Shown: one piece after another, positions 1 to 64,000 of the stretch | Position numbering within the stretch: position 1 is the first letter of the stretch | Layout of the letters: the number at the start of each line of letters is the position of its first letter | DNA from: Moorena sp. SIOASIH | Lineage (GTDB): Bacteria > Cyanobacteriota > Cyanobacteriia > Cyanobacteriales > Coleofasciculaceae | NCBI RefSeq assembly: GCF_010671925.1 | Contig: NZ_JAAHIH010000001.1 | Span: forward strand, 549,053-613,052 | Direction: 5' to 3' | DNA length: 64,000 nucleotides | Notes under the pieces: model-generated | Database searches by the model: none | What the model saw: the letters and a program-made list of their open reading frames with translations, nothing else | Told to the model about the DNA's origin: nothing | Made by a program: the position numbers and the translations under genes

Positions 1-64
1 AGCTATCCCCATGATAGCATTTTGGTAGACATCGAAAACAGCTTTTGCATCTGATACTTGGTAG

Positions 65-433
65 TTACGGATTAACATTTTTTTCTCGGATATCCCGATT
101 CCCGATTCCCGATTCCCGATTCCCGATTCCCGATTCCCATTTAGCCAAGGGTATCCAAGCAGCATCAGGGGAAAAACTTGCACCATTAGGCAGTGTAAAT
201 CCGCCCGATGAATCAAAGGTTATTCCTAATTGAGTTTGCCTATTCCATAAGTTTAACTCAAAATTAATATCTGAATTCCGCTTACTCGTTTCCCCTCCTG
301 TGGGTGGCATAATAATTAAGCCTCCTTTAGCAGTACGTTCTAATTTTAAATCACGGTTAGCGGCACAAAGTTGATAAAATTGCTCATTGGTGATTGGGGT
401 ATTTGGTGGATTGTTTAAAATTAATGGATTCAT
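65..433 (-). pseudogene. Uma2-family (DUF820) restriction-endonuclease-like protein, N-terminal half only. The ORF runs into a TCCCGAT heptamer tract and loses the C-terminal half.
   Basis: Translation matches the N-terminal core of Uma2-family proteins (…GGLIIMPPTGGETS…LGITFDSSGGFTLPNGASFSPDAAWI…). The C-terminal residues (ESGIGNRESGIGNR) are the heptamer repeat translated. A full Uma2 protein is ~190 aa. Confidence 0.5.
93..139. repeat. STRR-like heptamer tandem repeat (TCCCGAT)n
   Basis: Six to seven perfect TCCCGAT units, directly visible. Confidence 0.9.
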
Positions 434-558
434 GTTTAATTTCCTTGATTATTCTGACGATTGTTGCCACAATTTTCAATGTTTACAGCGTTTTTCATAA
501 CTATCAGGTACACAATATTTTTCCCGTTGCTTAATCATGGAATAATTTTAAGAGTGAG

Positions 559-700
559 GTGGAATGGGCATCTTGGTGGAACTGGCATCTTGGTGGAATG
601 GGCATCTTGCGTGGAACTGGCATCTTGCCAGTTTCAATATATTTTCGGGCGGGCAGGATGCCCACTCTACTCCTATTCATTCCAAGACTGACGCAACCCC
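559..700. repeat. Dispersed repeat module: 17-18-bp tandem array (GTAGAACTGGCATCTTG-like, 4 units) plus a ~60-bp conserved spacer. A second, inverted copy lies at 57925..58090.
   Basis: Tandem units are visible by eye. The spacer 632..690 is the reverse complement of 57928..57975 with one mismatch. Confidence 0.8.
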
Positions 701-705
701 GGATT

Positions 706-790
706 TTTCCCTGTTCCCTGTTCCCTATTCCCTATTCCCTATTCCCTGTTCCCTACTCCCTACTCCCTACTCCCTACTCCCTACTCCCTT
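706..790. repeat. STRR-like heptamer tandem repeats (TTCCCTG / TTCCCTA / CTCCCTA variants, ~12 units)
   Basis: Directly visible. Confidence 0.9.
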
Positions 791-1660
791 TCAATTTAAC
801 TTATACCGAGCAGTCCACAGTATTTTCCTGAAAAATGGAATATCTTTCAAAACTCTCAGCAAACCGAGTTTCTTTTCTGGTTCATCAAGATAAAACCAAT
901 CATCAAGGAATTCAATACCTGGATTCCAACTATCCAAGTCTTTACTATCTTTAATTCCAAACTTGAACGTAGCATCTTTTCCAAACTTAAAATCCCGTTG
1001 TAATTTTCTGTTGATGATTGCTCGCAGGGGCTGCTTTAACCAAGCCGCATTGAAAAATTCAGCAATAAGTTCACAGCCAGGAAACGTTGATTGCAGTTTC
1101 AAGACTAATGATTTTACCTCCTCTTCTTTAAGGTACATAAACACGCCTTCTGCCATCAAGAGTACTGAATCAGGGTTCAACTGTGTTATTGCTTCCATCC
1201 ATTCATAATTCAAGACCGAAGACGGAATAAAACGATAGCGGTCAGTTTCTGGCAACAGTTTCCGTTTAACCGCTATCACCTCTGGTAAATCAAGGTCATA
1301 GAAGATAACTTTACCGTTATCGATCCGGTGGAAACGAGTATCCAAGCCACAACCAATATTAACCACAATTCCGTTATGCGATCGCTCCAGGAAATTTCTG
1401 GTATAATCATCATAGCGTTTGGCGCGCATAGCCACATGAACCACCAATTTTTTTTCTAACTTGCCCTTAGCTAAGCTTTGATAAAGCTTGTTATCTGACT
1501 GGGACAATTCAGGATTTAATTTATCAGTGATTTCAACAGCTAATGGATCATCTAAAATTGGGTCTTTTGACTGGCTTTCTAGGGCATGGCAATACAAGGT
1601 CATTAGGGATGTTGCTGCTACATCACTGATTTGAGTATTGAGTAATTTTTGAATTTCCAT
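791..1660 (-). CDS. Class I SAM-dependent methyltransferase (leucine-carboxyl / TcmP-like O-methyltransferase family)
   Basis: 289-aa ORF with a Rossmann-like methyltransferase fold (VVNIGCGLDTRFHRI, DLDLPEVI) and family-typical length. Confidence 0.6.
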   Translation of the reverse strand: MEIQKLLNTQISDVAATSLMTLYCHALESQSKDPILDDPLAVEITDKLNPELSQSDNKLYQSLAKGKLEKKLVVHVAMRAKRYDDYTRNFLERSHNGIVVNIGCGLDTRFHRIDNGKVIFYDLDLPEVIAVKRKLLPETDRYRFIPSSVLNYEWMEAITQLNPDSVLLMAEGVFMYLKEEEVKSLVLKLQSTFPGCELIAEFFNAAWLKQPLRAIINRKLQRDFKFGKDATFKFGIKDSKDLDSWNPGIEFLDDWFYLDEPEKKLGLLRVLKDIPFFRKILWTARYKLN

Positions 1661-1838
1661 ATAATTTATCAGCTAATGTTAATTTTTAACAACCAGCAGT
1701 GGTTATAAGACTGCAAGCTTCGGATTGATCCGGTGGGTGTAACGAGCATCTTGCCCGTTACAATCGGACGGACTTTCCCAAAACTGGCTACCAAGAAAAT
1801 CAGGGCGAGCCCGTCCCTAAAGCACCACTAGCAACACT

Positions 1839-1907
1839 GTTCCCTGTTCCCTGTTCCCTGTTCCCTATTCCCTATTCCCTACTCCCTACTCCCTACTCCC
1901 TATTCCC
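1839..1907. repeat. STRR-like heptamer repeats (GTTCCCT/ATTCCCT/ACTCCCT)
   Basis: Directly visible. Confidence 0.9.
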
Positions 1908-1958
1908 GACTTCTGAAAGAAGTGTAAGCTGTTTTGAGGGCGTATATACCAATCTACT

Positions 1959-3194
1959 ATGGCAACCATTAACCATAACTACCTCAAACTCAAAGCTGGC
2001 TACCTATTTCCCGAAATTGCGCGACGGGTCAATACTTTCGCAGAAGCCAATCCCGATGCTAAGCTAATCAAGCTGGGGATTGGTGATGTTACCGAACCAC
2101 TACCAGCCGCCTGCCGCACCGCCATAATCAAAGCCGTTGAAGAAATGGGCGATCGCGCCACCTTCAAAGGTTATGGTCCAGAGCAAGGCTACCCTTGGTT
2201 AAGGGAAAAAATTGCTAGCCACGATTTCCAAAGCCGGGGGTGTGACATTGAGGCTGGGGAAATTTTCATCTCCGATGGCTCCAAGTGCGACACTGGCAAC
2301 ATTCTCGACATCTTCGGCAACGATAACAAGATTGCCGTTACTGACCCAGTTTATCCCGTCTATGTAGACACCAACGTCATGGCTGGTCATACCGGGGATG
2401 CTAATGATGCTGGTAAGTATGAGGGTTTGGTTTATCTACCGATTACCGCCGAAAACAACTTCACCGCTGAGATTCCCTCCGAGAAGGTTGATTTAATTTA
2501 CCTGTGCTTCCCCAATAACCCTACCGGAGCAACCGCTACCAAAGACTACCTCAAAACCTGGGTAGACTATGCCAAAGCTAATGGCTCGGTCATTTTCTTT
2601 GATGCAGCCTACGAAGCCTTTATCACTGACCCAGACCTACCCCACTCCATCTACGAGATTGACGGAGCAAGGGATTGTGCCATTGAATTCCGCTCTTTTT
2701 CCAAAAATGCGGGCTTTACCGGCACCCGCTGTGCATTAACAGTAGTACCCAAAACCCTAACAGCCAAAGCATCGGATGGTTCAGATGTAGAACTGTGGCC
2801 ACTTTGGAACCGCCGCCATTGTACTAAGTTTAATGGGGTTTCCTATATTGTACAACGAGGCGCTGAAGCCGTTTATTCTGAAGAAGGCCAAGAGCAAGTT
2901 AAAGCACTAGTTGACTTCTATCTGGAAAATGCCAAGATTATTTGCGATCAACTAACAGCCGCTGGATTAACAGTATATGGTGGCGTAAATGCCCCTTACG
3001 TTTGGGTCAAAACACCTAATGGTCTATCCAGTTGGGATTTCTTTGATAAATTACTCAACACTGCCAATGTAGTCGGAACCCCTGGTTCTGGATTTGGTGC
3101 TGCAGGAGAAGGCTATTTCCGCATTTCCGCATTTAATAGTCGGGAAAATGTAGACGAAGCGATGCAGCGGATTACCGATAAATTCAAAGTGTAG
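1959..3194 (+). CDS. dapL: LL-diaminopimelate aminotransferase
   Basis: 411 aa. The N-terminus ([24 protein letters not shown]…[12 protein letters not shown]) and overall PLP class-I aminotransferase features are typical of cyanobacterial DapL. Confidence 0.85.
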
Positions 3195-3207
3195 TTTTAG
3201 GGTAAAG

Positions 3208-3419
3208 GTAAGCATTCAGCTATCAGCTATCAGCTTTCAGCTATCAGCTTTCAGCTATCAGCTTTCAGCTTTCAGCTATCAGCTTTCAGCTTTCAGTCAT
3301 CAGTTTATGCGCTACGCGCACGCTACCCGAACAGCTTTTGAATAAAATAAGCTGACCGCTGACTACTGACTACTGACTACTTACGGCTGACCGCTGACCG
3401 CTGACCGCTGACTGCTTAA
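3208..3419. mobile_element. MITE-like palindromic element. It starts with GTAAGCATTCAGC, has (CAGCTAT/CAGCTTT)n at the 5' end and (GACTACT)/(GCTGACC)n at the 3' end, and its internal core is shared with the other copies.
   Basis: The 13-bp terminus is identical to the TIR of copies at 12578, 29837 and 61578. It contains the internal motifs TGCGCTACGCGCACGCTAC and TTTTGAATAAAATAAGCTGAC. The 3' terminus is degenerate (GCTGACTGCTTAA). Confidence 0.6.
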
Positions 3420-3436
3420 AAATAAGGATAGAAATT

Positions 3437-3793
3437 ATGTCAATCAAAGTCTACGGTATCCCCAACTGCGGAACCTGCAAAAAAGCATTTAAATGGCTGG
3501 AAGATAACAGTATTGAGTATGATTTTATTAACACTAAAGAGCATCCACCAACTGCAGAGATGATTAGCAGCTGGGTGGATGCGTTGAGCTCTAAACCCAT
3601 GCGTAATACTTCTGGGAAATCCTATCGTGAAATAGGTGAAGAAAAAAAGACTTGGACCGATGAGCAGTGGGTTGAAGCCTTTGCCAAAGATGCGATGCTG
3701 CTGAAACGACCCCTATTTGTGAAGGATGGCACAGCGGTATTGGTAGGGTTTAGGGCAAATGAAGAGACGATACGAGAAAAATTGGGACTATAG
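3437..3793 (+). CDS. ArsC/Spx/YffB-family protein (arsenate-reductase-like thioredoxin fold)
   Basis: 118 aa with the N-terminal motif VYGIPNCGTCKKA and family-typical size. Confidence 0.75.
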   Translation: MSIKVYGIPNCGTCKKAFKWLEDNSIEYDFINTKEHPPTAEMISSWVDALSSKPMRNTSGKSYREIGEEKKTWTDEQWVEAFAKDAMLLKRPLFVKDGTAVLVGFRANEETIREKLGL

Positions 3794-3827
3794 CATTTTT
3801 ATATAAGTTGTGAACACAGGATTGATG

Positions 3828-3887
3828 GGAACAGGGAACAGGGAACAGGGAACAGGGAGCAGGGAGCAGGGAGCAGGGAGCAGGGAA
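3828..3887. repeat. STRR-like heptamer repeats (GGGAACA/GGGAGCA)
   Basis: Directly visible. Confidence 0.9.
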
Positions 3888-4072
3888 CTTCGGATCAGTA
3901 ACAGAGATTAAACTAATGCTTACCTATTTTCTTAAAAAGCTGACAGCTGACCGCTGATAGCTGTTCGCTTAGCGTGCGCGTAGCGGATATGCTTACAAAT
4001 TATCAAACTATCAAAGCGATAAAAATTTTATTTTAGGATAACAGGTACTCAAAAGCAGTCAATTTTCTTACC

Positions 4073-4163
4073 CCTACTCCCTACTCCCTACTCCCTACTC
4101 CCTACTCCCTACTCCCTACTCCCTACTCCCTACTCCCTACTCCCTACTCCCTACTCCCTACTA
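4073..4163. repeat. STRR-like heptamer repeat (CTCCCTA) x13
   Basis: Thirteen perfect units immediately upstream of the 4200 ORF. Confidence 0.95.
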
Positions 4164-4199
4164 TAGAATAAACAACATTGCAAACTATCGAGCCCAAGG

Positions 4200-5741
4200 A
4201 TGAGTAAAGAAACAGATATAGTTGTAATTGGCAGTGGGATTGGTGGTTTATGCTGCGCCTCTCTTCTAGCTCGCTACGGTTTTAACGTCACAGTCTGCGA
4301 GAGCCACTCAATCCCTGGTGGTGCTGCTCACGCTTTTGAGCGCAATGGATTCAAGTTTGACTCCGGTCCGTCTCTTTACTCAGGTTTGTCTTATAGCCCT
4401 TCTTCCAATCCTCTGCGACAACTGCTAGATGCCATCGGTGAGGATTTATCTTGGGAAACCTACAATACATGGGGTTGCCGTTTGCCTGAAGGTGACTTTG
4501 ACACATCGGTTGGTGCGGATCAGTTTTGTGAGGTTCTAGCCAGGCTTCGTGGTAACGATGCTGTAACCGAATGGCGTGAGCTTCAGCGCGTCATGGAACC
4601 CCTAGCTAAGGCTGCGATCGCAATTCCCCTCACTGCCATCCGTTTTGATCTTGGCGCAGTAGTCACCCTCAGCCGATTTGCCCCCTCTTTCTTACGCTAT
4701 GCTGGGGATTCTATCAAGCTCAGAGGACCCTTTAGCCAGATTATGGACGGTGTTCTCAAAGACAACTTTAGCCGTAATTGGCTGGAGTTGCTTTGTTTTC
4801 TATTATCCGGACTACCAGCGGATGGAACCATTGCGGCAGAGATGGCCTTTATGTTTGCCGAATGGTATCGACCAGGAGTAGTGCTAGACTATCCCATTGG
4901 TGGTAGTGGTGCCTTAGTTGATGCCCTAGTGCGGGGATTAGAAAAACATGGCGGTCAGTTGATAGTTAATGCTCATGTTGAAGAAGTGATAGTTGAGCAC
5001 AACCGTGCCGTAGGAGTGCGTCTGCGGGGCAGCAAAGAAATCCGAGCCCGTAAAGCAGTAGTGTCTAATATCTCAGTATGGGATACCCTCAAACTTCTTC
5101 CAGATTCAGCAATACCAAAATCCTATCGAGCCAAGAGAAACGCCACCCCTGAGTGTGATAGCTTCATGCATCTCCACTTAGGCATTGATGCTGAAGGACT
5201 AGAAAAAGACCTAGCCTGCCACTACATTATCGTTAATGACTGGGAAAAGGGTGTTACCGCTCCTCAAAATATAGTAGTGCTATCGATTCCATCCCTTCTA
5301 GACCCATCCCTAGCACCACCAGGAAAACACGTGATTCACGTTTATACTCCAGGTAACGAACCCTATCAACTCTGGCAAGGCATGAGTCGTAGCAGTGAAG
5401 CCTATGCACAACAAAAGCAGGTGCGTGCAGAAATCATGTGGAAAGGATTGGAGCGCATCATTCCAGACATTCGTTCCCGTTGTGAAGTCACTCTAGTCGG
5501 TACACCACTGACCCACGAACGCTTTCTGCGCCGCCACCGAGGTTCCTACGGTCCAGCAATTCGAGCAGGAGTTGGCATCTTTCCTGGTCCTGGCACACCC
5601 CTACCTGGACTAATGTGCTGTGGAGACTCAACCTTTCCCGGTATTGGTTTACCAGCAGTTGCAGCCAGCGGGATGATTACCGCCAATACCCTTGTACCGG
5701 TTTCAAAGCATTTGGAAATGCTGAAAACGATTGGGTTATAG
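4200..5741 (+). CDS. NAD(P)/FAD-dependent oxidoreductase, phytoene-desaturase (CrtI/CrtD)-like family
   Basis: 513 aa. The N-terminal dinucleotide-binding motif is DIVVIGSGIGGLCCASLLA…E-x-GG; size and architecture match amine-oxidase/desaturase-family flavoproteins. Confidence 0.65.
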   Translation: MSKETDIVVIGSGIGGLCCASLLARYGFNVTVCESHSIPGGAAHAFERNGFKFDSGPSLYSGLSYSPSSNPLRQLLDAIGEDLSWETYNTWGCRLPEGDFDTSVGADQFCEVLARLRGNDAVTEWRELQRVMEPLAKAAIAIPLTAIRFDLGAVVTLSRFAPSFLRYAGDSIKLRGPFSQIMDGVLKDNFSRNWLELLCFLLSGLPADGTIAAEMAFMFAEWYRPGVVLDYPIGGSGALVDALVRGLEKHGGQLIVNAHVEEVIVEHNRAVGVRLRGSKEIRARKAVVSNISVWDTLKLLPDSAIPKSYRAKRNATPECDSFMHLHLGIDAEGLEKDLACHYIIVNDWEKGVTAPQNIVVLSIPSLLDPSLAPPGKHVIHVYTPGNEPYQLWQGMSRSSEAYAQQKQVRAEIMWKGLERIIPDIRSRCEVTLVGTPLTHERFLRRHRGSYGPAIRAGVGIFPGPGTPLPGLMCCGDSTFPGIGLPAVAASGMITANTLVPVSKHLEMLKTIGL

Positions 5742-5903
5742 CATTTGAGTTTAAAGGGAGCAGGGAGCAGGGAGTAGGGAGCAGGGGGAAGAGTGTCAGG
5801 ATAGGGAGAAGAAGTAGTTGGGGAGAATTTGGTATCTTTAAATGCATTGTCTTGATGCAGCCGCTCATAGTGGAAACCACACCACTTGCTCCCCACCCTC
5901 CTC

Positions 5904-5975
5904 ACTCCCGACTCCCGATTCCCGATTCCCGACTCCCGACTCCCGACTCCCGACTCCCTACTCCCTACTCCCTGT
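5904..5975. repeat. STRR-like heptamer repeats (ACTCCCG/ATTCCCG/ACTCCCT)
   Basis: Directly visible. A related GGGAGCA tract lies at 5755..5795. Confidence 0.9.
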
Positions 5976-8900
5976 TCACGGATCACCAACTAGCAGGAAA
6001 GCAGCCCAATAATAGGGATGCGTAAAGCTTTGTTTTCCAAATCCTGACAATTCTGAGGATAAAGCAATTTTCTTGCCAGAGCTATATAAGTGATCATTCT
6101 CGATCCGGACATTGCCTCGAATCATTGCCAACTGTGCCTGTCGCAAGGCTTCAGTTTTACTCGGTGTCTTGTTCAACTGACGGTAAAACTCTGTAGTCAG
6201 CCCCATAGCCCCTTGGTCACTGACAGACCAAAGGGTTGCTAGAGTGGAGTCAACCCCTGCCTGAAACGCTGATCCAGCAAAACCTAACTCTGCTTCCCGA
6301 TTTCCCAAAGCCGTTTGGCAAGCGCTGAGTACCAACAACTCTACTGATGGCTCATAAAACAGATTTTCCAGTTCATCGAGCCCCAGTTTTTTGTCCCACA
6401 TTTGAATATAAGAATTTTCAGGAGCTCCTCGATTAAACTGAGCATGGGTAGCTAAGTGAATGATGCCAAATTTCCGCTTTTTTCGTTGAGCCTTTAAATT
6501 TTCCAGAGTGAAGCTTTCGTTGAGAAAATAGTTACCTTCCCACAGTTTTTTGTCGATAATTGTTTCTAACTCGACTTTTACCCAAGGCAAATCCTCTTTA
6601 TCAGAAAATTGGGAGGCTCCCATCGCCAGCAGTCGCAAGGATTGAACATTGCTAAACCGAGAATAGGTCAAACTAAGGCTAGGCACCAGGCTGACACTAT
6701 AATTTTCTACTAGATAGTTCTTTTGATCGTGCAGAGCAGCCAGGGGTAGAGAGCGCAAACCCTGATCCATGGCAAATATCAGGCTCTCGATCTTATTAGC
6801 TTTTAACTCAGACTCCAACGGTCCGATCAGCCATTGGTAAAGTTGCTGAGCTGCTTTGAGATGATCCTTATCATCCAAGTTTCGGGGATTTATCAGTGTT
6901 CGATGAAAAGTCCTGGTCACAGCTAGGACTTCAGCACGATTGGCGTTATAGACTCGCCGCAGAATTGGATTACCGTCTGCTTTGATCAGCAACAGTTCTA
7001 GCTGGTCATCGCTTTGTTGTAAGCATTTTTCCGGTTCTGAAGGTAGATCAGAGGTTCGGTAACCAAATCGTCGGTCAATTTCGGCTGCTGGGATTGCCGG
7101 AGTTTGGCATCGCGTTCCTGGCAATGTCAGGGAGTTTTGGACAAAACTGACATAAATAACCCCAGTCTTGAGACCCTTCTCCCGCTCAAGCTCACGAATG
7201 CGATCGCGCACATCATTCTGAGTATAAATTTTGGTCTTGAGCTGTCGCAGAAAGTATGCCTGATATTCTTCTGTGAAGGCTTTTTCTATGCCATACACTA
7301 GGTCACTTTTAACGGTCGCCTCTAGTGTGATTGGTTGCTCTACCGGTGGTGGAACCTCTGGTGGTGTTATTGATGAGTTATCCGGTGTGGGGATTGTTGA
7401 GTCTACCTGTGGTGAAACTGCTACATCCTTCTGTACTACAACCGTTACATAATCTGGCGCTAGGACTGTAACATCATCCGGTGGTGTAACCGTTGAGTCA
7501 TCGGGTGGTAGGACTGTAACATCATCTGGTGGTGTAGCTGTGCCATCATCCGGTGGTGTAACTGTGCCATCATCCGGTGGTGTAACTGTGCCATCATCCG
7601 GTGGTGTAACTGTGCCATCATCCGGTGGTAGGACTGTAACATCATCCGGTGGTGTGACTGTGCCATCATCCGGTGGTGTGACTGTGCCATCATCCGGTGG
7701 TGTAACTGTGCCATCATCCGGTGGTGTAACTGTGCCATCATCTGGTGGTGTGACTGTGCCATCATCCGGTGGTGTAACCGTTGAGTCATCCGGTGGTAGG
7801 ACTGTTACATCATCTGGTGGTGTAACTGTGCCATCATCCGGTGGTGTAACCGTTGAGTCATCCGGTGGTGTAACCGTTGAGTCATCCGGTGGTGTAACCG
7901 TTGAGTCATCCGGTGGTGTAACCGTTGAGTCATCCGGTGGTGTAACCGTTGAGTCATCCGGTGGTGTAACCGTTGAGTCATCCGGTGGTGTGACTGTGCC
8001 ATCATCCGGTGGTGTGACTGTGCCATCATCCGGTGGTGTGACTGTGCCATCATCCGGTGGTGTACCTGTGCCATCATCCGTTGGATCTCCCGGATTAATA
8101 CTAATCTCTCCTCCTGTACCTTGGATAGCATCTAACCGTGAGTTAGATGCTATTTGTGCTCGTATTGCTTCTACATCAGTTTCGCTAGTAATGTCAGGAG
8201 CGAAGACTATGATATCACCACCATTCCCACTCCTCTGAGCTTGTGTGTTGATATCAATATCATCAAAGTTAACATTGTTTGAATCTGGAACATTAAAGGT
8301 TATGTTACCAGAATCACCACCGTTTGATGCCTCGGTAATAATTCTGAGAGTCTCACCATTTACCTGAATGCTTCCCTCTGCAGTTTCCAAGGTTACATCA
8401 CCAGAATTACTACCCCCTGTTTCTGTCGTCCTGATCGTGGTAATAATCAAACCATCATTATTACGGAATATAATGTCATCTTGAGCTGATAAGATTACAG
8501 GTCCAGCATCACCCTGATCAGAACTCGTGTCGATATTACCAATAGTGATACTCCCTTCAGATGAATTCTCTTCGAGATTAGAGAATTCTGTTCCCTCTAC
8601 GGTGACTGATTGATTAGGATCAAGATTAACTGGATTACTCAATTGATCCTCACTCAAACCTGCTCGCAAAATCAGAGAGCGGCGTTGGGTCAAATTCTCA
8701 AAATCTGGATCTGAAGTGGGAATCGAGCCAGTGGTATCTGGCTGTGTGATCTCGATATTTCCCCCCTCAATACTTCCGGTAGACTCTACTTTCAGAGAAG
8801 CTCCTGTATAATCCCCAAAGATGACATCGCCTCTAGAGATAATAATCGGGTCATAGAAGCTCAGAAAATTACCTGGTTTACCAGATAAATTCAGAATCGA

Positions 8901-10082
8901 GAAACTACCACCACTGGCAAAGTGAGCATCTCCGGAAATAATCCCATCACTAACTAAACTGAGATTACCGCCACTCTGAAAGGGTGTCTTGGGATGATTC
9001 AGTGCCAGAATATCAATGCCTAAATCCCCCTGAATGTAGAGGTCTCCTCCCGCTATAGCATTGAAGGGATTATCGAGTGTATCCCTTACCACCACTTTAT
9101 TCTGAGCCAGTAGGTTTAAGTCTTTTGTGGTAGACAGCTGGCTTTCTACTAGAGTCAGGTTATTCTTCGCGGATAGGGTTGCAGTCTCTGCGGTTACTTT
9201 TTTAGCAGCTACATCTCCAGACTCCAAAGTGATGCCTGAATCTTTCAAGGTCACAGTACCATCACCATTATCCTGGAATTCTGTGGCATGACCTACATCA
9301 GCGCCAGTTAAAAGTTCAGGCAATTGCACAGGTGTCAAAGATTGTTGGTCAGTGAGTAGGGGGTGAATTTCCAAATTGAGCAAGTGCCCCTCTTGGCTAA
9401 TTTTAACTAAACTTTCCCCTGGTACAGCAGCTACCGTAATTTTTCCCTCTTGTGCTGCCAGTTCTCCAGTACTGATCACAGTGCCACCCAGTAAGGTTAG
9501 GTTATTTCCTGGTGTCACCTCTAGCTGGCCCTGATTGATAATGGCTCCTGGTGTACCTAATGTCTCGAACCTAAACACACTAGGTGTTCCAATTAAAGAA
9601 AAGTAGTCGTTGCTACCAAAGGCACTAAACCAATTATTATCACCAAAGCCAATACCTGTAGCGGTGGTAGCGGTGAATGATCCTGGAATGTTCAGCTGGG
9701 AATCAGCACCAAAAATTATCCCCGCTGGATTCATTAAAAACAGGTTGGCGTTGCCCCCTGTGACTTGGATGAGACCGTTAATCAATGAAGCGTTGCCACC
9801 TGTAACCCGATTGAGAATGTTTTTTATACCGGGTTGAGACAAAAAATTAACAATTTGGTCTTGGTCTAAACCAAACTCCTGAAAGCTGTGAAATAGATTA
9901 GAGCCATCACCTGATCGAGTACCTCCGTCAATATCAAAGCGATTACCATCTTGGATAACTTCCGTGTCAGTAGTGCCATCGCTTTGAATCGGCTGTGCTA
10001 TTGTCGGTATAACCCAAAGAATTCCTGTCAACACATAGAGAACGCTCAGGGATTGACTAATTGGGCTCACAGCTAATTTCAT
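5976..10082 (-). CDS. Large secreted protein with four parts: signal peptide; TPS (filamentous haemagglutinin N-terminal, haemagg_act) domain; beta-helix-like G/N-rich region with a PPDDGTVT octapeptide array; C-terminal CHAT (caspase-like) protease domain
   Basis: The N-terminus [31 protein letters not shown] is a signal peptide. The TPS hallmark is …[31 protein letters not shown]… . About 36 octapeptide repeats follow. The C-terminus carries the CHAT His/Cys dyad context ([11 protein letters not shown]…[12 protein letters not shown]). Confidence 0.8.
7330..8090. repeat. 24-bp tandem repeat array (~36 copies; consensus CATCATCCGGTGGTGTAACTGTGC / …CGTTGAGT) inside the TPS-CHAT gene. It encodes (T-P-P-D-D-[GSV]-T-V)n.
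   Basis: Directly visible. Copies differ at one or two positions (G/S/V). Neighbouring copies are identical in blocks, which suggests ongoing expansion and homogenisation. Confidence 0.95.
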
Positions 10083-10417
10083 TTGGCTTATTGGTAAAAT
10101 CTCGGTGATCTTAATCGGTTTTAATTTTAAATTTAAATTGCTAGATACTTAACCAACTTCATCGAATCTTTTATTATATAGTTAAATTTATTACTATCTT
10201 TAGAAATTAGGTTTTAGGTTAGTTAATATTTTCACATAATCCTGATTATCTTCATCAAATAAATACAAATAACACCTATAGTTAGTGGTAAAATCATCCT
10301 TCTAGTTTAACCGTGAAATAAATAATGTCAAATCTGGATTGATTTTTATAAATTTACCAAATCTTATCGATATCAAAACTCATCTATTATTGCTATAATT
10401 AATGCCAATATCAAAAA

Positions 10418-19496: not shown

Positions 19497-20800
19497 AGCC
19501 CCGTCCTTCTAGGACGGCTTTCTTTTTTTTGTGCTATACTTTTACGTAAAGTTGTCCCACGTCAAAAAATGAGAGTCTTAGAATTCAAGGTCGAAGGGAA
19601 GAAAACTCAATATGCTGCGATTGATGAGGCGATCCGTACAGGTCAGTTTGTCCGCAACAAGTGCATTCGGTATTGGATGGACAATAAAGGTATAGGGCAG
19701 AAAGACTTGTATCGCCACAACACGTGGCTAAGAGCTGAATACTCTTTTGTCAAAGATCTAAACTCTCATGCTTGCCAAGCTTCCGTAGAAAGAGCTTACT
19801 ATTCAATCTCTAGGTTTTACGATAAATGTAAAAAGAAAGTTCCCGGGAAGAAGGGATACCCTAAATTTAAAAACTTTTCTCGATCAGTTGAATACAAAAC
19901 ATCGGGATGGAAACTGTCCCCTGATGCTAAGTCAATAAATTTATTGGACAAGAAAGGGATTGGAAAACTGAAACTAAAAGGAACCTGGGAATTATGGCGT
20001 TATGATCAAAAGCTGATAAAGCGAGTTAGATTGGTGCGTCGAGCAGATGGGTACTATGTCCAATTTTGCGTCAAGGTTGATGTCAAGGAATCCTTGGAAC
20101 CTTCTCACACCAATATTGGATTGGACGTAGGAATCAAAGACTTTTATACAGACTCGAAGGGAGGCGTAGAGCCAAATCCTAGGTTTTATCGTAATGGAGA
20201 AAAGAGGCTAAAGTTTTATCAACGTAGGGTTTCTCGTAAAAAGAAAGGCTCAGCTAACCGCAAGAAAGCCATTAATAGACTAGGCAGGACACACCTCAAA
20301 ATAAGTAGGCAGCGTGAAGAGCACGCCAAGAGACTGGCGCGCTGCGTAATCCACTCTAACGATGTGGTCGCTTACGAAGACTTGAGAATTAAGAACTTAG
20401 TAAAGAACCATTGTCTTGCCAAGTCTATCAATGATGCAGGTTGGTACCAATTCAGAAAATGGCTGGAATATTTTGGTCAAAAGTTTGGGAAACAGACAAT
20501 AGCAGTAAATCCTGCCTACACTAGTCAAAATTGTTCCAGCTGCGGCAAAGTTGTCAAGAAATCACTATCAACTAGAACTCATACTTGTTCTTGCGGGTGT
20601 GTATTGGATCGCGACCACAATGCAGCAATAAACATTCTAAGAAGAGCCTTGGGTACGGTGGGGCACACCGGAACCTGGATCATAGATCCAAAAGCTCATG
20701 GAGAATCGACCTCTACTCTTCCTGGTTCCGGCCTGGCTGAGCAAGTTGGCTCGTTGAAGTGAGAATCCCCGTTCTTATAGGACGGGGAGTGTCAATATAC
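19497..20800 (+). mobile_element. IS200/IS605-family solo-TnpB element (IS1341-like, no tnpA) with subterminal hairpins at both ends
   Basis: Hairpin CCGTCCTTCTAGGACGG at ~19507-19523 and CCCCGTTCTTATAGGACGGGG at ~20768-20788 flank the tnpB ORF. The boundaries are approximate. Confidence 0.6.
19569..20762 (+). CDS. tnpB: RNA-guided endonuclease TnpB (IS605 OrfB family), apparently intact
   Basis: 397 aa. It has RuvC-I (IGLDVGIKD), RuvC-II (VAYEDLRIKNL), a zinc ribbon (CSSCG…CSCGC) and RuvC-III (DRDHNAAINI). Confidence 0.85.
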   Translation: MRVLEFKVEGKKTQYAAIDEAIRTGQFVRNKCIRYWMDNKGIGQKDLYRHNTWLRAEYSFVKDLNSHACQASVERAYYSISRFYDKCKKKVPGKKGYPKFKNFSRSVEYKTSGWKLSPDAKSINLLDKKGIGKLKLKGTWELWRYDQKLIKRVRLVRRADGYYVQFCVKVDVKESLEPSHTNIGLDVGIKDFYTDSKGGVEPNPRFYRNGEKRLKFYQRRVSRKKKGSANRKKAINRLGRTHLKISRQREEHAKRLARCVIHSNDVVAYEDLRIKNLVKNHCLAKSINDAGWYQFRKWLEYFGQKFGKQTIAVNPAYTSQNCSSCGKVVKKSLSTRTHTCSCGCVLDRDHNAAINILRRALGTVGHTGTWIIDPKAHGESTSTLPGSGLAEQVGSLK

Positions 20801-20897
20801 ACCCAATCACTCCTCACCGTTTACCCCTAACCACCGCAACCGGCTACAATAACAAGTGTTGAGATTTGTGTATCCCTGACCGGCATAGGGAAAGTTT

Positions 20898-21917
20898 ATG
20901 GCTGCTGCTGTATTAATCCAGAACCTCCAAAAACGCTATGGAGATGTCCACGCTGTCAAAGACATCTCCTTCCAAGTCGAACCGGGTCAAATTTTTGGCT
21001 TACTCGGTCCTAATGGTGCCGGGAAAACCACCACCATTCGTTGCCTATGCACTCTCACGGCACCGGACGCTGGAAAAATTGAGGTATCTGGCATTTCAGT
21101 ACTGAACAATCCTAGGGCAGCACGCCGCCGCATAGGCTATGTGGCACAAGAAGTTGCCCTAGATAAGGTACTCACTGGTCAAGAACTACTTCAATTGCAA
21201 GCCGACCTCTATCATATTCCCAAACCAGTTGCCAAAAAACGCATCAATAAACTCCTTGACATTTTGCAGCTCAAGGAGTATGCCCATAAAAAAACTGGCA
21301 TTTACTCCGGTGGTCTGCGTCGGCGGCTGGACTTAGCTGCTGGCTTACTCCACCAACCTGATGTTTTAGTGCTAGACGAACCCACCGTAGGTCTTGACAT
21401 AGAGAGCAGATTCGTGGTATGGAAACTGTTGCAAAAGCTGCGGGACTCAGGAACCACATTACTAATTACCAGCCACTACCTCGAAGAAATAGACGCATTA
21501 GCTGACCAAGTGGCAATTATTGACAAAGGGATGATCATAGCTGAGGGGACACCATCTCAGTTAAAAGATAGTGTTGGAGGCGATCGCATTACCCTGCGCA
21601 TCCGGGAATTCTCCCCCATTGAAGAAGCCCAGCAAGCCAAAGATATGCTTAAGTCTCTGCCCTTTGTGAAAGAGGTCATTATTAACAGCAATCAGGGGAA
21701 TTCCCTCAACCTTGTGGTTAAACCCCAAAGCAATGCCTTAATCATGGTTCAGCACGCCTTAAAAGACGTTAGTTTACCCACCTTTGGGATTGCTCAGTCG
21801 CGACCTAGCCTAGATGATGTCTATCTGGCCGCCACAGGTAAAACCCTGATGGATGCTGAACTGGCTGAGGCTGGGAAACGGGATTCGAAGGCAGAGCGGA
21901 AACAAAATATGGCCTAA
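20898..21917 (+). CDS. ABC transporter ATP-binding protein (ABC-2/DrrA-like)
   Basis: Walker A GPNGAGKTT, signature YSGGLRRRL and Walker B VLVLDEP, with a C-terminal extension. Confidence 0.85.
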   Translation: MAAAVLIQNLQKRYGDVHAVKDISFQVEPGQIFGLLGPNGAGKTTTIRCLCTLTAPDAGKIEVSGISVLNNPRAARRRIGYVAQEVALDKVLTGQELLQLQADLYHIPKPVAKKRINKLLDILQLKEYAHKKTGIYSGGLRRRLDLAAGLLHQPDVLVLDEPTVGLDIESRFVVWKLLQKLRDSGTTLLITSHYLEEIDALADQVAIIDKGMIIAEGTPSQLKDSVGGDRITLRIREFSPIEEAQQAKDMLKSLPFVKEVIINSNQGNSLNLVVKPQSNALIMVQHALKDVSLPTFGIAQSRPSLDDVYLAATGKTLMDAELAEAGKRDSKAERKQNMA

Positions 21918-22358
21918 AAGACAGATAGGGCAGTGGTTAGTGGAGAGTAAATACAGATTGCTCAAATTATTGTTAGGAATCAATTGTAGGAATCTTTGAC
22001 ACTCCCATCGCTAAATCCTTCGCGCAGCGTCGGCTTTGCCGAATATTATAGCCAAGGATTCTTAAGAGAATAAAACTCTTAATGGCTGAGCCAAACAGCC
22101 TCGCTTACCCTCCAATAAAATTATTGGGCTTACTTTTGAGATTTTTGATTTATGCTTTTAGCAGAGGCTTTTCAGCTTGCGCACAAACCTGCACCTTTTA
22201 AGTGCATTAATATGTGTTTATCTTAGCAAAGATTCTCAAAAAGCGCAACAGATTCAGTCTCCAAGTCCGCACTTTATACGCCCCGTCTCCCGCTAACCCT
22301 TACTGGCAGTGCCAGACGCTGCTTAATACGGGTATAACGGGAGGGGAATTGGAGTTGA

Positions 22359-23267
22359 ATGATGCCACGAATCAATATGAGTAAAATCCTTACCCCTCCT
22401 AAATCAGACTTTAACTGGCAACCAGACCTTACTGCACCAATCCCAGTCAGTGATACTCCTGGTGTAAGTGAATTTATCCAAGAAACCCTTGCCCTAACCA
22501 AACGCCTGTTTATTCAGCTGCAACGGCGACCTTCTACCTTAATGGCTGGTATTATCCAGCCCCTAATGTGGCTAATCCTATTTGGGGCATTATTCCAAAA
22601 CGCTCCTCAAGGGATTTTTGGCGAGAGTTTGAGCTATGGCAAATTCCTCGGTGCAGGTGTGATTGTGTTTACCGCCTTTGCTGGAGCACTCAATGCTGGC
22701 TTACCTGTCATGTTTGACCGGGAATTTGGTTTCCTCAACCGCTTACTAGTAGCTCCGTTAGTATCTCGCTTCTCTATTGTTGCAGCCTCAGCCATATATA
22801 TAATCGCTCTGAGTTTGCTGCAAACTGTGGTAATTGTCACCGCCAGTGCCTTTTTAGGAGCTGGTTTACCCAACCTAGGCGGTCTGGTTATGATTGCCTT
22901 GATTGTATTCTTGCTAGTGGTGGGAGTCACAGCCCTCAGTCTAGGACTAGCATTTGCCCTACCCGGTCACATTGAACTAATTGCAGTCATTTTTGTTACC
23001 AACTTACCCCTACTGTTTGCCAGCACAGCCCTTGCTCCTCTCTCCTTCATGCCCAAATGGTTACAGGTGGTAGCCAGTCTTAACCCCCTCAGCTATGCCA
23101 TTGAACCAATTCGCTATCTCTATCTCCACAATGACTGGTCTTTTGGTAGCCTTGTGATGCAGGCTCCCTGGGCATCTATTACCTTTGGCCAATCCCTGTT
23201 GATATTGCTTGGTTTTAGCACAGTCGTATTACTCGCAATTTCTCCACTACTGAGCCGCCGGTTGTAA
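22359..23267 (+). CDS. ABC-2 type transporter permease
   Basis: 302 aa with about six predicted TM helices, located downstream of the ATPase. Confidence 0.75.
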   Translation: MMPRINMSKILTPPKSDFNWQPDLTAPIPVSDTPGVSEFIQETLALTKRLFIQLQRRPSTLMAGIIQPLMWLILFGALFQNAPQGIFGESLSYGKFLGAGVIVFTAFAGALNAGLPVMFDREFGFLNRLLVAPLVSRFSIVAASAIYIIALSLLQTVVIVTASAFLGAGLPNLGGLVMIALIVFLLVVGVTALSLGLAFALPGHIELIAVIFVTNLPLLFASTALAPLSFMPKWLQVVASLNPLSYAIEPIRYLYLHNDWSFGSLVMQAPWASITFGQSLLILLGFSTVVLLAISPLLSRRL

Positions 23268-23384
23268 TTCTTCTCCCTAGAGCCTTAGCCCTAGGCCCGT
23301 GTTACCCTTGCCAACGGAACGCGGGAAGATGGGGAGATGGGGAGATGGGGAGATGGGGAGAACCCCCAAGACAGCGCTGCATCG

Positions 23385-23436
23385 CTACTCCCTACTCCCT
23401 ACTCCCTACTCCCTACTCCCTACTCCCTACTCCCTC
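23385..23436. repeat. STRR-like heptamer repeat (TACTCCC)n. An (AGATGGGG)4 array lies just upstream at 23326..23358.
   Basis: Directly visible. Confidence 0.9.
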
Positions 23437-23448
23437 AATTGAGAACTA

Positions 23449-26400
23449 CTAAAAGCCATTGCCAATCATAATAAACGGTGCCCAGTAATAAGGACTATTA
23501 TAATGACTGTTGATCAAGCCTATTTGCGCTTGACGCAATGCTTCCGCTATGGTAATATTACCCTTAAGCATGGTTTGGTAAAAAGCATCCATTAGTACCT
23601 GTGTCCCTTGGTCATCAACAGACCAGAGGGAAGCGATGGTTGCTAGTGCTCCTAAGCGTTGCATCTGATAACCAAAGCCTAAAATTTCTTCACCATTACC
23701 CAAAACTCCACCAACACCAGTTTCACAAGCACTAAGCACCACTAAATTCACACCATTGAGGTTCCAGGTTTCTAAATCTCGGAGCGTAGCCAGCTCGCAA
23801 TTACCAAATAAGATAAATGAATCCTCTGGTTGACCTGGTAAAAAAGCAGCATGGGTGGCTAGATGAACAATATTGTAGTTGTTATTGTTGTTGTTGATCT
23901 GCTCAACTATAGTGCTAGGTTTAAAGTCTTGTTGAAACAGTTTTGTAGTCTCCGGAATCAGAGCTGCAATAGTTTCTACTTCAACACCAGCAAACCTTAA
24001 GCCAGAAAAGTTAAACGGACGTTTCCCTAACTGGAATTCACATTCCCCTGAGGTAAAGGCAGCAGATAGTACCCGGGGTTGCCTAGGAAGGTGATTATTG
24101 AGGTTAATGAAACTAGCAGCAGTAATAGTATTAATACTATAGCGCTCAACTAACCATTGCTCCCCATCATGGAGCGCAGCCAGAGGAACATAACGCAATA
24201 TACCATCTGGAGCATAGAGGATAGTTTGAGCTTGGGCTTTAGTAAGGTTGTCTTCAATGGGCTTAATTAGCAAGTTATAGAGTTTTTGTGCCTCTGCTCT
24301 GGCCTGATTGACTCTAATCCTATCAGTGATGGCGCGACGGAATTTTGCGATCACATCCTTGAGTTGTTCGTGATTGATCGTTACCGAATGATGGATAGGG
24401 AATGAGTCAGCAGTAACCAGTACCAGTTCCAGACGGTCTTCTAGAATTAGCGGATACAACAACACAGCGTTTTGCTCAAGCTGGCGCAAGCTATTTTGCA
24501 AAATGTCTAGATAACTGACATCCAGACGCTGTTCTCTGGCTTGTCGTCTTAGCTGTTGCACCAGTTTCACCACATCAGGACTGGAGATAAATTGCTCAAA
24601 TGATGGGCTACTATCTTGGGACTCCGTCCTCTTGAGTAGAGAATTAATCCTGTTGCTAATCCCCTGTTCCAGAGACAGCAATCCAATCCCTTCGAGTGTC
24701 TGTTCATTGCCTTGGACATTACCCAAGTAATCCTCTAATTCTTGAATTTTCAGCAAATCCAGCACTCGTTGAGCTTCAATCACTCGGTCAAATTGCAGCA
24801 ATAGGTCAGCGAGATGACGATAGGTATTAGCAACAGTTTGTGTAAAGGATTGCTGTTGTTCTTGAGGAAGTGGTTTTAACTCGTCCCGAATCTGTTCAGT
24901 CAGATTAACCGATAACTTGTAGAAAATGATGGCTAACTCAGGTTGCTTCTGTTTTTCCAGCACTTGACCGATATTGCTGAGAGTAATTCCTTCCGCTGAA
25001 CGGTCACCGATATCTCGAAAAATTACCAAAGCTTCTTGCAGCAATGCCATGGCTTGGGAATCTTGATCTGTATTAACATAAGTACCTGCAAGAGAGTTGA
25101 GAATCCGACCCTCCCCTGCTATATCACCAATCTCTTGTGCGATCGCTAGGGCTTGCTGATAAGAATTTATCGCCTTAGGATACAGACCAATACTGGAGTA
25201 AACACCACCAATCTGATTGAGAGTATTACTTTCACTGATAAGATTATTAATATCTTGAGCAATGGCTAAAGCTTGCTGATAGGATGCTAAAGCTTGGGGA
25301 TACTGATTGAGGCGTTCGTAAATGACACCAATACTGCTAATAGTCAGTCCAACCCCTGATTTATTGTCTATCTCCCGATAAATTGCTAAAGCCTGTTCCA
25401 AAAAATCTAAGGCTTTGGAGTACTGTCCTAAACCTTCATAAACACCGCCAATATTAATGAGCGTCTTCGCTTCACTAGCTGGATTACCGATTTTTTTATG
25501 AATCGCTAAAGCTTGTTGATAATAGTCTAAAGCTTGGTAATATCGACTACGATTATAGTAAACTCCACCAATAGTATCAAGAGCATTAGCTTCCCTGGCG
25601 GGATTGTTAATTTCAGTAGCAATAGTTAAAGATTGCTGGTAGGATGTCAAGGCTTGATCATACTCTCCGAGATTTTCATAAACGGTGCCAAGGTTGTTAA
25701 GGGTATAACTAACACTATCCTTATCTCCTAACTCATTAAGAATAGCCAAGGCTTGTTGATGATACTCTAGCGCCTGTGTATAGTCACCAGTCTGACCAGC
25801 AATCAATCCTAAATTATTATAAATTCGTCCAACACTTGCTCGATTCCCAATTTCTCTAGCAATCACCAGTGCTTTTTGATAGAAATCCCTGGCTAGGGAA
25901 TACTCACCACTATTGTAGTAAACTCCACCAATATTATTAAGGGTGCGTCCTTCATCAAAGGGATTATTAGTTTCCCGACGAATCCCTAAAGCTTGCTGGT
26001 ATAACTCCAAAGCTTGGTCATAGTCACCCTGATTAGCATAAATTGCAGCAATATTATGCCAGGATTCCCCGATGATATCACGATTACCAATAGTGGTAGC
26101 CATCTCCAAGGCTTGCTGGTGTAACCCTAGTGCTTGAGAATAGTTTCCTAGACGGCGATAAACAAAGCCTATATTATTAAGGGTTTCTGCTTGTCCTCTA
26201 CTATCTTCTAGTTTTTGACGAATTATCAAAGCTTGCTGCAATGTGTCTAACGCTTTTGGATAGTCACTCAATCCGATGTACACTTGACCGATGTTGTTGA
26301 GAGTTGCAGCAACACCCGCTTTGTCGTTTAGTTGTCTACGAATTGCTAAGACTCGTTGATAGGTGGCTACGGCTTCACGAAACTGTCCCTGACGAAATTG

Positions 26401-26631
26401 TTGGATACCTTGTTCAAAGAGTTGGTTAGCAATAGAAGTTTTGCGGACGCGAAACCTGACACCACTGCGCCAATCCTGTTTCGGAATGCTGGGGAAATCC
26501 TGTGCAACAGCTTTGTCAAGTTGTAGGAATACTGGTGGGGTATGTACATCCAACGTTACTCCCAGAATTATTAATAATTCTAGGAGAGTTTTAACTGGAG
26601 TGATATCATAAAAACCTGGAGGCATAGGCAC
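23449..26631 (-). CDS. TPR-repeat protein with C-terminal CHAT (caspase-like) domain
   Basis: 1060 aa. About 12 tetratricopeptide repeats (…A[LI]..YQQAL.I…). The C-terminus carries the CHAT dyad context (YNIVHLATHAAF… VVLSACETGVG). Confidence 0.8.
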   Translation of the reverse strand: MPMPPGFYDITPVKTLLELLIILGVTLDVHTPPVFLQLDKAVAQDFPSIPKQDWRSGVRFRVRKTSIANQLFEQGIQQFRQGQFREAVATYQRVLAIRRQLNDKAGVAATLNNIGQVYIGLSDYPKALDTLQQALIIRQKLEDSRGQAETLNNIGFVYRRLGNYSQALGLHQQALEMATTIGNRDIIGESWHNIAAIYANQGDYDQALELYQQALGIRRETNNPFDEGRTLNNIGGVYYNSGEYSLARDFYQKALVIAREIGNRASVGRIYNNLGLIAGQTGDYTQALEYHQQALAILNELGDKDSVSYTLNNLGTVYENLGEYDQALTSYQQSLTIATEINNPAREANALDTIGGVYYNRSRYYQALDYYQQALAIHKKIGNPASEAKTLINIGGVYEGLGQYSKALDFLEQALAIYREIDNKSGVGLTISSIGVIYERLNQYPQALASYQQALAIAQDINNLISESNTLNQIGGVYSSIGLYPKAINSYQQALAIAQEIGDIAGEGRILNSLAGTYVNTDQDSQAMALLQEALVIFRDIGDRSAEGITLSNIGQVLEKQKQPELAIIFYKLSVNLTEQIRDELKPLPQEQQQSFTQTVANTYRHLADLLLQFDRVIEAQRVLDLLKIQELEDYLGNVQGNEQTLEGIGLLSLEQGISNRINSLLKRTESQDSSPSFEQFISSPDVVKLVQQLRRQAREQRLDVSYLDILQNSLRQLEQNAVLLYPLILEDRLELVLVTADSFPIHHSVTINHEQLKDVIAKFRRAITDRIRVNQARAEAQKLYNLLIKPIEDNLTKAQAQTILYAPDGILRYVPLAALHDGEQWLVERYSINTITAASFINLNNHLPRQPRVLSAAFTSGECEFQLGKRPFNFSGLRFAGVEVETIAALIPETTKLFQQDFKPSTIVEQINNNNNNYNIVHLATHAAFLPGQPEDSFILFGNCELATLRDLETWNLNGVNLVVLSACETGVGGVLGNGEEILGFGYQMQRLGALATIASLWSVDDQGTQVLMDAFYQTMLKGNITIAEALRQAQIGLINSHYNSPYYWAPFIMIGNGF

Positions 26632-26887
26632 CGCCTTACCTCAACTATTTATAGCTAGTAAAGTATAACAAATTACTATACTAAGTCTAGCAATAATCTA
26701 GTAGTTTAGTTGATAACTTTTTGTTGAGGGTTGAGGGTTGAGGGTTGACTATTGACAGGGTCGCGTCAACGATCCAAAATGAACCTGTAACAATTGTGCA
26801 GGTTAACTGTGCAGGTTAACTCAGGTTAACTATATATAACTCTATAGCAGTAGACCAGCGAGATTTATCCATTAAGGGGGGATTTAT

Positions 26888-27283
26888 ATGACGATCAGCA
26901 ACCAATCTGTTTTTACTGTAGCTGTATTGAGTGTAGCCCTTGGCATTACTACAGCGTTACTACACGGATCCGCTACTGCCCAAACTACAGGTACTATTCG
27001 AGCGGATGAAAATTTTAATAATCCTAACGAGCAAGACACGTTTGGGGGGTTTGGAGACAGTGGTTTCAACGCTTTTGATTTAATCCATAATGCCCAATTG
27101 GGTACAGTTGATATCGATCAGTTCATTGAGGGACAGTCTCAGAGACTAAACGATGCTGCTTCTGAGTTTCGGCGTTTACAGTTGGAACGGTTGCGCAATC
27201 CCCAAGTAGTATCTCCAGAAAACCAATATCCAGAAAACCAATATCCAGAAAACCAGCCTGCTACATCTGGGGTTAGCTTCTGA
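26888..27283 (+). CDS. Small secreted hypothetical protein with a C-terminal ENQYP repeat
   Basis: 131 aa with a signal-peptide-like N-terminus (VFTVAVLSVALGITTALLHGSATAQ). No recognised domain. Confidence 0.4.
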   Translation: MTISNQSVFTVAVLSVALGITTALLHGSATAQTTGTIRADENFNNPNEQDTFGGFGDSGFNAFDLIHNAQLGTVDIDQFIEGQSQRLNDAASEFRRLQLERLRNPQVVSPENQYPENQYPENQPATSGVSF

Positions 27284-27289
27284 CAAAAT

Positions 27290-27766
27290 TCATCCCACGC
27301 TCACGCTACGCTTTGAGACGTGGGATGAATTTTGTGCAGGGTCTTTGTTGCTCATCTCAGGAGTGTCTTGGTTTTCAATGTACTTTTTAAGAGTAGAAAT
27401 AGTAACGCCACCACAACTAGCAATAAAGTAAGAACTATTCCACAATACAGGTTTTTTGTAGTAGATTCTGGCTAGTTGTTCACCAAATTCTACTCTTATT
27501 TTTCGGCTTGAGACACTCTTCAATGAGTTAACCAGTTTACTCAGGTGAATGTCAGGGTGATACTGGAACAGCAGGTGAACATGGTCTTTTTCCCCATCAA
27601 GGCTAACAAGCGATCATTCTTGTTGTTCAAGTAAGTTTTCAAAAATTTCATGTAAACGGCTAATCATCTCACCAGTAAAGACTTTGCGACGATACTTGGT
27701 CGTCAAGACGAGATGAGCTTTAAGGTCAGAGACAGACCGACCCTTGGATAAAAAGTCATTCTTCAT
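27290..27766 (-). pseudogene. tnpA: IS200-family Y1 transposase TnpA with an in-frame TGA stop
   Basis: Minus-strand translation reads MKNDFLSKGRSVSDLKAHLVLTTKYRRKVF…EQQE-[TGA]-SLVSLDGEKDHVHLLFQYHPDIHLSKLVNSLKSVSSRKIR…SYFIASCGGVTISTLKKYIENQ. The HVHLL and Y motifs are present and the stop is in-frame. Confidence 0.75.
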
Positions 27767-27818
27767 AAAAATCCTGCTGTTGTCTGCTATAATCAGTGTA
27801 GCTTAAAAGTTAACACCA

Positions 27819-29211
27819 ATGAAATACACGTATCAATATCGACTATATCCAGAGACTCAACAAACACTCACACTGAACGAGTGGCTGCGAGTTGGTCGAT
27901 ATTGGTATAACCGGATGTTGGGTGAGCGTTTTGATTGGTGGGAGAAAAATAGATGTCCGGTCAATGCCTGTCCATTAATCTGTTACCTTCCGGAGCTTAA
28001 AGATCAGCCCAATTTATACAGCCAGAAAAAGCAACTTCCAGTTATCAAGAAAGACTTGGTTAAGATTGGATGGTCTGGAGAGTTGATAGACTTTACTGAG
28101 GTTTATTCAACTGTTTTGCAAGATGTCTGTACAAGAGTAAAAAACGCTTTTAACAGGTTTATAGCAGGTGACAAAAATGGTAAACGCAGTGGCAAGCCTC
28201 GATTTAAGAATGTTGCCAGATATCGGACGTTAAACTTTCCAAATGCTTATAATTCTTGGTTAAAGTTCTGTACTGTTAACGGAAAATGGTTGTTTGTTCA
28301 AGTTCCTAAAATTGGTTTGATTAAGCTGAGAATACACAGACCGTTACCTGATAGTGCAAACTTAAAACAGCTATCAATTACAAGGAAAGCTGACGGATGG
28401 TACTGCAACCTGAGCCTAGAGGATAAGTCCGTGCCGGAGTTCAACCCTGATGACATTATTCCTACTTGGGAAAACTCAATTGGAATGGATGCTGTTCTAG
28501 ATAGAGGCTTTTATCTAGCAATATCCGATGGCAAGAAACTCCCCTCGCTTAAACCACTTCGTCGGAATCAAGACAAGTTAACCAAAGTTTCTCAACGGAA
28601 AAATAAGCGTAAAAAAGGAAGTAAAGCCAGACGTAAACTAGCAAAACGGGAAGCCCGTATTCATCAACAGATAGCTAGGAGTCGTGAAGATTTCCAGTAC
28701 AAAACTGCTCATCAACTGGTGAATACAGGTAAGAAAGTCTTCTTTCACGAGAAGCTGAACCTCAAGGGTTTAACTCGTCGCAATACTCCTAAACGAGGGC
28801 GAGATGGTACGTTCTTATCCAATGGTCAATCATCAAAATCAGGACTTAACAAGTCTTGGCTAGATGCAGCCTTTGGTCAGTTCTTTGAAGTGCTGGGTCA
28901 GGTAGCCGCAAAAGAAGGGCGCCAGTGTAGTCGAAGTCAAGCCAAATTACACATCTCAACTCCTCTCTTATCGAGATGAATTTGTGTTCACCGACCGAGA
29001 TATGCGAGAGTATTTCGATGAGGAACTAAAGCTGATTGTCGATAGAGATGTCAACGCATCAATCAACATAAAGCGAGTCGGGCTGGATGTGTTCCCGACT
29101 ATAAAACGCCGTAGAGGGAAGCCTGTAGTTGTTGAATCTACTACTAATAGTACCTCGCAGGAAGCTCTGACCGCTCTTTATGAGCATCAGAAGCCCACAC
29201 TGAAAGCGTAG
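27819..29211 (+). pseudogene. tnpB: TnpB (IS605 OrfB) disrupted by a frameshift near 28925. The RuvC-III segment continues in another frame and no zinc-finger cysteines are seen.
   Basis: ORF1 ends …VAAKEGRQCSRSQ… . The alternative frame reads …VVEVKPNYTSQ…FTDRDMREYF… and joins the 28984 ORF, which carries DRDVNASINIKRVG. Confidence 0.7.
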
Positions 29212-29392
29212 CGTCAGTGTGTGGTACATCACCGAAAGTTACCGATAATCTTAGAGACTTTGGCTCAGGTGTGGATCAGGTTTGATATCAAGTTCGTTTA
29301 ATCATTTGATTTACAGGTCATACCATAGATGGCAAACGCAGTTCTCAATACCCAATTGAGAACTGCTATTTATAGATATAAACTTTGGGAAA

Positions 29393-29737
29393 TCAAGCTA
29401 AGGAATCAGAGGAGATAGACCTTGAGGTAAACGTTTGGGGCATCGGGAAATTATCCCAGTGCAAGATATTATAGATTCCTGTATGAATCCAGTTTTCTAA
29501 ATACAGCTTCTGCTCTGAGGATAACTGCTGTAATTCTTGGCTTTTTGATGATGGTTCAATCTTGTCTATGGCTTCGTAATGATTCGGAATTCGGTTCAGG
29601 ACATAAGCAATTAAATCCTGGCGTATGTTAGACTGGGAAAACACTTCTTGATAAGGAAACTCCGGATAAGTTGCTAAGACGTTTTCAATTTCTTGAATCA
29701 CTATCGGTGTAGTTACGTGAACAAGGGTTTTAACCAT
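29393..29737 (-). CDS. ComFB-family protein (late-competence ComFB-like; cyclic-dinucleotide receptor family in cyanobacteria)
   Basis: 114 aa. The N-terminal pattern MVKTLVHVTTPIVIQEIENVL…DLIAYVLNRIPNHY matches the ComFB signature (…DI.A.ALN.LP..Y). Confidence 0.55.
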   Translation of the reverse strand: MVKTLVHVTTPIVIQEIENVLATYPEFPYQEVFSQSNIRQDLIAYVLNRIPNHYEAIDKIEPSSKSQELQQLSSEQKLYLENWIHTGIYNILHWDNFPMPQTFTSRSISSDSLA

Positions 29738-29836
29738 CGTTTACACTCCTTTTGCCAACCGGTTTATTATTGTAAACCGGTTTATTAATTAATATTATAT
29801 AGCGTGTTTTAAGCCCTGTTTTAAGTCAAGGGAAGT

Positions 29837-30177
29837 GTAAGCATTCAGCTATCAGCGTGTCCCGTATCAGCTATCAGCTAATGCGCTACGCGCACGCTAC
29901 TTGAGGTGCTATCAACCATTAGCCATTGGCCTGTGGCTACCGTACTTGAGGTGCTTATGGGCTATGGGCACGCTGTCTTGATGCAGTCGCTCATGGGGGA
30001 AACCACGGCAGTTGCTCATGGGGGGAACCCCCAAGACCGCACTGCCTCCCCAAGACCGTAATGGTGCGTTTTCCGTAGGCGAATTAAATTCGCCACGGGT
30101 CGCACCTCTGCATCGCTACTTGAGGTGCTTTTGAATAAAATAAGCTGACGGCTGACCGCTGATGGCTGAATGCTTAC
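29837..30177. mobile_element. MITE-like element, 341 bp, with perfect 13-bp TIRs and an 8-bp target-site duplication AGGGAAGT. It is inserted into the 3' end of a response-regulator gene.
   Basis: GTAAGCATTCAGC at 29837-29849 and GCTGAATGCTTAC at 30165-30177. AGGGAAGT occurs at 29829-29836 and 30178-30185. The interior carries the dispersed CATGAGCGACTGC / GCGGTCTTGGGG motifs. Confidence 0.8.
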
Positions 30178-30550
30178 AGGGAAGTATTCTTAACTGCTGA
30201 TTAATTGCTGCTAATAGTTCCCGACTCTCTACAGGTTTGGTTAGATAATCGTTGGCTCCCAGTTGCTTAGCTCGAGCATAGCCATCCTCCTTTGACTGAC
30301 TGCTTAGAAATATAAACGGTGTTTTCGCTGTAGTTATCCTATCCCGTAATATCTGGAGAAGCTCATACCCATCAATTGATGGTATATTAATTTCACAAAT
30401 AATTAAATCAGGTCGGACAACTTTAGCTAAAGTTAAACCGAGCCAACCGTCTTCTGCAGTAAGGACATTAAAGCCTTCTAATTCCAGTAAATCTGAGAAA
30501 TTTGAGCGCAACAGTTTATCATTTTCAATTAATAAAATTGTTTTGTTCAT
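30116..30550 (-). CDS. CheY-like single-domain response regulator. Its last 20 codons are read from the inserted MITE.
   Basis: MNKTILLIENDKLLR… with phospho-acceptor Asp context (DLIICEINIPSIDG) and the conserved KPV. The ORF track's upstream extension (MGINLDHEF…) is unlikely to be translated. Confidence 0.75.
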   Translation of the reverse strand: MNKTILLIENDKLLRSNFSDLLELEGFNVLTAEDGWLGLTLAKVVRPDLIICEINIPSIDGYELLQILRDRITTAKTPFIFLSSQSKEDGYARAKQLGANDYLTKPVESRELLAAINQQLRILPCKHSAISGQPSAYFIQKHLK

Positions 30551-30581
30551 CGCTCCAGCCTTTATAAATTCATGATCAAGA

Positions 30582-31205
30582 TTAATCCCCAACTTGCAGA
30601 ATCTGTTCTAGCAAGAGGCGATCGCTAGTTGAGCTACCGAACCATAATTTATCTTTTGCCAGAGTACTGACAGATAACCTACCATTTGGTTCAACGCTAA
30701 AATCTTGATCCAACACTAACCCTTGCTCCTGAAGCTTATTGATTGCGACAGTCATCGCTACTGCCACTAAGTCAAGTTCGGGCATCAAATAATCGGGATG
30801 ACCCAATAGCCAGTGACAAGCATCAAGGTTAGTCTCTGGTAGTCGATAAACTGCTGCGAGTAAGACTTGCTCAATATAAGTGGGACTGGGTAAAACAGTC
30901 AGAAAGTCTTTAAGAGATTTGATAAATGTTGAGTCTTGACTCTGAAAGACATCCACAGCTAATGCGATGTATGACTCATAGTCCTGGGCGTCGGTGGTAC
31001 CCATATCTCGTTCCTTGGTCAAGGGCAAACTCTTGATACCCAGGACAACTGGTGTGAACGTTTGTCTCCTCTGGTGCTCTGGGTGGTGAGGATAAGCTAA
31101 ATCGATCGTGGGACTGATCGTGGGACTCAGGGATAATTGATCCAAAGGAGTGGCGCTGGAACAATTACTGGAACTGCTACTCTTGTTTGAAAAAATGATA
31201 CCCAT
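30582..31205 (-). CDS. Hypothetical protein (Ser-rich N-terminus), co-oriented with the response regulators
   Basis: 207-aa ORF with no recognisable motif. It overlaps the downstream response-regulator ORF extension by 11 nt. Confidence 0.35.
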   Translation of the reverse strand: MGIIFSNKSSSSSNCSSATPLDQLSLSPTISPTIDLAYPHHPEHQRRQTFTPVVLGIKSLPLTKERDMGTTDAQDYESYIALAVDVFQSQDSTFIKSLKDFLTVLPSPTYIEQVLLAAVYRLPETNLDACHWLLGHPDYLMPELDLVAVAMTVAINKLQEQGLVLDQDFSVEPNGRLSVSTLAKDKLWFGSSTSDRLLLEQILQVGD

Positions 31206-31302
31206 ACCCCGAAGTTGAACCCAAGATCTATTTAACTTACCTACAAATAGAAATTAGGGCGCAAATGTGAAGATATTGTGATTAGACTTCGCGGCAGAAG
31301 TC

Positions 31303-31333
31303 AGGGAATAGGGAATAGGGAATAGGGAATAGG
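31303..31333. repeat. Heptamer repeat (GGGAATA)4
   Basis: Directly visible. Confidence 0.9.
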
Positions 31334-31566
31334 TGTCAAAATTGACTTAGAAGCTATCCAAAATGATTGCTTAGTTATTTTTGCAAGAGGTCTATTGGGT
31401 AGGGTGCTAACTTATGGCTAATCGGTAAGATATCAAAGGTGAGTGCTATGGAATCTTTTTACCTCACCCAATTGAGAACTGCGTTTGCCAGCAATTAATC
31501 CTAATCCAGTTCCTTATGATTTGCTGCCGGTTTCGGAGTTTCAATAAAATCTAGCACTCCGATAGC

Positions 31567-31947
31567 TCAATCGAGCCAATTAAGAATCCCTTGGATTTCC
31601 TCGACCAATTCCATAGGTTTAAACGGCTTGGTAATAACTCCAGTTACCCCCAAATCTAGAAACTGCTTTTGCTCGCTGCTCCTAGCTTTAGCTGTTAGCA
31701 AAATTGTTGGGATGTCCGCCGTTACTGCATTAGCTTGTAACTGTCGAAAGGTAGCCGGTCCATCCAGCTCGGGCATCATTACATCTAGCAGAATAGCATC
31801 AGGCTGATCTGCCTCAGCCTTAGCTAATCCCTCCTTACCAGAAGCAGCTGTCAACACTTCCCACCCTGCTGCTGCTTCTAGAGAAAATTGGATGATTTCT
31901 CGAACCCCATCATCATCATCAATCACTAAAATGCGCTTAGTTGTCAT
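31567..31947 (-). CDS. CheY-like single-domain response regulator. Its start overlaps the stop of the upstream histidine kinase by 11 nt.
   Basis: MTTKRILVIDDDDGVREII… with DAILLDVMMPELDG and TAKA…KP. Confidence 0.8.
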   Translation of the reverse strand: MTTKRILVIDDDDGVREIIQFSLEAAAGWEVLTAASGKEGLAKAEADQPDAILLDVMMPELDGPATFRQLQANAVTADIPTILLTAKARSSEQKQFLDLGVTGVITKPFKPMELVEEIQGILNWLD

Positions 31948-34816
31948 GGTTCTCACCTTCTGCTGCTGCTGTTTCTTTCGGTAAGGTAAAATAAAAACTG
32001 CTGCCTTCACCAACAGTACTCTCAACCCAGATTTTGCCTCCGTGCTGCTCCACTATATTACGGCAAATCGCTAACCCTAAACCCGTCCCTCCCTTTTTAC
32101 GGGCATCGGAAGCATCAACCTGTTGAAAACGCCCGAATATACTTTCAAGTTTGTCAGCCGGAATTCCCCTACCTTGGTCTTTAACGGTAAATAAGATCAT
32201 GGCACTGTTTGGGTCAGGGGGTGAGGTGGTTTCTGGTTCCTCTGGCTGTTGCAGTTCCACTGTTAACCATAGGCTAGAACCTCTGTCTGAAAATTTAATC
32301 CCATTGCTGAGTAAATTGGTTATGACTTGAATAATGCGATCGCTATCAGCCTCGAATTCAATCTCAGATTCAATAGCTTGGGGCGAGACTTCCAATTTAA
32401 TCCCAGCTCGATTAGCCATCACCTGCACCTGATCAACAGCTTTAACCATCAACTCAGCTGCATTCACTGGCTGCTTAGACAAACGGATCTTACCAGATTC
32501 CAGACGTTCCAGCTCCAAAATATCGTTAACCAGTCGCACTAAACGCTCAGCACTGTCAGCGGCAATGCCAATTACACGCTGTCCTCGTTCAGACTGAGGT
32601 TGAATTAGACCAGTTGATAACAGGTTCAAGGCACCATGAATTGAGGTTAGGGGGGTACGGAGTTCGTGGCTGACCACGGAGGTGAATTCATCTTTCATCC
32701 GTTCAATAGCGTAGCGCTCGGTAATATCTTCCCCAATACTCATGGTGCCAATTGCCTCTCCCTGGACATTTTGGAGTAGAGTATTATTCCAAGCAATGAT
32801 TTTTTCTTGCTTTGACTTGGTGAGAATCGAGTGCTGATAGTGGGGTTGAAAGTCTGGATCTAGGATGTCCTGGAAGTATTGCTGTACTGACTTTTGCTGG
32901 GAATTGGGCAGGAAGTTTTCAAACCAGTCCTTGCCTAAAACTTCTGCTTCTGTGTACTTAGTCAATTCTAGGAAGAAGGGATTGACATACTCCACTTTAC
33001 CCTGTCGGTCTAGTCCCACCACCACCAGTCGCACATGTTCGAGAAGGCTGCGCCACCGTCGCTCTGATTCCTGTAAGCTAGCAATTAACTGGGTACGTTC
33101 TTGTTCAAATCGTTTACGTGAAGTAATATCTCGCTGCAACACTAAGATATAGCTAATGTTTCCTTGAGTATCATGAACCACTGAACAAGAGTAGTCTGTG
33201 GTAAGAATTGTCCCATTTTTGCAGACAAACTCAATTTCTTGACGATAGGTTCCCTGCTCCAGTAAAACTGGAAACTGTTGCTGGCAAATGTTTTGGTATG
33301 TGGGGGTAAAGAACTCTTCTAAGCGATTACCGATCAATTCTGATTCAGCATAACCTGACTGGTGGATGACAGCCGGGTTCACTTGCTCAATCATGCCCTG
33401 AGTATCTAATATATGGATAAAATCTGGGGCAGATTCAAACAACGAACGGAATCGTTGTTCGCTTTCGAGTAAAGCAGCTGTGCGCTGTTGAACCCTAATT
33501 TCTAATTCTCGATTGAGTTGTTGTAATTCTCGATTGAGTTGTTGCAGTTGAGCTTCTTGCTGTTTACGCTCCGTGATATCCGTAGTGATGCCGTGAAGAT
33601 GTACAGAGGTGCCATTATCACGCCTAACCACACGAGCGCGATCGTTCAGCCAGCGAATTTCTCCATTACTGAGCTGAATTCTATATTCTAAATCCCACGA
33701 TTCACGACGATTTTCTTGAACAGCTCGCCATGCTTTCTCAACATGCTCAAAATCTTCTGGGACAATAAACTGTCGCCATAGGTTGTCTTGATCGCTGAAT
33801 AGCTCGAAAGTTGGGCGACCGTAAACTTGCTCGAAGGCTAAATTAACATAGCGCAGTATCCCAGAAGGCAGTGATACTGACCACACCACGTCTTGAAGAG
33901 AACTCATAATTGCTCGGAGCCGCTCTTCGTTGGACTTAAGTGCCTTTTCATTTTCTTGAAATGCTTCTTCTGTCTGCTTGCGTACGCTAATATCCGTAAT
34001 TGAGCCAACCACCCGCACTGCATCACCTGCTTCATTCCAAAGTGCTTGTCCCTGGTCAAGAATCCATTTGTAGCTGCCGTCGTTGCACTGTAAGCGATAC
34101 TCTTGAACGTAATAGGGGGTTTTCTGAGCCAAGTGATCCTTCATGGCTTTTATCACCTGGTCTACATCATCGCGATGAATGTGTGTCCGCCATTGATGGT
34201 TATAGTTTCCGATGTCGTAGTTTTCATCATACCCCAGCATTTCCTTACATCGGCTGGAGAAAAAGGTTTCATTGGTTTTGGGGTTCCAGTCCCAAATTCC
34301 CTGATTAGCTCCCTGTAGTGCCAATTGCCAGCGTTGCTCACGTTTTCGTAAGGATTGCTCTGCCAAAATACGCTCTTCAATTTGAGATTTTAGCTCCTGG
34401 TTGAGCTGCTCAAGCCTAGCCAGACTGGGAAAAGCGAGGACTCGAGGTAGAACAGAGAATAAATTTATGGCAGTGTAGACAGAAACTATAGCTGTAATTG
34501 CTTTAATAGAGCCTGATAGCCAGTAAGCTGGATACCAAAGCGTCCATAGTTCCATCAGGTGAGTGGTGCCAGAGGCAATAATCAACGCCCCAAACAAAAT
34601 CAAGAGTCCCTTGAAAGGCAGATCCTGCCGCTGCCTAATCAAGTACACTAGCAGTATGGGAATCACATAGTAGGCTAGGGTAATTAGGGAATCACTGATC
34701 AGGTGCAGCCAGATCAAGTTAGGCTGCTGGAGGTAGCAGTTGCCTTGGAGAATAAACGTTTCGGCAAATAGGAGATAGTCAAAGAAATTGATCATAATTA
34801 GGTTGACAATTGACAT
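31937..34816 (-). CDS. Hybrid-type sensor histidine kinase: N-terminal ethylene-receptor (ETR1)-like three-helix membrane domain, multiple PAS/PAC domains, HisKA and HATPase_c
   Basis: The N-terminus …ISDSLITLAYYVIPILLVYLIRQ…FGALIIASGTTHLMELWTL…AITAIVSVYTAINLFSVLP aligns with the ETR1 ethylene-binding domain. The H-box is EFTSVVSHELRTPLTSI, followed by a G-box region. Confidence 0.75.
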   Translation of the reverse strand: MSIVNLIMINFFDYLLFAETFILQGNCYLQQPNLIWLHLISDSLITLAYYVIPILLVYLIRQRQDLPFKGLLILFGALIIASGTTHLMELWTLWYPAYWLSGSIKAITAIVSVYTAINLFSVLPRVLAFPSLARLEQLNQELKSQIEERILAEQSLRKREQRWQLALQGANQGIWDWNPKTNETFFSSRCKEMLGYDENYDIGNYNHQWRTHIHRDDVDQVIKAMKDHLAQKTPYYVQEYRLQCNDGSYKWILDQGQALWNEAGDAVRVVGSITDISVRKQTEEAFQENEKALKSNEERLRAIMSSLQDVVWSVSLPSGILRYVNLAFEQVYGRPTFELFSDQDNLWRQFIVPEDFEHVEKAWRAVQENRRESWDLEYRIQLSNGEIRWLNDRARVVRRDNGTSVHLHGITTDITERKQQEAQLQQLNRELQQLNRELEIRVQQRTAALLESEQRFRSLFESAPDFIHILDTQGMIEQVNPAVIHQSGYAESELIGNRLEEFFTPTYQNICQQQFPVLLEQGTYRQEIEFVCKNGTILTTDYSCSVVHDTQGNISYILVLQRDITSRKRFEQERTQLIASLQESERRWRSLLEHVRLVVVGLDRQGKVEYVNPFFLELTKYTEAEVLGKDWFENFLPNSQQKSVQQYFQDILDPDFQPHYQHSILTKSKQEKIIAWNNTLLQNVQGEAIGTMSIGEDITERYAIERMKDEFTSVVSHELRTPLTSIHGALNLLSTGLIQPQSERGQRVIGIAADSAERLVRLVNDILELERLESGKIRLSKQPVNAAELMVKAVDQVQVMANRAGIKLEVSPQAIESEIEFEADSDRIIQVITNLLSNGIKFSDRGSSLWLTVELQQPEEPETTSPPDPNSAMILFTVKDQGRGIPADKLESIFGRFQQVDASDARKKGGTGLGLAICRNIVEQHGGKIWVESTVGEGSSFYFTLPKETAAAEGENHDN

Positions 34817-35423
34817 GATTGCTGACAGTCAACCGTTAACCATCAACTGTGAATAAAATGTGATCAACTCTACTATGTCCGATCTCTAAATTCTATGTCC
34901 AGTGGCATACTCCTACACTGACTCTGCTCTTACAGAGCCGCTCCGGGAACGAGTGAGCGTGTAGGCTTGAAGCCAACTCCACCCAACGGTATCGGCTTTC
35001 GCCGACGCTGCGCGAACGGATACGTAGGCTTGCTTTATTAACGACACGGTCAGAAGTTACCCCAGCGAGCAATCCCTCGCTGGGGCAGCCTTTATGGTTA
35101 GTCGGTTATGCGTAAAGAGTTAAAACTTTATGATTAAGGCCAGAGACGAATTCTTAGGATAGGGTCGCCTTTATAGTTTGTAGGTCATGCAAAATAGGGT
35201 TAAGTCTCTTGTAATAAGGCGACCCTATCCTTACGGAGACTTCAAACCCTATTCTAAGGTTTCGTCTCCGGGATGCCCCGACCCGCCGGAACAATACAAA
35301 AATTCGATTTTTTCCCTAGTAAATAGCTGACAAACCAGCATTTAAGGCCGTAGGCCACGCGGGGCGCGTTCGGCTTTGTTTATCAGTAGATATATTATAG
35401 CAATTCCATACATACTCTGTGCA

Positions 35424-35472
35424 AAATCCATCCCACACCTAATGCGCAGCATAGGTGTGGGATGAATTTTGC
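35424..35472. mobile_element. Orphan IS200/IS605-end-like palindrome (CAAAATCCATCCCACACCT…AGGTGTGGGATGAATTTTG)
   Basis: Its arms share CAAAAT[TC]CATCCCAC…GTGGGATGAATTTTG with the IS end at 27286-27335. No transposase is adjacent. Confidence 0.5.
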
Positions 35473-35497
35473 CGGACAGCTAACTGACCAGAGTTAT

Positions 35498-37480
35498 TTA
35501 TTTATCTGACAACATTTGATTCTTCTGTGCTATCGTTCTTATCCTTAGTTTACTGCGCTCAATGCGATTCAACACCCGAGCTAATAGCTCCGGTGCCCTG
35601 ATTGGTTTTTGTACGTAATCATCTGCCCCTGCCATAAACACTTGCTGCACAGTTTCAGCATCTTGAACAGCTGATAGAAACAGCACGGGTAACTCACCCC
35701 AGCGAGGGTCATTGCGTACCACCTGGCACAGGTCAATACCGCTAAACTCCGGCATTTCCACATCCAAAATCAGTAAATCTGGACTACACTGCTCTATGGT
35801 TTCCCAGAACTGTTGTGGATCGTTTAGCAAAGTCAATTCAAATCCCCAAGGTTCTAGCACAGTGCGTAGCTGATCCAGGATTTGAGGGTCATCGTCAACA
35901 ATCAATAGCTTTGCCTGTGGTGGACCGGATTGTTGCAACGCTTTAGCGATCGCAGCCATGACCTTTTGAGGTGCTACAGGCTTCTGAAGAAAACCCCTTC
36001 CTCCCAAACGAGCCACTCTGACTCGTTCAGCAAAACTCTCTTGAGCCGTAAATACTACCACAGGTACAGGGGGCTCAGTTGTTTTCAGTTCTTCTAACAG
36101 CTCGAAACCATTTCCCGCTGATTCAGGAAAACACAAGTCTAGTAGTACCACATCGGGGCGGTTACCAGCAATTGCTTTTCTCCCTTGAGATATATCACCC
36201 GCCACCTCAACCTGAATTTTCCAGGCTGCTAGCTCTGATGCCAACCCTTGCGCTAGTGTTAAATCATCATCCACAATCAGTAGTCGTGGGGAGTGGGGAA
36301 TCGGGAATCGGGAGTAGGAAGTGGGTAGTGGTTGACTTTGAGTAGGTTTTGGAAGGTTATCCTCGGTCTCTAGTTCTTGTCGTAGTTCTACCACTAGTTG
36401 AGACAGATGTGCTATAGTCTCTTTGCTAGCTTTTTTCCCAGATTGCAATATCTCCTCAATTTCACGGGATTTGAGAGAGGCTTGATCAAATCCAAAGCTA
36501 CCGAGGGAACCGGCTAGGGTGTGTGCCTCCCGTAAAGCCTCCTGTCGCAACTTTCCGGTAAGATTACCATCTCGCCAATCCGTCACCGCCTGCTCCAATA
36601 CATTGACCCGCTTGATATACTTTGACTTCTGCTGCTGCCAAATGGCACTTAATCCTGATTGCTTTGGTTCTTCGGATTGAGCATTAGGGACTGGGGAAAG
36701 GGAACTATCACTCTTGACCTTTGAGTGTTTCAGGTTAGATGGGGTCTTTTTCCCGGCTTTTTTGCCTTTGTTTTTCTCAGTCTTTGTTTGACCTGAACCT
36801 TTCTCAGGCGGTTGTCTGAGCCGATAACCCAAGCCATAGACGGTTTCAATTAAATCATTTTTGGCTCCAGCTTCCTTGAGTTTCCGCCGTAAACTTTTGA
36901 TATGAGCTCTAACGGCATTTTCTGTAGGGGGTTCTTCAAAAGACCAGAGATTATCTAGCAGGAAACTTTGGCTAAAGATGCGGTGGGGATTCCGTAAAAA
37001 CAGCTCTACTAGACCATACTCCTTAGGTGTCAGATGTAATAGTTCCTGATCGTAGCTGACCTGGCAGTTACTGGGGTCAAGGTGCAGTAATCCCCACTCA
37101 AGCACCGGGAGTAGGGGGGTGCTGCTGCGGCGCAGCACTGCTCGAATTCTGGCTAATAATTCAGGTATGTCTAAGGGCTTGACTAAATAATCATCCGCTC
37201 CTGCGTCTAAAGCTTCGACTTTGTTAGTGCTGGTGTCTTGGGCAGTGAGCAGTATAATCGGAGTGCGATCGCGTGCGTTTCGCAGCTGCTTGCACAAATC
37301 AATCCCCGTGAGCCTGGGGAGCATCCAATCTAGCAAAATCAAGTCATACTTAAATATCTCTGCTAGTGCTATCCCCTCATCCCCATCTGTAGCTAGATCA
37401 ACCTGATAATGTTGACTAGCTAGCGCTGCCGTTACCACTTTGGCAATACCTTCATCGTCTTCTACTAGCAGGATTCTCAC
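35498..37480 (-). CDS. Multi-domain response regulator: REC, OmpR-type winged helix, HPt-like domain, REC, REC
   Basis: REC1 is MRILLVEDDEGI…DLILLDWMLP. The wHTH is …LTPKEYGLVELFLRNP…VYGLGYRL. HPt-like is EALREAHTLAGSLGSFGF. REC2 is LLIVDDDLTLAQ. REC3 is KLLIVDDDPQIL…LILDVEMP. Confidence 0.75.
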   Translation of the reverse strand: MRILLVEDDEGIAKVVTAALASQHYQVDLATDGDEGIALAEIFKYDLILLDWMLPRLTGIDLCKQLRNARDRTPIILLTAQDTSTNKVEALDAGADDYLVKPLDIPELLARIRAVLRRSSTPLLPVLEWGLLHLDPSNCQVSYDQELLHLTPKEYGLVELFLRNPHRIFSQSFLLDNLWSFEEPPTENAVRAHIKSLRRKLKEAGAKNDLIETVYGLGYRLRQPPEKGSGQTKTEKNKGKKAGKKTPSNLKHSKVKSDSSLSPVPNAQSEEPKQSGLSAIWQQQKSKYIKRVNVLEQAVTDWRDGNLTGKLRQEALREAHTLAGSLGSFGFDQASLKSREIEEILQSGKKASKETIAHLSQLVVELRQELETEDNLPKPTQSQPLPTSYSRFPIPHSPRLLIVDDDLTLAQGLASELAAWKIQVEVAGDISQGRKAIAGNRPDVVLLDLCFPESAGNGFELLEELKTTEPPVPVVVFTAQESFAERVRVARLGGRGFLQKPVAPQKVMAAIAKALQQSGPPQAKLLIVDDDPQILDQLRTVLEPWGFELTLLNDPQQFWETIEQCSPDLLILDVEMPEFSGIDLCQVVRNDPRWGELPVLFLSAVQDAETVQQVFMAGADDYVQKPIRAPELLARVLNRIERSKLRIRTIAQKNQMLSDK

Positions 37481-37611
37481 GAGGACCTAACAGCTCCAGC
37501 ACCAAGGGGATAGGTTAGTTTCTAGATTATCTATATAGAGATTAGATAAATAGTCATGACTTCGCCCAAATTCACAAAAATTTAGACGAAGTTTCAGGCT
37601 TTTGACTTAGT

Positions 37612-38046
37612 TTAGCCCATGGCTGCCAAGATATCTTGAGCGTGGGTAGCCGTTTTTACGGTCTCATCAACGTGAGTAATTTTGCCTTCGCCGTTGATAA
37701 TGTAGGTTACCCGCTTGGAGTAACCCCCACCATCAACATCATAAGCCTTGCTAATTGCGCCATCCGTATCCGCTAGCAGGGTGAAAGGCAGACCATACTT
37801 TTCCTTAAATTGTTTGTGGGATGCCTCATCATCCATACTGACCCCAAGTACCACCATGTCTTTACCTTGATACTCAGTGTAGTTATCCCGAAAGCTTTGG
37901 GCTTCCTTGGTGCATCCTGGAGTATCGTCTTTGGGGTAAAAATAAAGCACTACAGTTTTACCCCCAAAGTCGGACAGTGAAACGGTATTGCCTTCGTCGT
38001 CTTTGACAGTAAATGCTGGTGCATCCATGCCAACTTGAAGAGCCAT
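37612..38046 (-). CDS. bcp: Thiol peroxidase / peroxiredoxin, Bcp (PrxQ) type
   Basis: 144 aa with the active-site motif FYPKDDTPGCTKEA. Confidence 0.85.
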   Translation of the reverse strand: MALQVGMDAPAFTVKDDEGNTVSLSDFGGKTVVLYFYPKDDTPGCTKEAQSFRDNYTEYQGKDMVVLGVSMDDEASHKQFKEKYGLPFTLLADTDGAISKAYDVDGGGYSKRVTYIINGEGKITHVDETVKTATHAQDILAAMG

Positions 38047-38209
38047 AACTTTTGTTTCCTATAGAAATATACTGAACTTATGTATAAAGTTTACACTAAT
38101 AGGACTTACGTATTAAAGAACCATTATACATAAGCACCTTTAAAGTCTGTCAAAAAACCCTTAATATAGAAAGAAAAGGCGGTCAGTATAGTTCTGAGAT
38201 TTAGTAACT

Positions 38210-38626
38210 GTGGCAAGAACTTCAATTCAGTCTCAAGGTAGCCAGCCTATTCAATATCCTGACCGAACTACTAAGCGTGCAGAGCAAGCAATGCGCTGTT
38301 TGCCATTCCAAATGCCTCTATTGGCAGCGATGCGTTCTAGCAGTGTTCCACTCTTATCTATAGTAGGTCTTGAAGGTGTGGAGAGAAACTACACAACGCG
38401 CCCTAGGTCGGAATTGGCAGTAGAAAACGATTTAATGTGGTTGATTCAAGTGGGTGTATTACGTAGAGAAGTAGACGGTCAGGGAATTACGGATAGTTTT
38501 CGATTGACACCTTTGGGTCGTCAGTTGTTAGAAAAGTGGGAACGGCTTGGAGAAACCTTACCTCCACCCTCATTATCAGACCGACTCCATCATACCTTGA
38601 ATCGCTGGCTAAGATTGTCGGTTTAA
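38210..38626 (+). CDS. Conserved cyanobacterial hypothetical protein
   Basis: 138-aa ORF with no recognisable catalytic motif. Confidence 0.4.
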   Translation: MARTSIQSQGSQPIQYPDRTTKRAEQAMRCLPFQMPLLAAMRSSSVPLLSIVGLEGVERNYTTRPRSELAVENDLMWLIQVGVLRREVDGQGITDSFRLTPLGRQLLEKWERLGETLPPPSLSDRLHHTLNRWLRLSV

Positions 38627-38697
38627 ATCAAGTTGGTGACAGGGTGATATCTCCATTTATTTCATCTAGGCTAGTTCTGACGCCCTAACCCTGAATT

Positions 38698-40188
38698 ATG
38701 AAAGCGATTATGGTGGTGGGTACTACATCCCACGCAGGAAAATCCTTGATAACCACAGCTCTATGTCGCCTTCTCTCGCGACAAGGCTGGCGTGTGTGTC
38801 CCTTTAAGGGTCAGAACATGGCTCTAAATGCCTATGTGACACCCAATGGCGGAGAAATTGGACATGCCCAAGCAGTACAAGCTTGGGCTGCAGGTGTCAT
38901 TCCCTGTGTGGAAATGAACCCAATTTTACTCAAACCCCAAGGTGACATGACCTCCCAGGTCATTCTTATGGGTAAAGCCGTAGGGAAGGTTAGTGCTGGG
39001 GAGTACTACGAAAAGTACTTTGATAAGGGTTGGCAGGTGATTGAAGAATCACTGCGACGTTTAACCAATGAGTTTGATTTAGTCGTGTGTGAGGGAGCTG
39101 GTAGCCCAGTAGAAATTAATATCAAGCACCGCGACTTGACCAATATGCGAGTGGCGCGGTACCTCAAAGCTCCCACCTTGCTGGTGGTAGATATTGACCG
39201 TGGAGGGTCTTTTGCTCAGGTAATCGGTACTCTCGAACTGCTCGAACCAGAGGAGAGAGCTTTGATTAAAGGTGTCGTGATTAATAAGTTTAGGGGTCAG
39301 CGATCGCTGCTCGAACCCGGGATAAAATGGTTAGAAGAACGCACTGGTATTCCTGTCGTTGGAGTTATTCCGTGGATTGATATACTGTTTCCCGCTGAAG
39401 ATTCCCTTGACTTACTAGATCGCAACACCAGGAAAAAGTCCAATCAGGAAGTCACTATCGTAGTAATTCGTTTACCTCGAATTTCTAACTTTACTGATTT
39501 TGACCCCCTCGAAGCCGAACCCAGCGTCTTTTTGAAATATCTGTCACCAAACGAAACCTTGGGATATCCAGATGCAGTGATTCTCCCAGGGACAAAAACT
39601 ACCATTGCGGACATGATGGTACTCCAAAAAAGTGGCATGGCTGAGCAAATTCAAAACTACGCTGCCTCAGGTGGGACAATTTTGGGAATTTGTGGGGGAT
39701 TCCAAATGCTAGGCAAAACCCTAGTTGATCCCGATGGATTAGAGGGTAAACAGGGACGTCATCCAGGATTAGGCTTGTTGCCCTTAAAAACCTTGATTAC
39801 CAGTGGCAAAGTTGCCCGTCAACGGATGGTGACATCAAATTATCCCCAAGTTGGCTTACCCATTACCGGTTACGAAATTCATCAGGGGCGTTCGCGACTG
39901 CTTGAGGCGGAGATGGGAGATAATAAATCTGCTTATCGAGCGTTATTCGATGACCATGGTTTGGGCATTGTTGACGTGAATCAATCAATTTGGGGCAGCT
40001 ATCTCCATGGCATGTTTGACAATAGTCCTTGGCGACGTGCCTGGTTGAATCAACTGCGCTCCAGACGAGGGCTACCTTCTCTCCCTACTGGGGTTGTCAA
40101 CTATCGGGAACAACGAGAAACACTTTTGAATTCACTGGCTGATACTATCGAATCTCATCTTGATTTAACCCCGATTTTAAGGTCTTAG
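38698..40188 (+). CDS. cobQ: Cobyric acid synthase
   Basis: 496 aa. The N-terminal P-loop-like segment is MVVGTTSHAGKSLITTALCR. The C-terminal glutamine amidotransferase region is GICGGFQMLG. Confidence 0.85.
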   Translation: MKAIMVVGTTSHAGKSLITTALCRLLSRQGWRVCPFKGQNMALNAYVTPNGGEIGHAQAVQAWAAGVIPCVEMNPILLKPQGDMTSQVILMGKAVGKVSAGEYYEKYFDKGWQVIEESLRRLTNEFDLVVCEGAGSPVEINIKHRDLTNMRVARYLKAPTLLVVDIDRGGSFAQVIGTLELLEPEERALIKGVVINKFRGQRSLLEPGIKWLEERTGIPVVGVIPWIDILFPAEDSLDLLDRNTRKKSNQEVTIVVIRLPRISNFTDFDPLEAEPSVFLKYLSPNETLGYPDAVILPGTKTTIADMMVLQKSGMAEQIQNYAASGGTILGICGGFQMLGKTLVDPDGLEGKQGRHPGLGLLPLKTLITSGKVARQRMVTSNYPQVGLPITGYEIHQGRSRLLEAEMGDNKSAYRALFDDHGLGIVDVNQSIWGSYLHGMFDNSPWRRAWLNQLRSRRGLPSLPTGVVNYREQRETLLNSLADTIESHLDLTPILRS

Positions 40189-40339
40189 ACTGTTAACTAT
40201 CAGATTAGTTTTGTCAAAAGTAAAAAGTAAACTTGAGAATGGAAAATGGAAACTGGAAAATCGTTAAGGGAAATTATAAATTAAAATTTAAACGAATAAT
40301 TAACAATAAACAATTAATAAATTAAATGACTAATCAAAC

Positions 40340-40579
40340 ATGAGTGTAAGCGTTCGCTTTCTACCAGATGATGTGACAGTTGAGGCCGAAGTCGGAGAAC
40401 CCATCCTTCTAGTGGCTGAACGTGCTGGTGTGTTCATTGCCACAGGTTGCCTGATGGGTTCTTGTCATGCCTGTGAGGTAGATATAGAAAATGGACCGAC
40501 TGTTTGTTCTTGTATCACTGCTGTACCTGCAGGTTATGAACAGCTGACGATTAATCTATACTCTGACACCAATTGGTAG
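40340..40579 (+). CDS. Small 2Fe-2S ferredoxin-like protein
   Basis: 79 aa with the Cys pattern C-x4-C-x2-C…C-x-C, typical of plant-type [2Fe-2S] domains. Confidence 0.5.
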   Translation: MSVSVRFLPDDVTVEAEVGEPILLVAERAGVFIATGCLMGSCHACEVDIENGPTVCSCITAVPAGYEQLTINLYSDTNW

Positions 40580-40620
40580 TCTATTATTACCATGGCAATC
40601 GGCTTTCGTCAAGGTCACTA

Positions 40621-40716
40621 TTAGAATTTAGAATTTAGAATGTAGAATGTAGAATGGTGAATTGGGAATTCTGCATTCTACATTCTACATTCTGCATTCT
40701 GCATTCTGACAGACAA
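40621..40716. terminator. Long perfect hairpin built from heptamer repeats, (TAGAATT/TAGAATG)5 – loop – (CATTCTA/CATTCTG)5, between convergent genes. Probable bidirectional terminator.
   Basis: Arms at ~40621-40655 and ~40676-40712 are reverse complements. It sits between the 3' ends of the ferredoxin-like gene (+) and mnmA (-). Confidence 0.55.
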
Positions 40717-40775
40717 CCTTGGCCTAAAGGCCACGCGATCGCTGAAAGCGGGACTTCGTCCATCGCGTTCAACCT

Positions 40776-41864
40776 TCAACCTTCAACCAATTTGTCATTG
40801 GCTATTTTCTCTGGTAGCTGCTCAATAATGCCACCTCCGAGCACCAGCTCCCCGTCATACAGAACAGCAGCCTGTCCTGGCGTGATGCTGAATTGTGGTT
40901 CATCGAACACTAATCTGATCCGATTTCCTTCTAGAGGAATCACATTTACAGGTACAGCAGGTGAGCGATAGCGAACTTGCACAGAAGCTCGAATGGGAAC
41001 CGTAGGTTCCTGAATCGATACCCAATTGACCCGATGAACCGTACATTCAGGTTGGGTGGCTTGGTGGCGTTCCCCCACAATTACCCGATTCCTGGCTGCA
41101 TCGAGGGCAATCACATACAAGGGATTGGGAGCAGCTATACCTAGCCCTTTCCGTTGTCCAATGGTGTAGTGGTGAATTCCTTGATGTTGCCCTACCACAT
41201 TTCCATCCAAGTCCACGATGTCACCTGTGGTTTGGGAAATATACTTGTCCAGGAACTTCTGCATCGAACCGTGGGATTCGATTAAACACAAGTCCTGACT
41301 TTCTGGTTTATCAGCAGTCTTGAGATTATACTCAGCAGCAAGGCGTCGCGTTTCCGTTTTCTTCAGTTCTCCCAAAGGAAATAGGGAAGCCGCCAGCAGG
41401 TCTTGAGTCAAGTCATACAGGAAGTATGACTGGTCTTTTGTCAAGTCTAGTGCTCGCCGCAATTGATAGCGATCGCATTCAGCATCATAAGTAATCCGGG
41501 CATAGTGACCTGTGGCTATTTTGTCAATCCCCAATGTCTCACGGGCATAGGTCAGCATCGGACCAAACTTTACTGCCTTGTTGCACTGAGAACAGGGGAG
41601 TGGAGTAATCCCAGATTGGTAACCCGACACTAAGTAATCCACAATGTTTTCCTGAAAAACATCGCGACTGTCCACAATATGGTGGGGAATCCCTAATTGT
41701 TCACAGATAAACGCTGCATCGACCATTCCCTCAGAGCAGCATTGACCCTTCCCTTTCATTAACCAAAGGGTCAATCCTACAACTTCATATCCTTTGTGAT
41801 GGAGGGTGGCGGCAGCTACGGAACTGTCTACTCCGCCAGACAAGCCAACGACAACTTTATTCAT
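40776..41864 (-). CDS. mnmA: tRNA-specific 2-thiouridylase MnmA
   Basis: 362 aa with the PP-loop [10 protein letters not shown] and catalytic Cys context; overall typical of MnmA. Confidence 0.9.
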
Positions 41865-41867
41865 GAA

Positions 41868-42048
41868 ATAATTCCGGGAGTTTGGAAACCACCGACTAGA
41901 AGTCGGTGGAGGAAAAACGACTCGTGCGGTTTTAACCGCCGTGATCCCTACAGGGGGGAGTCTACTCGTTCGACGTATTGCAATCGCCTCTGGTCTAGGC
42001 AGTTATAGACTCAGGCAAACTCCCTGCACCGATAGGTTTTTTTTTAGG
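41868..42048 (+). ncRNA. Candidate structured small RNA of unknown class, ~180 nt, ending in a U-run
   Basis: A 9-bp closing helix GGGAGTTTG (41875-41883) pairs with CAAACTCCC (42017-42025). It encloses three internal hairpins: CCACCGACT-aga-AGTCGGTGG, GCGGTT-tta-AACCGC and GAGTCTA…TAGACTC. T9 follows at 42038-42047. There is no ORF. Confidence 0.3.
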
Positions 42049-42461
42049 CATTAATGCCTTACTCGGATTTCTCCGGTTAAGTTCGCTTCGCCAAAGTTAA
42101 AGGTCGGTACTTTCCACAGCACACTGTCTTACCCCTCGTAAAACTGTTTAATGCTGCGGTTCTAGAGCTGGGAACTAGCGACGTATTCCCAGGTAGGAAC
42201 TTCAACACTTACCGATAACGTAGTCCTCAAGGGACTTAGGCTGGTCAGCTATCTAAAGTTCGTTGGGCATCATGCCCAACGAACTTTAGAGCGGGGTGCT
42301 GACCAACTCAACAGATTTCTCCCTGAGGGAGGTATTGCATTGTATAGTATTATTGTAGTGCTCCTGACCCTTAAGTCCTTCTACCTTAAGTCGAGTGGGC
42401 AAAGTGGGATTTCACTCCTATCCTGGAATCATAGAGTATTACGATAACTCTGGGAGTATCA

Positions 42462-42836
42462 GTGTTCATGGCTGGTTTTGGAAATTTGGTTCAAAAAGCG
42501 TTTTATCTAGGCGTCGGTATAGCTGCTGCTGCAGGGGAAAGAGCTGGGGGAACCTTGTCAGAAGTGCGAGGTCAAGCTCAGAAACTGGTAGATGAACTCG
42601 TAGAAAAAGGGGAAATGACTACCGAGGAAGCCCGTAAACTGGTTGAAGATTTAGTGCAACAGGGGCAACAGCAATCCTCTCCAGCTAACCCTAATGATCC
42701 TAAACCTGAGCCGCGCCGGATTGAGATTATTACTGATGAGGAAGAAGAATCAGCACCACCCGAAGAGCAGGATGTTGACAAACTACGCCAGCAGGTGCAA
42801 GCTATGCAAGAAGAATTGCGTCGGCTAAAGCGCTAA
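42462..42836 (+). CDS. Phasin-family / PHA-granule-associated-like small protein
   Basis: 124 aa. The N-terminus is hydrophobic, a coiled-coil-like segment follows, and the C-terminus is acidic and Pro-rich. Confidence 0.4.
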   Translation: MFMAGFGNLVQKAFYLGVGIAAAAGERAGGTLSEVRGQAQKLVDELVEKGEMTTEEARKLVEDLVQQGQQQSSPANPNDPKPEPRRIEIITDEEEESAPPEEQDVDKLRQQVQAMQEELRRLKR

Positions 42837-42910
42837 CTTATAGCACTTATCTAGCACTTATAATTAATTTGTGAACAACAGGGGTTGAGCACATGATGGT
42901 TTTTGAGTGA

Positions 42911-43342
42911 ATGTTTGCCATGGAAGATGATTGGTCTAAAAGTATTTTTGAAACCCTGGAATCAGTGGCTAATATGGTCGATGAGTTCTTCGAGGGTGTC
43001 AGTGAGGTGGTTGAGGAGTTTGCCAATGAAGTTGAGGAGTTTGCCAATCAGGTAGACAATGCCATTGGTGCGGAAATTGACCAGTGTTTGCAAGAGATTG
43101 TTGAACCGTTCGTTGAGATTTATTTTGACTTTGAGGTTATGGTCAGTGAAACAGACGAGGATTTTCCTGATTCCGTGACACCATCCTCACAGAAACATCC
43201 CGCTTGCATAGGTTGCCGTCATTATCACGGTCAAGCCTACGGTGGAAATTTATTAGTCTGCGCTATGCATCCCTATGGTTGGGACACAGAAGATTGTCCT
43301 GACTGGGAATCCCATCCTAGAAATTCCTCAAATCGTTTCTAA
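42911..43342 (+). CDS. Hypothetical acidic protein with C-terminal motif C-x2-C-x-H-Y-H-G…L-V-C-A-x-H-P-x-G…D-C-P-D-W
   Basis: 143-aa ORF with internal EEFANEVEEFANQ repeats and a likely metal-binding Cys/His cluster. Confidence 0.4.
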   Translation: MFAMEDDWSKSIFETLESVANMVDEFFEGVSEVVEEFANEVEEFANQVDNAIGAEIDQCLQEIVEPFVEIYFDFEVMVSETDEDFPDSVTPSSQKHPACIGCRHYHGQAYGGNLLVCAMHPYGWDTEDCPDWESHPRNSSNRF

Positions 43343-43356
43343 TCCTAGCAAAACCA

Positions 43357-43776
43357 ATGAGTAATTCCTTTACCCAGGAACAAGCATCACCACAAGTAGA
43401 CACACCCCAGATTAAATACGGTGAACAGGAGATTGCCCAGGCAAAACTTATTACCTTTCCCAATCCCCGTATCGGTCGTCCCTATAACATTAACATCACC
43501 TTACCGGAGTTTACTTGCAAGTGCCCCTTTTCTGGTTATCCGGACTTTGCCACGATTTACATCACCTACGTTCCCAATGAACTGGTGGTAGAACTAAAGG
43601 CGCTTAAGTTGTATATCAATACCTACCGAGATCGCTACATCTCCCACGAAGAGAGTATCAACCAAATTTTAGATGACTTCGTAGCCGCCTGCAACCCAGA
43701 AGATGTCACCATCAAGGGGGATTTTAACCCACGGGGTAACGTTCACACCGTTGTAGAAGTGCGACACCAAAAGTAA
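43357..43776 (+). CDS. queF: NADPH-dependent 7-cyano-7-deazaguanine (preQ0) reductase QueF
   Basis: 139 aa with the QueF motif and catalytic Cys context …EFTCKCPFSGYPDFATIYITY…. Confidence 0.85.
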   Translation: MSNSFTQEQASPQVDTPQIKYGEQEIAQAKLITFPNPRIGRPYNINITLPEFTCKCPFSGYPDFATIYITYVPNELVVELKALKLYINTYRDRYISHEESINQILDDFVAACNPEDVTIKGDFNPRGNVHTVVEVRHQK

Positions 43777-43942
43777 TTGGTACAAACGTCATAGGTAATC
43801 TTGAGGATCCAGTTAGCTTGGTCAGTGACCTAAGAGAATGGCAGCATGATGAATTTTGTCTCTACCTGCCTTCCTGTCTTTTGGGTCTTCGCGCTTTTCC
43901 TCTAAACAATTCCGATATAAACGGAAAATATAGCACTTGCGC

Positions 43943-44710
43943 TCAATTCAGATTGACCCTAGCTGGTGGCAACATAGAACTCTTGAGTTTTTGTTTCAAC
44001 ACTAACCAAAGGAAGACCGGAGCATCAAACAGGTATCGCCGCCACAATCGTCGTGGTTCAGATATTAGCCTGTGTAACCATTCTAAGCCTACCTCGCTCA
44101 TCCATACAGGGGACCTTGGTTTGGTTCCTGCTTCAAAATCAAGGGTGGCACCTACTGCCATGAATATTTTAATGCTTGGTAATTGATCTTTGTACTTGTG
44201 TATCCACTTTTCTTGCTTAGGCGCACCAACTCCCACAGCTAGTACTGTAGCTCCAGAGTTCTTAACCATTTCTAGGATTTCTCGGCATTCAGCTTCATTC
44301 TTCTCAAATCCGAATGATGGGGAGTGCGCAGCGATAACAATTTCTCTGCCAACTCTAGCATTGACATTTTCTTGAGCTTGTTTAGCGACTCCTTCTCGTC
44401 CACCTAAGAGAAATATTTTAATAGTATCATTGTTTCTGTGATAATCATAAAAAGCTGGAAAAAGGTCAGATCCAGAAATTTTCTCCTGTATGGGTGACCC
44501 CAAAAACCTTGACGCATAATACACAACTTTACTATCACATAATCTATAATCGGCAATTCGATATGCCTTCATGAATTCAGAGTCTTTTTGTAGCTTGACT
44601 AAGTGATCGACATTGGGAGTGAAAATCACCCCGGTATCGAGCCGCTTTAAAAGCTCTGACTTTGAGATATTATCAATATCTAAGTTTAGGATTTTGACTA
44701 TTTCTCTCAT
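43943..44710 (-). CDS. WecB/TagA/CpsF-family glycosyltransferase (N-acetylmannosaminyltransferase-like)
   Basis: Family signature …TPNVDHLV…IADYRLCDSKVV…IFLLGGREGVAKQA…VGVGAPKQEKWI… . The start at MREIVKI (44710) is preferred over the upstream ATG at 44770. Confidence 0.75.
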   Translation of the reverse strand: MREIVKILNLDIDNISKSELLKRLDTGVIFTPNVDHLVKLQKDSEFMKAYRIADYRLCDSKVVYYASRFLGSPIQEKISGSDLFPAFYDYHRNNDTIKIFLLGGREGVAKQAQENVNARVGREIVIAAHSPSFGFEKNEAECREILEMVKNSGATVLAVGVGAPKQEKWIHKYKDQLPSIKIFMAVGATLDFEAGTKPRSPVWMSEVGLEWLHRLISEPRRLWRRYLFDAPVFLWLVLKQKLKSSMLPPARVNLN

Positions 44711-45973
44711 GTTTAACCTTTTTACGATGTCTCTCCTAGCTAAGGAATAAGCACTAAAAACAGCCGCCAAGCTTTTCCCAACAATCTTCAGACTTGGAGC
44801 CGAAAGTCAATTTGCCATTTCCGGATCGGCTACCCAAGTTAGCTTGATACTGTTTCGAGCAAGATTTTATTTGGGAAAGAATAAAATTACATTATCACAG
44901 TTTTAGTAATTTGACTATAGTAGCTCGGAAAAATTCTTGGTAAATACCCTTTTGTCTAGATAGCTGAACCTATAGATATTCTCTAATTAAACAACAGTAA
45001 TCCCTTGATGTAGATTACACCAGGGGTTGAGAACAACTATCTCAGTAATTTGACAGAAATATATTTTGGTCTTAGCATTAAACTCTAGTTCACTGTGTTA
45101 AGAAGCGATGAATTATCGCTCAGGACAGTGTTAGGTATTTCACGAAATATTCAATATCCTTTTCACAGCGTGAACTAGATCTTATCAAGGTGATAATTTT
45201 TTACTAATCATAACGTTATAGATTAGAGTCAACTGTGATTGAATCAATCAGGCTCTCTGGGAATGATTCACTTTTCCATCCTCCTAGTAAATCCCGATGT
45301 AAATCCCGATCTCCCGATCTGCTTAGATGCTTATAGCTTAAAAACCTCAAGTCAATTCCTGTCTATAATCCTTAATAAGGATAGCTTATTATATGCTTTA
45401 TTTAGGCTTTATTTAGGCTTTATTTATTTGTTTTTTTTAGGTATTTACTTTAATTAAAAGTACTTGTTTTTACGGTTACACGAGTCCTCCTTTATGGTTG
45501 ATTGATGGTGAATTTTACCATTAACATCATAGCCTATGGGCGAGTCCAGGCTAGTATTTTCTCTGAGCTTAATAAAATCTTTAAATATTCTTCATTGAGT
45601 CTACATAAATGAGCTAACAATGGTAATTTTTACTGATCACTAGTCCTTGTCTTGATCAGGTAGTATTGATCAGGTTTATGCCTTATTTTAAGAAGATTTT
45701 TCAGCAGGGATTAGCTCACCAGTCGAGTCGGAGAATTAGTCGAGCTAACAAATGCCTCAAATCTTGGCTACTTATACAATGAGACTACATAGTGTGATCG
45801 ATAGTAGTAGTCTTTACAGAAACTTCATAAAAGTCTACTCTAAGATTCATCGATCCTTCAACCTTCATCTGTGTGAAGCCGACTATTGTTATTTGTAGGG
45901 TTAGATGCTGAGCTAAACTAGGCACACTACTTAACCTACCAGAAAATTACCCACACATCTACCGACCACAACC

Positions 45974-47641
45974 ATGAGAAACCCAGTAATTGCCATTGGC
46001 TTGGATGCTGCCGACCCTGCCTTGATAGAGCAATGGATATCTCAAGGGCATCTGAAAAACTTGCGTCGCTTACGAGAACAGGGATCTTACGGACGTCTAA
46101 AGACATACGAATACTACCGGGCTGAGACTCCCTGGACAACATTCCTCACTGGTTGTTCTCCTGAGCAAACAGGGTACTGGGCACCTCTGAAAATTGAGGA
46201 AGGCACTTACGAAGTAGAAGACATTCAAGCCTACGACTTTGCTGAGTATCAACCCTTCTATGCCTTGGGAGATGACTATCGAGTGGCAGTCTTTGATATG
46301 CCTCAAGCTCCCCTGTCCAATCAGGTCAATGGGTTGCAAGTTCTCGCTTGGGGAGCTCACTCTCCTCAGACTCCCAGTCATTCCATACCCAAATCCTTGC
46401 TACAGGATGTGATTGATAAGCATGGTGAGCATCCTGTCTTACGCAAAGACCATGCCAGTATTATGGATGTGGCAGCACTCAAGGGTCTTCAGGAACAACT
46501 GGAGATTGGTATCGCCCGCCGGGGTGCCATTTGTGAAGACTTGTTGCAGCAGATGCCGTGGGATTTCTTCTTAACAATCTTTGGTGAAACCCATACTGCA
46601 GGGCATTACTTCTGGCACCTGAGTCAGCCGGATCATCCTCTCTACCCATCTGTAGGTGCTAAATGCCCTGGAGATCCACTGTTGGAAATTTTTGAAGCTA
46701 TTGACCAAGCCATTGGTGGAATTTTGAGCAAAGCCCCGGATAATGCCCAGGTCGTAGTATTTGCTGCCCATGGTATGGGGTCTAACGTCATGGATCTACC
46801 TAGTATGTTGTTCCTGCCAGAATTTCTCTATCGCTGGAGTTTCCCAGGTAAATATGGCATTGCTCGTGGCAAGTATGGTAAACCCCCAGAACCGCTAATC
46901 AATGATGCCAGGGCGAAAAAGGGTTGGATGGGGAAAGTGTGGAGCCTCAAGCATGAATCGAATCCACTCAAAGGTTTTTTGAGACGTCAACTCCCTACCA
47001 AACTTTTCAATCCCATCGCACCCTTGTTTGGTTCCACTCCTGCACCAGATCTCATTTCTCCGTTCAAGATGCAGGCAGAATCCGATCCATTCTTCTTCCA
47101 GAGTCCATCGTGGTACCAACCCTGCTGGCCTCAGATGAAAGCATTCGCGCTGCCTAGTTATTCGGAAGGATATATCAGGATTAATCTCCAGGGAAGGGAA
47201 CCTCAGGGTATTGTCGCTCCTGATCAGTACGATGCTGTATGTGAGGAATTGACTCAAAAACTCTACCAGCTTAAAGATGCTCGCACTGGGGAACCAATGG
47301 TGAAGAAAATTATCCGCACCCGCCAATCGGCAACTGAAACTGGTCCGAAATTACCTGATGGTGACTTAGTCGTTATCTGGCAAGAAAAATATGCCACTGA
47401 CGTAGTAGATAGTCCCGATATTGGACGGATTGGTCCAGTTCCCTTTAATCGTACTGGTTCTCACCGCTCTGATGGCTTTTTGGTGATTAAAGGACAAGAT
47501 ATTGAGCCAGGTTCTAGTTTACCAGCTGGTCATTCTCTAGATTTAGCCCCCACTATTCTGAATTTGATGGGAGCGCCGATTCCTGACTATTTTCAGGGTA
47601 AGCCCCTCTCGGCAATTAAAGAAACTGTTGTGGTTGGTTAA
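45974..47641 (+). CDS. Alkaline-phosphatase-superfamily protein (type I phosphodiesterase/nucleotide pyrophosphatase-like)
   Basis: 555 aa. N-terminal IAIGLDAADPALIE, plus the GETHTAGHYFWH and AAHGMG motifs typical of the AP-superfamily metal-binding core. Confidence 0.55.
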   Translation: MRNPVIAIGLDAADPALIEQWISQGHLKNLRRLREQGSYGRLKTYEYYRAETPWTTFLTGCSPEQTGYWAPLKIEEGTYEVEDIQAYDFAEYQPFYALGDDYRVAVFDMPQAPLSNQVNGLQVLAWGAHSPQTPSHSIPKSLLQDVIDKHGEHPVLRKDHASIMDVAALKGLQEQLEIGIARRGAICEDLLQQMPWDFFLTIFGETHTAGHYFWHLSQPDHPLYPSVGAKCPGDPLLEIFEAIDQAIGGILSKAPDNAQVVVFAAHGMGSNVMDLPSMLFLPEFLYRWSFPGKYGIARGKYGKPPEPLINDARAKKGWMGKVWSLKHESNPLKGFLRRQLPTKLFNPIAPLFGSTPAPDLISPFKMQAESDPFFFQSPSWYQPCWPQMKAFALPSYSEGYIRINLQGREPQGIVAPDQYDAVCEELTQKLYQLKDARTGEPMVKKIIRTRQSATETGPKLPDGDLVVIWQEKYATDVVDSPDIGRIGPVPFNRTGSHRSDGFLVIKGQDIEPGSSLPAGHSLDLAPTILNLMGAPIPDYFQGKPLSAIKETVVVG

Positions 47642-47989
47642 CTTAAACTTAACTATAGCGTTTTTATTTGAGATGTAAACCTAGAAGGTCTTTTGTTATT
47701 TTCCAATAAAACTCCGGAGATATTGCCCCTATTGCATGCATGCCTCTTGCCTCTTGCCTTTTTCGGCAATACGTGTGTTTACAACCTAGATCCAAACGCT
47801 ATAGTTACTTACATAGTTTAATTAGTGGCAAAGGGAATTGAGTGTTTTTTGTTGAATGTTTTTTGTTGAGTTTTGATCGTCAGTCAACACTCAAACACTG
47901 ACCGAAACCCCCCTATACTTAGTGTTATCACTAAGTGTTATCACTAAGTAATAGCACTAAGTAATAGTTGTGAACCCAGAGATTCTTCA

Positions 47990-49051
47990 ATGTCCATTCT
48001 CAAGTTTTGGATAGCAGGGTTAATTACTACCGTAGCAGCAATAGGTGTATCCGTTCCCAGTTGGGCTCTACCACTGTCTCCTGGCGATCGCCTTAGACTC
48101 TTTGTGGCTGGCGAAGAAGAAATCCCGGAAGCTGAACGCTTTAGTGCCACCTATGAAGTTAATCTGGATGGTTACATAAAATTCCCCTACCTAGACCCTA
48201 TACTGGCAGCGGGTCGAGAAGTATCAGAAATAGAGCAAGACCTCGTCAAGGCTTTGCTAGAAGGGGGCTTTTTTCAGGCTGATTTCCTAAAAGTCAGCAT
48301 TCAACTATTTGAGTGGGCTCCAATTCAGGTAACTGTGGGAGGAGCGGTTTTTGAACCTGGTCGGGTTTTGATTAATGATACGGATTCTAAAGGTCGAGAC
48401 TTACCAGCATCGATTGCTACTGTCTCAGGAGACTATCCTCCAGAACGCTACCTAACCTTTGCCATTTTAACGGCTGGCGGCATCAAACCAAATGCCAACA
48501 TTGAACAGGTGCGCTTGGTTCGGGGTGAGCAGGAACAGGTAATTGATTTATCTGGTGTGTTCACCGGATCACCAGTGGAGGATATTCCCTTGATTGCTGG
48601 AGACCAAATCATTGTTCCTACTCGGGAGTTGCCTCAATATTATCTAGCCAGACCTTCCCAGCTTACTCCCTCAACTATTCCTGTGTTTCTCTCCAATCTC
48701 ACTAATCCCAATAATGGACGTGACCTTAGAATCCAGGAAGTTGAATATGGCTCCCGTCTATCTCAAGCTGTAATTGCTGCTAGTTGTGTCGGAGGCACAG
48801 AAACCACAAATGCGGATCGCCGTGCTCTGTTACTGCAAACTGACCGTACTACTGGGGAAACTCTGGCAATAGAACGTTCTGTAGAGGACTTGGTCAAGAA
48901 GCCTAATGATGACCAAGTTAATCCAGTGCTGATGCCAAGAGATAGTGTCGCTTGCTATGATTCAACGGTCACTAATGTCAAAAGTGTTTTTGACTTTATT
49001 GGCGATATCTTCAATCCCATTCGGATTATTAAAGACATATTTATACCCTAA
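47990..49051 (+). CDS. Polysaccharide export protein (Wza/SLBB-domain family)
   Basis: 353 aa with a signal peptide. It has a Poly_export-like segment (…GDRLRLFVAGEEE…YEVNLDGYIKFPYLDPILAAGREVSEIEQDL…) followed by SLBB-like repeats. Confidence 0.7.
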   Translation: MSILKFWIAGLITTVAAIGVSVPSWALPLSPGDRLRLFVAGEEEIPEAERFSATYEVNLDGYIKFPYLDPILAAGREVSEIEQDLVKALLEGGFFQADFLKVSIQLFEWAPIQVTVGGAVFEPGRVLINDTDSKGRDLPASIATVSGDYPPERYLTFAILTAGGIKPNANIEQVRLVRGEQEQVIDLSGVFTGSPVEDIPLIAGDQIIVPTRELPQYYLARPSQLTPSTIPVFLSNLTNPNNGRDLRIQEVEYGSRLSQAVIAASCVGGTETTNADRRALLLQTDRTTGETLAIERSVEDLVKKPNDDQVNPVLMPRDSVACYDSTVTNVKSVFDFIGDIFNPIRIIKDIFIP

Positions 49052-49308
49052 TTCATTTTGAGGATAGCTCAAATGTTATAATTAATGTATCTATCACAAG
49101 TTATAAGCTCACGAGATCTGACTCTTCATCAGGGGTGTATTGGCTAAGGGTTTAAGCCATTGCTTGATAGTGGGGTAAAACTCTCTGCCAAGTCTTTCAT
49201 AATATAAAATATAAAAAATCATAACTTAAGACTACTTAAGACTACTTAAGACTACTTAAGACTACAACTTAAAACTAAAAATGTGGATTTGCCAGGTGAG
49301 ATGCTCCA

Positions 49309-50838
49309 ATGACTACTAATTATAAAACCATAGCCCCATATCCCTATGAAAAATCAAATCTCATGCCTCTACGTTGGCTATTTTACTTGTGTTTAGGGAT
49401 ATCTGTTAATGCCGGAATTTGGGGCTTAACATTTTTTTATTTGAAATCAGCTAAGCCAACTTATAACAGTACATGGGCAGTATCACTTCCTGTCTCAGGC
49501 TCATCCACCAGAATTAATATCCCAGAATTAGGGGGAGCGAGTTCAGATGTTAGGTCACCATTTGGCGATCGCTCCCATGACCCAAGGGAAAAGATGAAAT
49601 TCATTGCGGAAAGTAAGCCGGTACTAAAGGATGCTGCCAGTGTACTGAACATGTCCCGTGAAGAGTTGGGCAAGCCTAGGGTCAAAATAGTAGACAATTC
49701 AACTATGATGGCCTTTGAGATCAAAGGAGACTCTCCTGAGGAAGCGCAACAGAAAGCTTTGGCTATGTACCAGGCTTTCCAGGATAGACTTGAACAACTT
49801 AGACAAGAAGAATTAGTAGACAATCAGCTACCAATTCAAGCTGATTTGGAGGCAGCTAAGAAAAATTTAGCAGATATTCAAAGAAGCCTGTCTGAACACA
49901 AAGCTAGAACTGGATTGAACTCGAAAGAACAAGTTAACCAGCTATCATCCACTATAGAAAGTTTACGACAACAACAAATCGATTTGTTGGCCCAAGGGCG
50001 AGAAGCAAAAGCCAATCTCAGCAACCTCTCAGCTAATCTAAAGTTGTCATCTCAGCAAGCTGCTGATGCTTTTGTACTTAAGGCTGACCAGATATTTCAG
50101 CAAACCCTAAGGGAATACAGTCAGGCTACCGCAGCCCTGACGGTTTTGAGTTCCAAATACGGTTCCAAGCATCCATCTGTAGTGGATGAAAAAAGCAAGC
50201 AAGAGAGTGCTAAAGCAGCTTTGCTAGAGCGTAGTCAATCTCTGTTAGGTCGCCCCATGTCTTTGGCAATTATCGACCAGCTCAGTGTTAACTCTGGGCC
50301 TGAAACTGGTTCTTCCCGGGAAAATTTGCTCAGGCAAATTGTTGAGGTGGAAGCACGGCAAGAGGGTGTGGAAGCTAGGGCGTGGGTATTAACCAACCAG
50401 ATTGCTGAGCTGGAAGCCAAACTCAAACAAATGAGCCAGGATGCCTTGAGGATGGAGATCCTAGAACGCAATATGCGCATTGCGGAAACTATCTATGCTT
50501 CAACCTTAACTCAATCAGCGATTGGTCGATTCAACCAATCCCTTTCCTATCCTCAAGTTCAGCTGCTAGCTGAACCCAGCTTACCCCCAGACGCGATAGC
50601 ACCGAAAAAGTCATCGGCTTTACTTGGTGCAGCAGCTGGTTCCTTCTTAATTAGTGCAGGACTATTTTTACTCTGGTTACGTCCCCATTTACAAGGTAAA
50701 TCACAACCCTCAATGTACGGCAAAGTAGAATCGTTTAACTCTGATGTTCCACCCTTACGTTCTCAACCATCAAATAATAGCTTCACAACATCTAATAGCT
50801 TCACATCGCCAATCGGGAACCAAAGAAAAGATTTCTGA
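49309..50838 (+). CDS. Polysaccharide co-polymerase (Wzz/GumC-like chain-length determinant) without a kinase domain
   Basis: 509 aa. TM1 is LRWLFYLCLGISVNAGIWGLTFFYL. A long coiled-coil periplasmic region follows, and TM2 is LLGAAAGSFLISAGLFLLWL. Confidence 0.7.
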   Translation: MTTNYKTIAPYPYEKSNLMPLRWLFYLCLGISVNAGIWGLTFFYLKSAKPTYNSTWAVSLPVSGSSTRINIPELGGASSDVRSPFGDRSHDPREKMKFIAESKPVLKDAASVLNMSREELGKPRVKIVDNSTMMAFEIKGDSPEEAQQKALAMYQAFQDRLEQLRQEELVDNQLPIQADLEAAKKNLADIQRSLSEHKARTGLNSKEQVNQLSSTIESLRQQQIDLLAQGREAKANLSNLSANLKLSSQQAADAFVLKADQIFQQTLREYSQATAALTVLSSKYGSKHPSVVDEKSKQESAKAALLERSQSLLGRPMSLAIIDQLSVNSGPETGSSRENLLRQIVEVEARQEGVEARAWVLTNQIAELEAKLKQMSQDALRMEILERNMRIAETIYASTLTQSAIGRFNQSLSYPQVQLLAEPSLPPDAIAPKKSSALLGAAAGSFLISAGLFLLWLRPHLQGKSQPSMYGKVESFNSDVPPLRSQPSNNSFTTSNSFTSPIGNQRKDF

Positions 50839-50913
50839 TACAACTAATCCACTTGTTATCAAGCTAGACATCATAGCATGGCACCAGTAACCTAAGCCAT
50901 TAGGCAGGCTTTA

Positions 50914-52152
50914 ATGAAACCGCAAAACTTTGAAGAAAAAGTAGTTTTCTATTATATAATTTCAACCTACTTATTATTTTTTTTAGGTGCACAGTTTGTT
51001 TTTGCCCCAGCCCTAGCTTGGCTGCTAACCTTTTATCTGATTAAGAAGCTTTGGCAGCAAACATCAGATACTCCACCGGAAGAAAGGATTCGGATTCCCA
51101 TTGGAGTCTGGGTCTGGATTGTTTGCATATCAGTCATTGGCCTAGCCTTAGTTGTGGGTCATTTAGATTGGGGTTTCTCAACTGTTAAAACGATCAAATC
51201 ATTTATTAATTCCTTTTTGAGAACTTGGGCGCTTCTCGCCTTATTTCCTTTAATTGGTTGCCTCAACATCCGACCACAAATAATCTATAGAGCAATTTCT
51301 ATCCTTTCCCTACAAACTCTGATCTTGGTACCACTTACCTATGGGTTAAGTCTGACCGGGTTAGAGATGCCCTTGTATACTAGCACCCTAATGGCAAAAA
51401 TTGGCGGTAACAGTCAACGTTACTACGCCATAAGTCCTTACGTGATAAAAAGTGGTGAAACACGCCTTTTCTTATTTGCGCCTTGGGCTCCAGCATTGGC
51501 ATTTGCCTGTAACGTACACTTTTTCCTTAGTAGTAGAGACCCGGACATAAAGTGGCGTTTTATTGGTATGATTGGCTGTGCTGCTGCAATTGTGGGTTCA
51601 GTGTCCCGGATGGGGATAATCTGCTTAGTGGGTATACCAATACTGGTAACATTTTTGGGAAATCTCACCGAACCCGCTATCCAAATTACAGCAGGAATAG
51701 GGAGTTTTATTGGTGGTCTATTTGGTCCCCAACTGCTAATGATAGCTAGAAACTTGAAAGACTCTTTTTCCGGTCAAAGATCTGCTTCGTCGCGGGTTAG
51801 GTCGGCTTTAGCACGGCTTTCTCACCGTAAGTGGGAAGAAGATGCACCGATTTGGGGTCATGCTATTAAAGTGGGCAAAGGCCCTGATGTTGTCGCTAAA
51901 ATGCCTATTGGAAGCCACCACACTTGGTATGGTGCTTTATATACTCATGGAATCGTCGGGTTTATTGGAATATTAATTCCTATAGTCTATACTTTTATAG
52001 AGCTTTTAATTAAAGCTCAAAGGAGTAAGCTTGCCACAACAGCACTAACAATACTACTAGTTTGTATCCTGTTCTCGTTTGGAGAAAATCTAGAAACATT
52101 AGCTTACCTCTACTGGCCTGGTTTGGTTGTAGTAGGGATGGGACTAAAATAA
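50914..52152 (+). CDS. O-antigen ligase/Wzy-like polytopic membrane protein
   Basis: 412 aa with ≥10 predicted TM helices and a periplasmic loop between helices, as in the Wzy_C family. Confidence 0.5.
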   Translation: MKPQNFEEKVVFYYIISTYLLFFLGAQFVFAPALAWLLTFYLIKKLWQQTSDTPPEERIRIPIGVWVWIVCISVIGLALVVGHLDWGFSTVKTIKSFINSFLRTWALLALFPLIGCLNIRPQIIYRAISILSLQTLILVPLTYGLSLTGLEMPLYTSTLMAKIGGNSQRYYAISPYVIKSGETRLFLFAPWAPALAFACNVHFFLSSRDPDIKWRFIGMIGCAAAIVGSVSRMGIICLVGIPILVTFLGNLTEPAIQITAGIGSFIGGLFGPQLLMIARNLKDSFSGQRSASSRVRSALARLSHRKWEEDAPIWGHAIKVGKGPDVVAKMPIGSHHTWYGALYTHGIVGFIGILIPIVYTFIELLIKAQRSKLATTALTILLVCILFSFGENLETLAYLYWPGLVVVGMGLK

Positions 52153-52230
52153 AAATGCTCAAGGGGTTTTTAGAGACCTTTTGTGGAAAATTACCATGCA
52201 CTAATTATATACAAAAAAAGGATAATCGCC

Positions 52231-53214
52231 ATGCCCACCATATCTGTAATAGTTCCCGTTTATAACGGAGAAAAAACTATATTAGAAACGATCCAATCGA
52301 TTCAAGCACAAACGTTTTCAGATTTTGAGTTAATTGTTATTAATGACGGCTCCACTGATGGTACATTAGATGTAATCAGTACAGTCAACGATCATCGATT
52401 GAAAGTGTTTTCCTATGAAAATGGCGGATTGCCAGTGGCTCGTAATCGTGGCATTCGTCGCTCTACGGGCGATTTGATTACGTTTATAGATGCTGATGAT
52501 TTATGGAAACCCGATAAATTGGAGCTACAGTTAGCAGCACTGCAAAAAAATCCTGAAGCCGGAGTGGCTTACAGTTGGACAGCATTTATAGATGAGAATA
52601 GCAAATTTTTGTTTGCTTGGCAACCACTATATTGGGAGGGTAATGTTTATCCCCAATTACTAATTCGTAACTTTATATCCAGTGGTTCCAATATCATGGT
52701 AAAGCGGAAGTATATTGAAGCAGCTGGAGAATTTGACCCATCCCTGAAATCAGTTGAAGATTGGGATTATTACCTCAGGCTAGCAGCTTTATGTCATTTT
52801 GCACTGGTTCCTAAATACCAAATTTTATACCGTCGCTCTTCCCAGTCAATGACCTCTAAAGTGGATGTGATGGAGAAGGCGAACCTAATTGTAATTGAAA
52901 GAGCCTTCAAGGCAGCTCCACCAGAACTTAAGTCTCTTAAAAATAAGAGTTTAGCGAATGCCTATCGTTATCTTGCTAAGCAGTGTATAGCTAATGCTTT
53001 TGATGATCAAGGAGTAAAGCTAGCTAGTCAAAAACTAAGCTATTCCATAAAGCTTTATCCCAAATTTTTGCTAAGCAAGGAAACTATACGTCTAATTTTA
53101 AAACTATTAATAATCAAAATTATGCCTAAAAAACTAGCTGGACATTTAATCCAACTAATCGGTCAGAAAATGCCGATGGTATCTGTTGATAATCGGATGA
53201 TTTCAGAGCACTAA
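52231..53214 (+). CDS. Glycosyltransferase family 2 (GT-A)
   Basis: MPTISVIVPVYNGEKTI…VINDGSTDGT…, a DAD motif (FIDADD) and GT2 size. Confidence 0.85.
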   Translation: MPTISVIVPVYNGEKTILETIQSIQAQTFSDFELIVINDGSTDGTLDVISTVNDHRLKVFSYENGGLPVARNRGIRRSTGDLITFIDADDLWKPDKLELQLAALQKNPEAGVAYSWTAFIDENSKFLFAWQPLYWEGNVYPQLLIRNFISSGSNIMVKRKYIEAAGEFDPSLKSVEDWDYYLRLAALCHFALVPKYQILYRRSSQSMTSKVDVMEKANLIVIERAFKAAPPELKSLKNKSLANAYRYLAKQCIANAFDDQGVKLASQKLSYSIKLYPKFLLSKETIRLILKLLIIKIMPKKLAGHLIQLIGQKMPMVSVDNRMISEH

Positions 53215-53290
53215 CTACCACTATAATTTTACAGATATCAATTTCGACAGATATCAATCATCAAAAGGATGGCAGGATGGGAGATCCACT

Positions 53291-55630
53291 GTGAAAATTG
53301 TCAAAACAATAGGGAGTCGCATCAAGCACAAACTAGGTAATAGAAGCACTTTTACTCGCAATCTTGGTTGGATGGGAGTGGCCCAGGCATTTATTCGGGT
53401 TTCCCGTTTAGGTGCAACGTTTATTTTGCCACGCTTCTTAACTCCCCATGACTTTGGATTAGCTGCACTGGTTCTGACGACCTATGAATATTCACAAACA
53501 GTAACGCGGATCGGTGTTCATGCTAGAATTATACAGGCGGAAGCCGATGAGCTGGAAGACATTTGTAATAGTGCTTATTGGTTAAATTGGGTACTTTTTG
53601 CAAGTCTATTCGTTATGCAGTGCCTTGCTGCTTTTCCAGTTGCGTGGTTTTATAAGGATAACCAACTTATTTTACCCATTTGTCTATTAGCATTTAACTT
53701 TTTGATTGCTCCCTTAGGAGCAGTACAGTCAGCACTAATTCAAAGGGATAATCGAATTCAGGTAACCGCTACTGCTCGCGCTCTCAGATATGCCACCGCC
53801 AATATTTTAACCACTGTCTTTGCTGTTCTTCATCTGGGAATGTGGGCGATAATACTTCCCATACTATTAGCTAGCCCTATAGAATTCATTACCTATCTGT
53901 TCAAACATCCCTGGCGGAGAACTGGCTCTTTCACAACCAAATACTGGGGTAAAATTTTTCGCTTTGGAATCAATTTCCTGGGGATTGAACTTTTAAAGAC
54001 TCTCAGGGAAACTCTCGACTATCTTATCATTGGTCGCTTTATAGGAATTGACCTATTAGGTGTTTACTACTTTGCTTACAATGCTGGCTTGGGAATTAGC
54101 TTGACTATCGTCCAATCGATTACTACTGCTTTATACCCTGCCCTATGTGAAGTACGGACAAACTTATCGAAATTTAAGCAAACATACTTTAGCAGTCTGA
54201 AGACGATTGGGAAAGTGATTGTTGGTTTTGTTGCTTTACAAGCAAGTCTAGTTCCGTTTTATATTCCCATTATGGTTGGGGAAAAAATTCATACGGAAGG
54301 CTGGAGTATGGTGGTTCCCATCGTCATTTTAGTTTGCTTATCAGCAATTCCTAGACCCTTTGATATTGCTGGATTTCAGCTTTTAGCAGCCATTGATAAA
54401 CCGCAAATTGGCTTGCTCTGGAATATCTTATTTACCATCATCTTTTCCTGTAGTCTACTGATAGCAGTGAAATGGGGAATCATCACGGTCGCTGTATCGG
54501 TTTTACTGGTTCATGCCCTTTTAATTCCCTTATTTGTGGTTTGGTCTGCTAGGTATGTCTTTGCTAAACCTGAAACGTCTCCTGTAGCCTTAGAGCATAC
54601 TGTACTCCAATCTCATACTGTACTCCAATCTCACGATGAGACTGATACTGATCAGTTTTATGTCAGCCAATGGACTTTATCATTAGCCAGTAGTGGGACA
54701 TTCCCTAACACTCAGGTTTCTGAATTTGGTGATGCTGACAGTAATAACAGTAATAACAGTAATAGCAGTGCCGGGTTAAGCGATCGCATCGATGATCCCA
54801 GAAAACACCTGAAGTTGATAGCTGAAAGTGTGACGGTTTTAGAAGAAGCGGCAAAGCAGCTAAATATATCTGTAGATAGCTTAGATAAGCCTTCGATTCA
54901 ACTAATCGATAACTCTACAATGATGGTTTTTGAAATTTCAGCAGTCACCCCTGAGGAAGCGCAACGGAGAGCCTTCGCCATTAATCAGGCGTTTAACAAA
55001 AGACTGGAACAACTCAGAAAGCAAGAAATTGCTCAACAAGAAAAAACTATCCCAGTGTATATAAAGTCAGCGGAAAACGATCTAGAAAAAGCACAGCAAC
55101 GCCTAGCTGAAAAAACGGCGAACATAGGATTGCCCTTAAACCAGCTCTTAGAGACAATAGAAGCACTACGGCGCAAAAAGATTGAATTACGACGTAAAAA
55201 GATTGAATTGCTGGCTGAGCTAGTACCGACTCAGTCTGATCATAGTCATTCTACCAATCCTCAGGTGATGAATCCTGTTCACCATCAGCCTCAAGCTAGC
55301 TTATTCCAAGATGATCCACCCTTAGAAATGGATGATATTAAACCACAACTACAAGGTAGTGATGACAAGGCCAGGGATCTAGAGTTTCAGATTTCTCAGC
55401 TTGAAGTAAAACTTAGCAAAATGTCCCAAGATGCCTTGACTCTGGAAATTCTAGAGCGAGATTTACGCATTGCACAAACCGTCTATTCCTCTGTTTTAAG
55501 CCAATGGGAAATAGTTAAGTCAGACTCATCTATTATGTATTATCCCCAACTGCAATTGGTAGCGGGTCCTACCTTAGCTACCAGATCACAAATGCAAAAT
55601 AGTCTAGTACACTTGGGCAGAAATTTGTGA
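53291..55630 (+). CDS. Fusion protein: Wzx-like oligosaccharide flippase (N-terminal ~430 aa, polytopic) joined to a truncated Wzz/GumC-like periplasmic coiled-coil domain that is paralogous to the 49309 ORF
   Basis: The N-terminus has 12-14 TM helices (flippase/MATE-like). Residues ~470-779 align with 49309 residues ~55-430 (…LIAESVTVLEEAAKQLNISVDSLDKPSIQLIDNSTMMVFEI… vs …FIAESKPVLKDAASVLNMSREELGKPRVKIVDNSTMMAFEI…). The C-terminal TM2 is absent. Confidence 0.7.
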   Translation: MKIVKTIGSRIKHKLGNRSTFTRNLGWMGVAQAFIRVSRLGATFILPRFLTPHDFGLAALVLTTYEYSQTVTRIGVHARIIQAEADELEDICNSAYWLNWVLFASLFVMQCLAAFPVAWFYKDNQLILPICLLAFNFLIAPLGAVQSALIQRDNRIQVTATARALRYATANILTTVFAVLHLGMWAIILPILLASPIEFITYLFKHPWRRTGSFTTKYWGKIFRFGINFLGIELLKTLRETLDYLIIGRFIGIDLLGVYYFAYNAGLGISLTIVQSITTALYPALCEVRTNLSKFKQTYFSSLKTIGKVIVGFVALQASLVPFYIPIMVGEKIHTEGWSMVVPIVILVCLSAIPRPFDIAGFQLLAAIDKPQIGLLWNILFTIIFSCSLLIAVKWGIITVAVSVLLVHALLIPLFVVWSARYVFAKPETSPVALEHTVLQSHTVLQSHDETDTDQFYVSQWTLSLASSGTFPNTQVSEFGDADSNNSNNSNSSAGLSDRIDDPRKHLKLIAESVTVLEEAAKQLNISVDSLDKPSIQLIDNSTMMVFEISAVTPEEAQRRAFAINQAFNKRLEQLRKQEIAQQEKTIPVYIKSAENDLEKAQQRLAEKTANIGLPLNQLLETIEALRRKKIELRRKKIELLAELVPTQSDHSHSTNPQVMNPVHHQPQASLFQDDPPLEMDDIKPQLQGSDDKARDLEFQISQLEVKLSKMSQDALTLEILERDLRIAQTVYSSVLSQWEIVKSDSSIMYYPQLQLVAGPTLATRSQMQNSLVHLGRNL

Positions 55631-55773
55631 TCAGTTCCTGGGAAGATGATAGTGCTCAGGAGGTAATTTTTAGTCGTCAGTTGTCAGTTTCAAGTATTTA
55701 TATATTTTTTTGATAAATTTTCTTTAAAAAAATTAAATTAAAACTAGTTCTCTTTAAAACCACTGGTCAAACA

Positions 55774-56799
55774 ATGAAACATGTTTCTGTCATTATTCCC
55801 GTCTACGGAGTTGAAAACTATATTGCAGCAGCGGTGCAGTCTGTTCTCGACCAGACCTATACCAACTTTGAACTGCTCATTATTGATGATGAATCCCCAG
55901 ACAGTAGTATAAAAATTTGTCAAGAATTCTCGGATCATCGAATTAAGATTATTCATCAAACTAATCGGGGACTTGCTGGAGCGCGCAATACAGGAATTCG
56001 CCATGCCAAAGGAGATTATTTAGCGTTTTTAGATGGGGATGACTTGTGGTTGCTTCAGAAACTGGAAAGACATATTGAACACTTAGAAAAATTTCCAGAG
56101 GTAGGGGTTAGTTTTAGCCGTTCAGCATTGATTGATGAATCTGGAAATTTATTGAACACTTATCTAATGCCTAAGTTAAAGGACATTACCCGATCAGATT
56201 TATTCCGGTCTAGTCCTATTGGTAATGGTTCAGCTCCCGTAATTCGACGGGAAGTCTTTGAAGCCATTAAGTATCAAGATAACCTTTACGGCACTACAGA
56301 ATATTTTTACTTTGATGAAAACTTCCGCCGCGCTGAAGATATTGAATGTTGGCTACGTATTGCGATTCAGACAGACTGGAAAATTGAGGGAATCCCTGAA
56401 GCACTAACCCTATATCGAGTCAATTCAGCCAGTCTTTCAGCGAACTTAGTCAAACAGTTGGATTCGTGGAAACAAGTACTAGAAAAAACTCGCTCCTACG
56501 CTCCTGAATTGATTGAGAAGTGGGGAAATTTAGCCCTGGCCTATCGATTGCGAAACTTTGCTCGTAGTGCAGTACGTCTCAAAGATGGACCAATGTCTGT
56601 CAAACTAATTAATGGTGCTTTGGCAACTTACTGGCGTCTTCTCTTGGAAGAACCAAGCCGTACCCTTCGGACTTTGGTTGCTGCCTATTTACTTTTGCTG
56701 TTGCCTAAGCCCCTATATTCCCACCTCGAAGTTCTCGCTGTTAAAGTAGTGGGAATGATCCAAAGACGTCAGATTTGGCAAGACCAACTTGGACAATAA
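55774..56799 (+). CDS. Glycosyltransferase family 2, paralog A
   Basis: MKHVSVIIPVYGVENYI…LIIDDESPD…GLAGARNTGI…FLDGDDLW. Confidence 0.85.
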   Translation: MKHVSVIIPVYGVENYIAAAVQSVLDQTYTNFELLIIDDESPDSSIKICQEFSDHRIKIIHQTNRGLAGARNTGIRHAKGDYLAFLDGDDLWLLQKLERHIEHLEKFPEVGVSFSRSALIDESGNLLNTYLMPKLKDITRSDLFRSSPIGNGSAPVIRREVFEAIKYQDNLYGTTEYFYFDENFRRAEDIECWLRIAIQTDWKIEGIPEALTLYRVNSASLSANLVKQLDSWKQVLEKTRSYAPELIEKWGNLALAYRLRNFARSAVRLKDGPMSVKLINGALATYWRLLLEEPSRTLRTLVAAYLLLLLPKPLYSHLEVLAVKVVGMIQRRQIWQDQLGQ

Positions 56800-56834
56800 T
56801 TGTCTTAGTCATTCAGTATAGGATGGTTGATAAA

Positions 56835-57860
56835 ATGAAAAAAGTTTCCGTCATTACTCCAGTCTACAACGTTGAGAAGTATATTGCTGCTACAGTACAG
56901 TCAGTTTTGGATCAAACTTACCAAAATTTTGAATATTTGCTCATTGATGATGGTTCTCCTGACGACAGTGTAGAGATTTGCCAGCAGTTCATAGACCCCA
57001 GAATCAAAATTATTCGTCAGGAAAATCAGGGAGCTAATGCAGCAAGGAATGAAGGCATCCGCCAAGCCGAGGGAGAGTATTTAGCATTTTTAGATGGCGA
57101 TGACCTATGGTTGCCTCAAAAGCTAGAAAAACATATTGAACATTTGGAAAAAAATCCAAACTTGGGGATTAGCTTTAGCTGTTCTGGGTTTATCGATGAA
57201 GCAGGAAATCCCCTAGGAATCTATCAACTACCCAAGCTAAAGGACATCACCATCGGTGACATAATTTGCCGTAATCCTATTAGTAATGGCTCCTGTGCTG
57301 TGTTCCGCAAGCAGGTATTTGAAGCCATTAAGTACCAAGAGACTATCAACGGAAAGACCAAAGACTTTTATTGGGATGAGGGATTGCAAGGGTCACAGGA
57401 TTTGGATTGTTGGTTTCGCATTGCTATCCAAACCAATTGGGACCTGGAAGGCATTCCTCAGTCTTTGACTCTATACCGAGTCAATTCCAGTGGTATATCA
57501 GCTAACTTGTTCAAAAAACAAAAGTCTTGGGAACAGGTAATTGAGAAAACTCGCTCTTATGCTCCTGATGTGGTGGTTGAGTGGGAAAATCGTGCCCGTG
57601 CTTACCATTTGAGGTATCTAGCTCGTCGTGCAGTTACCTTGAGAGATGGTGCAATGGCTGTCCAATTCTTCAACCAAGCTCTGGGGAGCTACTGGCAGAT
57701 GCTCTGGGAAGAACCACGTCGTACCCTGTTAACTGGGGCTGCGGCCTATTTGCTCTGGCTTATACCTCAGAATCTTTACAAGCATATAGAAGCTTTAGCT
57801 TTAAAAACCACAGGGTCTTCACAACAGCGCCGGATTTCTCAAGCAATCCGAGGGACATGA
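56835..57860 (+). CDS. Glycosyltransferase family 2, paralog B
   Basis: MKKVSVITPVYNVEKYI…LLIDDGSPD…FLDGDDLW. It is collinear with paralog A throughout. Confidence 0.85.
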   Translation: MKKVSVITPVYNVEKYIAATVQSVLDQTYQNFEYLLIDDGSPDDSVEICQQFIDPRIKIIRQENQGANAARNEGIRQAEGEYLAFLDGDDLWLPQKLEKHIEHLEKNPNLGISFSCSGFIDEAGNPLGIYQLPKLKDITIGDIICRNPISNGSCAVFRKQVFEAIKYQETINGKTKDFYWDEGLQGSQDLDCWFRIAIQTNWDLEGIPQSLTLYRVNSSGISANLFKKQKSWEQVIEKTRSYAPDVVVEWENRARAYHLRYLARRAVTLRDGAMAVQFFNQALGSYWQMLWEEPRRTLLTGAAAYLLWLIPQNLYKHIEALALKTTGSSQQRRISQAIRGT

Positions 57861-57924
57861 AATGTCATCTATTAGCAAATAGCTAAAGCCTTGCTACCAT
57901 GCTGGTTTTTGGGCGTTGCTGAAT

Positions 57925-58090
57925 CTTTGAATGAATAGGAGTAGAGTGGGCATCCTGCCCGCTCGAAAATATATTGAAACTGGCAAGATGCCAGTTCTAC
58001 CAAGATGCCAGTTCTACCAAGATGCCAGTTCCACCAAGATGCCCGTTCCACCAAGATGCCCATTCTACGGCAAGATGCCCATTGCACAAA
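57925..58090. repeat. Second, inverted copy of the dispersed module: conserved spacer plus a (CAAGATGCCAGTTCTAC)n array of 6 units
   Basis: It is the reverse complement of 559..690. Confidence 0.8.
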
Positions 58091-58156
58091 ACTTTTAAAA
58101 TCATTCCATTATTAAGCAACGCCGGTTTTGGGGTAATGGGTCATAGGTCTGCCAAT

Positions 58157-58247
58157 TACCCATTACCCATTACCCATTACCCATTACCCATTCCCGACTC
58201 CCCACTCCCCACTCCCCACTCCCGATTCCCCACTCCCCACTCCCGAC
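58157..58247. repeat. STRR-like heptamer repeats (TTACCCA)5 then (CTCCCCA/CTCCCGA)n
   Basis: Directly visible. Confidence 0.9.
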
Positions 58248-58903
58248 CCAAATGTAAAAAACCTACCCCTGTGAGCACAGCCCCTCTCCATTCGCGACGG
58301 CATCAAGACAGTGAAATTAGATATTTTGTTAGTTGTAGCTAATTGTAAAATTTCTGTCTAGTAATTGTGAAATTTCTGTCTAGTTTTGATAAATCCTATA
58401 TCTGGCTAGACAGTTTTTTTGTTGCTATAATTTTTAATTATGATATACTTCTATAAAGTCTGGTTTGATCGCTTTTATATAAGCTGACAGGGATGGCATC
58501 TTGAAATCCTGATATTGCTTAATTGCCTACTTTTGACGTTCACTGTCTTATCTAGCTGTCGTATATACTAGCAATGCTACCGGAAAATATATTATACAAT
58601 TAAACAAAAATTGATAACTATAAAACTATAAAACAAAAACTAAGAAAATTTATCTGGGGGGCGACCAGCGCCCCAAAGTACTTGCCAGCTTGAGGTTTAA
58701 GCTTACAGTGACTTCTAAACTATACATAGACCCAACTATACATAGACAAAAGAAGCATAGTTTGAATTATTGAGAACTCAATCCCTGATTAGTTCGTCCA
58801 AGTTTAAGAAAAATCGGGTTGATAATTTTGGTAAATTAATTACCGAAATCTCTACCAGATAATACTTATAGCTAACCTATCACAACCTCATAAATTTTAG
58901 CCT

Positions 58904-59917
58904 ATGAAAACTGTTTCGATAATTATCCCAGTATACGGAGTTGAAAAGTATATTGCTAGCGCAGTACAGTCGGTTATCAACCAGACTTATCAAAACTTTG
59001 AACTGCTGATTATTGACGATGAATCTCCCGATCAAAGTGTAAACATTTGTCGGGAATTATCCGATACCAGAATTAAGATTATTCACCAAACTAATCGGGG
59101 ACTTGCTGGAGCGAGAAATACAGGAATTCGCCATGCCAAAGGAGATTATTTAGCCTTTTTAGATGGAGACGACTTGTGGTTGCCTCAGAAACTGGAAAGA
59201 CATATTGAACACTTAGAAAAATTTCCAGAGGTAGGGATTAGTTTTAGCCGTTCTGCATTGATTGATGAATCTGGAAATTTTATGGGTGCCTATCTAATGC
59301 CTAAGCTCAGTAATATTACTATATCTGATTTGTTTCGAGAGAGCCCGATCGGGAACGGTTCGGCTGCTGTAGTTCGTCGGGAAGTCTTTGACACAATTAA
59401 GTATCAGGATAATCTTTACGGCCCTACAGAAGATTATTACTTTGATGAAAACTTCCGTCGTGCTGAAGATCTTGAATGTTGGCTTCGCATCGGTATTCAA
59501 ACTGAGTGGAAAATTGAGGGAATACCTGAAGCACTAACCCTGTATCGCATTAATACACAAGGGTTGTCAGCCAATCTCTTCAAGCAGTTAGAGTCCTTGG
59601 AAAAAATGATTGAAAAGACCCGTTCCTATGCTCCCACAGTAACCAGCCAATGGGAAAAGATTTCTAGGGCTTACCACTTGCGGTACTTGGCTAGGAGTGC
59701 GGTTCGTCTTAAAGTAGGTTCAGATGCTGTGACCTTTATACATCGCTCATTATCCAATCACTGGCGTATCCTACTAGAACAGCCACGGCGAACAATCTTA
59801 ACCTTAATAGCCGCTTATATGCTTTGGTTATTACCAAAGTCTTTATATGCTCAAATTGAATTGCTTTTCTCTAAGCTGCTTAAAAAGGTTAAAAAACAGC
59901 CTCTTCTCCAAAACTAG
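58904..59917 (+). CDS. Glycosyltransferase family 2, paralog C (closest to paralog A)
   Basis: MKTVSIIIPVYGVEKYI…; long runs identical to paralog A (RIKIIHQTNRGLAGARNTGIRHAKGDYLAFLDGDDLWL). Confidence 0.85.
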   Translation: MKTVSIIIPVYGVEKYIASAVQSVINQTYQNFELLIIDDESPDQSVNICRELSDTRIKIIHQTNRGLAGARNTGIRHAKGDYLAFLDGDDLWLPQKLERHIEHLEKFPEVGISFSRSALIDESGNFMGAYLMPKLSNITISDLFRESPIGNGSAAVVRREVFDTIKYQDNLYGPTEDYYFDENFRRAEDLECWLRIGIQTEWKIEGIPEALTLYRINTQGLSANLFKQLESLEKMIEKTRSYAPTVTSQWEKISRAYHLRYLARSAVRLKVGSDAVTFIHRSLSNHWRILLEQPRRTILTLIAAYMLWLLPKSLYAQIELLFSKLLKKVKKQPLLQN

Positions 59918-59998
59918 TACCGCTGCGCGGAATTCAAAATTCAAAATTCAAAAACCAAAAAAATTACTTAGTTTAAGCTTTAAGGATATTGACTTATT

Positions 59999-61216
59999 TT
60001 GTTAGCTAATCAGCCATTAATCTCATTTATTGATATTGCATTTTTGCTAATAGCATTTGCCCTTATCGTTCCAATTACAGTTCTTTTGATTGAATGTAGT
60101 GCAGCAATTTTGCCTAATGCTTCTAAGCCATGGTCGGATGCTAGCAAACCCCGACCAACGATGGCTGTTTTAGTTCCCGCTCACAATGAAGCCTCTGATA
60201 TCAGTGCCACCCTCGAAACATTAATACCTCAGCTTACGGAGCAAGACCGACTAATAGTAATTGCTGATAATTGCACTGATGACACCGCAGCAGTGGCTCG
60301 GAAATCTGGCGTTATCGTAATTGAACGACAGGATCATGAGCGCAGAGGTAAGGGATATGCCTTAGATTTCGGTATGGGGTTTATTGAGCCTAATCCACCG
60401 GATGTCGTGGTGGTCGTTGATGCAGACTGTATCGTTGCTGAAGGAACGATTTCACGGATTTCCCGCCTTGCGTACGCTACACAACGACCGGTTCAGTCAA
60501 CTTACTTAATGACACAACCAGACAACCCGGTACTAAAGGATTTGATCTCTACCCTGGCGGTTAAATTCAAAAATACAGTCCGTCCGACTGGGTTACATCG
60601 ACTGGGCTTGCCTTGTTTGTTAACAGGTTCAGGAATGGCTTTCCCCTGGTCAGTGATTCGCAAAATCTCTTTGGCTGGCAGTAAAACAGTTGATGATATG
60701 CAGTTGGCTTTGGATTTAGCGATCACTGGGCATTCCCCAATATATTGCCAAGAAGCAGGAGTCACAGGTCGTCTGATGAAAGAGGCTTCAGCAAAGAGTC
60801 AAAGGTCACGCTGGGAGCATGGTCATATCGAGACTCTGCTAAACCAAGTTCCTGAGTTACTCAAAGAGTCTATTCGTCAAAGACGTTTCGACCTATTAGC
60901 GTACGCATTAGACTTATGTGTGCCACCATTGTCCCTATTGGTTCTAATGTGGGTAGCTGCTACAGGGGGAGCTTTACTCGGGGTAGCCTTGGGAGGATCA
61001 TGGATAAGTACCATTGTCTTACTCATAGAAGGGGTACTCCTGTTAATTGCGATTGTTGAAGGTTGGGCTAAGTTTTGCCGAACAGACTTTCCGATCCTGA
61101 TGCTCTTAGCTGTCCCGATTTACATTCTGTGGAAAATTCCCGTCTATCTGGCTTTTCTGGTGGAACCTCAGACCAAGTGGATTCGCACAGAAAGGGATGC
61201 AGTCGATACCCCATAA
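59999..61216 (+). CDS. Membrane-integrated processive GT2 (synthase-type; cellulose/chitin/hyaluronan-synthase-like) with a QxxRW motif
   Basis: N-terminal TM helices, then a GT-A domain (LVPAHNEA…DNCTDDT…VVVDADC) with a C-terminal polytopic region. QRSRW at ~res 267-271 matches the processive Q(Q/R)XRW signature. Confidence 0.7.
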   Translation: MLANQPLISFIDIAFLLIAFALIVPITVLLIECSAAILPNASKPWSDASKPRPTMAVLVPAHNEASDISATLETLIPQLTEQDRLIVIADNCTDDTAAVARKSGVIVIERQDHERRGKGYALDFGMGFIEPNPPDVVVVVDADCIVAEGTISRISRLAYATQRPVQSTYLMTQPDNPVLKDLISTLAVKFKNTVRPTGLHRLGLPCLLTGSGMAFPWSVIRKISLAGSKTVDDMQLALDLAITGHSPIYCQEAGVTGRLMKEASAKSQRSRWEHGHIETLLNQVPELLKESIRQRRFDLLAYALDLCVPPLSLLVLMWVAATGGALLGVALGGSWISTIVLLIEGVLLLIAIVEGWAKFCRTDFPILMLLAVPIYILWKIPVYLAFLVEPQTKWIRTERDAVDTP

Positions 61217-61239
61217 TCGTAATCAACTGATTCTACGCT

Positions 61240-61590
61240 GGGTTTGCATTCAGCTAATGCGCTACAGATGGTGCTACTTGAGGTGCTTTTGAATAAAAGA
61301 GGTAAGCATTCGTTATAAAAGAGATAAGCATTCAGCTCTCAGCTCTCAGCTCTCAGCTCTCAGCTCTCAGCTCTCAGCTTTTGAATAAGCGATGCAGCGC
61401 GGTCTTGGGGAGGCAGTGCGGTCTTGGGGGTTCCCCCCACTCGCTATTGCCGTGGTTTCCCCCATGAGCGACTGCATCAAGACAACAAGTAAGCATTGGT
61501 TTAATCTATGTTACGTCAGCACCTCTAGTAGCGTGAGCCTTGGCCATTCGCGAATGGCTGACGGCTGACGGCTGACGGCTGAATGCTTAC
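61240..61590. mobile_element. Composite MITE-like repeat region with nested partial copies. It ends with the canonical TIR GCTGAATGCTTAC at 61578-61590.
   Basis: Contains GTAAGCATTCG/ATAAGCATTCAGC internal termini, (CAGCTCT)8, GCGGTCTTGGGG x2, CCCCCATGAGCGACTGCATCAAGACAA and (GGCTGAC)3. Confidence 0.55.
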
Positions 61591-61850
61591 AGCATTCGTT
61601 TAATCTGAGTTATGTCACAGCACTTGTGGCCTATGCCACAAAGCTGATTGACTTTTACCCAGACTTTCAATTCTCTAAAATCTCTTAATATTAAATTCTC
61701 CCGTTTGCGCATCGGCGCAAACGGGAGAATGCTTACCAAAAACCTTATAGAGTAAGCTTATTATATAAGGGTTTCCCTAGTTTTGAAGACTATCTTTATT
61801 TACCTTTTGCTTTTCTAGCATGGTTAACTAATTTCAAGGTGCGAACTACA

Positions 61851-62864
61851 ATGAACAAAGTCTCGGTAATTATTCCAGTCTATAAGGTTGAAAAATACAT
61901 AGCAGCCACAGTATAATCTGTGCTCGCCCAAACCTATAAAAATTTTGAGTTGCTACTCATTGATGATGGCTCTCCTGACAAAAGTATCGAAATATGTCAA
62001 CAAATTAACGATCCGAGAATTAAAATTATTCATCAGGATAATCAAGGAGTCTCAGCGGCTATAAATACTGGTATTCGCCATGCTCAAGGAGAGTATATCG
62101 CTTTCTTAGATGGAGATGACCTCTGGGTTCCAGAAAAGCTAGAAAAGCATGTTTTGCATCTAGAAACATCACCCCATGTAGGAGTGAGTTTTAGCTATTC
62201 TGCGTTAATTGATGAAACAGGAACTCCGTTAGGAATCTATCAAATAGCCAAAACTAAAGATATAACTACAGATTATATCATGTGTCGTAATCCCATTGGG
62301 AATGGTTCAACACCAGTGATTCGGCGAGAAGTGTTTGAAGCAATTCGATACCGAAACGAGCAGGCTACGGAGGATGCTTATTTTGATACTGAATTACACA
62401 ATATCGAAGACGTGGAATGTTGGCTGCGCATGGCGATTAAAACTGATTGGCACATGGAAGGTTTGCCAGAGGCGCTAACTTTATATCGTATTCATTCACA
62501 AGGGCATTCAGCTAGTATACTCAAGCATATAAACTCTCTAGAAAAGGTGATTGAGAAAACACGTGCCTATGCTCCAGAGGTAATTGCTGAATGTGAAAAC
62601 CCAGCCCGCGCCTATTATTTACGGTTTGGTGCTCGACGTGCCCTCAGCATCAACGAAGACTTGATGGCAACAGAATTGTTTAATAAGGCTTTAGCAACTT
62701 ACTGGCGTATTTTGCTAGAGGAACCGCTTCGTACTCTGTTGACCGGGGCTGCTGCTTATTTGCTCCGACTTTTACCTAAAACTCTTTACCAGCAAATGGA
62801 AGCTGTGGCGTTAAAAACGACAGGAGCTTCGCAAAAGCGCCGAATTTCTCAGGAGCAAGCTTAG
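61851..62864 (+). pseudogene. Glycosyltransferase family 2, paralog D, with an in-frame TAA at codon 22. The position is Gln in paralogs A-C.
   Basis: ATG at 61851 reads MNKVSVIIPVYKVEKYIAATV-[TAA 61914-61916]-SVLAQTYKNFELLLIDDGSPD…. The ORF track only recovers a GTG restart at 61920. Confidence 0.7.
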
Positions 62865-63248
62865 TATTTGATATAGCAGTTCTTATTTGGGTGAGGTACG
62901 TCGTCGGCCCAGGGCTGTTTCAAAGTCTGACTAGAATTTCACGGGTAGGATGATAGGGAGATAGGATAATTATTATTACTATTTTTAAGGTTCAAAATAC
63001 CCTATATCCATCACCATATCTCCCTTTAAAAAGATTGATATTACAATTTATTATTAAAAATAAAATAGATCTGCTTAATAAGAGGGGGAGTTGTGAATAA
63101 AATTGACTGTACTTTATAAGTATGCTAAACGCCATATTGTGCTTTACAAATAGTTTTTATTTTTTTGTAAAATTTTGTAAATAAAGTTTATCAACCCCGA
63201 TTAGTTTCTGCTAGAACTTAAAAGCTAAGCTTTATACGCAGCTAAAAA

Positions 63249-64000
63249 ATGAATCTACCTTTAACAATCAAAACTCACCTGAAAGAGTTAGTGATTGGCA
63301 CACGGTTTGAGCCTGCGGCAAGAAGTATTGTTGATTTGATCAAGCCTCCCAGCAAAGATATCCTGAGGAGCAGGGAAGATGACACCTATGTCTATCAGAT
63401 TATGAAGCGGATTTTAGACAAATCCTCAAACTGTATCGATGTGGGTGCCAACATGGGGAGTGTGTTGACAAAAATATGCCAACTGGCTCCCCTCGGTCAG
63501 CACTATGCTTTCGAGCCGGTTCCCCGACTGGCTACTCGGCTGCAAAAACGGTTCCCAAAGGTTGATGTTAGGCAAATTGCTTTGAGTGATTTACAGGGAC
63601 AAACCACGTTCTTCCATGTTGTTGATGCCCCAGCACTCAGTAGTCTAAAACACAGAGACTACACCCATTGGGGCTATAACAATGCTCAAACAGAATCGAT
63701 TGCCATCAAAACTCAAAAACTTGATGACATCCTTCAACCTGACTTCAAAGTTAAGTTTATTAAGGTAGATACAGAAGGAGCAGAGTTTCAGGTTTTCAAA
63801 GGTGCTATCCGAACCTTAAAAACCCACAAGCCTTACCTAGTCTTTGAATTTGGTCGTACTGCCATGGTTTATTATAAAACAACGCCAGGTATGATGTATG
63901 ATTTCCTAGTCAACCAGTGTGGTTTTAAGTTTTTTAAACTGAACAGTTGGCTAGAGGGGTTAACTCCACTCAGTAAGACGGAATTTGCCATAATCTGTGA
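63249..64000 (+). CDS. FkbM-family SAM-dependent methyltransferase (3' end beyond window)
   Basis: MNLPLTIKTH… with …IDVGANMGSVLTK… and …FIKVDTEGAEFQVFKGA…, typical of the FkbM family. The ORF is open to the window end. Confidence 0.65.
   Translation, partial: MNLPLTIKTHLKELVIGTRFEPAARSIVDLIKPPSKDILRSREDDTYVYQIMKRILDKSSNCIDVGANMGSVLTKICQLAPLGQHYAFEPVPRLATRLQKRFPKVDVRQIALSDLQGQTTFFHVVDAPALSSLKHRDYTHWGYNNAQTESIAIKTQKLDDILQPDFKVKFIKVDTEGAEFQVFKGAIRTLKTHKPYLVFEFGRTAMVYYKTTPGMMYDFLVNQCGFKFFKLNSWLEGLTPLSKTEFAIIC

Follow-up and report, generated by a model that had tools for sequence, protein, structure and literature searches.

A gene in the window (i.e., the whole 64-kb stretch of Moorena DNA that was analysed) encodes an exoprotein that joins an N-terminal two-partner secretion (TPS) domain to a C-terminal CHAT protease module, and this TPS-CHAT protein is probably a processing or signalling protease of the envelope or the extracellular space, with export by a TpsB transporter and proteolytic activity both predicted. 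The complete gene occupies positions 5976..10082 of the reverse strand and represents an intact open reading frame (ORF) of 1368 aa with an ATG start and a stop codon at 5976-5978 (ORF list and translation). The ORF list, the translation and Pfam searches agree with an earlier note on this DNA, which had described a 1368-aa ORF with a TPS domain at the N-terminus and a CHAT domain at the C-terminus, and the motifs quoted there were found at aa 115-131 (a 17-residue motif), aa 1209-1214 (HLATHA) and aa 1252-1257 (LSACQT). The earlier note had left a choice between a secreted or surface-displayed protease and a contact-dependent effector; the former is the best reading of the protein, as predicted here.

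The N-terminal segment (aa 1-30; 9993..10082, reverse strand) resembles a signal peptide, as had been claimed, judged by inspection and from an AlphaFold (AF2) model. It presents Lys2 followed by a hydrophobic core (aa 10-27; 15-residue Kyte-Doolittle mean up to 1.77) and has IAQ/P at its end, and it forms a low-confidence helix (aa 6-18) outside the fold of the AF2 model. The TPS domain (aa 32-242; 9357..9989, reverse strand) was matched by the haemagg_act family PF05860 that the earlier note had proposed (E 2.8e-49, 168.8 bits against a cut-off of 33.5; Pfam), by TIGR01901 (adhes_NPXG) at aa 64-141 (E 1.5e-25; NCBIfam) and, in a phmmer search, by the HxuA secretion domain 4i84. Its NPxG motif reads NPAG (N118-P119-A-G121), with N118, P119 and G121 invariant among 41 homologues. 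The TPS domain is followed by a conserved shaft rich in G, S, T, N and D (aa 243-660; 8103..9356, reverse strand), which shows 50-63% identity within the family. The AF2 model of aa 1-665 (pLDDT 82.1, pTM 0.83) consists almost entirely of short beta-strands, and its top Foldseek matches in the PDB were HxuA (4rm6/4rt6), HMW1 (2odl), EtpA (8cpk/8vbb) and HpmA. The TPS domain and the shaft are thus predicted to form a right-handed beta-helix, in line with the beta-helix segment suggested previously. For the N-terminal 665 aa, all significant profile and fold matches were TpsA proteins (for PDB matches, E <= 1e-3), and TpsA proteins (HxuA, HMW1, EtpA, FHA, ShlA/HpmA) likewise combine a signal peptide, an NPxG-type TPS domain and a right-handed beta-helix shaft. 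On the other hand, the cargo here is a CHAT cysteine protease, the window gene has no adjacent tpsB whereas classic TpsA proteins are encoded in tpsB-tpsA operons, and the host is a free-living cyanobacterium rather than a pathogen.

A spacer composed largely of P (21%), D (20%) and T (19%; composition of aa 661-960) separates the shaft from the CHAT module. A regular-expression count with constant 8-residue spacing identified a tandem array of 26 in-register units of the type PPDD[GSV]TVT (aa 675-882; 7437..8060, reverse strand), i.e., 12 PPDDGTVT, 8 PPDDSTVT, 4 PPDDVTVL and 2 variants, rather than the approx. 36 copies of PPDDGTVT estimated earlier; Tandem Repeats Finder reported 25.8 copies with a period of 24 bp at 7465-8084. 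The array continues into a degenerate Pro-rich tail (aa 883-939; 7266..7436, reverse strand; translation). This spacer is hypervariable; the copy number is 22 and 20 in the two M. producens proteins closest to this one and 0-4 in other Moorena orthologues. ORFs on the opposite strand within the gene (7540-8238, forward strand, and others) were rejected as artefacts, as they are antisense readings of the repeat.

The C-terminal part of the protein is a separase-like CHAT module (aa 940-1368; 5979..7265, reverse strand; Pfam, AF2 and Foldseek), and the CHAT assignment of the earlier note therefore stands; its size of about 330 aa does not, as the conserved, foldable module comprises approx. 430 aa. 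The Pfam core of this module (PF12770; aa 1076-1367; 5982-6857, reverse strand) was matched with an E value of 2.1e-67 (228.1 bits against a cut-off of 24) across profile positions 2-289 of 289. Sequence-level searches of the PDB with the module, both with the single sequence and with a profile, yielded no match. The AF2 model of the module (pLDDT 82.7, pTM 0.85) found its best Foldseek match in the PDB in Csx29/TPR-CHAT (E 4.5e-13, approx. 410 aligned columns), with further matches to separase (1e-8), SAVED-CHAT, the CHAT domain of DdvA, gingipain and CED-3; Csx29 and separase aligned to the module across 360-580 columns. The module is predicted to adopt a two-lobed caspase-hemoglobinase fold with a pseudo-protease lobe and an active lobe, so that both ends of the protein fit the beta-helix plus caspase fold that the earlier note had envisaged.

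The predicted catalytic residues are His1213 in the HLATH motif (codon 6444..6446) and Cys1255 in the LSAC motif (codon 6318..6320; both on the reverse strand and checked at the codon level). H1209, H1213 and C1255 are invariant among 41 homologues, and both the His and the Cys motif are kept in 146 of 150 cluster representatives, consistent with the intact dyad reported earlier. The spacing of 42 between His1213 and Cys1255 equals that of the catalytic dyad of Csx29, which is H585/C627 (PMC9729208). The module is apparently an active protease, as predicted from the dyad and the modelled fold.

Csx29/TPR-CHAT (the Craspase protease) and separase share the two-lobed caspase-like CHAT module; they are cytoplasmic or nuclear proteins regulated by TPR/Cas7-11-RNA or by securin, whereas the TPS-CHAT protein has no TPR, carries its CHAT module behind a secretion domain and shows only 13-15% sequence identity with them. 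The CHAT module also has paralogues in cyanobacterial cytoplasmic TPR-CHAT (HetF-type) proteins, one of which is encoded in the window at 23449-26631. Its CHAT domain is 33% identical over 366 residues (E 2e-40) and its HLATHA and LSAC motifs align with those of the TPS-CHAT protein (the His1213 motif aligning with IVHLATHA), but it carries N-terminal TPR repeats instead of a TPS domain and beta-helix and has no signal peptide. The secreted clan-CD proteases gingipain RgpB, clostripain and MARTX CPD also place a caspase-hemoglobinase fold outside the cytoplasm, with RgpB representing a weak fold match (E 1.8e-4; Foldseek); they differ in being exported by T9SS, Sec or T1SS, in not belonging to the CHAT family and in the absence of a pseudo-protease lobe. 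A thiol protease in an oxidising compartment calls for explanation, and we counted this against our preferred explanation; gingipains and clostripain are thiol proteases that work in such a compartment.

The TPS-CHAT architecture is widespread among filamentous cyanobacteria, where it has already been annotated, contrary to the rarity implied by the earlier note. All 120 best database matches were cyanobacterial, 118 of them with both Pfam domains (TPS and CHAT), and when the CHAT module was compared with clusters at 50% identity, 106 of the 150 best representatives also had a TPS domain. At 50% identity, the family falls into hundreds of clusters, and filamentous and mat-forming cyanobacteria encode several paralogues in each genome; the databases name these proteins only "CHAT domain-containing" or "filamentous hemagglutinin family" protein. 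Across genera outside Moorena, the CHAT module shows 42-57% identity and is C-terminal in every case. At the protein level, the only hint is one de novo peptide from a water extract that was assigned to a Nostoc "CHAT domain-containing protein", which is weak evidence (PMC9895726).

The window gene is the orthologue of an already annotated M. producens protein, without its partners. Two M. producens orthologues aligned at 100% coverage (P0001 with 92% and P0002 with 89% identity), and dN/dS values of 0.27-0.42 (against the orthologues and one paralogue) indicate that the gene is maintained. M. producens 3L keeps the synteny around the gene. In the window, 234 bp separate its 3' end from a convergent amine-oxidase gene, and M. 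producens 3L shows this arrangement as well. A consensus scan placed two weak sigma-70-like promoter matches (10/12 each) 220-330 bp upstream of the start codon (10304..10414, reverse strand), and the number of sites that promoter and terminator scans returned in the region was no greater than expected by chance.

Searches by tblastn with three cyanobacterial TpsBs revealed no TpsB gene in the 64-kb window or at the orthologous loci of Moorena, so that the absence of a TpsB noted earlier for ±6 kb holds for the whole window; CHASE2 and DUF928 genes were also absent from the window and from these loci. The window copy is a "solo" paralogue among housekeeping genes. Databases contain > 2700 cyanobacterial TpsB homologues, and no Moorena-named TpsB was found among the 120 matches listed per search with a Rivularia-like TpsB and Coleofasciculus TpsB queries. 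Some TpsB genes also stand alone among housekeeping genes, as observed on three unrelated metagenome contigs.

In related loci, on the other hand, ShlB/POTRA_2 genes adjoin TPS-CHAT genes (L005, with two pairs, L006, L026, L038, L051, L053, L056, L082, L098 and L104). The neighbourhood statistics are from a metagenome scan, while a scan of genome contigs with the N-terminal 660 aa gave 17 loci. Among the 29 related loci flanked by at least 5 kb on each side, only 5 had a TpsB gene nearby, and any of TpsB, CHASE2 or DUF928 stood beside the gene in 7 (approx. a quarter). The full order CHASE2, DUF928, TPS-CHAT, TpsB was observed in L051, L053 and L082, and a partial cassette in L006, L023, L041, L081, L090 and L091; CHASE2, DUF928 and TPS-CHAT are collinear and TpsB is convergent with them, and the cassette recurs across divergent loci. 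The domain joined to the CHASE2 sensor differs among loci, i.e., CHAT (L051, L053), Ser/Thr kinase (L081, L090, L091), TIR (L082), cyclase (L006) or histidine kinase (L023). Signal peptides occur in the DUF928 proteins, which also conserve two Cys and an Arg/Gly motif (GG[ST]RG.C); the term "DUF928" occurred in only one paper in the literature searched. PADLOC defence-system models showed no matches for DUF928, CHASE2-CHAT or TpsB, and the only match for the TPS-CHAT protein was a weak partial one of BovA to the CHAT core (E 5.6e-6, 23.6 bits). The presence of TpsB, secreted DUF928 and a CHASE2 sensor beside the gene in a minority of loci suggests that envelope proteolytic signalling is the normal business of the family.

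We hypothesize that the protein is a type Vb passenger and carries a CHAT cysteine protease of the caspase/separase type as its cargo. As judged from its sequence, the polypeptide would be exported by Sec through the N-terminal signal peptide, and its TPS domain would then dock on the POTRA domains of a TpsB (an Omp85 protein of the ShlB/FhaC type), a partner that the pathway and the related loci point to and whose gene would lie at another place in the genome. Folding of the beta-helix shaft (aa 32-660, with the fold predicted) at the cell surface would drive export, and the strain-variable Pro/Asp/Thr spacer, which is likely extended, would set the CHAT module at a distance from the shaft. 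The module would then be extracellular, or periplasmic if the C-terminus is retained. There the protease may cleave specific extracytoplasmic protein substrates and thus act in processing or signalling rather than as a toxin injected into neighbours. We counted against this explanation that no TpsB, CHASE2 or DUF928 gene was found in the window or the Moorena loci, with TpsB near the gene in only the 5 of 29 loci given above.

A more elaborate model, which we consider possible but doubtful, is based on analogy with FhaB and CdiA, in which the C-terminus is retained. The TPS domain and beta-helix would be exposed, the Pro-rich spacer would pass through the TpsB pore and the CHAT module would remain in the periplasm until a surface event releases or activates the protease; DUF928, as a periplasmic partner, would then be cleaved, a CHASE2 receptor would read the product and a cytoplasmic TIR, CHAT, kinase or cyclase domain would respond. 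The recurrent cassette with its convergent TpsB, the interchangeable domains of the CHASE2 partner and the signal peptides, motif and Cys pair of the DUF928 proteins all argue for this outside-in arrangement, as do the dedicated neighbouring substrates of other CHAT proteases, e.g., Csx30 for Csx29 (PMC9729208), and the fold match to the CHAT of the transmembrane anti-sigma factor DdvA (E approx. 6e-7), which is an inner-membrane protein without a TPS domain. The window gene, however, has no cassette partner within the 64 kb, partners occur at only 7 of 29 well-flanked loci, and the proposed topology, cleavage and sensing are pure inference, with the DUF928 motif as cleavage site a guess. DdvA carries the CHAT fold within a signalling protein that spans the envelope. 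It appears less probable still that the CHAT module cuts only its own polypeptide, in or near the spacer, so that the beta-helix part is freed to serve as an adhesin or matrix protein, either soluble or associated with the sheath. Many large proteins secreted by bacteria do contain caspase-like domains that act as releasing peptidases (Zhang et al. 2012, PMC3482391), proteolytic maturation is seen in many TpsA proteins (PMC5422565) and the shaft is conserved in the manner of an adhesin shaft. Such peptidases are, however, typically internal and just upstream of another effector (PMC3482391), while here CHAT is the C-terminal-most domain; moreover, the CHAT module is conserved across the family under purifying selection like that on the N-terminus, and the spacer sequence varies even within Moorena, which indicates that it holds no conserved cleavage site.

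As a CdiA protein also combines a TPS domain, a long shaft and a C-terminal enzymatic domain, the earlier note had suggested that CHAT replaces the classical CdiA/FHA toxin tip and that the protein may be a contact-dependent effector that would deliver its CHAT domain into neighbouring cells as a toxin. The constant cell contact of filamentous, mat-forming cyanobacteria and the moderately high dN/dS would be compatible with such a role, which is nevertheless very improbable and was rejected. Pfam searches at E<=1 matched only TPS and CHAT, with no Fil_haemagg/FHA (FHA-1/FHA-2) repeat or PT-VENN match; the motifs VENN, VDNN, LYVN, ELYN and NEALV are absent from the 1368-aa protein; and no immunity-sized ORF (cdiI) lies downstream, as the 234 bp run straight into the convergent amine-oxidase gene. 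Furthermore, no cdiB is adjacent (tblastn, 64-kb window), the C-terminal module is the conserved part of the family rather than a polymorphic tip, and a survey of polymorphic toxins lists Tox-Caspase for T2SS, T6SS, T7SS and PVC, not for T5SS.

In the literature searched, no paper joined a CHAT domain with hemagglutinin or filamentous proteins, or PF12770 with PF05860, and TPS reviews, the polymorphic-toxin survey and the Anabaena/EXCRETE exoproteome papers were silent on the combination; a 2017 TPS review lists LepA as the sole protease TpsA and does not mention CHAT. For the window gene alone, the result is more modest, as it is the orthologue of a protein annotated in M. producens. For the family, the placement of an apparently active CHAT domain behind a type Vb domain in so large a group of proteins implies that multicellular bacteria carry out regulated caspase-like proteolysis on their surface or in their periplasm. 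To our knowledge, characterised CHAT proteases (separase, Craspase/Csx29, SAVED-CHAT, HetF) all act inside the cell, and recent work portrays CHAT proteases as tightly gated executioners. It is tempting, if unlikely on present evidence, to view the TPS-CHAT protein as the protease component, outside the cytoplasm, of a cyanobacterial signalling or cell-fate system that spans the envelope and is as yet undescribed. In this system, the exported CHAT would process secreted DUF928, a CHASE2 receptor with a swapped cytoplasmic domain would read the signal, and solo copies like the window gene would serve as extra sensors or proteases feeding the same receptors. If the CHASE2 link is functional, it would offer a testable route to what CHASE2 domains sense and to how external events are linked to cell-fate decisions in filamentous cyanobacteria; if true, such a system would represent a bacterial analogue of an extracellular protease cascade that feeds a death or immunity receptor.

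Window 5976-10082 on the reverse strand holds one intact open reading frame of 1368 codons (ORF list and translation). The protein matches exactly two Pfam families, i.e., the TPS secretion domain (PF05860; aa 32-242; E = 2.8e-49) and CHAT (PF12770; aa 1076-1367; E = 2.1e-67, full profile length), which bears out the N-terminal TPS and C-terminal CHAT domains proposed in an earlier note; the motifs quoted there were also found in the translation. The NPxG adhesin domain TIGR01901 (NCBIfam) was matched as well. By inspection, residues 1-30, with Lys2, a hydrophobic core and an IAQ/P end, look like a Sec signal peptide. The PPDDGTVT repeat, previously put at approx. 36 copies, had been over-counted; the PPDD[G/S/V]TVT array (aa 675-882) comprises 26 in-register 8-residue units, and Tandem Repeats Finder reported a period of 24 bp with 25.8 copies.

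For aa 1-665, AlphaFold2 modeling with 41 homologues gave a structure (pLDDT 82.1) of short beta-strands almost throughout, and every significant PDB fold match was a two-partner-secretion passenger (HxuA, HMW1, EtpA and HpmA), in agreement with phmmer and profile matches to HxuA, HMW1 and EtpA. For the model of aa 940-1368 (pLDDT 82.7, pTM 0.85), the top fold match was Csx29/TPR-CHAT of type III-E CRISPR (E = 4.5e-13, approx. 410 aligned columns), followed by separase, SAVED-CHAT, the CHAT domain of the anti-sigma factor DdvA, gingipain and CED-3. The Csx29 and separase matches thus indicate that the conserved C-terminal module is a predicted separase-like double lobe of approx. 430 aa, wider than the 292-aa Pfam core. 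The His1209, His1213 and Cys1255 codons were confirmed in the nucleotide sequence and none of these residues varied in 41 homologues, so that the His/Cys dyad (H1213, C1255) is indeed intact, as had been claimed; its two residues lie 42 positions apart, as in the Csx29 dyad H585/C627, which has been verified by experiment (PMC9729208). Sequence and predicted fold place the protein firmly among TpsA-type passengers and, together with the dyad, among CHAT-family proteases.

The closest matches were Moorena producens proteins (92% and 89% identity), which go by the names "CHAT domain-containing protein" and "hemagglutination activity domain protein", and gene order around the M. producens 3L orthologue is the same as in the window; the window gene has an orthologue that was annotated before. 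All of the best 120 matches listed were cyanobacterial (Moorena, Coleofasciculus, Symploca, Lyngbya, Microcoleus, Calothrix, Gloeotrichia and others), and 118 carried both PF05860 and PF12770, the remaining two being named as partial. A search with the CHAT module against 1.84 billion cluster representatives gave 4631 matches (E <= 1e-30); among the best 150 of these, the module was at the extreme C-terminus in all 150, both catalytic motifs were kept in 146, and the TPS domain was also present in 106, the rest being mostly short or truncated proteins. Across the family, conservation covers approx. 600 aa at the N-terminus and 430 aa at the C-terminus, and the middle region ranges from 109 to 1325 aa, often closing with a Pro-rich low-complexity spacer; the PPDD repeat is confined to the M. 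producens lineage, where three strains have 26, 22 and 20 copies. The dN/dS values against orthologues (0.27-0.42 at both protein ends) indicate that the gene is maintained though fast-evolving, and fast evolution of this kind is typical of exposed proteins. The orthologue of Moorena sp. SS36440bin_2 (locus L011, 10001-12460) is only 820 aa long, with a stop inside the repeat region, which points to a truncated allele or else to a frameshift or misassembly within the repeat.

Several genomes carry multiple TPS-CHAT paralogues; a second Moorena paralogue lies in another conserved neighborhood (DUF6816, TPS-CHAT, PhoH, KhpA, S16, Ffh) common to Moorena and Lyngbya. Predicted fusions of a GT2 domain (or PF11949) with TPS and CHAT were seen in database matches P0055, P0064, P0074, P0075, P0077, P0083, P0085, P0087, P0095, P0099, P0105, P0110 and P0113, and a GT2 gene lies just downstream of stand-alone TpsB genes (L106, 8588-9580; L107, 10550-11542); these may hint at passenger glycosylation or represent gene-calling fusions. 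The window also encodes, 13 kb away, a second CHAT protein of 1060 aa (23449-26631, reverse strand) that starts with a TPR array and ends in a CHAT domain (E = 9.4e-63). The 33% identity between the two CHAT modules (E = 2e-40) suggests that domain shuffling produced the secreted form from the cytoplasmic CHAT proteins common in cyanobacteria.

The window neighbors of the TPS-CHAT gene are housekeeping genes, with a convergent amine oxidase gene 234 bp downstream and MnmE upstream. One feature of TpsA systems, an adjacent TpsB gene, is missing at this locus: the reported absence of TpsB within 6 kb extends to the whole 64-kb window, where no CHASE2 or DUF928 gene was found either, and none of the matches listed in the TpsB database searches was named Moorena. 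Window 13573-18184, a cluster that also adjoins TPS-CHAT in M. producens 3L, encodes a dioxygenase of the TauD family, a pair of class-III aminotransferases that lie on opposite strands, and a D-glutamate cyclase-like protein, and may represent a small amino-acid-modifying pathway. Elsewhere are an IS605 OrfB/TnpB-like transposase ORF (27819-28979, forward strand; 386 aa; PF01385 and PF12323) and, at 31937-37480 on the reverse strand, two adjoining genes: one for a histidine kinase whose N-terminal domain resembles that of ethylene receptors (ETR1_N) and is joined to multiple PAS domains, the other for a protein of 660 aa that combines three receiver domains with Trans_reg_C and Hpt.

Partner genes were assessed in the 29 related loci whose flanks each spanned 5 kb or more, a set in which some loci may come from related organisms. 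Physical linkage to TpsB is occasional: 5 of the 29 loci have a TpsB, 5 a CHASE2 gene, and 7 at least one of TpsB, CHASE2 and DUF928; most family members are therefore "solo", as in the window. Where present, the partners form a collinear CHASE2 sensor, DUF928 and TPS-CHAT series with a convergent TpsB, complete in L051 (6668-20914), L053 (6735-17028) and L082 (5996-18447) and partial in L006, L023, L041, L081, L090 and L091. The CHASE2 protein, a membrane sensor, differs between loci in its cytoplasmic domain, which is CHAT, TIR, a Ser/Thr kinase, a class III cyclase or a histidine kinase; the DUF928 proteins carry signal peptides and share two conserved Cys as well as an Arg/Gly-rich motif (GG[ST]RG.C). 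In a Gloeotrichia locus (L005, 6791-9671), genes for a COP23 protein and two trypsin-like (Trypsin_2) proteases lie between the TpsB and TPS-CHAT genes, and a second TPS-CHAT gene carries an extra VWA domain.

In the open-access literature and bioRxiv, we found no paper joining CHAT with hemagglutinin or TPS terms and no description of the four-gene cassette; "DUF928" occurs in one paper, and PADLOC has no model for TPS-CHAT or the cassette proteins. A 2017 review of TPS systems gives a single protease cargo, LepA, and leaves CHAT unmentioned (PMC5422565), and a polymorphic-toxin survey lists caspase toxins under T2SS, T6SS, T7SS and PVC, with T5SS absent (PMC3482391). Databases therefore list the architecture, yet it is uncharacterized as far as these sources go. 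In a water extract, a de novo peptide (SLSLLGGTVV) that was attributed to a "CHAT domain-containing protein" of Nostoc (PMC9895726) is similar to a 10-residue TPS-domain consensus, a weak hint that some family member is extractable or extracellular.

The DUF928 and CHASE2 proteins figure in the main rival reading, in which the CHAT module stays periplasmic and belongs to an outside-in relay that runs via both; we regard this as unlikely, and a pure self-processing role of the CHAT domain as less likely still. A CdiA-like toxin, the contact-dependent effector raised earlier, is very improbable, as FHA repeats, a VENN motif, an immunity gene and an adjacent cdiB are all lacking and the tip is conserved rather than polymorphic; the toxin reading passed none of the CDI-specific tests.

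Alongside the established TPS domain, predicted TpsA-like beta-helix, intact CHAT module and family conservation, we somewhat favor a TpsB-exported CHAT protease acting on extracytoplasmic proteins. The protein would be exported by Sec and translocated by a TpsB encoded elsewhere, and the active protease, displayed or released, would cleave specific extracytoplasmic proteins. Stand-alone TpsB genes also occur among housekeeping genes, which fits the idea that one transporter may serve dispersed passengers.

Follow-up and report, generated by a model that had tools for sequence, protein, structure and literature searches.

An in-frame 24-bp tandem repeat encodes a predicted disordered, length-variable linker between the beta-helix shaft and the CHAT module of a putative two-partner-secretion exoprotein in Moorena

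Low-complexity, length-variable repeat spacers that project or uncouple a protein domain are known from the Ser-Asp R region of staphylococcal Clf/Sdr proteins and from the Pro/Thr linkers of glycoside hydrolases, but their unit length, chemistry and secretion routes differ from those of the Moorena locus described here, and some of them are glycosylated. Bordetella pertactin, a type V secreted beta-helix protein, carries in-frame Pro-rich GGxxP/PQP repeats of strain-variable copy number; however, it is a classical autotransporter in which the repeats form short helix loops, whereas the Moorena repeat is an interdomain tether of 250 aa. A unit of 24 bp is a feature of the Xr region of staphylococcal protein A, a strain marker and the basis of spa typing. 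In Staphylococcus aureus, the octapeptide repeats of Xr vary in number among strains and separate the functional domains of the protein from its anchoring region (PMC7896290). Both Xr and the Moorena array, whose copy number is also strain-variable, are in-frame octapeptide VNTRs encoding a low-complexity, non-globular segment, although they have no sequence in common: the Xr repeat is rich in Lys, Glu, Gly, Asn and Pro and usually present in far fewer copies, whereas the Moorena array is rich in Asp, Thr and Pro. Moreover, protein A is sortase-anchored in a Gram-positive host, whereas the Moorena protein is a predicted TpsA exoprotein. In terms of protein class, the closest relative is Bordetella FhaB, whose Pro-rich region (PRR) contains 27% proline and repeat motifs differing slightly in number among strains, and for which an extended form has been proposed (PMC4542190). 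The two proteins have in common the TPS domain, the beta-helix shaft and a Pro-rich segment on the C-terminal side (24% Pro in the Moorena linker). The PRR, however, is placed inside a degraded prodomain of ~1200 aa and shows 87% identity among the species of Bordetella; the Moorena linker, in contrast, directly precedes the protease domain and is replaced between strains; homology between them was not detected. The fold and the His/Cys dyad of the Moorena C-terminal module are also those of Csx29 (TPR-CHAT, type III-E CRISPR), separase and HetF, but these proteins are cytoplasmic and regulated by TPRs or partners, whereas the Moorena module is fused through the predicted disordered tether to a secretion domain and a shaft. 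Nothing specific was found in the literature on TPS-CHAT proteins, nor any paper naming both "CHAT domain" and "filamentous hemagglutinin"; the nearest texts are a Trichodesmium preprint with a single line on the subject and a paper that discusses, in general terms, C-terminal toxin or processing domains of the caspase-like kind (PMC3482391).

The window, which is the whole 64-kb stretch of DNA that was analysed, comes from Moorena sp. SIOASIH. With a probability of about 0.8, the repeat is an in-frame 24-bp VNTR encoding a disordered, acidic, Pro/Thr-rich tether that joins a beta-helix shaft to a CHAT module in a predicted TPS exoprotein. The 1368-aa product of the gene is identical to P0122 (NEO35230.1 / WP_293090952.1 of Moorena sp. 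SIOASIH), annotated as "CHAT domain-containing protein". The gene and the segments of its product are as follows:

5976..10082, minus strand: gene for the TPS-domain / beta-helix / repeat-linker / CHAT protein, 1368 aa + stop
9357..9989, minus strand: TPS secretion domain, aa 32-242 (Pfam PF05860, E 2.8e-49; TIGR01901, E 1.5e-25)
8091..9356, minus strand: beta-helix shaft, aa 243-664, with the terminal conserved motif ...GEISINP (AF2 and Foldseek)
7311..8090, minus strand: predicted disordered segment, aa 665-924 (AF2 pLDDT and composition)
5979..7310, minus strand: C-terminal folded protease module, aa 925-1368 (Pfam PF12770, AF2 and Foldseek)

The TPS and CHAT domains were the sole Pfam domains of the protein, with nothing between them. 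Upstream of the TPS domain, the hydrophobic N-terminus (...VIPTIAQ/P) appears signal-peptide-like when the sequence is inspected by eye. In the AF2 model the shaft consisted entirely of beta structure, pLDDT exceeding 85 over most of aa ~280-665, and together with Foldseek the model delimited a TpsA-type beta-helix spanning aa ~40-663. The structural matches of the shaft were HxuA (4rt6_A, E 1.9e-8), HMW1 (2odl) and EtpA (8cpk), with E values from 2e-8 to 2e-4 but low TM-scores (~0.2). The CHAT profile PF12770 matched aa 1076-1367 (E 2.1e-67) and was covered at 288 of its 289 positions. The whole C-terminal module, aa 925-1368, was modelled confidently as alpha/beta (pLDDT ~90) and was best matched in Foldseek by Csx29 (8eex_B, E 5.4e-12 over ~420 columns), with further matches to separase (E 1e-7), CED-3 (E 9e-4) and SAVED-CHAT. 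His1209/His1213 (HLATH) and Cys1255 (LSAC) were invariant across 37 homologous sequences. The order of beta-helix body, linker and CHAT domain, which had been proposed from the DNA letters alone, is thus in agreement with the AF2 model and with the Foldseek matches, in which the body resembles HxuA, HMW1 and EtpA and the C-terminal module resembles Csx29 and separase.

The array itself was delimited by Tandem Repeats Finder at 7465-8084, with a period of 24, 25.8 copies, 88% matches and 0% indels. In the frame of the gene it is composed of the following elements:

8067..8090, minus strand: degenerate first unit, GDPTDDGT, 6 mismatches to the consensus, with an exact match in M. producens 3L
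7443..8066, minus strand: core array of 26 clean in-frame 24-bp units, aa 673-880, consensus GTTACACCACCGGATGATGGCACA
7851..7994, minus strand: Ser block, six Ser-type units of which five have the same DNA sequence
7347..7442, minus strand: four increasingly degenerate octads on the C-terminal side of the core

The whole run, 7347-8090, therefore comprises one degenerate, 26 clean and four degenerate units, that is, 31 octads at most. A 24-bp tandem array was found where the sequence-only reading had placed it, with the upper limit of 8090 coinciding exactly with the first, degenerate unit, and the octads encode the TPPDD[GSV]TV-type repeat that had been described, reading [V/G/A][T/L]PPDD[G/S/V]T on the minus strand. 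The number of about 36 copies, by contrast, proved too high; it is impossible, because the interval claimed fits just 31.7 units. The description of the units as near-identical, with differences at single positions, holds for the protein but not for the DNA, in which the core contains 14 distinct unit types that are on average 82% identical in pairwise comparison, and the Ser-type unit GATGGCACA and the Gly-type unit GACTCAACG are 5 nt apart. The clustering of variants in blocks was evident: in addition to the Ser block, which was missing from the JHB and 3L arrays, Gly-type units occurred in runs with Val-Leu units interspersed, and eight pairs of neighbouring identical DNA units were observed, where shuffling predicted 2.6 (p = 4e-4). 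This block structure is compatible with the recent slippage or recombination that had been suggested. The degenerate C-terminal tail (…QVDS[TK]…) was mostly recognisable across the examined Moorena orthologues, and the first octads were variable.

Within the window, the unit was confined to the array. With up to 3 mismatches, the consensus unit occurred 16 times in the window, always inside the array, with 0 occurrences expected by chance. A search of metagenomes with the 23-nt unit core returned 0 matches and so yielded nothing on copy number. The peptide of 26 units, used as a query, met only six weak matches, to small, unrelated proteins in which 3-5 octads are similar, so the octapeptide is not a shared module; those octads are best read as convergence. 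Three additional ORFs lie over the array:

7460..7789, minus (sense) strand: artefactual ORF in the +1 frame with periodic HHRMMAQ[L/S], broken where Val-Leu units bring TAA
7805..8131, minus (sense) strand: artefactual ORF in the +1 frame
7540..8238, plus strand: artefactual ORF with periodic PSSGGVTV, in a frame open in all three unit types

These ORFs had been taken for three antisense artefacts of the repeat. They are by-products of the repeat, because the unit is without stop codons in those frames, but only the one at 7540-8238 (plus strand) is antisense, and the other two are on the strand of the gene.

The array, or at least its copy number, might be a product of mis-assembly, as the source is a MAG. 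Short-read assemblies do break at this site: the L003 scaffold has a run of N within the array, and the P0011 protein model stops inside it. Moreover, the Ser block contains the longest exact self-repeat, of 134 nt, and eight non-unique 127-mers. However, the 14 unit types follow one another in non-periodic order and every 151-mer of the array is unique, and the same type of in-frame array was present in the 9.65-Mb genome of JHB, in two 3L assemblies with identical arrays and in several MAGs. An artefact of this kind is therefore very unlikely, and the only count that short-read assembly could have got wrong is that of the Ser-type units.

The linker was predicted to be disordered. The repeat segment had pLDDT values of ~29-41 and was modelled as coil, with no secondary structure, a result from which AlphaFold cannot tell whether the chain is a true random coil, a polyproline-II rod or a structure stabilised by metal. 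Residues 665-912 comprise 24% Pro, 23% Asp and 21% Thr, with a net charge of -57, a composition that the Uversky plot classes as disordered. The picture of the repeat as a rigid, rod-like stalk therefore does not agree with the prediction. The separation of 30-40 nm between the CHAT domain and the body, suggested as typical, is probably too high as a mean, though reachable, since a worm-like-chain estimate gave 8-23 nm rms for a contour of ~77-89 nm. The repeats could instead form a structured module, such as a polyproline-II rod, a Ca2+-binding acidic array, or a site for sheath polysaccharide or glycosylation. In the marine habitat Ca2+ is abundant, each octad contains two Asp and two Pro residues, and the segment is strongly negative; the alternative units of other strains are also rich in Asp, Gly and Thr. 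The FhaB Pro-rich region has likewise been proposed to be an extended docking site (PMC4542190). Nevertheless, no significant repeat-family match was found for the linker in Pfam or NCBIfam, where a sub-threshold match to the BigA autotransporter adhesin was far under the cut-off. The RTX nonapeptide GGxGxDxUx was absent, the period being 8 aa, and no HemolysinCabind Pfam match appeared at E <= 0.01. The three-fold variation in length is also unfavourable to a structured module, and a specific ligand is disfavoured because even members of the genus differ in unit sequence and relatives use other units. A structured module is thus an unlikely explanation. A Ca2+-binding array, if it existed, would rigidify or ratchet the chain outside the cell.

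Comparison of Moorena strains showed that the linker is the part of the gene that changes. In four Moorena genomes, both flanks of the linker were syntenic with 90-97% nucleotide identity, and the orthologues aligned at this level everywhere but in the linker, which was non-alignable in three of the four and aligned in many registers in 3L. The strict 24-bp motif was counted 25 times in the window (26 clean units) and 23, 21, 13, 4 and 1 times in orthologues, several of which come from short-read MAGs where repeats may have collapsed. In some Moorena orthologues the unit was instead a related one of 30 bp, present in 9-34 copies, with measured arrays of 12.1, 11.4 and 30.6 copies; 20 of 24 positions of the two units align with a 6-bp indel (p ~0.003). 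The idea that the 30-bp repeats are another frame or strand of the 24-bp DNA was rejected, as the alternative frames of the latter give HHRMMAQL and PSSGGVTV, not GTDGG. Linker length ranged from 123 to 390 aa across orthologues, and all differences in length were whole numbers of units. This range included pairs at least 99.7% identical outside the linker, namely 3L and SIO3E2, which differ by 8 units, and SIO3I8 and P0135, which are 3 units of 10 aa apart. On the other hand, 4 of 5 very close 3L-like genomes kept 21 copies, so over the shortest timescales the array does not behave as hypermutable. The prediction that linker length varies among strains, in steps that preserve the frame, is thereby supported.

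The expectation of phase variation, which had been offered together with that of length variation, did not fare in the same way. A contingency locus, in which gain and loss of repeats act as an ON/OFF switch, might be suspected from a long tandem repeat inside the gene of a surface or secreted protein, and heptamer arrays are present in the upstream intergenic region. However, phase switching by the coding array is refuted, because 24 bp is a multiple of 3 and a change by whole units keeps the frame; the array contained 0% indels, and all complete orthologues were intact ORFs, the sole broken one, L003, having a run of N that marks a scaffold gap. The whole-unit differences therefore support a length-variable linker and not a phase-variable one, and a contingency locus is extremely improbable. 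Changes in copy number alter the length of the tether and leave expression unaffected.

A non-globular segment at this position is common in the family. A position-based low-complexity scan of the 120 closest TPS-CHAT homologues detected a low-complexity segment of at least 40 aa, ending ~450 aa from the C-terminus, in 82 of them, and in only one of these 82 was the segment rich in basic residues. The unit sequence was not conserved, with other relatives carrying PEPPK, DPGPELI, ETINQEAISQ and PT-type units. Instead of neutral slippage, diversifying selection could drive the turnover of the linker, with phages, grazers or kin recognising an exposed epitope or receptor, since the linker is the sole part of the locus replaced between lineages that are ~92% identical elsewhere and lineage-specific unit variants, such as the Ser block, have been amplified. 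Low-complexity repeats, however, turn over fast neutrally by default, and four close strains have the same copy number; such selection is regarded as unlikely.

In the preferred explanation, the product of this in-frame minisatellite (VNTR) would be an intrinsically disordered, strongly acidic tether of ~250 residues, connecting the TpsA-type shaft with the C-terminal caspase-like CHAT protease module of a predicted two-partner-secretion exoprotein. The array would expand and contract through replication slippage or unequal recombination between units, and selection may require of the segment only a general character, namely that it stays in frame, is non-globular and lacks basic residues, its charge being acidic or neutral. 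The tether would act as a flexible spacer that lets the protease module fold and extend its reach independently of the shaft, and, being unfolded, it could additionally thread the transporter pore in export.

The export route bears on where the CHAT module would reside. The cognate TpsB (POTRA and ShlB barrel) is usually encoded beside TpsA, and only an unfolded chain fits the TpsB pore. No TpsB (ShlB or POTRA_2) match was present among the scanned large ORFs of the window or among the flanking ORFs at 7 related loci; a TpsB gene could lie at a distance elsewhere in the genome. In a topology like that of FhaB or CdiA, the repeat would be threaded through the transporter and the periplasm, with the shaft outside and the CHAT module inside until a signal arrives. 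The C-terminal prodomain of FhaB stays periplasmic while its shaft is on the surface (PMC4542190), and the contour of the Moorena linker would easily cross the envelope. However, homology to the FhaB prodomain was not detected, the large length variation is unexpected for a precise membrane-spanning role, and TpsB was not found at the sites scanned, so this topology has only a small chance of being correct. A similarly small chance is given to the reading that the tether, instead of being a passive spacer, is an adaptive, fast-evolving part of a large, uncharacterised class of cyanobacterial secreted caspase-like proteases and that the expansion of unit families reflects selection, not drift. 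In one possible version, tether length would be matched to how thick the envelope or sheath is; in another, the segment would be threaded in the transporter and the CHAT module kept periplasmic until an external cue releases or activates it, as an FhaB-like trans-envelope relay. If this reading were true, the reciprocal expansion of 24-bp and 30-bp units between Moorena lineages would reflect selection.

As it stands, the repeat is an ordinary kind of feature within a little-studied protein family, an ordinary evolutionary product that opens no new question. The array offers a ready length marker to separate Moorena strains, and its site is a point of break or collapse for short-read assemblies of these natural-product-rich cyanobacteria. 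Beyond the genus, a shaft, a disordered tether and a caspase-like protease make up the plan of most close members of the TPS-CHAT family, which is very large and experimentally untouched, and this plan shows the domain boundaries and a segment that is open to shortening, swapping or tagging.

The array lies within the longest open reading frame of its region (5976-10082, minus strand, 1368 aa), and the encoded protein is identical to P0122 of Moorena sp. SIOASIH (NEO35230.1 / WP_293090952.1, 1.72-Mb contig), annotated as "CHAT domain-containing protein". The Pfam search placed a TPS secretion domain at aa 32-242 (E 2.8e-49) and a CHAT domain at aa 1076-1367 (E 2.1e-67), with no match between them, and NCBIfam added a filamentous-haemagglutinin N-terminal domain. 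For aa 1-720, AF2 modelling with 36 homologues gave an all-beta structure between about aa 40 and aa 663; pLDDT exceeds 85 at most positions beyond aa 280 and falls to about 30 at aa 668. Foldseek related this model to the TpsA beta-helices HxuA (E 1.9e-8), HMW1 and EtpA. In the model of aa 641-1368, the part up to aa 924 has a pLDDT of 29-41 and no secondary structure, and it is followed by a confident alpha/beta module (pLDDT ~90) resembling Csx29/TPR-CHAT (E 5e-12, ~420 columns), separase, SAVED-CHAT and CED-3. Residues His1209, His1213 and Cys1255 are invariant across a 37-sequence alignment. The protein thus begins with a signal-like N-terminus and the TPS domain, continues as a beta-helix shaft and a disordered repeat tether, and ends in a complete caspase-like protease module. 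At 23449-26631 (minus strand), 13 kb from this gene, a second CHAT protease is encoded; it has 1060 aa and is of the classic TPR-CHAT type.

Tandem Repeats Finder (TRF) reported a single array at 7465-8084 (period 24, 25.8 copies, 88% matches, no indels). Slicing of the translation into octads starting at aa 665 gave the following units:

8067-8090, minus strand: degenerate first unit, GDPTDDGT
7443-8066, minus strand: 26 clean units, [V/G/A][T/L]PPDD[G/S/V]T (aa 673-880)
7347-7442, minus strand: four increasingly degenerate octads

Clean and degenerate octads number 31 at most, and the figure of about 36 in the sequence-only reading is an overcount, as its own interval has room for only 31.7 units. 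The consensus unit GTTACACCACCGGATGATGGCACA has 16 matches at ≤3 mismatches, every one within the array, and none in 100 shuffles. The units comprise 14 distinct DNA sequences with a mean pairwise identity of 82%. The proposed single-position differences between copies are true for the protein only, because Ser-type and Gly-type units differ at five nucleotides. The proposed clustering of identical variants was confirmed: in the order BCCDEEEEEFGHFIFFCJKFFFLMNO, identical units are adjacent eight times, compared with 2.6 ± 1.4 in shuffles (p = 4e-4). Among the compared genomes, only SIOASIH has the Ser-type unit, which is similar in DNA to the conserved tail octad QVDST. The longest exact self-repeat (134 nt) falls within the Ser block; in 7301-8150 eight 127-mers are non-unique, yet every 151-mer is unique. 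Therefore, the array as a whole is resolvable, and only the number of Ser-type units is open to short-read miscount.

Three additional ORFs overlap the array:

7460-7789, minus strand (that of the gene): extra ORF in the +1 frame
7805-8131, minus strand (that of the gene): extra ORF in the +1 frame
7540-8238, plus strand: extra ORF, the sole antisense one

Tandem Gly- or Ser-type units are stop-free in the frames of these ORFs, and the Val-Leu unit puts a TAA into the sense +1 frame exactly at the gap between the two sense-strand ORFs. The three ORFs arise mechanically from the repeat, as had been supposed, although only one of them is antisense as claimed.

The genome scan found four Moorena loci. 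In all of them the gene lies between mnmE and an amine-oxidase gene, and nucleotide identity over the gene and its surroundings is 90-97%. In three of the four, the linker alone fails to align, and in M. producens 3L it aligns in many registers. The TRF results were as follows:

M. producens 3L: 24-bp unit, the same as in the window, 21.2 copies
SIO3I8: 30-bp unit instead, 12.1 copies
SS36440bin_2: 30-bp unit, 11.4 copies, then 24-bp unit, 4.4 copies
SIO3H5: 30-bp unit, 30.6 copies, then 24-bp unit, 2.6 copies

Strict octad motif counts across the compared proteins are 25 in the window (26 clean units), 23 in JHB, 21 in 3L (two assemblies concordant) and in three SIO MAGs, 13 in SIO3E2, 4 in P0003 and 1 elsewhere, in agreement with the suggested strain-variable linker. 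Linker length ranges from 123 to 390 aa, and differences inside one unit family are always whole units, so the reading frame is preserved. Outside the linker, 3L and SIO3E2 are at least 99.7% identical and differ by eight units, and SIO3I8 and P0135, identical to the same degree, differ by three 10-aa units. Near-identical strains can thus differ, yet 21 units are common to four 3L-like genomes; therefore, the array is variable but not hypermutable. Short-read MAG assemblies break at the linker (a run of N at ~8460-8600 in locus L003; the partial, 842-aa protein P0011 ends inside the 30-bp repeat), and MAG-derived copy numbers call for caution. When aligned with a 6-bp indel, the 24-bp unit and the SIO3I8 30-bp unit agree at 20 of 24 positions (p ~0.003 relative to shuffles), and a single ancestral unit is probable for both families. 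The starting edge of the linker (GDPT...) is recognisable in 24-bp-family genomes and SIO3I8, and its end (...QVDS[TK]...) in all compared Moorena genomes; expansion is internal to the linker.

The array is an in-frame minisatellite encoding a predicted disordered tether, with length differing between strains and identical units clustered. Its length probably changes by replication slippage or unequal recombination. Phase variation, also proposed earlier, is ruled out, since gain or loss of 24-bp units leaves the frame intact; none of the complete orthologues carries a frameshift, and the sole broken locus, L003, has its run of N within the array. Residues 665-912 consist of 24% Pro, 23% Asp, 21% Thr and 14.5% Val, carry a net charge of -57 and are classed as disordered by the charge-hydropathy plot. 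The calculated contour length is ~77 nm for a polyproline II conformation and 89 nm at full extension, and the worm-like-chain rms end-to-end distance is 8-23 nm (persistence length 0.4-3 nm). The 30-40 nm previously proposed between CHAT domain and shaft is therefore reachable, yet above the expected mean. "Tether" suits the segment better than "stalk", and it probably acts as a spacer.

All of the 120 best homologues combine TPS and CHAT, and 82 of them contain a low-complexity segment of at least 40 aa ending ~450 aa before the C-terminus (median 88 aa, maximum 388). Among these segments, 44 have ≥20% Pro, 30 have ≥15% acidic residues and only one is basic-rich. In the nearest relatives outside Moorena, the corresponding site is filled by quite different repeats (ETINQEAISQ, PEPPK, DPGPELI, ETPETPPLENPELPTS and PT-type runs). 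Thus, the TPS-CHAT family commonly has a disordered, non-basic spacer ahead of the protease module, with sequence free to vary. The search with the array peptide gave only six weak matches, short runs in unrelated small proteins, indicating that the octapeptide is not a shared module. TPPDDGT[V/T] runs of 3-5 in P0138, P0140 and P0141, unrelated small proteins of other bacteria, some with hydrophobic signal-like N-termini, appear to reflect convergent adoption of the octad as a short linker. In two distant relatives, L015 (24-7471, Spirulinaceae) and L017 (5953-13397, Jaaginema), one or two TPS-domain proteins, apparently without CHAT, lie directly upstream of a TPR-CHAT protein (Pfam scan for the L015 24-2282 ORF only, tblastn matches to the TPS region for the remainder); the arrangement may represent the fused architecture in split form. 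No experimental study of the large TPS-CHAT family was found in the literature.

Other repeats flank the gene. The 3' gap before the convergent amine-oxidase gene contains heptamer arrays AGGGAGC x4.6 (5755-5786) and ACTCCCG x9.9 (5904-5972), mutual inverted complements whose 47-nt arms are 77% complementary and separated by 125 nt; they resemble the STRR-type repeats of cyanobacteria and could form a long hairpin or terminator. Upstream, between the gene start (10082) and the divergent mnmE (11175), positions 10462-10907 carry AGCTATC x3.9, a 20-mer x2.2, a 25-mer x2.3 and CTGACCA x5.9, and ~10488-10856 is the sole flank segment without alignment to 3L. Any expression effect would come, if anything, from these upstream arrays, not from the coding repeat. 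Elsewhere in the window, a TauD-family dioxygenase (13573-14319) lies just upstream of class-III aminotransferase paralogues (14681-15973, plus; 16931-18184, minus) on either side of a D-glutamate-cyclase-like gene (15980-16939), and the 14681-18184 genes may be a small amino-acid-modifying cluster. An IS605-family OrfB/TnpB-like ORF (HTH_OrfB_IS605 and OrfB_IS605) occupies 27819-28979 (plus). Two neighbouring minus-strand genes encode a histidine kinase (31937-34816), whose N-terminal domain is ethylene-receptor-like (ETR1_N) and which has multiple PAS domains, and a protein combining three receiver domains with one Hpt and one Trans_reg_C domain (35498-37480). The 509-aa ORF at 49309-50838 (plus) had no Pfam match at E ≤ 1e-5.

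In polymorphic toxins, C-terminal caspase-like domains have been interpreted as toxins or as peptidases with a releasing role (PMC3482391), and the CHAT module here could have such a function. In FhaB, a C-terminal prodomain with a 27%-Pro repeat region is kept in the periplasm and the shaft is outside (PMC4542190). If such an arrangement were true here, by analogy the tether would occupy the transporter pore. No TpsB gene was found among the large ORFs scanned in the window or adjacent to the gene at any sampled related locus. SD-repeat linkers, PT linkers and pertactin repeats are parallels to the array. Its nearest analogues are the variable octapeptide repeats of the staphylococcal protein A Xr region (PMC7896290) and the Pro-rich repeat region of FhaB (PMC4542190). 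Overall, the sequence-only observation is confirmed in part and its interpretation supported in part. The array is a fresh example of a familiar type of feature, in a large protein family.

Follow-up and report, generated by a model that had tools for sequence, protein, structure and literature searches.

The 64-kb window of Moorena sp. SIOASIH DNA (the whole stretch that was analysed) contains a tnpB gene inserted between two host genes, and the question raised by this locus is what kind of element it belongs to, where that element begins and ends, and whether it encodes a guide RNA. The reading considered here as highly probable is that of a TnpB-only, non-autonomous IS200/IS605 (IS1341-type) element with an omega-RNA, which would work in the manner known from ISDra2, IS608 and the Geobacillus elements. 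The insertion lies directly 3' of a TTGAC pentanucleotide and has the following setting.

18502-19320, class-I methyltransferase gene, the upstream neighbour of the element
19480-20795, + strand, the element proper, 1316 bp, with ends set by comparison with 80 related loci
19569-20762, + strand, tnpB, 397 amino acids, with the RuvC residues D186, E270 and D349 and the zinc ligands C322, C325, C340 and C342
20898-21917, ABC-transporter ATPase gene, the downstream neighbour of the element

The product of tnpB is a predicted protein of the RNA-guided endonuclease family. It is matched by the Pfam domains OrfB_IS605 (PF01385, 82.5 bits) and Cas12f1-like_TNB (PF07282, 82.4 bits) and by the NCBIfam model guided_TnpB (NF040570), whose cutoff of 100 bits it exceeds with 271.5 bits. 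TnpB of ISDra2 from Deinococcus radiodurans (8BF8/8EXA/8H1J) aligns with it over nearly the full length, with E=1e-39 for the single sequence and 9e-47 for the family profile, at an overall identity that is on the level of a distant homologue. Domain order, RuvC triad and four-cysteine zinc site are shared. D186, E270 and D349 align with D191, E278 and D361, which are catalytic in ISDra2 TnpB (PMC10097598), and the triad is invariant in 75/75 intact family proteins. The reading frame is of full length, without frameshift, and all catalytic residues are present. Thus, the intact, solo TnpB of 397 amino acids with unmutated RuvC motifs that had been proposed in the original prediction is borne out by the alignments. 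The zinc ribbon had been described as CxxC...CxxC; the four-cysteine site of the TNB domain does exist, and its cysteines are invariant in the 75 family proteins, but it reads C322xxC325...C340xC342, so that the second half-site is CxC instead of the CxxC found in ISDra2. Another nearby cysteine, C344, is variable among the same 75 proteins.

The limits of the element were mapped by blastn of positions 19200-21100 against 80 loci from cyanobacterial genomes. In dozens of genomes from many genera, the alignments begin at about 19475 and stop at about 20795, and copies with conserved ends, as had been anticipated, exist among the 80 loci. On the right side, 76 copies terminate in ...GGGGAGTGTCAA and have no common sequence beyond; the last bases, ...GAGTGTCAA, are invariant across these 76 copies and are followed by unrelated flanks. 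On the left side, the copies open with TTGAC, TTTAC, ATTAC, CTGAC, GTGAC or ATGAC, continue with CAAAAATTTGGG..., and are preceded by unrelated DNA, every copy sitting 3' of nT[G/T]AC. The left part of the locus is resolved into the following features.

19475-19479, + strand, the target and predicted TAM, TTGAC, flanking DNA that forms the first conserved bases in all copies
19476-19479, + strand, the left cleavage site C_L, TGAC, outside the transposon, in the geometry of IS608
19480-19568, + strand, the left end (LE), which starts at +1 and extends up to but excludes the tnpB ATG; its sequence is conserved across about 50 copies
19480-19498, the 19-nt spacer from C_L to the CCCC foot
19495-19498, + strand, the left DNA guide G_L, CAAG, at +16 to +19, the position of AAAG in IS608
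19501-19517, + strand, the LE subterminal hairpin IP_L, CCGTCC-TTCTA-GGACGG, with the stem 19501-19506/19512-19517 and the loop TTCTA
19519-19530, + strand, a T-run after IP_L, present in most copies, which together with the hairpin makes an intrinsic-terminator-like unit
19535-19540, + strand, a candidate -10 box, TATACT, with an upstream TG (TGcTATACT), as putative tnpB promoter

The right end follows the coding sequence closely.

20763-20766, + strand, the right DNA guide G_R, GAAT, identical to that of IS608, in the sequence AGAATC, which is invariant in 76 copies
20767-20787, + strand, the RE subterminal hairpin IP_R, CCCCGTTC-TTATA-GGACGGGG, with the stem 20767-20774/20780-20787 and the loop TTATA
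20792-20795, + strand, the right cleavage site C_R, TCAA, which closes the element and is identical to C_R of IS608

In IS608, the TTAC cleavage site is separated by 19 nt from the foot of the left hairpin downstream of it; 4-nt DNA guides located 5' of each hairpin, G_L AAAG and G_R GAAT, read the cleavage sites, the right one of which has the sequence TCAA, and a base pair joins A+16 to T-3 (PMC3201880, PMC5934647). The same architecture is found in the Moorena element, where the distance from C_L to the IP_L foot downstream is likewise 19 nt, G_L occupies +16 to +19, G_R GAAT stands directly 5' of IP_R, and C_R TCAA at the very end. The TTAC/AAAG combination of the Helicobacter pylori element is replaced by TGAC/CAAG in this copy, whereas the copies of the family with T at position -3 have exactly TTAC/AAAG. 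The distance from the end of C_R to the hairpin foot is 8 nt, compared with the 10 nt quoted for IS608, which further differs in having a tnpA gene and in lacking the T-run after the LE hairpin.

Positions -3 and +16 covary, G occurring with C and T with A, in 48/49 copies: G_L is CAAG or CAAT in all 37 nnGAC copies (two of them CAAT) and AAAG in 11 of the 12 nnTAC copies. Judged from sequence, this covariation is the A+16/T-3 pair of IS608 reproduced by natural variation. The -3/+16 pairing and the IS608 geometry thus place TTGAC outside the element, as its target and hence its TAM, and leave 19480-20795 as the element itself. The left start had been placed at 19497, which is wrong: the element starts 17 nt and its TAM 22 nt further to the left. 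The TAM, by contrast, could be derived from the LE-flanking sequences of the copies in the way foreseen, giving TTGAC here and nT[G/T]AC across the family. The boundary expected near 20795 on the right is exact and sharp, with unrelated flanks in the 76 copies, and puts the start of the guide at 20796.

The matching subterminal hairpins had likewise been recognized correctly, apart from coordinates that were a few bases off. For the LE hairpin, 95.7% of the cells of the alignment pair, compared with 25-50% when the pairing is slid, and compensatory changes are found in 5/7 pairs; the RE hairpin has them in 6/9 pairs. Together with the IS608-type guide and cleavage motifs of the family copies, these hairpins support the assignment to IS200/IS605-like ends. 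Within the window alone, the likeness of the two hairpins (19/22 identical positions) is not significant (E ~1). Across the family, the alignment score of the LE and RE hairpins is +5.2 for the own pair, +4.1 for pairs from different copies and -4.9 for shuffled sequences; the difference between own and other pairs has a permutation p=0.007, which is uncorrected for phylogeny. Terminal inverted repeats are absent, and imperfect palindromes lie subterminally at both ends, as required for IS200/IS605. The flanks, ...GGGGCTTGAC and TATACACC..., are without target-site duplication. The empty site would read ...GGGGCTTGAC fused to TATACACCC..., with a predicted junction of ...TTGAC joined to TATACACC...; a search of metagenome contigs with a 22-nt pattern, the left flank with TTGAC fused to the right flank, gave 0 matches.

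The T-run had been located at 19529-19541, with the proposal that it is the terminator of the methyltransferase transcript; its actual position is 19519-19530. The LE hairpin and the T-run do score as terminator-like. As hairpin, T-run, -10 box and leader recur in copies at unrelated sites, they belong to the transposon, and the idea of a terminator of the methyltransferase gene's own was rejected, since the unit is conserved in transposon copies across unrelated contexts. The hairpin and T-run 3' of the methyltransferase gene were, accordingly, brought in by the transposon. They may stop the methyltransferase transcript or other read-through from upstream, and a candidate reading, if true, would make of them a dual-use module, being both the TnpA binding site and an insulating transcription terminator. 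Downstream of it, most copies have a TGnTAnAAT-like sequence at the box position (GTGCTACAAT, GTGTTATAAT and ATGTTAGACT are examples), followed by a conserved leader, ...ACGTAgAGTTtTtCCACGTCAAATG; it is this conservation that points to the box as a candidate tnpB promoter. A generic sigma-70 scan, which requires a -35 box, made no promoter call in the LE.

All testable defining features of TnpB and of IS200/IS605 ends are present, save tnpA. Within the element, tnpB leaves free only 89 nt upstream of its ATG and 33 nt downstream of its stop codon; there is no Y1 tnpA inside 19480-20795, and no room for one, and none was seen between LE and tnpB in the related copies. The absence of tnpA, a gene that ISDra2 does carry, places the element in the non-autonomous IS1341-type subgroup without loss of its IS200/IS605 membership, and a transposase would be needed in trans. 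The IS608-type ends and the -3/+16 covariation imply a Y1 TnpA as the enzyme that moves the family or did so in the past. A comparable arrangement is known from the IS1341 group and the ISGst-type elements of Geobacillus, in which tnpB and an overlapping omega-RNA lie between LE and RE without tnpA; these elements occur in many copies per genome, are presumed to be mobilized in trans, and have a TAM and transposon-encoded motifs that are clade-specific (PMC10055086). The Moorena element differs from them in its TnpB clade and its cyanobacterial host, and its mobilization in trans is presumed by analogy. The original claim that no tnpA is present, as in IS1341-type elements, is valid for the element. 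It does not extend to the window, which contains a decayed one.

27293-27765, - strand, a frameshifted Y1 tnpA, part of a second, decayed element 6.5 kb away

The lack of a transposase suggests another view of the present state of the element, namely, that of a fossil with intact ends and an intact ORF, for which no cognate TnpA is left and movement has ceased, TnpB and RNA being either inert or kept by homing and retention. It is consistent with the absence of tnpA in cis, with the frameshift in the only tnpA of the window and the affiliation of that gene to another element, and with the single copy of the element in 64 kb; self-BLAST, tblastn and nhmmer with LE and RE profiles detected neither further copies nor orphan ends in the window. 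The LE profile had the LE itself as its sole match there (E=4.6e-24). Its best non-self match was the RE hairpin, at E=0.15. The relatives point in the same direction: the nearest one, also from Moorena, has 91% protein identity and 84% DNA identity, and numerous small insertions interrupt several Moorena copies. Against this, the ORF of this copy is of full length, has every catalytic residue and is free of frameshifts; its sequence forms 43/43 pairs of the RNA model described below, and both sets of cleavage and guide motifs are intact. Moreover, about 75% of tnpB genes have no tnpA nearby and are thought to be mobilized in trans (PMC10055086). Cessation of movement is, on balance, possible but rather doubtful. 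It would bear on what the element does at present and not on what it is, and can be reconciled with the main explanation.

In the TnpB-only IS200/IS605 reading, the scaffold of an omega-RNA should be encoded by the last part of tnpB together with the RE. The RNA of ISDra2 is about 150 nt long and corresponds to the tnpB 3' end plus the RE, with its last ~16 nt derived from the flank and serving as guide (PMC8612924). The corresponding features in Moorena are the following.

20652-20795, + strand, the predicted omega-RNA scaffold, 144 nt with six helices
20652-20660/20666-20675, helix 1
20676-20681/20685-20690, helix 2
20695-20699/20759-20763, helix 3, containing the tnpB stop codon
20703-20710/20745-20752, helix 4
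20716-20726/20731-20741, helix 5
20766-20775/20780-20788, helix 6, which is the RE hairpin
20796-20811, + strand, the predicted 16-nt guide, TATACACCCAATCACT, flanking DNA, with its start given by the exact RE boundary

From the last 175 nt of 71 copies, RNAalifold derived a nested structure with double changes in 21/36 pairs. The six-helix model, which served as an explicit test, adds a TGGATC/GATCCA hairpin and the full terminal hairpin. Under this model, 96.0% of the cells form a standard pair, compared with 26-48% in six slid versions; compensatory changes occur in 26/43 pairs (7-15 in the slid versions), and the covariation score is 0.478, as against 0.211 for shuffled and at most 0.10 for slid alignments. 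Many of the model pairs, read on the + strand, are G.U in some copies and G-C or A-U in others; the complementary strand would have A.C mismatches at these places, so that it is the tnpB sense strand which folds. Folding stability relative to shuffles is in line with this orientation (z=-2.9 sense, z=-1.9 antisense). The minimum free energy fold of the single sequence differs from the comparative model, and the latter was preferred. The sense-strand fold over the last 144 nt is the predicted omega-RNA scaffold of a putative transcript, as had been expected of the tnpB 3' end together with the RE.

Compared with the 116-nt ISDra2 RNA with its four stems and a pseudoknot, the Moorena model comprises six nested helices in about 144 nt, with no pseudoknot detected. 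All-against-all column covariation revealed no ISDra2-like pseudoknot among the variable columns, invariant columns lying outside the reach of this test; the strong signals all fell within the nested model, and the remaining pairs were transition-only and looked phylogenetic. An Rfam 15 scan of positions 19000-21300 gave no match at E<=1, which is expected because the TnpB RNA models in Rfam cover only a small subset (PMC10055086).

The structure at the 3' end could, in principle, be maintained for reasons other than an RNA, either as DNA-level transposition hairpins serving TnpA only or through coding constraint. Helix 6 is the RE hairpin and is expected to bind TnpA, single-stranded DNA of the top strand allows G.T pairs as well, and helices 1-5 (20652-20763) lie within the coding sequence, overlapping the codons of the C-terminal tail ...ALGTVGHTGTWIIDPKAHGESTSTLPGSGLAEQVGSLK. 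However, IS608 TnpA requires only G_R, IP_R and C_R (PMC3201880), while helices 1-5 reach 115 nt further upstream, and the compensatory double substitutions alter codons yet keep the pairing, a pattern which is not expected from coding. In the solved ISDra2 structure, furthermore, this region forms the omega-RNA scaffold, and disorder is seen in the C-terminal protein segment that overlaps it (PMC10097598). An origin of the pattern in DNA hairpins or codons alone is therefore deemed very improbable, and the omega-RNA remains the preferred reading of the 3' end. As in ISDra2, its scaffold would overlap the tnpB 3' end and the RE, and its guide would come from flanking DNA.

The guide length of 16 nt is predicted by analogy with ISDra2 (PMC8612924). 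The 12-nt guide seed is unique in the window, and the guide flank is unrelated in every one of the 76 copies. This last observation is relevant to whether the protein might have been domesticated, either as a TldR-like RNA-guided repressor or as another factor recruited by the host. A regulatory role might be suggested by the solitary position of the gene between host genes and by a guide that points into the DNA preceding the ABC-transporter gene, which starts at 20898. A guide flank that is different in each copy, however, is the pattern of a mobile element and not of a fixed regulator; with a RuvC triad that is intact and invariant in the family, and with transposon ends that are complete down to the cleavage sites, recruitment by the host is still less credible than a DNA-level explanation of the 3' structure. 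An IS607-type element moved by a serine recombinase has next to no likelihood, for although TnpB occurs in IS607 elements also and the NCBIfam model IS607_TnpB (NF038280) gives 115.6 bits, this is below its cutoff of 350 and is surpassed by the IS200_TnpB model with 220 bits, and the subterminal hairpins, the exact IS608 guide and cleavage motifs with their spacing, and the guide-target covariation all speak against it.

For the TnpB-only IS200/IS605 element, the mechanism would be as follows, by extension from the work on ISDra2, IS608 and Geobacillus. Transcription would start from a promoter in the LE, and the transcript would extend into the flank, processing of its 3' part giving an omega-RNA with its scaffold at ~20652-20795 and its guide at 20796-20811. 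The complex of TnpB and omega-RNA would cut double-stranded DNA that bears TTGAC followed by a match to the guide. Such a sequence would arise only at the scarless donor joint, after excision of the top strand by a Y1 TnpA supplied in trans. Repair of the break from a sister copy would then restore the element, in the sense of homing and retention (PMC8612924, PMC10055086). The LE hairpin and the T-run would in addition stop read-through transcription from upstream.

The variation of the TAM within the family allows a closer look at its recognition by TnpB. The predicted TAM of this copy, TTGAC, is nearly identical to the 5-nt TAM of ISDra2, TTGAT. In ISDra2 TnpB, the -3 G is read by K76 and the -2 A by Q80 (PMC10097598). 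In a profile alignment, S66, H67 and Q70 of the Moorena protein correspond to K76, F77 and Q80, on the TAM-reading helix; H67 thus takes the position of F77, adjoining K76. The glutamine that reads the -2 A is retained as Q70, and both Q70 and the -2 A are invariant in the family, whereas K76 is replaced by a serine and it is N51 and H67 that track the -3 base instead. This was found by comparison of 48 family proteins from elements whose left end is defined, 36 from nnGAC and 12 from nnTAC copies. Only two of ~397 columns, N51 and H67, separate the G-class from the T-class proteins, N51 being changed to C or S and H67 to T, S or Q in the T class. The T class consists of two lineages, in each of which the switch has arisen independently; one of them has 82-87% identity to G-class relatives and differs from these consistently at the N51 and H67 columns only. 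The correlation suggests that N51 and H67 would contact the -3 base. Combined with the covariation at +16, it leads to a proposal of three-way coevolution, for which the chances are held to be about even: the -3 base (G or T) would be read by the +16 base (C or A) on behalf of TnpA, and by TnpB through N51 and H67.

The distribution of the family was assessed by a scan of one genome per species, in which 483 relatives were found, all of them cyanobacterial. A full-length copy with both ends, at 72% DNA identity, is located at positions 360000-361310 of plasmid alpha of Nostoc sp. PCC 7120 (WP_010999874.1). Like other family members, it carries the RefSeq label 'RNA-guided endonuclease TnpB family protein', and its annotation covers the CDS alone, without ends, TAM and RNA.

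Summarizing, the Moorena element is an ordinary, intact representative of a family of TnpB-only mini-transposons that is very common in cyanobacteria, and the current understanding of TnpB biology is unchanged by it. What has been gained is a base-accurate annotation of target, ends, scaffold and guide for an element in which pipelines merely label a 'TnpB family protein' gene, together with a well-resolved omega-RNA model that is not covered by Rfam and belongs to a family present in the model strain Nostoc PCC 7120. The leads worth keeping are the TAM-switch residues and this uncatalogued RNA model only. If N51 and H67 read the -3 G directly, a two-residue swap together with a change of one LE base would retarget both transposase and nuclease from TTGAC to TTTAC, and the natural switch between these TAMs, with its two candidate specificity residues, could serve the engineering of compact TnpB editors.

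Directly 5' of the focal TnpB-only element, the stretch 19349-19470 carries three tandem copies of the 11-nt unit TAGATTGAGTGTA, and clustered units containing CACGCTACGCGAA are found in the same stretch. Both kinds of repeat look similar to the very small dispersed repeats that occur in filamentous cyanobacteria. With up to two mismatches permitted, the window has 7 matches to the 14-mer CACGCTACGCGAAC where 0.08 would be expected, and small repeat units lie elsewhere in the window at positions 3319, 3963, 12623, 12670 and 35004. The segment 19384-19437 is found again in two of the Moorena loci used for comparison, L065 and L029, at 94-97% identity.

Units related to these upstream repeats, 24-48 nt in length (e.g., TTGACCGTAGGTCACGCTACGCGAAC), are also present within several Moorena tnpB copies. 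According to the family alignment, copies L007, L008, L015, L049, L063 and L076 carry them as in-frame insertions towards the 3' end of tnpB, inside the omega-RNA region, with the reading frame left intact. The loop of the left-end hairpin is the exact site of larger, MITE-like insertions of 120-250 nt in some copies (L005, L006, L008, L076, L021 and L037); these have inverted ends containing TAGTGGAGCCTT and AAGGCTCCACTA, respectively, and separate the hairpin arms CCGTCC and GGACGG.

A second IS200/IS605 element, which is distinct from the focal one and decayed, occupies window positions 27290-29211. It is composed of the following parts:
27290-27523 (-), tnpA ORF with the HUH motif (HVHLL) and the C-terminal half; Pfam Y1_Tnp, E=1.3e-11
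ATG near 27765 to stop near 27614 (-), N-terminal part of the divergent Y1 tnpA, in a frame different from that of the HUH/C-terminal half
27819-28979 (+), tnpB fragment 1, with HTH_OrfB_IS605 and OrfB_IS605
28984-29211 (+), tnpB fragment 2, end of the TNB/RuvC-III region
Its tnpB is split in two, the zinc-ribbon part is gone, and identity to the focal TnpB is 37% over 59 amino acids only. Right at the left end of the window, at 20-166 (-), tblastn gave a very weak, non-significant match to TnpB residues ~289-331 (33% over 49 amino acids, E=0.24).

The focal tnpB stops at a TGA (20760-20762) located six codons before the stop of most relatives (397 versus 403 amino acids). In the latter, the ORF continues into the right-end hairpin and is terminated by the conserved loop TAG (TTnTAGG; window position 20777-20779). 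The 397-amino acid length is common to the focal TnpB, L003 and L011, and the early TGA is also found in L003.

The element ends in the invariant pentanucleotide GTCAA (20791-20795), whose reverse complement is identical to the TAM, TTGAC (19475-19479). On the bottom strand, TTGAC is therefore followed by the interior of the element. Since the terminal GTCAA is unchanged in TTTAC-class copies, this complementarity is probably a coincidence.

Within the family alignment, TTGAC-type and TTTAC-type copies, which differ in TAM base -3, are fully separated by two TnpB columns only, and this in two independent lineages. In the focal TnpB, the corresponding codons are:
19719-19721 (+), N51
19767-19769 (+), H67
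H67 aligns adjacent to the residue of ISDra2 TnpB that reads the -3 G. N51 and H67 are candidate TAM-specificity residues.

Follow-up and report, generated by a model that had tools for sequence, protein, structure and literature searches.

Repeat-Element Fusions to Bacterial Reading Frames

Fusions of repeat elements to bacterial reading frames, including extension of the 3′ end, are described for ERIC, BOX/RUP/SPRITE, BRE, and REP2 elements and for the MITEs of Anabaena in the sections of a review that treat them (PMC3184786, sections 4 and 15), the 3′-end cases being credited in section 15 to Delihas 2007, Croucher 2011, and Hot 2011. ERIC, BOX/RUP/SPRITE, and BRE elements land at or near a stop codon, where the open frame extends or replaces the C-terminus and filled sites can be set against empty ones; the Moorena MITE described here behaves likewise, although it belongs to a different element family and a different host. 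Rickettsia palindromic elements (RPE; Ogata et al. 2000) are presented as the most extreme fusions in the part of PMC10969869 concerned with them (section 13). As portrayed there, an RPE resembles the Moorena MITE in being a palindromic mobile element that adds translated residues while the fold stays compatible. An RPE is an internal in-frame insertion whose conserved peptide is retained across species, whereas the Moorena tail is terminal, non-conserved, predicted to be disordered, and found in a single lineage.

Several MITE families have been named in cyanobacteria, namely Nezha (Anabaena/Nostoc), MITEa-e of Anabaena PCC 7120, the MaeMITEs, and the MITEs of Anabaena sp. 90, and both ORF fusions and gene disruptions have been reported for them (PMC3184786; PMC10969869; PMC3542288). 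They share with the Moorena element a size of 100–450 bp, terminal inverted repeats (TIRs), target-site duplications (TSDs), very stable hairpins, and pairs of empty and filled sites; the heptamer arms and the 8-bp TSD may set the Moorena element apart. At its ends the element resembles IS66, the hallmarks of which are inverted repeats of 20–30 bp starting with GTAAGCG and 8-bp direct repeats (PMC11946415). The ends of the Moorena MITE, 21–22 nt long, begin with GTAAGCA and thus share six of those seven bases as well as the 8-bp duplication, but the element, unlike IS66, carries no tnpA, tnpB, or tnpC gene.

The present case, a MITE at the 3′ end of a receiver gene in Moorena, was found in a 64-kb stretch of DNA (the window) and adds a very clean new example to a known kind of event, in a MITE family matched to no named one. 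The preliminary description had highlighted a mobile element supplying a new terminus to a signalling protein. At the sequence level this stands; it is not remarkable, since such termini are a known general side effect and at least one other family member (L098, below) has clearly produced one likewise. The locus offers a tidy and fully reconstructable stop-codon replacement: the target and its duplication can still be seen, as can the displaced stop and five empty sites. No question of long standing is opened by the insertion, and there is no indication of any consequence for function.

Structure of the Inserted Element

The body of the element spans 341 bp (29837–30177), as supported by its inverted repeat, by other copies of the family, by its absence from five orthologous loci, and by its fold. 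Its termini, GTAAGCATTCAGC...GCTGAATGCTTAC, are followed by sub-terminal heptamer arms (TATCAGC/GCTGACG type) and a composite core. The left TIR (29837–29857, plus strand) is 95% complementary to the right one (30157–30177, minus strand), and an inverted-repeat search returned arms of 22 nt at 29836–29857 and 30157–30178 with the same complementarity, the TIR length being 21–22 nt. Inward of the TIR come a variable number of heptamer units (TATCAGC, CATCAGC, or CGTCAGC reading inward; GCTGACG or GCTGATA on the opposite strand) and then a variable core. Matches to the TIR motif number 11 in the window against 0.01 expected, far above chance.

Flanking the element are two copies of AGGGAAGT, a perfect 8-bp match. 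The distal copy (29829–29836) reads AGGGAAGT on the plus strand and ACTTCCCT on the gene strand, while the gene-proximal copy (30178–30185) contributes to the codons of ...I-L-P and supplies the opening base of Cys125. A duplication of 6 bp had been put forward earlier; that shorter flanking repeat (GGGAAG) was given up for 8 bp on the evidence of other family copies, in which 8 bp is the rule.

The RNA of the element folds at -153.4 kcal/mol, compared with -112 ± 4.6 for shuffled sequences (z = -9.1). No transposase-sized gene is present, the internal ORFs being repeat-derived and only 40–51 aa long. By the operational definition, which rests on TIRs, a TSD, small size, many copies, empty sites, and a stable fold, the 341-bp element is a MITE, as had been claimed. 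An Rfam search with it matched no family.

Nested in the core at 29975–30065 lies a separate repeat module built of CTCATGGGGG.../CCCCAAGACCG... units. It recurs in inverted form in the copy at 61323–61591 (61400–61429; 61385–61485) and at ~10560–10750 (~10580–10750), and its units (CTCATGGGGG.../CCCCAAGACCGCACTGCC...) are found both inside MITE cores and outside them. In a search of a plasmid collection with the element, the module was 83–91% similar to stretches of 43–76 nt on plasmids of Nostocales and other cyanobacteria (Nostoc, Tolypothrix, Brasilonema, and Stanieria), and the MITE ends had no match in that collection. As its core carries a separately recurring module, the element is composite.

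Empty Sites and the Ancestral 3′ End

An orthologue search with one genome taken per species returned five loci, all from Moorena and mostly drafts or MAGs (M. producens 3L, M. bouillonii PNG, and the MAGs SIO3H5, SIO3I8, and SS36440), with 90–93% amino acid identity. The 349 bp made up of the element and one repeat copy are absent from all five, each of which holds the target once (alignment A1). Comparison with orthologues had been set beforehand as the refuting test, and the tail proved to be lacking at these five MITE-free loci as well as in five database orthologues (P0001–P0005), which all end in ...QQLR[IM][LV]PLT; P0002–P0005 are 126 aa long, and P0001 is annotated at 140 aa solely through an upstream TTG start.

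The ancestral ending can be read from four of the five loci as ...CAG CAG TTA AG(A/G) ATA CTT CC(C/A) TTG ACT TAA, that is, ...QQLRILPLT and a stop (...QQLGILPLT in SS36440). At the fifth, in M. producens 3L (L001:3373-3393), a point change of TAA to TCA has lengthened the protein by four residues to ...ILPLTSNRA. This stop loss shows that the receiver C-terminus can also drift by point mutation. Removal of the element and one repeat copy from the window sequence in silico gives CAG CAG TTA AGA ATA CTT CCC TTG ACT TAA, hence QQLRILPLT and a stop, the restoration that the preliminary description had proposed and that the empty sites now display in nature.

The target ACTTCCCT covers codons 122–125 of a stand-alone receiver gene of 126 codons, with its end 8 bases short of the TAA. 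What followed it persists at 29821–29828 (minus strand) as ..TG ACT TAA, the rest of Leu125, Thr126, and the stop, in agreement with the orthologues; the old Leu-Thr-stop now lies 349 bp farther downstream, beyond the distal repeat copy. The empty sites and this displaced remnant together bear out the reconstruction of a change from 126 to 144 aa, and with it the claim that the stop codon and C-terminus were replaced by the MITE. With five empty sites and the displaced stop still in view, the ancestral state is unusually clear.

In the gene-position index, the exact chimeric protein is not on record in either its 144-aa or its 158-aa version, and the 27-mer across the junction of receiver and MITE had no match in metagenome contigs; within these two collections the insertion is seen in a single genome. 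It looks recent, given the perfect duplication and the 95% complementarity of the TIRs.

The Chimeric C-Terminus and its Reading Frame

The present-day receiver gene (30116–30550, minus strand) is defined by its ORF translation, by Pfam, and by AlphaFold2, and consists of 144 codons (MNKTILLIEND...KHLK) followed by TAG at 30116–30118, the ATG at 30550 being preceded, at a distance of a few bases, by a GGAG Shine-Dalgarno-like motif. Its ancestral part, codons 1–124 up to Pro124 (30179–30550, minus strand), is colinear with the five Moorena orthologues at ~90–93% amino acid identity. The remainder (30116–30178, minus strand), read directly and absent from all orthologues, is the element-derived tail Cys125–Lys144, CKHSAISGQPSAYFIQKHLK, with its TAG, so that the minus-strand translation ends ...AAINQQLRILPCKHSAISGQPSAYFIQKHLK, just as the preliminary description had it. 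The tail is encoded by x-GT AAG CAT TCA GCC ATC AGC GGT CAG CCG TCA GCT TAT TTT ATT CAA AAG CAC CTC AAG TAG, in which codon 125 takes its first base from the end of the TSD and everything after that base comes from the right TIR (translated as KHSAISG), the heptamer arm, and the beginning of the core. Direct reading thus bears out the earlier statements that the frame stays open across the TIR and a single heptamer arm and that the predicted protein gains a net 18 aa (126 to 144), its last two residues (Leu-Thr) having been swapped for 20; the closing TAG lies within the element. From the sequence, the tryptic peptides of the chimeric terminus would be HSAISGQPSAYFIQK or ILPCK.

Direct reading of the repeat units shows why such tails arise. 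Whichever end it is entered from, the terminus GTAAGCATTCAGC presents a stop (TAA) to just one of the three inward frames, and the inward heptamer units have no stop in any of them, so that the other two frames are carried through the arm into the core. As its heptamer arms are free of stops when read inbound, the MITE family tends to add tails and not to truncate at once.

In the AlphaFold2 model, residues 125–144 have pLDDT <50 and join the fold three residues after alpha5; the tail is most likely disordered. The length of the C-terminus varies naturally among homologues (119–144 aa), none of which carries the MITE tail, and this variation, together with the extension in M. producens 3L, speaks for tolerance of change at this end of the protein. 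Nothing in the sequence suggests that the tail is functional.

An Aspartate-Less Receiver

Pfam assigns Response_reg (REC) to residues 5–117 (E = 8e-25). AlphaFold2, run with 36 homologues, models a (beta-alpha)5 receiver of five strands and five helices (pTM 0.80), with pLDDT >90 over most of residues 1–124 and alpha5 at 109–121. Both boundaries fall short of the junction, so the receiver domain is untouched by the insertion, as had been stated.

CheY, the reference receiver, has its acceptor D57 at the end of beta3, an acidic pair D12/D13, and the signature residues T87 and K109. The earlier label of a "CheY-like response regulator" holds for the REC fold and fails at the phospho-acceptor, as Glu53 (30392–30394, minus strand) stands, in alignments, where CtrA, CpxR, and other solved receivers have their acceptor Asp. 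Glu occupies this position in all Moorena orthologues, and Asp in most of the more distant homologues. At the CheY D13 position stands Asn10 (30521–30523, minus strand; T10 in one orthologue), the D/E-D pair being replaced by E9-N10. Fold and substitutions, with Glu53 for the acceptor Asp and Asn10 for the metal-binding Asp, are those of aspartate-less receivers, while the Ser/Thr and Lys signature residues of phospho-accepting receivers are kept as Ser83 and Lys105 at the CheY T87 and K109 positions, K105 being invariant in alignment A2. By these residues the host protein is an aspartate-less (pseudo-)receiver, a trait at the level of the genus, and not a canonical CheY. The practical use of the finding is in annotation, where the entry for the 144-aa product should carry a note that it is a MITE chimera and that the protein is an aspartate-less receiver.

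The receiver gene is intact, with no frameshifts or internal stops. Pairwise dN/dS between it and the orthologues lies at 0.25–0.41 and among the orthologues at 0.11–0.30, values that have little power over 124 codons. The gene shows no sign of decay and appears to be still constrained.

Gene Neighbourhood and the RNA Level

The receiver is the middle member of a three-gene cluster that is syntenic in all five Moorena loci. Upstream on the same strand lies a 207-aa gene with no Pfam family (30582–31205, minus strand), which ends 32 nt before the receiver ATG, and downstream a ComFB-family gene (29393–29737, minus strand; Pfam ComFB 2.9e-07). ComFB proteins are cyclic-dinucleotide receptors. 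The receiver sits in a signalling cluster with another REC protein (31567–32025), an ETR1_N-PAS-HisKA-HATPase kinase (31937–34816), and a REC-OmpR-Hpt-REC-REC protein (35498–37480). Co-transcription of the receiver and ComFB is assumed here from spacing and synteny. The distance from receiver stop to ComFB start, ~80 nt in the orthologues, has been raised by the insertion from 83 to 378 nt (+295). A scan of the gene strand inside the element for consensus promoters and terminators returned nothing, a consensus that says little for cyanobacteria.

Just upstream of the ComFB start, at 29757–29782, the palindromic motif AACCGGTT occurs in two direct copies (as TAAACCGGTT) spaced 16 bp start to start and partly conserved in the five Moorena loci; the pair might serve as an operator or as a weak terminator. 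On the far side of ComFB, ~160 bp beyond the gene, lies a strain-specific element of IS200/IS605 type (~27600–29233), with a TnpA-like fragment (~27600–27770, minus strand) and a TnpB (OrfB_IS605) the frame of which is broken between 28979 and 28984. One orthologous locus (L002) is without this element, the junction falling after ...GGTAACTTTCG.

The MITE Family and its Possible Origin

The window holds four further copies or remnants of the MITE, at 3208–3415, 12577–12766, 61324–61590 (61323–61591), and 10458–10500. The intact copy at 12577–12766 has 8-bp flanks (GATTACTT), while the one at 61324 is without a clean duplication and looks rearranged; the number of heptamer units varies widely, with ~11 at 3221–3297. 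Three of the copies lie 14–110 bp past the stops of plus-strand ORFs (1959–3194, 11175–12554, and 59999–61216), so that insertion near gene 3′ ends is usual for the family, and the receiver case is, on these positions, an insertion that falls a few bases short of the usual post-stop position.

A scan of public contigs found the terminus on at least 120 metagenome contigs. Elements with paired ends numbered 56 (108–440 bp), and their flanks agreed at eight of eight positions in 24 and at seven of eight in 11, or 35 of the 56 together. A frame of at least 100 codons enters the element in five of these 35 members with good duplications, the receiver included. L098 (5698–5908) is a clear parallel at a 3′ end, its protein passing from ...RQ to ...VSIQR before the stop; L164 (899–1085) ends a truncated leucine-rich-repeat protein with the identical CKHSAIS... 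peptide; in L112 the gene enters in the frame that holds the TAA and is stopped immediately; and L160, the weakest of the five, is possibly a spurious frame in GC-rich DNA. The terminus GTAAGCATTCAGC returned only unrelated primers from the searchable literature, and the family defined by it and the 8-bp TSD should be marked in annotation as an abundant family of cyanobacterial metagenomes.

For an autonomous partner, the cognate IS of a type I MITE, every pair of TIRs separated by no more than 4 kb in the metagenome contigs was examined. The only pair more than 600 bp apart (L125, 3.2 kb) was rejected as an autonomous copy, being two separate elements around a host gene, and Pfam assignments for 20 large ORFs beside unpaired TIRs yielded host genes only and no transposase. 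Neither the window, nor the plasmid collection, nor the surroundings of the 20 unpaired TIRs yielded an autonomous element with such ends, and these sequences contained no gene for an IS66 TnpC (DDE) transposase with matching ends. Derivation from IS66, to which the end sequence and TSD length point, is no more than a lead.

Proposed Course of Events and Alternatives

The sequence shows that a 341-bp non-autonomous TIR transposon entered ACTTCCCT in this Moorena lineage and duplicated its 8-bp target. The frame now continues through the TIR (GT AAG CAT TCA GCC ATC AGC) and the heptamer arm, until the first in-frame stop of the core closes it and leaves a tail of 20 residues. In the account that we favour, mobilisation would have been in trans, most likely by an IS66-like transposase that recognises GTAAGC... 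ends and makes 8-bp duplications. The tail, lying past alpha5 and predicted to be disordered, would be an unselected by-product, probably tolerated in view of the natural variability of the C-terminus among homologues; its neutrality is our default assumption. A physiological effect, if any, would be likelier to have its source in the hairpin (-153 kcal/mol) and in the 295 nt added before ComFB than in the tail, by way of mRNA processing, stability, or polarity, should the receiver and ComFB be co-transcribed, and the RNA-level effect of the hairpin may thus matter more than the tail. Taken as a whole, from MITE insertion and by-product tail to trans mobilisation and the precedence of RNA over tail, we regard this account as highly probable.

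The insertion might instead have begun the loss of the cluster, the receiver being impaired through unstable mRNA or protein, ComFB being silenced by polarity, or both, which would make the gene an incipient pseudogene. Cyanobacterial genes are commonly put out of action by MITE insertions (PMC3542288; PMC3184786), and here a hairpin of -153 kcal/mol sits in the 3′ region between receiver and ComFB, a second strain-specific mobile element (the IS200/IS605 type) lies ~160 bp beyond ComFB, and the window lineage has dN/dS values (0.25–0.41) that rank high within the range. Yet the receiver, ComFB, and the upstream ORFs are all full length without frameshifts or stops, the REC fold is predicted to be fully retained, and just two ancestral residues were lost, from an end that varies among relatives. 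Decay of this kind appears unlikely.

Exaptation would have the 20-residue tail gain a function, in stability, localisation, or partner binding at the alpha4-beta5-alpha5 face, and so bring about an adaptive change in signalling. Receivers use the alpha4-beta5-alpha5 surface for output, and the tail is modelled to join three residues after alpha5, at that surface; the frame, moreover, stays open for 20 codons with no immediate stop, in a gene that is intact and has a dN/dS <1. The open frame, however, has a mechanical explanation in the stop-free heptamer arms, and the identical tail sequence stands on the unrelated leucine-rich-repeat protein of L164, where it truncates the gene. The tail is also predicted to be disordered, and the insertion is known from one genome only, the protein being off the record and the junction absent from metagenome contigs; with TIRs that are 95% complementary and a perfect TSD, it would be young and have had little time for selection. 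A gained function of the tail is accordingly, in our judgement, very improbable. Much the same must be said of adaptive rewiring in a broader sense, in which the tail would alter the output of the aspartate-less receiver or the hairpin would uncouple or retune the expression of receiver and ComFB; we would give it only a slim chance. If true, it would mean a distinct signalling phenotype in this strain and a natural case of regulatory or protein novelty made by a MITE in a two-component cluster.

That the long form is ancestral, with ...PLT and its stop produced by deletion, or that the insertion is an assembly artefact, is a formal possibility alone, left by orthologues that are mostly draft genomes or MAGs, and a nearly negligible one, given that perfect 8-bp repeats stand exactly at the TIR ends, the target occurs once in five independent genomes, distant homologues (~119–144 aa) never carry the MITE tail, family members of like structure are dispersed elsewhere, and the displaced ...TG ACT TAA remnant persists downstream; the empty sites, the TSD, and this remnant effectively exclude a long ancestor.

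Other Features of the Window

The window also contains a neighbouring pair of features of a different nature. The ORF at 40776–41864 encodes a tRNA methyltransferase (MnmA-like) and not an HNH/IscB protein, and beside it, at 42076–42303 on the minus strand, lies a full-length HEARO RNA (Rfam RF02033, 143.6 bits, E = 6e-30).

Follow-up and report, generated by a model that had tools for sequence, protein, structure and literature searches.

Ethylene receptors are built around a copper-holding membrane domain whose textbook Cu(I) ligand is a single cysteine, Cys65 in Arabidopsis ETR1. ETR1 and ERS1 carry this domain, of the PF25487 family, as three membrane helices with a histidine kinase downstream. 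Once this Cys is mutated, neither AtETR1 nor the cyanobacterial SynEtr1 binds ethylene any longer, and C65Y in ETR1 abolishes copper binding; a C65S;H69A mutant of ETR1 still holds residual copper in an Asp25-dependent way. SynEtr1 (Slr1212/UirS) of Synechocystis and GeiEtr1/2 of Geitlerinema are kinases headed by an ethylene-binding domain, with a single Cys before helix 1 and operonic response regulators, and they keep all seven binding residues. SynEtr1 binds ethylene, carries a photosensory module and has Slr1213/Slr1214 as partners. Natural variation at the copper site is reported for Asp25 alone in the literature within reach. Asp25 and Lys91 provide copper-site support and a polar bridge (PMC10266040), and the natural Asp25Asn change, mostly cyanobacterial, lowers ETR1 affinity about 100-fold and leaves a receptor that still works (Azhar et al. 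2023, PMC10266040). Cys65 is described as highly conserved, without a reported variant (PMC10266040).

A kinase of this family in Moorena sp. SIOASIH departs from these systems at the Cys65 position itself. Its gene occupies 31937..34816 (-) of the window, the whole 64-kb stretch of DNA analysed here, and the ORF list and translation give a protein of 959 aa whose N-terminus contains LILFGALIIASGTTHLMELW; the alternative NCBI start, Met8, gives 952 aa. The protein matches Moorena sp. SIOASIH NEO35249.1 / WP_293090971.1 at 100% identity, and Pfam reads its domain order as ETR1_N, four PAS, HisKA and HATPase_c. Residues 34-128 (34433..34717, (-)) match PF25487 at 127.4 bits against a curated cut-off of 27 (E 2.6e-37, profile positions 2-96 of 97), in agreement with an earlier note that had read an ETR-type membrane domain from the letters of this DNA. 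The same segment scores 189 bits against an HMM built from the canonical reference set, the 212 closest non-Moorena domains. Three N-terminal helices are predicted (32-62, 69-94 and 98-128; AlphaFold2, mean pLDDT 78.9), and the hydropathy peaks coincide with them. On sequence grounds the domain belongs to ETR1_N proper, about 29% identical to that of Arabidopsis ETR1, and the kinase is a rare, naturally occurring form within a known family, no new kind of system. Neither sequence nor fold search found a solved ethylene-binding domain, and neither the window nor the fetched orthologous loci contain a second ETR1_N domain. A genome scan for further ETR1_N copies had close orthologues alone among its matches, and a short-query protein search with the domain returned 19 short proteins, no Moorena name among them.

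The cytoplasmic part of the protein has the marks of a working histidine kinase. Four PAS domains span about residues 170-700 (32717..34309, (-); Pfam PAS families, with four stretches matching TIGR00229), and none contains the LOV-type flavin motif NCRF. The core follows at 31973..32698 (-), with HisKA at 707-775 (66.5 bits) and HATPase_c at 824-948 (108 bits) in Pfam, and the solved chains nearest to it are histidine kinases. All HisKA-type boxes are present: the H-box His717 in SHELRTP, NLLSNGIKF at 834, DQGRGI at 880 and GGTGLGL at 909. Since these boxes are intact and both parts evolve under purifying selection, with dN/dS of about 0.2-0.3 in the PAS region and 0.13-0.19 in the core, the kinase gene appears to be in use. 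The architecture resembles that of ETR1 and ERS1, except that four PAS domains replace the GAF domain, no receiver is fused, and Ser stands for Cys65.

At the copper site, the MAFFT alignment places Ser82 (codon TCT, 34571..34573, (-)) at ETR1 Cys65 and His86 (CAC, 34559..34561, (-)) at ETR1 His69, so that the Cys position of the helix 2 Cys-x3-His motif holds Ser and only its His is retained, as the earlier note had it. Both positions are nearly invariant among the canonical domains, with Cys in 211 of 212 (99.5%) and His likewise in 211, which puts the Ser well outside chance variation. Other site residues are kept: Asp42 (34691..34693, (-)) corresponds to ETR1 Asp25, and Tyr49, Ile52, Pro53, Ile79 and Lys105 to ETR1 Tyr32, Ile35, Pro36, Ile62 and Lys91. 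Work by Wang et al. from 2006 is said to have placed Tyr32, Ile35, Pro36 and Ile62 among the residues needed for ETR1 ethylene binding. Could another cysteine stand in for the missing ligand? The earlier note had named a different, conserved Cys at the ligand position as the finding that would overturn it; the alignment places none there. Helices 1-3 of the SIOASIH domain contain no other Cys, and because the only one in the first 160 residues of the kinase, Cys27, lies N-terminal to helix 1, it cannot occupy the ligand position. A catalytic triad-like Ser-His-Asp role for Ser82, His86 and Asp42 was considered and dropped, since the Ser is not conserved in the Moorena clade.

The loss extends across the genus. 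None of the 17 Moorena orthologues has Cys in its normal place, the residue pair at the site being Ala-Ser, Thr-Ser or Cys-Gly. Ala-Ser recurs in a second metagenome-assembled genome (MAG), Moorena sp. SIO3G5, and Thr-Ser, with the same TCT codon, in the syntenic orthologue L007, from an independent metagenome with two assemblies. All other Moorena, complete genomes among them, have Gly at the Cys65 site with a Cys shifted one residue early. The codons read GCT TGT GGC in the canonical outgroup, GCC TCT GGC in SIOASIH, ACC TCT GGC in L007 and TGC GGT GGC in other Moorena; these are three to four nucleotide changes in six bases, among genomes that are 2-5% diverged elsewhere in the gene. In principle, the shifted Cys81 of the Cys-Gly orthologues might restore a thiolate ligand, a route inapplicable to the SIOASIH protein. 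The same residue is removed in the laboratory alleles etr1-1 (C65Y), C65S and C65A of ETR1, in the SynEtr1 Cys mutants and in AzoEtr1 C75A; unlike those mutants, the Moorena change is natural, fixed in the genus and accompanied by more changes at conserved positions. Like the Asp25Asn variants, which are mostly cyanobacterial, it is a natural change at a copper-site residue, and L007 has Asn at the Asp25 position as well. Losing the thiolate should cost the domain far more than Asp25Asn does. No paper linking Moorea/Moorena to ethylene receptors was found.

The rest of the domain has drifted along with the site. Canonical domains conserve 36 positions at a level of 95% or more, and the Moorena clade, shallow as it is, departs from 11 of them, including His24, Trp30 and the Asp25 and His69 equivalents. 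Gln replaces the His69 equivalent in one MAG, SIO3H5, and the Pro36 equivalent is changed in some members. The motif before helix 1 (34727..34750, (-), by alignment), canonically P-H-G-x-C-Y-L-W, here reads L-Q-G-N-C-Y-L-Q: Pro23Leu, His24Gln and Trp30Gln are changed, and Gly, Cys27, Tyr and Leu are kept. Each residue of this motif is at least 97% conserved in the 212 canonical domains (P 206, H 206, C 209, W 208). Gln24 is found in 17 of 17 Moorena orthologues, position 30 varies between Q, G, R and W, and indels also occur in the motif within the clade. Helix 3, residues 98-117, is invariant within the clade.

Substitution rates set the membrane domain apart from the rest of the protein. Between SIOASIH and other Moorena, dN/dS over residues 34-128 is 0.7-1.4 against about 0.2 elsewhere, an excess (Fisher p = 0.009-0.02, with dS similar in both parts) that rests on small difference counts of about 20 non-synonymous and 5-9 synonymous. 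Among the Cys-Gly orthologues the domain has a dN/dS of 0.25-0.4, which, together with the invariance of helix 3, indicates that it is still constrained. Recombination from a divergent donor was considered as a source of the fast N-terminus; it is rejected because dS between SIOASIH and L001 is equal in the two parts (0.079 in the domain, 0.081 in the rest), leaving an excess of non-synonymous change only.

The kinase lies within a co-oriented block of signalling genes. The gene of a 126-aa CheY-like receiver (31567..31947, (-); Pfam Response_reg) starts inside the end of the kinase gene, with an 11-nt overlap; as the third, conserved gene of the kinase module it also stands downstream of the kinase in L007, L009, L011 and L012. 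Upstream lies a REC-wHTH-Hpt-REC-REC regulator of 660 aa (35498..37480, (-); Pfam). Beyond the first receiver, 30582-31205 (-) encodes a conserved protein of unknown family, 207 aa long, and 30116-30592 (-) another CheY-like receiver (Pfam), both syntenic within Moorena, and the block ends with a 114-aa ComFB-domain protein (29393..29737, (-); PF10719, 30.9 bits), syntenic in L007 and L008. The Pfam domains agree with the neighbourhood described in the earlier note, two CheY-like regulators and a REC-wHTH-Hpt-REC-REC protein.

The same regulator-kinase-CheY module, in the same gene order and orientation, occurs in L009, L011 (Leptothoe kymatousa) and L012, whose kinases have an ETR1_N-PAS(GAF)-kinase architecture and, unlike that of Moorena, keep Cys65 and the PHG His. 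The best 120 hits of the full-length kinase protein search were used, and identity to the Cys-bearing module kinases is 48-54% over 56-72% query coverage. Their regulators carry a C-terminal GGDEF diguanylate cyclase domain, absent from the Moorena orthologue: the 660-aa protein is colinear with the 794-aa L011 protein at 41% identity, and the alignment stops where GGDEF starts. In the 681 bp that separate the kinase gene from the regulator, tblastn gave no signal of a GGDEF remnant, and an Rfam search of the intergenic insertion gave nothing meaningful. Since order, orientation and colinear homology are those of the module, the kinase is, judged by sequence and synteny, the syntenic orthologue of Cys-bearing cyanobacterial kinases and no side paralogue; with GGDEF output lost from the partner regulator in the same lineage, the whole module appears remodelled. 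No experimental study of the module was found in the literature. In its usual form it is a widespread, unstudied cyanobacterial arrangement in which a GGDEF regulator is linked with a kinase of the ethylene-binding type.

Together, these observations favour a working, membrane-anchored kinase whose ethylene-binding-derived domain has no Cys-x3-His site and has lost Cu(I) and ethylene binding, with sensing driven by the PAS domains, a reading to which a probability of roughly 0.6 can be given. With the thiolate ligand gone, the domain is most likely unable to hold Cu(I) tightly and so would not bind ethylene; its copper/ethylene site has most likely decayed, and the Moorena kinase probably no longer senses ethylene. 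The earlier note had offered an ethylene-blind paralogue as one possibility, beside a different ligand for the fold: ethylene blindness becomes the best-supported reading, given the published Cys mutants and the clade-wide decay of the site, and the paralogue part falls to the synteny. What would remain is a three-helix domain that anchors the kinase in the membrane and serves its dimerisation, fixed for good in its ligand-free state; Cys27, for whose equivalent a dimer disulfide has been proposed, is kept. The PAS domains are the probable remaining signal input, and all four would set kinase activity. Phosphate would then pass to the CheY-like receiver, which is translationally coupled to the kinase, and probably also to the adjacent REC-wHTH-Hpt-REC-REC protein.

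A membrane domain retuned under diversifying selection, binding another metal or small ligand through His86 and Asp42 and still gating the kinase, is unlikely but has several observations in its favour. Compared with M. bouillonii and SIO3I8, the SIOASIH domain reaches a dN/dS of about 1 or more with dS unchanged, the three site pairs coexist at low divergence, and the N-terminal segment has other nearest neighbours than the rest of the gene. The features that relay the signal in the ETR1 model (helix 3, Asp42, His86, Lys105) are mostly kept, and Ser82 (Cys81 in other Moorena), perhaps Met88 or Cys27, are further candidate residues for such a pocket. The residual, Asp25-dependent copper of C65S;H69A, together with the retention of His86, Asp42 and Lys105, makes weak metal binding possible. 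Against retuning, the His69, Asp25 and Pro36 equivalents are each lost in some members, as in decay, and the absence of one clade-wide residue at the site (Ser, Gly, shifted Cys) counts against a single new defined ligand. A dN/dS near 1 with three to four nucleotide changes in two neighbouring codons is compatible with both diversifying selection and decay, and the sample is too small to test positive selection formally. That the ligand pocket was actively re-engineered in Moorena, with the AS, TS and CG alleles maintained or exchanged and a new metal or ligand specificity, is more doubtful again; if true, it would be a natural experiment in rebuilding a copper-ethylene site, in one version with the thiolate moved along the helix by one position.

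Could the domain still bind Cu(I) and ethylene, only more weakly and with other ligands doing the work of Cys65, much as the natural Asp25Asn variants bind with reduced affinity? Of the seven residues that ETR1 needs for ethylene binding, six are present, plus Lys91, variants that lower affinity occur naturally in cyanobacteria, and the ETR1 double mutant holds some copper with neither Cys65 nor His69. However, a Ser oxygen is a poor Cu(I) ligand, and the near-invariance of Cys in the family and the elimination of ethylene binding by its mutation in both AtETR1 and SynEtr1 make this improbable; AzoEtr1 C75A was itself built as a predicted non-binding control. A sequencing or assembly artefact, or a deleterious mutation private to one strain, might be suspected from the single nucleotide between TCT and TGT and from a metagenome-assembled source, but sequencing error is refuted by the orthologue comparison, the same or related states at the site recurring in other Moorena genomes, and this explanation can almost certainly be set aside.

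If the preferred reading of a decayed site is right, the genus offers natural etr1-1-like proteins in which the three-helix domain can be probed without copper. It also carries a caution for surveys of microbial ethylene sensing, in that a Pfam ETR1_N match is by itself insufficient to count an ethylene receptor. The genus-wide loss, the shifted Cys of most Moorena, the lost His before helix 1 and the loss of GGDEF had all gone unremarked in the earlier note. His24 and Cys65 were lost together in two independent events, in Moorena and in P0294, a coincidence which hints that the uncharacterised bacterial PHGxCYLW motif works with the copper site.

The ETR1_N kinase encoded at 31937-34816 (minus strand) belongs to a known sensor family, of which it is a rare natural variant; it does not amount to a new type of system. 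Its 959-aa product matches a protein of Moorena sp. SIOASIH with 100% identity and carries the ETR1_N domain at the 5' end of the ORF (PF25487, "Ethylene receptor 1-like, N-terminal domain"; residues 34-128; Pfam E 2.6e-37, score 127 bits, cut-off 27). Pfam places four PAS domains (four stretches also match TIGR00229) between this domain and HisKA (residues 707-775), with HATPase_c at residues 824-948, and the kinase boxes are all intact (His717 within SHELRTP; N, G1 and G2 boxes). For residues 1-136, AlphaFold2 (mean pLDDT 78.9) predicts three long helices, spanning 32-62, 69-94 and 98-128; ahead of them come a hydrophobic helix at 3-17 and a short one at 24-30. The hydropathy profile is consistent with the domain's helices. 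Neither sequence nor fold search found a solved structure similar to the domain. The extra helix 3-17 (residues 1-17, 34772-34816, minus strand) lies ahead of the pre-helix-1 motif, and the annotated alternative start at Met8 would halve it.

Alignment to Arabidopsis ETR1 and bacterial homologues places Ser82 (codon TCT, 34571-34573, minus strand) at ETR1 Cys65 and His86 at His69, as the earlier note described. ETR1 Asp25, Tyr32, Ile35, Pro36, Ile62 and Lys91 correspond to Asp42, Tyr49, Ile52, Pro53, Ile79 and Lys105. A different Cys does not take the ligand position, since the only one within residues 1-160, Cys27, precedes helix 1. In ETR1, Cu(I) is proposed to be coordinated by Cys65 and His69, and etr1-1 (C65Y) abolishes copper and ethylene binding (PMC10266040). 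The same study calls the Cys and His simply highly conserved across 1,221 sequences compared. The literature reachable yielded neither a description of natural Cys65-less domains nor any paper connecting Moorea with ethylene receptors.

The Moorena sample comprised 17 distinct orthologue sequences and, at the DNA level, seven orthologous loci. Cys occupies the canonical position in 0/17 sequences, and because the orthologues share this absence, Ser82 is genuine and loss of the Cys-x3-His motif is genus-wide. ETR1 positions 64-65-66 read Ala-Ser-Gly (GCC TCT GGC) in the window and Moorena sp. SIO3G5, Thr-Ser-Gly (ACC TCT GGC) in a syntenic metagenome orthologue (L007/L008), and Cys-Gly-Gly (TGC GGT GGC) in all other Moorena (M. 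producens JHB, 3L and PAL, M. bouillonii and many MAGs); a canonical outgroup (L006) has Ala-Cys-Gly (GCT TGT GGC). The Cys-Gly form spaces Cys and His by five residues rather than four, with no compensating indel. The wider family numbers 7,998 representatives at 50% identity (E up to 0.001), and 211 of the 212 closest non-Moorena domains retain the Cys. The sole exception, P0294 (L013 6001-8946), has Ala-Gly-Gly at the site; its overall identity is just 27% and its gene context differs, so its loss is an independent event. P0294 is present in three assemblies, with Gln at the pre-helix-1 His and Gly at conserved Trp99. It adjoins an upstream MHYT-domain membrane protein (L013 4316-5230), whose family has been put forward as copper-dependent gas sensors.

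The site is not the only part of the Moorena domain to have changed. Every named residue of the bacterial pre-helix-1 motif P-H-G-x-C-Y-L-W is at least 97% conserved among the 212 canonical sequences; the window has L-Q-G-N-C-Y-L-Q. The motif His is Gln in 17/17 Moorena orthologues, the Trp site is Q, G, R or W, and some orthologues have one-residue deletions within the motif. Only three non-Moorena sequences have this Gln, Cys-less P0294 among them. Both independent Cys losses thus occur on a Gln24 background, which is suggestive of a functional link, from two events. Of the 36 positions with at least 95% conservation in canonical domains, 11 are altered in one or more members of the shallow Moorena clade; among the changes are Asp25Asn (L007) and His69Gln (SIO3H5). 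Pro36 (94% conserved) is replaced by Val or Ala in some. Five of these conserved positions differ in the window protein: Pro23Leu, His24Gln, Trp30Gln, Phe78Leu (ETR1 Phe61) and Cys82Ser. Natural Asp25Asn variants, mostly cyanobacterial, show affinity down about 100-fold (PMC10266040). The Thr-Ser orthologue (L007 8001-10388) has, in addition to Asp25Asn, one PAS domain fewer than the window kinase, through a 163-residue deletion (alignment columns 423-586).

The two-component neighbourhood is as first described. The kinase sits in a co-oriented block, fully syntenic in the Moorena loci examined: peroxiredoxin, REC-wHTH-Hpt-REC-REC regulator (35498-37480, minus strand), kinase, CheY-like receiver (its start overlapping the kinase stop), 207-aa protein (30582-31205, minus strand), second receiver and ComFB-domain protein. 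The 207-aa protein is conserved between both CheY-like genes in these loci and has no Pfam or NCBIfam match. Three Cys-bearing cyanobacterial relatives (P0054, P0024 from Leptothoe kymatousa, and P0037) share the core gene order, each with a REC-wHTH-Hpt-REC-REC-GGDEF regulator (compared at L011 4595-6979 and L009 4277-6973), the kinase within 20-30 bp and a 124-aa receiver after that. The Moorena regulator is colinear with the Leptothoe protein (41% identity) and ends exactly at the GGDEF start residue. Core order and colinearity therefore mark the kinase as a probable syntenic orthologue of the canonical kinases, not a divergent side copy or the paralogue earlier suggested. The module's diguanylate cyclase output also appears to have been lost in the Moorena lineage.

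Substitution rates (Nei-Gojobori) set the domain apart. Between the window and other Moorena, residues 34-128 give dN 0.09-0.11, dS 0.08-0.15 and dN/dS 0.7-1.4; the remaining protein gives dN 0.018-0.027, dS 0.08-0.13 and dN/dS about 0.2, with 0.13-0.19 in the kinase core. Cys-Gly orthologues compared among themselves give 0.25-0.4 over residues 34-128. Pairwise Fisher tests show the domain's non-synonymous excess to be significant (p = 0.009-0.02), and import of a diverged allele does not account for it because dS is equal in both parts. Changes concentrate in two places, helix 2 near the site and the end of helix 3, and none falls within residues 98-117 in the Moorena orthologues compared. 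By nucleotide distance the nearest sequence is L007 for the N-terminal 135 codons and M. bouillonii for the remaining gene, so the domain has a history separate from the rest; alleles may have been exchanged, or changes may have arisen in parallel, within the genus.

The best-supported reading, at a probability of roughly 60%, is decay of the copper-ethylene site in the Moorena lineage. On this view the three-helix domain would be kept as a membrane anchor and dimer module in a ligand-free state, with the PAS domains governing a kinase that would signal to the adjacent receivers. Could the pocket instead have been retuned to a new ligand under diversifying selection? The dN/dS near 1, the three alleles at two adjacent codons and the retention of helix 3, Asp, His and Lys speak for this, though we consider it unlikely. 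Weak residual copper and ethylene binding is more doubtful still. In its favour, ETR1 C65S;H69A keeps residual, Asp25-dependent copper binding; against it, ethylene binding is eliminated by mutation of Cys65 or Asp25 in AtETR1 and of the equivalent Cys in SynEtr1. That Ser82 is an error can be rejected, with a canonical Cys in none of the orthologues, and an artefact has a negligible chance. The original observation of a Cys replacement is thus confirmed and extended, and its interpretation as a domain for another ligand or an ethylene-blind copy is partly supported. The kinase offers a natural way to probe what Cys65 does and a caution for domain-based counting of microbial ethylene receptors.

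The regulator-kinase gap, 103 bp in M. bouillonii and 131 bp in L007, is 681 bp in the window, with a strain-specific insertion of ~578 bp (about 34901-35479) between regulator stop and kinase start. This insertion holds no GGDEF remnant or Rfam match; it contains a hairpin with 21-nt arms (35421-35472) and a 16-nt inverted repeat (35156-35231). Sequence in the hairpin region resembles 27272-27342 (~78-80% similarity), which lies upstream of an IS605 OrfB/TnpB-type transposase ORF (386 aa, 27819-28979, plus strand) that lies between the ComFB and TPR-CHAT genes and is missing from the corresponding place in L007.

Follow-up and report, generated by a model that had tools for sequence, protein, structure and literature searches.

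A 439-bp omega-RNA-only element, very probably derived from an ISC (IscB-type) transposon, at the start codon of mnmA in Moorena sp. SIOASIH

IscB is a Cas9 ancestor, and its omega-RNA in OMEGA systems is the HEARO RNA (Rfam RF02033). Cyanobacterial ISC1 elements have a 5'-GTCA terminus and insert at an N|ATGA target; other ISC targets are GT|GG and GT|GA (Kapitonov, Makarova & Koonin 2016, PMC4810608). The HEARO RNA is bounded by the right end of the transposon; its guide lies outside the element and needs transcription from outside (Meers et al., bioRxiv 10.1101/2023.03.14.532601). The same study describes palindrome-associated transposable elements (PATEs), which are IS200/IS605 derivatives that have no protein and frequently encode omega-RNAs for use in trans, and identifies TTCAT as a transposon-adjacent motif (TAM) in Geobacillus IS605-family elements.

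The locus considered here lies in a 64,000-nt stretch of DNA from Moorena sp. SIOASIH, the whole of which was analysed (the window). Positions 41865-42303 very probably represent a PATE-like element of 439 bp, non-autonomous and protein-less, that derives from an ISC (IscB-type) transposon of the IS200/IS605 superfamily. It would be an unannotated omega-RNA-only member of the ISC/IS200-IS605 superfamily, of a kind that is already known. Directly established are the RNA family, the exact boundaries without duplication, the target motif, the end hairpins, the absence of a nuclease gene and the strain polymorphism within Moorena. On the minus strand, the order is host flank, HEARO scaffold, vestigial iscB ribosome-binding site and ATG, an interior of ~100 nt, a left end of ~85 nt, and the target ATGA. 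The individual features are as follows.

42304-42319, minus strand: flanking 16 nt, 5'-GAAAUCUGUUGAGUUG-3', native mnmA 5'-leader DNA in the inferred guide position (junction and empty sites)
42076-42303, minus strand: HEARO RNA (IscB omega-RNA scaffold), full length (Rfam RF02033 covariance-model match)
42253-42289, no strand assigned: perfect 17-bp hairpin with a 3-nt loop (sequence, cmscan alignment, single-stranded DNA fold z = -9.27)
42062-42075, minus strand: small hairpin CGGAGAAAUCCGAG with a GAAA loop, immediately 3' of the region covered by the Rfam model (alignment of six copies)
41995-42051, minus strand: putative vestigial iscB start, an 18-codon stub (alignment of six copies)
41965-42012, minus strand: 48-nt core (blastn and alignment with the Coleofasciculus locus L019)
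41876-42024, no strand assigned: 9-bp helix of GGGAGTTTG (41876-41884) and CAAACTCCC (42016-42024), pairing the outermost left end with the interior (folds)
41865-41950, plus strand: transposon left end (single-stranded DNA fold z = -4.09; Dolichospermum match)
41860-41864, plus strand: transposon-adjacent motif TTCAT, reverse complement ATGAA (empty-site comparison)
40776-41864, minus strand: mnmA, tRNA 2-thiouridine synthase, 362 aa, intact (ORF list)

The RF02033 match, which runs from 42303 to 42076 and covers model positions 1-211 of 211, scores 143.6 bits against a gathering score of 83 (E = 6e-30), and thereby exceeds the HEARO copies beside intact IscB genes in a cyanobacterial MAG (L011, 131.5 bits) and in M. 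producens 3L (L002, 117.5 bits). As in other HEARO RNAs, this full-length minus-strand match has its 5' GUCA at the boundary and the host flank in the guide position, and its 3' end extends into the place of the iscB ribosome-binding site. It differs in that no IscB (RRXRR + HNH) ORF lies directly 3' of and co-oriented with it; only the aligned ATG and 18-codon stub are found. The two small 5' hairpins of the HEARO consensus are replaced by the one perfect 17-bp hairpin, which is nested in a GTCAGC/GCTGAC outer helix (42243-42303) and is the enlarged stem of the omega-RNA 5' domain. On the plus DNA strand, the same hairpin forms the subterminal hairpin of the right end, at a distance of 14 nt from the terminus. 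The initial annotation had recognised this perfect hairpin correctly, although its string was one base too long and began one base early, and had taken it for a separate downstream feature; it lies inside both HEARO and the transposon right end. The 5' GTCA terminus of HEARO is the right end in TnpA terms, and the 5' end of the omega-RNA (GUCAGC...) coincides with the transposon boundary as set by the empty sites, just as it does in L019. Since the scaffold begins at the boundary, the guide would correspond to host flank. The guide of IscB is 16 nt long.

The boundaries follow from comparison with related genomes. The segment is one precise insertion, missing in four other Moorena assemblies (L001, L002, L003 and L083), where the site is uninterrupted and reads ...GTTGAGTTG|ATGAATAAAG..., also given as ...GTTGAGTT(G/C)|ATGAATAAAG. 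The spacer measures 603 nt with the element and 164 nt without it, a difference of exactly 439 nt; the boundaries are unambiguous and there is no duplication. Relative to the empty site ...GAGTTG|ATGAAT..., the insert spans GTCAGC to ...TTATTTC, and the junctions share no base. The empty-site comparison also reveals no target duplication and no inverted terminal repeats. The N|ATGA target supplies the mnmA start codon, its ATG lying at 41864 to 41862 on the minus strand. The mnmA of the window is 99% identical to that of M. bouillonii, Pfam tRNA_Me_trans matches were obtained on the L083 orthologue, and the gene, co-oriented with the omega-RNA, is now directly downstream of the element. The L083 locus was located via the ATG-start version of the neighbouring phasin-like protein; exact-protein look-ups of the window mnmA and of the GTG-start phasin-like protein returned no record. 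The gap had been described as conspicuously GC-balanced, a remark that holds because the insert has 49.0% GC, compared with 42.4% in the native spacer and 43.8% in the window.

Among 80 related mnmA loci compared for the presence of the element, a similar one occurs at L019 alone, and there too it is a precise insertion; other Coleofasciculus-type loci are without it. This second nuclease-less element (L019:3441-4000) has the same layout and sits at the identical mnmA nucleotide. The targets of the elements considered are G|ATGAAT in the window, C|ATGAAT in L019, |ATGAAA in the Dolichospermum RRXRR element (L084), |GTGAAT in L011 and |GTGGGC in L002. As an observation in its own right, a single 164-nt spacer has received insertions from two distinct ISC lineages in one genus, and one and the same nucleotide has been hit in two genera.

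Between the ends of the element there is no gene, and the ends are homologous to those of nuclease-encoding elements, as expected of a protein-less ISC or PATE-like element; the right end is HEARO, which all copies have. No ORF of at least 30 aa occurs on the minus strand in 41865-42075. A tblastn search with three IscB proteins found no IscB coding remnant in the mini-elements; near-significant matches arose only with queries whose sequence continues through the 3' end of HEARO. Traces of the former gene start may nevertheless be discerned: in nuclease-bearing copies, the place of CGGAGAAAUCCGAG in the alignment is taken by the purine-rich iscB ribosome-binding site (GAAAGGGAG or GAAAAGGAG), and the ATG at 42051 to 42049 lines up with the start codons of IscB in L011, L002, L081 (a Scytonema plasmid, AP018266.1) and L082. 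Apart from the aligned ribosome-binding site, ATG and stub, the module has no IscB-coding similarity. A run of nine T (T9, 42037-42045) is the AAA-AAA-AAA of the 18-codon stub on the opposite strand.

The 48-nt core is 81% identical to L019:3746-3793. It consists of two small hairpins, including GTCTA..TAGAC, with one compensatory change in each (GTCTA/TAGAC versus GTCTG/CAGAC; GGCG/CGTC versus GGTG/CATC). The core and the ~100-nt interior have no homologue in the full-length IscB/IsrB elements sampled, and no further copy of the interior was found in 758 kb of compared sequence. Outside the core, the module cannot be aligned with L019, and the counterpart of the 9-bp helix there is, by eye, only a 5-bp GGTTG/CAACC.

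The left end carries two hairpins. One, CCACCGACT-AGA-AGTCGGTGG (41889-41909), has a perfect 9-bp stem and lies 24 nt from the end; the other is GCGGTTTTAACCGC (about 41923-41941; GCGG..CCGC). A 37-nt match of ~84-87% identity to the end of the L084 element places both hairpins in register and at the same distances; this match is short, with E = 2 database-wide, and is weak taken alone. The terminal ~25 nt resemble the ends of L019 and L011. A sensitive plasmid search with the module of the window and that of L019 as queries gave one weak but informative left-end match and one uninformative match. The hairpins near both ends of the element are on the same (plus) DNA strand, with single-stranded DNA fold z scores of -4.09 on the left and -9.27 on the right, and their sequences are dissimilar. 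In IS608, left-end and right-end hairpins resemble each other, unlike those of the 439-bp element.

Full-length relatives (L011, L002 and L081) consist of HEARO, then an ORF for RRXRR and HNH domains, then a tail of ~100 nt. Their HEARO sequences are 62-73% identical to that of the window, and the order of HEARO, ribosome-binding site with ATG, and tail is shared. They differ from the window element in possessing a 424-449-aa RRXRR+HNH ORF and in having tails without the window core. The resemblance in the terminal ~25 nt extends to L011 and L019, as does the RTGR target. The HEARO of L019 is 72% identical and Nostocales plasmid copies are 72-73% identical; when a plasmid database was searched with the element, the HEARO 3' half alone was matched. 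No HEARO lies upstream of the Dolichospermum L084 element, where two group II introns are found instead. The L019 element carries nested small repeats, namely 25 nt inserted into HEARO and, in the interior, a long palindrome, and a protein search with a 109-aa ORF across it found only a self match. Metagenome scans with a strict core pattern and with a 23-base HEARO subfamily motif gave 0 matches each.

Moorena genomes encode many IscB paralogues. Six Moorena protein look-ups led to nine distinct IscB loci or places, all of the |GTGG lineage and without similarity to the module of the 439-bp element; the six Moorena elements that were sampled differ from it in target and left end. Within the 64-kb window, no part of the element recurs, IscB and known TnpA are absent, and a single copy is seen.

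Among ISC transposons, ISC1-1_MA of Microcystis in particular shares with the window element the 5'-GT(CA) terminus, the N|ATGA target and the lack of both duplication and terminal inverted repeats (PMC4810608). Subterminal hairpins, non-autonomous forms and insertion polymorphism between related genomes are likewise common to ISC transposons and the window element (PMC4810608). In contrast, iscB is absent from the window element, which measures 439 bp against about 1.6-1.7 kb, and its 3' terminus is ...TTTC, compared with the ...CG reported for ISC1-1_MA (PMC4810608). With PATEs, the element has in common both ends with no gene between them, a retained guide-RNA scaffold and a presumed reliance on TnpA and a nuclease from elsewhere. 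The published statement on PATEs mainly concerns TnpB-type ends in Geobacillus (bioRxiv 10.1101/2023.03.14.532601), whereas the window RNA is an IscB-type HEARO. Further differences from PATEs are that the guide lies outside the element, that a host promoter (that of mnmA) would be needed, and that the element adjoins the mnmA start codon.

From the published mechanism of the superfamily, it may be proposed that a Y1 TnpA transposase acting in trans excised the element and inserted it in single-stranded form; the enzyme would recognise the subterminal hairpins and insert beside the TTCAT/ATGA motif. The presence of the element in some Moorena strains and its absence from others lends indirect support to such mobilisation. 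The omega-RNA probably has no promoter of its own and would be made by read-through transcription from the native mnmA promoter; if so, its 5' guide would be the 16 nt of host flank. IscB from another copy could then load the predicted omega-RNA and cut the empty site (GAAATCTGTTGAGTTG + ATGAAT) after excision, and recombination following this cut would restore the element. By the same reasoning, transcription of mnmA would pass through the element, with the transposon left end as the 5' leader of the gene. Because the N|ATGA target puts the element on a start codon, the host promoter would have to make the guide, and the transposon end would become the leader of the gene. The chance that this copy can still move and is used in trans, and is not an inert relic of recent date, is put at a little below even.

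Other readings of the locus have to be weighed against this picture. The initial annotation saw in 41875-42025 an independently transcribed, trans-acting plus-strand sRNA of ~180 nt with a 9-bp helix and a U-tail, and this now appears extremely improbable. The 9-bp closing helix and the three hairpins (41889-41909, about 41923-41941 and about 41993-42010) exist and are reproduced by the plus-strand minimum free energy fold, and 41865-42075 has no Rfam family: a permissive search (E <= 10, 41700-42600) gave nothing credible there, its other matches being spurious miRNA or lncRNA hits, mostly on the palindrome. The stretch belongs, however, to the single insertion missing at the orthologous site of L001, L002, L003 and L083, and makes up the nuclease-less interior and left end of a mobile element, at the position expected for iscB and the left end. 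Homologues of its hairpins occur in other ISC elements, either at the ends or internally: the first two match the Dolichospermum left end, and the third is common to the Coleofasciculus nuclease-less element. Nor is the plus-strand fold of 41868-42050 clearly beyond chance, being only marginally ahead of shuffled sequence (z = -1.74, with 9 of 200 shuffles folding as well); the minus strand folds better (z = -3.04). The T9 run exists, but begins 12 nt past the helix, and a consensus scan of both strands in 41700-42600 yielded 0 promoter-like (sigma-70-like) and 0 terminator-like sites; an intrinsic terminator at T9 was rejected because of this 12-nt spacer and the empty scan. The claim that the stretch has no ORF is sound as regards any credible gene, although two mechanically called plus-strand ORFs (70 and 37 aa) overlap it. 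That the interval is non-coding is upheld, and a structured RNA gene is indeed present, but on the minus strand at 42076-42303, mostly outside the coordinates proposed, and of a known family, HEARO, which includes the 17-bp hairpin that had been set apart. An Rfam match to a known family is an outcome that the initial annotation had itself named as refuting its proposal. Two further candidates were discarded. A riboswitch or cis-regulatory leader of mnmA was rejected for lack of conservation among orthologues (a similar one occurs at 1 of 80 related loci, L019, where it is also an insertion), and 41865-42075 has no Rfam match at E <= 10; a ribozyme was rejected because there is no Rfam match.

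Three readings concern the history or use of the element. That it is a composite of two events, either an unrelated small repeat nested in a solo HEARO with a left-end remnant or a recombination between ISC lineages, with the ~100-nt interior (41951-42048) as foreign filler, is considered unlikely. The lack of interior homologues in the full-length elements sampled would fit, as would the nested repeats of L019 and the resemblance of the left end to an IsrB-type element (L084) and of HEARO to IscB-type copies. Yet comparison with the empty sites shows that all 439 bp came in together, the interior occurs nowhere else in the 758 kb, and the core and HEARO are spaced equally in the window element and in L019, so that any mosaic predates both; moreover, the composite reading changes the history of the element, not its nature. 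Domestication of an ancient element, whose insertion would be older than the Moorena-Coleofasciculus split or would have been selected twice, and whose omega-RNA and/or module would serve the host (by controlling mnmA as its 5' leader, or as a guide for a co-opted IscB) with losses elsewhere by scarless TnpA excision, is quite improbable. It draws on the two nuclease-less elements with the same layout, at the identical nucleotide and co-oriented with mnmA in two genera, on the compensatory changes in a core kept at 81%, on the fully intact omega-RNA, and on scarless excision being the normal chemistry of the superfamily. Against this, the element is missing in four of five Moorena assemblies and all other loci among the 80, which would require many independent losses; the window HEARO is no nearer to L019 than to Nostocales plasmid copies; and the rest of the module cannot be aligned with L019. 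In addition, a preference for start codons already follows from the N|ATGA target combined with the requirement for transcription from outside, and L084 likewise sits at the start codon of an unrelated gene. A related proposal, that the window element and L019 form a distinct conserved lineage of guide-RNA-only ISC elements with an extra functional module (48-nt core and long-range helix), repeatedly inserted or retained at the mnmA start codon, where the guide would come from the host promoter and the 5' leader of the gene from the element, is given very little credence.

If such a distinct guide-RNA-only lineage did exist, it would represent an early step in the co-option of an IscB omega-RNA or transposon end for host gene control, and an IscB-side analogue of the TnpB-derived TldR. 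For annotation, the puzzling 600-nt structured gap resolves into a 164-nt native spacer and a 439-bp mobile element with a known RNA, whose strand is corrected. The favoured reading as an omega-RNA-only ISC element illustrates published models of ISC target choice, orientation bias and omega-RNAs acting in trans and does not change them. It provides a clean natural example, with four empty sites for comparison, of an IscB-type omega-RNA surviving without its nuclease, and of an N|ATGA target setting an element exactly on a start codon.

The intergenic region between mnmA and the divergent phasin-like gene carries a 439-bp insertion (41865-42303). The insert lacks an annotation but is of kinds already known: it specifies a HEARO/omega-RNA, belongs to the ISC transposons and is a PATE-like derivative (palindrome-associated transposable element, protein-less). 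Its boundaries follow from a comparison of intergenic regions in 80 fetched mnmA neighbourhoods, with a fourth Moorena assembly (locus L083) added via the phasin-like protein.

40776-41864, minus strand: mnmA, intact
41865-41950 (~85 nt), read on the plus strand: left end of the element, from hairpins and end homology
~42395/42396: position corresponding to the insertion point of another ISC element in M. producens 3L
from 42462/42468, plus strand: phasin-like gene, weak similarity

In M. bouillonii PNG (L001), M. producens 3L (L002), a Moorena MAG (L003) and L083, the site is empty and reads ...GAAATCTGTTGAGTT(G/C)^ATGAATAAAG... directly into mnmA (^, insertion point), so the element is polymorphic among strains. 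In the window, the 439 bp lie at this point, with GTCAGC (the HEARO start) as first bases and ...GGAATTATTTC as last. The boundaries are unambiguous, since the two junctions have no base in common; relative to the empty sites there is neither a target duplication nor a terminal inverted repeat. The spacer lengths agree: mnmA and the phasin-like gene are 603 nt apart in the window, and 603 - 164 (the native spacer) = 439. The mnmA of this Moorena window shares 99% identity with the M. bouillonii PNG gene and 97% with the M. producens 3L gene. The phasin-like neighbour (42462-42836) scores a sub-threshold 21.5 bits against Pfam Phasin (cut-off 28.8); for an identical protein in another assembly the recorded start is ATG 42468, not GTG 42462.

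On the minus strand, 42303->42076 matches the full HEARO model (RF02033) with 143.6 bits (E = 6e-30; gathering score 83), the sole gathering-threshold Rfam match in the whole 64-kb window. HEARO is the omega-RNA of IscB, the transposon-encoded ancestor of Cas9 (bioRxiv 10.1101/2023.03.14.532601). An adjacent IscB ORF is a hallmark of HEARO; here it is missing, which makes the element a nuclease-less derivative. ISC transposons, a group within the IS200/IS605 superfamily, have subterminal hairpins, cause no target duplication and are non-autonomous, relying on Y1 TnpA in trans (PMC4810608). Cyanobacterial ISC elements have a 5'-GTCA terminus and the target N^ATGA (PMC4810608), and the window element shares both, its junction being G^ATGAAT. 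Targets elsewhere are ^ATGAAT (Coleofasciculus, L019), ^ATGAAA (Dolichospermum plasmid, L084), ^GTGAAT (cyanobacterial MAG, L011) and ^GTGGGC (L002). The plus-strand sequence across the junction is TTCAT^GAAATAATTCC; plus is therefore the TnpA 'top' strand and the left end starts at 41865. The TAM is situated 5' of the left end and has the sequence TTCAT in Geobacillus (bioRxiv 10.1101/2023.03.14.532601).

The initial annotation had placed here an independent plus-strand sRNA of ~180 nt with a U-tail (41875-42025) and, downstream, a separate 17-bp hairpin. Its structures exist: the 9-bp helix pairs 41876-41884 with 42016-42024, three hairpins lie inside it, and the T9 run is at 42037-42045. 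The sRNA itself is not borne out. A consensus scan of 41700-42600 found no sigma-70-like promoter or intrinsic terminator on either strand, the T9 is 12 nt from the helix, and the fold of plus-strand RNA 41868-42050 only marginally beats shuffles (z = -1.74). The minus strand of the stretch folds better (z = -3.04), the RNA found by the Rfam scan is the minus-strand HEARO, and the proposed sRNA stretch is missing at the same site in L001, L002, L003 and L083. The perfect hairpin is real in slightly different form (17 bp with a 3-nt loop, 42253-42289); rather than standing apart, it is an enlarged stem of the HEARO 5' domain in the Rfam alignment, and as ssDNA (z = -9.27) it constitutes the right-end/omega-RNA hairpin. 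The region had also seemed GC-balanced and structured, an impression explained by the 49% GC of the insert vs 42% in the native spacer. A minus-strand transcript of 458 nt that starts with the guide and extends to the mnmA ATG would fold very stably (z = -7.45), mostly because it includes HEARO.

The remainder, 41865-42075, gives no credible Rfam match even at E <= 10. Read on the minus strand (42075->41865), it occupies the position expected for iscB and the left end. Its first 14 nt (CGGAGAAAUCCGAG) line up with the iscB ribosome-binding site in the four nuclease-bearing copies, as does ATG 42051->42049 with the start codons of those copies; what comes after this ATG is just an 18-codon stub, whose Lys-Lys-Lys is the T9 on the opposite strand. 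No further IscB coding remnants were found in the module by tblastn. As plus-strand ssDNA, the left end forms two hairpins (z = -4.09), one with 9 perfect bp that lies 24 nt in from the end and one of GCGG/CCGC. These are hairpins 1 and 2 of the initial annotation; its hairpin 3 lies in the core described below, and its closing helix joins the outermost left end to the interior. Over 37 nt, second hairpin included, the left end matches the terminus of an RRXRR-only (IsrB-like) element on the Dolichospermum plasmid. In that element each of the two hairpins is as far from the end as its counterpart in the window, and the element stops immediately before the ATGA with which the next gene starts. 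The outermost ~25 nt of the window's left end are similar to the termini of L019 and L011.

No left end resembles the window's more closely than that of the Dolichospermum element (L084:1136-2279, also L085; Dolichospermum sp. DET69 plasmid CP070234.1, ~73364-74507). Directly before the 371-aa RRXRR-only ORF of this element stand two group II introns in tandem (RT ORFs and Rfam Intron_gpII hits); the gene after the element is an HTH regulator, and no HEARO lies within 4.3 kb.

The interior (41951-42048, ~100 nt) has no counterpart in the sampled full-length elements. The exception within it is a 48-nt core (41965-42012), conserved at 81% in L019, with two small hairpins that each show one compensatory change between the two.

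Locus L019 carries another element without a nuclease, at the very nucleotide occupied in the window. In Coleofasciculus sp. C1-SOL-03 (L019:3441-4000), 560 bp comprising HEARO (131.4 bits), the core and an L011-homologous tail, with no ORF, are inserted precisely and directly 5' of the mnmA ATG, oriented as in the window; the empty sites (L017 and L018) read ...ATGTC^ATGAA. The guide-side flanks of window and L019 differ; the ATGAATAAAG side is conserved. The L019 HEARO also contains, at ~3562-3586, a 25-nt insert, CGCGTAGCGTGCGCGTAGCGCGTAA, resembling a short GCGTGCGCGTAGCG-type dispersed repeat that occurs in the window at 12624-12649, 3964-3989 and 22019-22044 (repeat families D17 and D19).

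Insertion at one nucleotide in two genera could reflect an ancient shared insertion at the mnmA start codon or recurrence. Relatedness cannot separate the two, since HEARO identities are alike (window vs L019 72%; vs Nostocales plasmid copies 72-73%) and host third-codon positions, at 48%, are saturated. Recurrence is favoured over the ancient insertion because the element is absent from four of the five Moorena assemblies and from each of the remaining loci among the 80, including all other Coleofasciculus-type ones, and because the N^ATGA(AT) target and the need for an outside promoter favour ATGA start codons of expressed genes. With 43 ATGAAT sites per 64 kb in the window, the chance expectation is, by rough estimate, not negligible.

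Full-length relatives retain the nuclease. In L011, HEARO (131.5 bits) is followed by a 424-447-aa ORF (Pfam RRXRR and HNH) and a ~100-nt tail; a Scytonema plasmid has an intact copy and a Nostoc plasmid a frameshifted one. M. producens 3L contains an independent full-length ISC element (L002, 2227-3909; HEARO 117.5 bits, 449-aa RRXRR and HNH IscB) located within this 164-nt spacer between mnmA and the phasin-like gene. It lies 93 nt upstream of mnmA, in opposite orientation and with target ^GTGG. Two ISC lineages have therefore hit this spacer within one genus.

By analogy with the superfamily mechanism, the element would be excised and inserted as ssDNA by TnpA supplied in trans. The guide of IscB lies outside the element, so that outside transcription is needed (bioRxiv 10.1101/2023.03.14.532601); here, guide and omega-RNA would be transcribed from the native mnmA promoter. 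On the minus strand, a -10-like TACAAT box can be seen by eye ~35-40 nt before the junction (no full promoter in the consensus scan). Transcription of the intact mnmA would now run through the element, whose left end would act as the mnmA leader. Protein-less PATE derivatives 'often encode omega-RNAs', necessarily used in trans (bioRxiv 10.1101/2023.03.14.532601). The omega-RNA could be loaded into an IscB made elsewhere, which would cut the scarless donor joint GAAATCTGTTGAGTTG+ATGAAT. IscB paralogues are numerous in Moorena genomes. The six sampled are of another lineage, whose left end differs and whose target is ^GTGG, and the 64-kb window encodes no IscB; any compatible partner is therefore hypothetical, and the window copy may be a recent orphan.

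Among Moorena assemblies (L086-L103), many carry a given IscB element at an identical site, e.g. just upstream of gyrA or downstream of glnA. Most of these elements share the orientation of the upstream gene, matching the published orientation bias, and the left ends of the elements are conserved (GGCGGYAATTCCCCGGAC...GTCCGCCCCCTT...^GTGG).

Other repeats abound in the window. Tandem repeats of 7-nt period (CCCTACT, TCCCGAT, CAGCTAT and GCTGACN types), typical of filamentous cyanobacteria, occur in many intergenic stretches and are very dense here:

79-152, 673-820, 1806-1953, 3192-3421, 4029-4204, 5864-6011, 11004-11165, 23347-23452 and others: 7-nt-period repeats

At 7285-8160 lies a long array with 24-nt period, 60-80% identity and ~25 or more registers, probably repetitive coding sequence. 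Dispersed inverted repeats (29974-30058 vs 61400-61484, 85 nt, 94%; 611-687 vs 57924-58000, 77 nt, 96%) and a four-copy, 300-nt family at 55774-62150 suggest other small mobile or repeated elements.

It is very improbable that the element has been co-opted for mnmA control or represents a new functional module. What is modestly new is the occurrence of an IscB-type guide-only layout in two genera, its insertion at a start codon, and its unexplained core.
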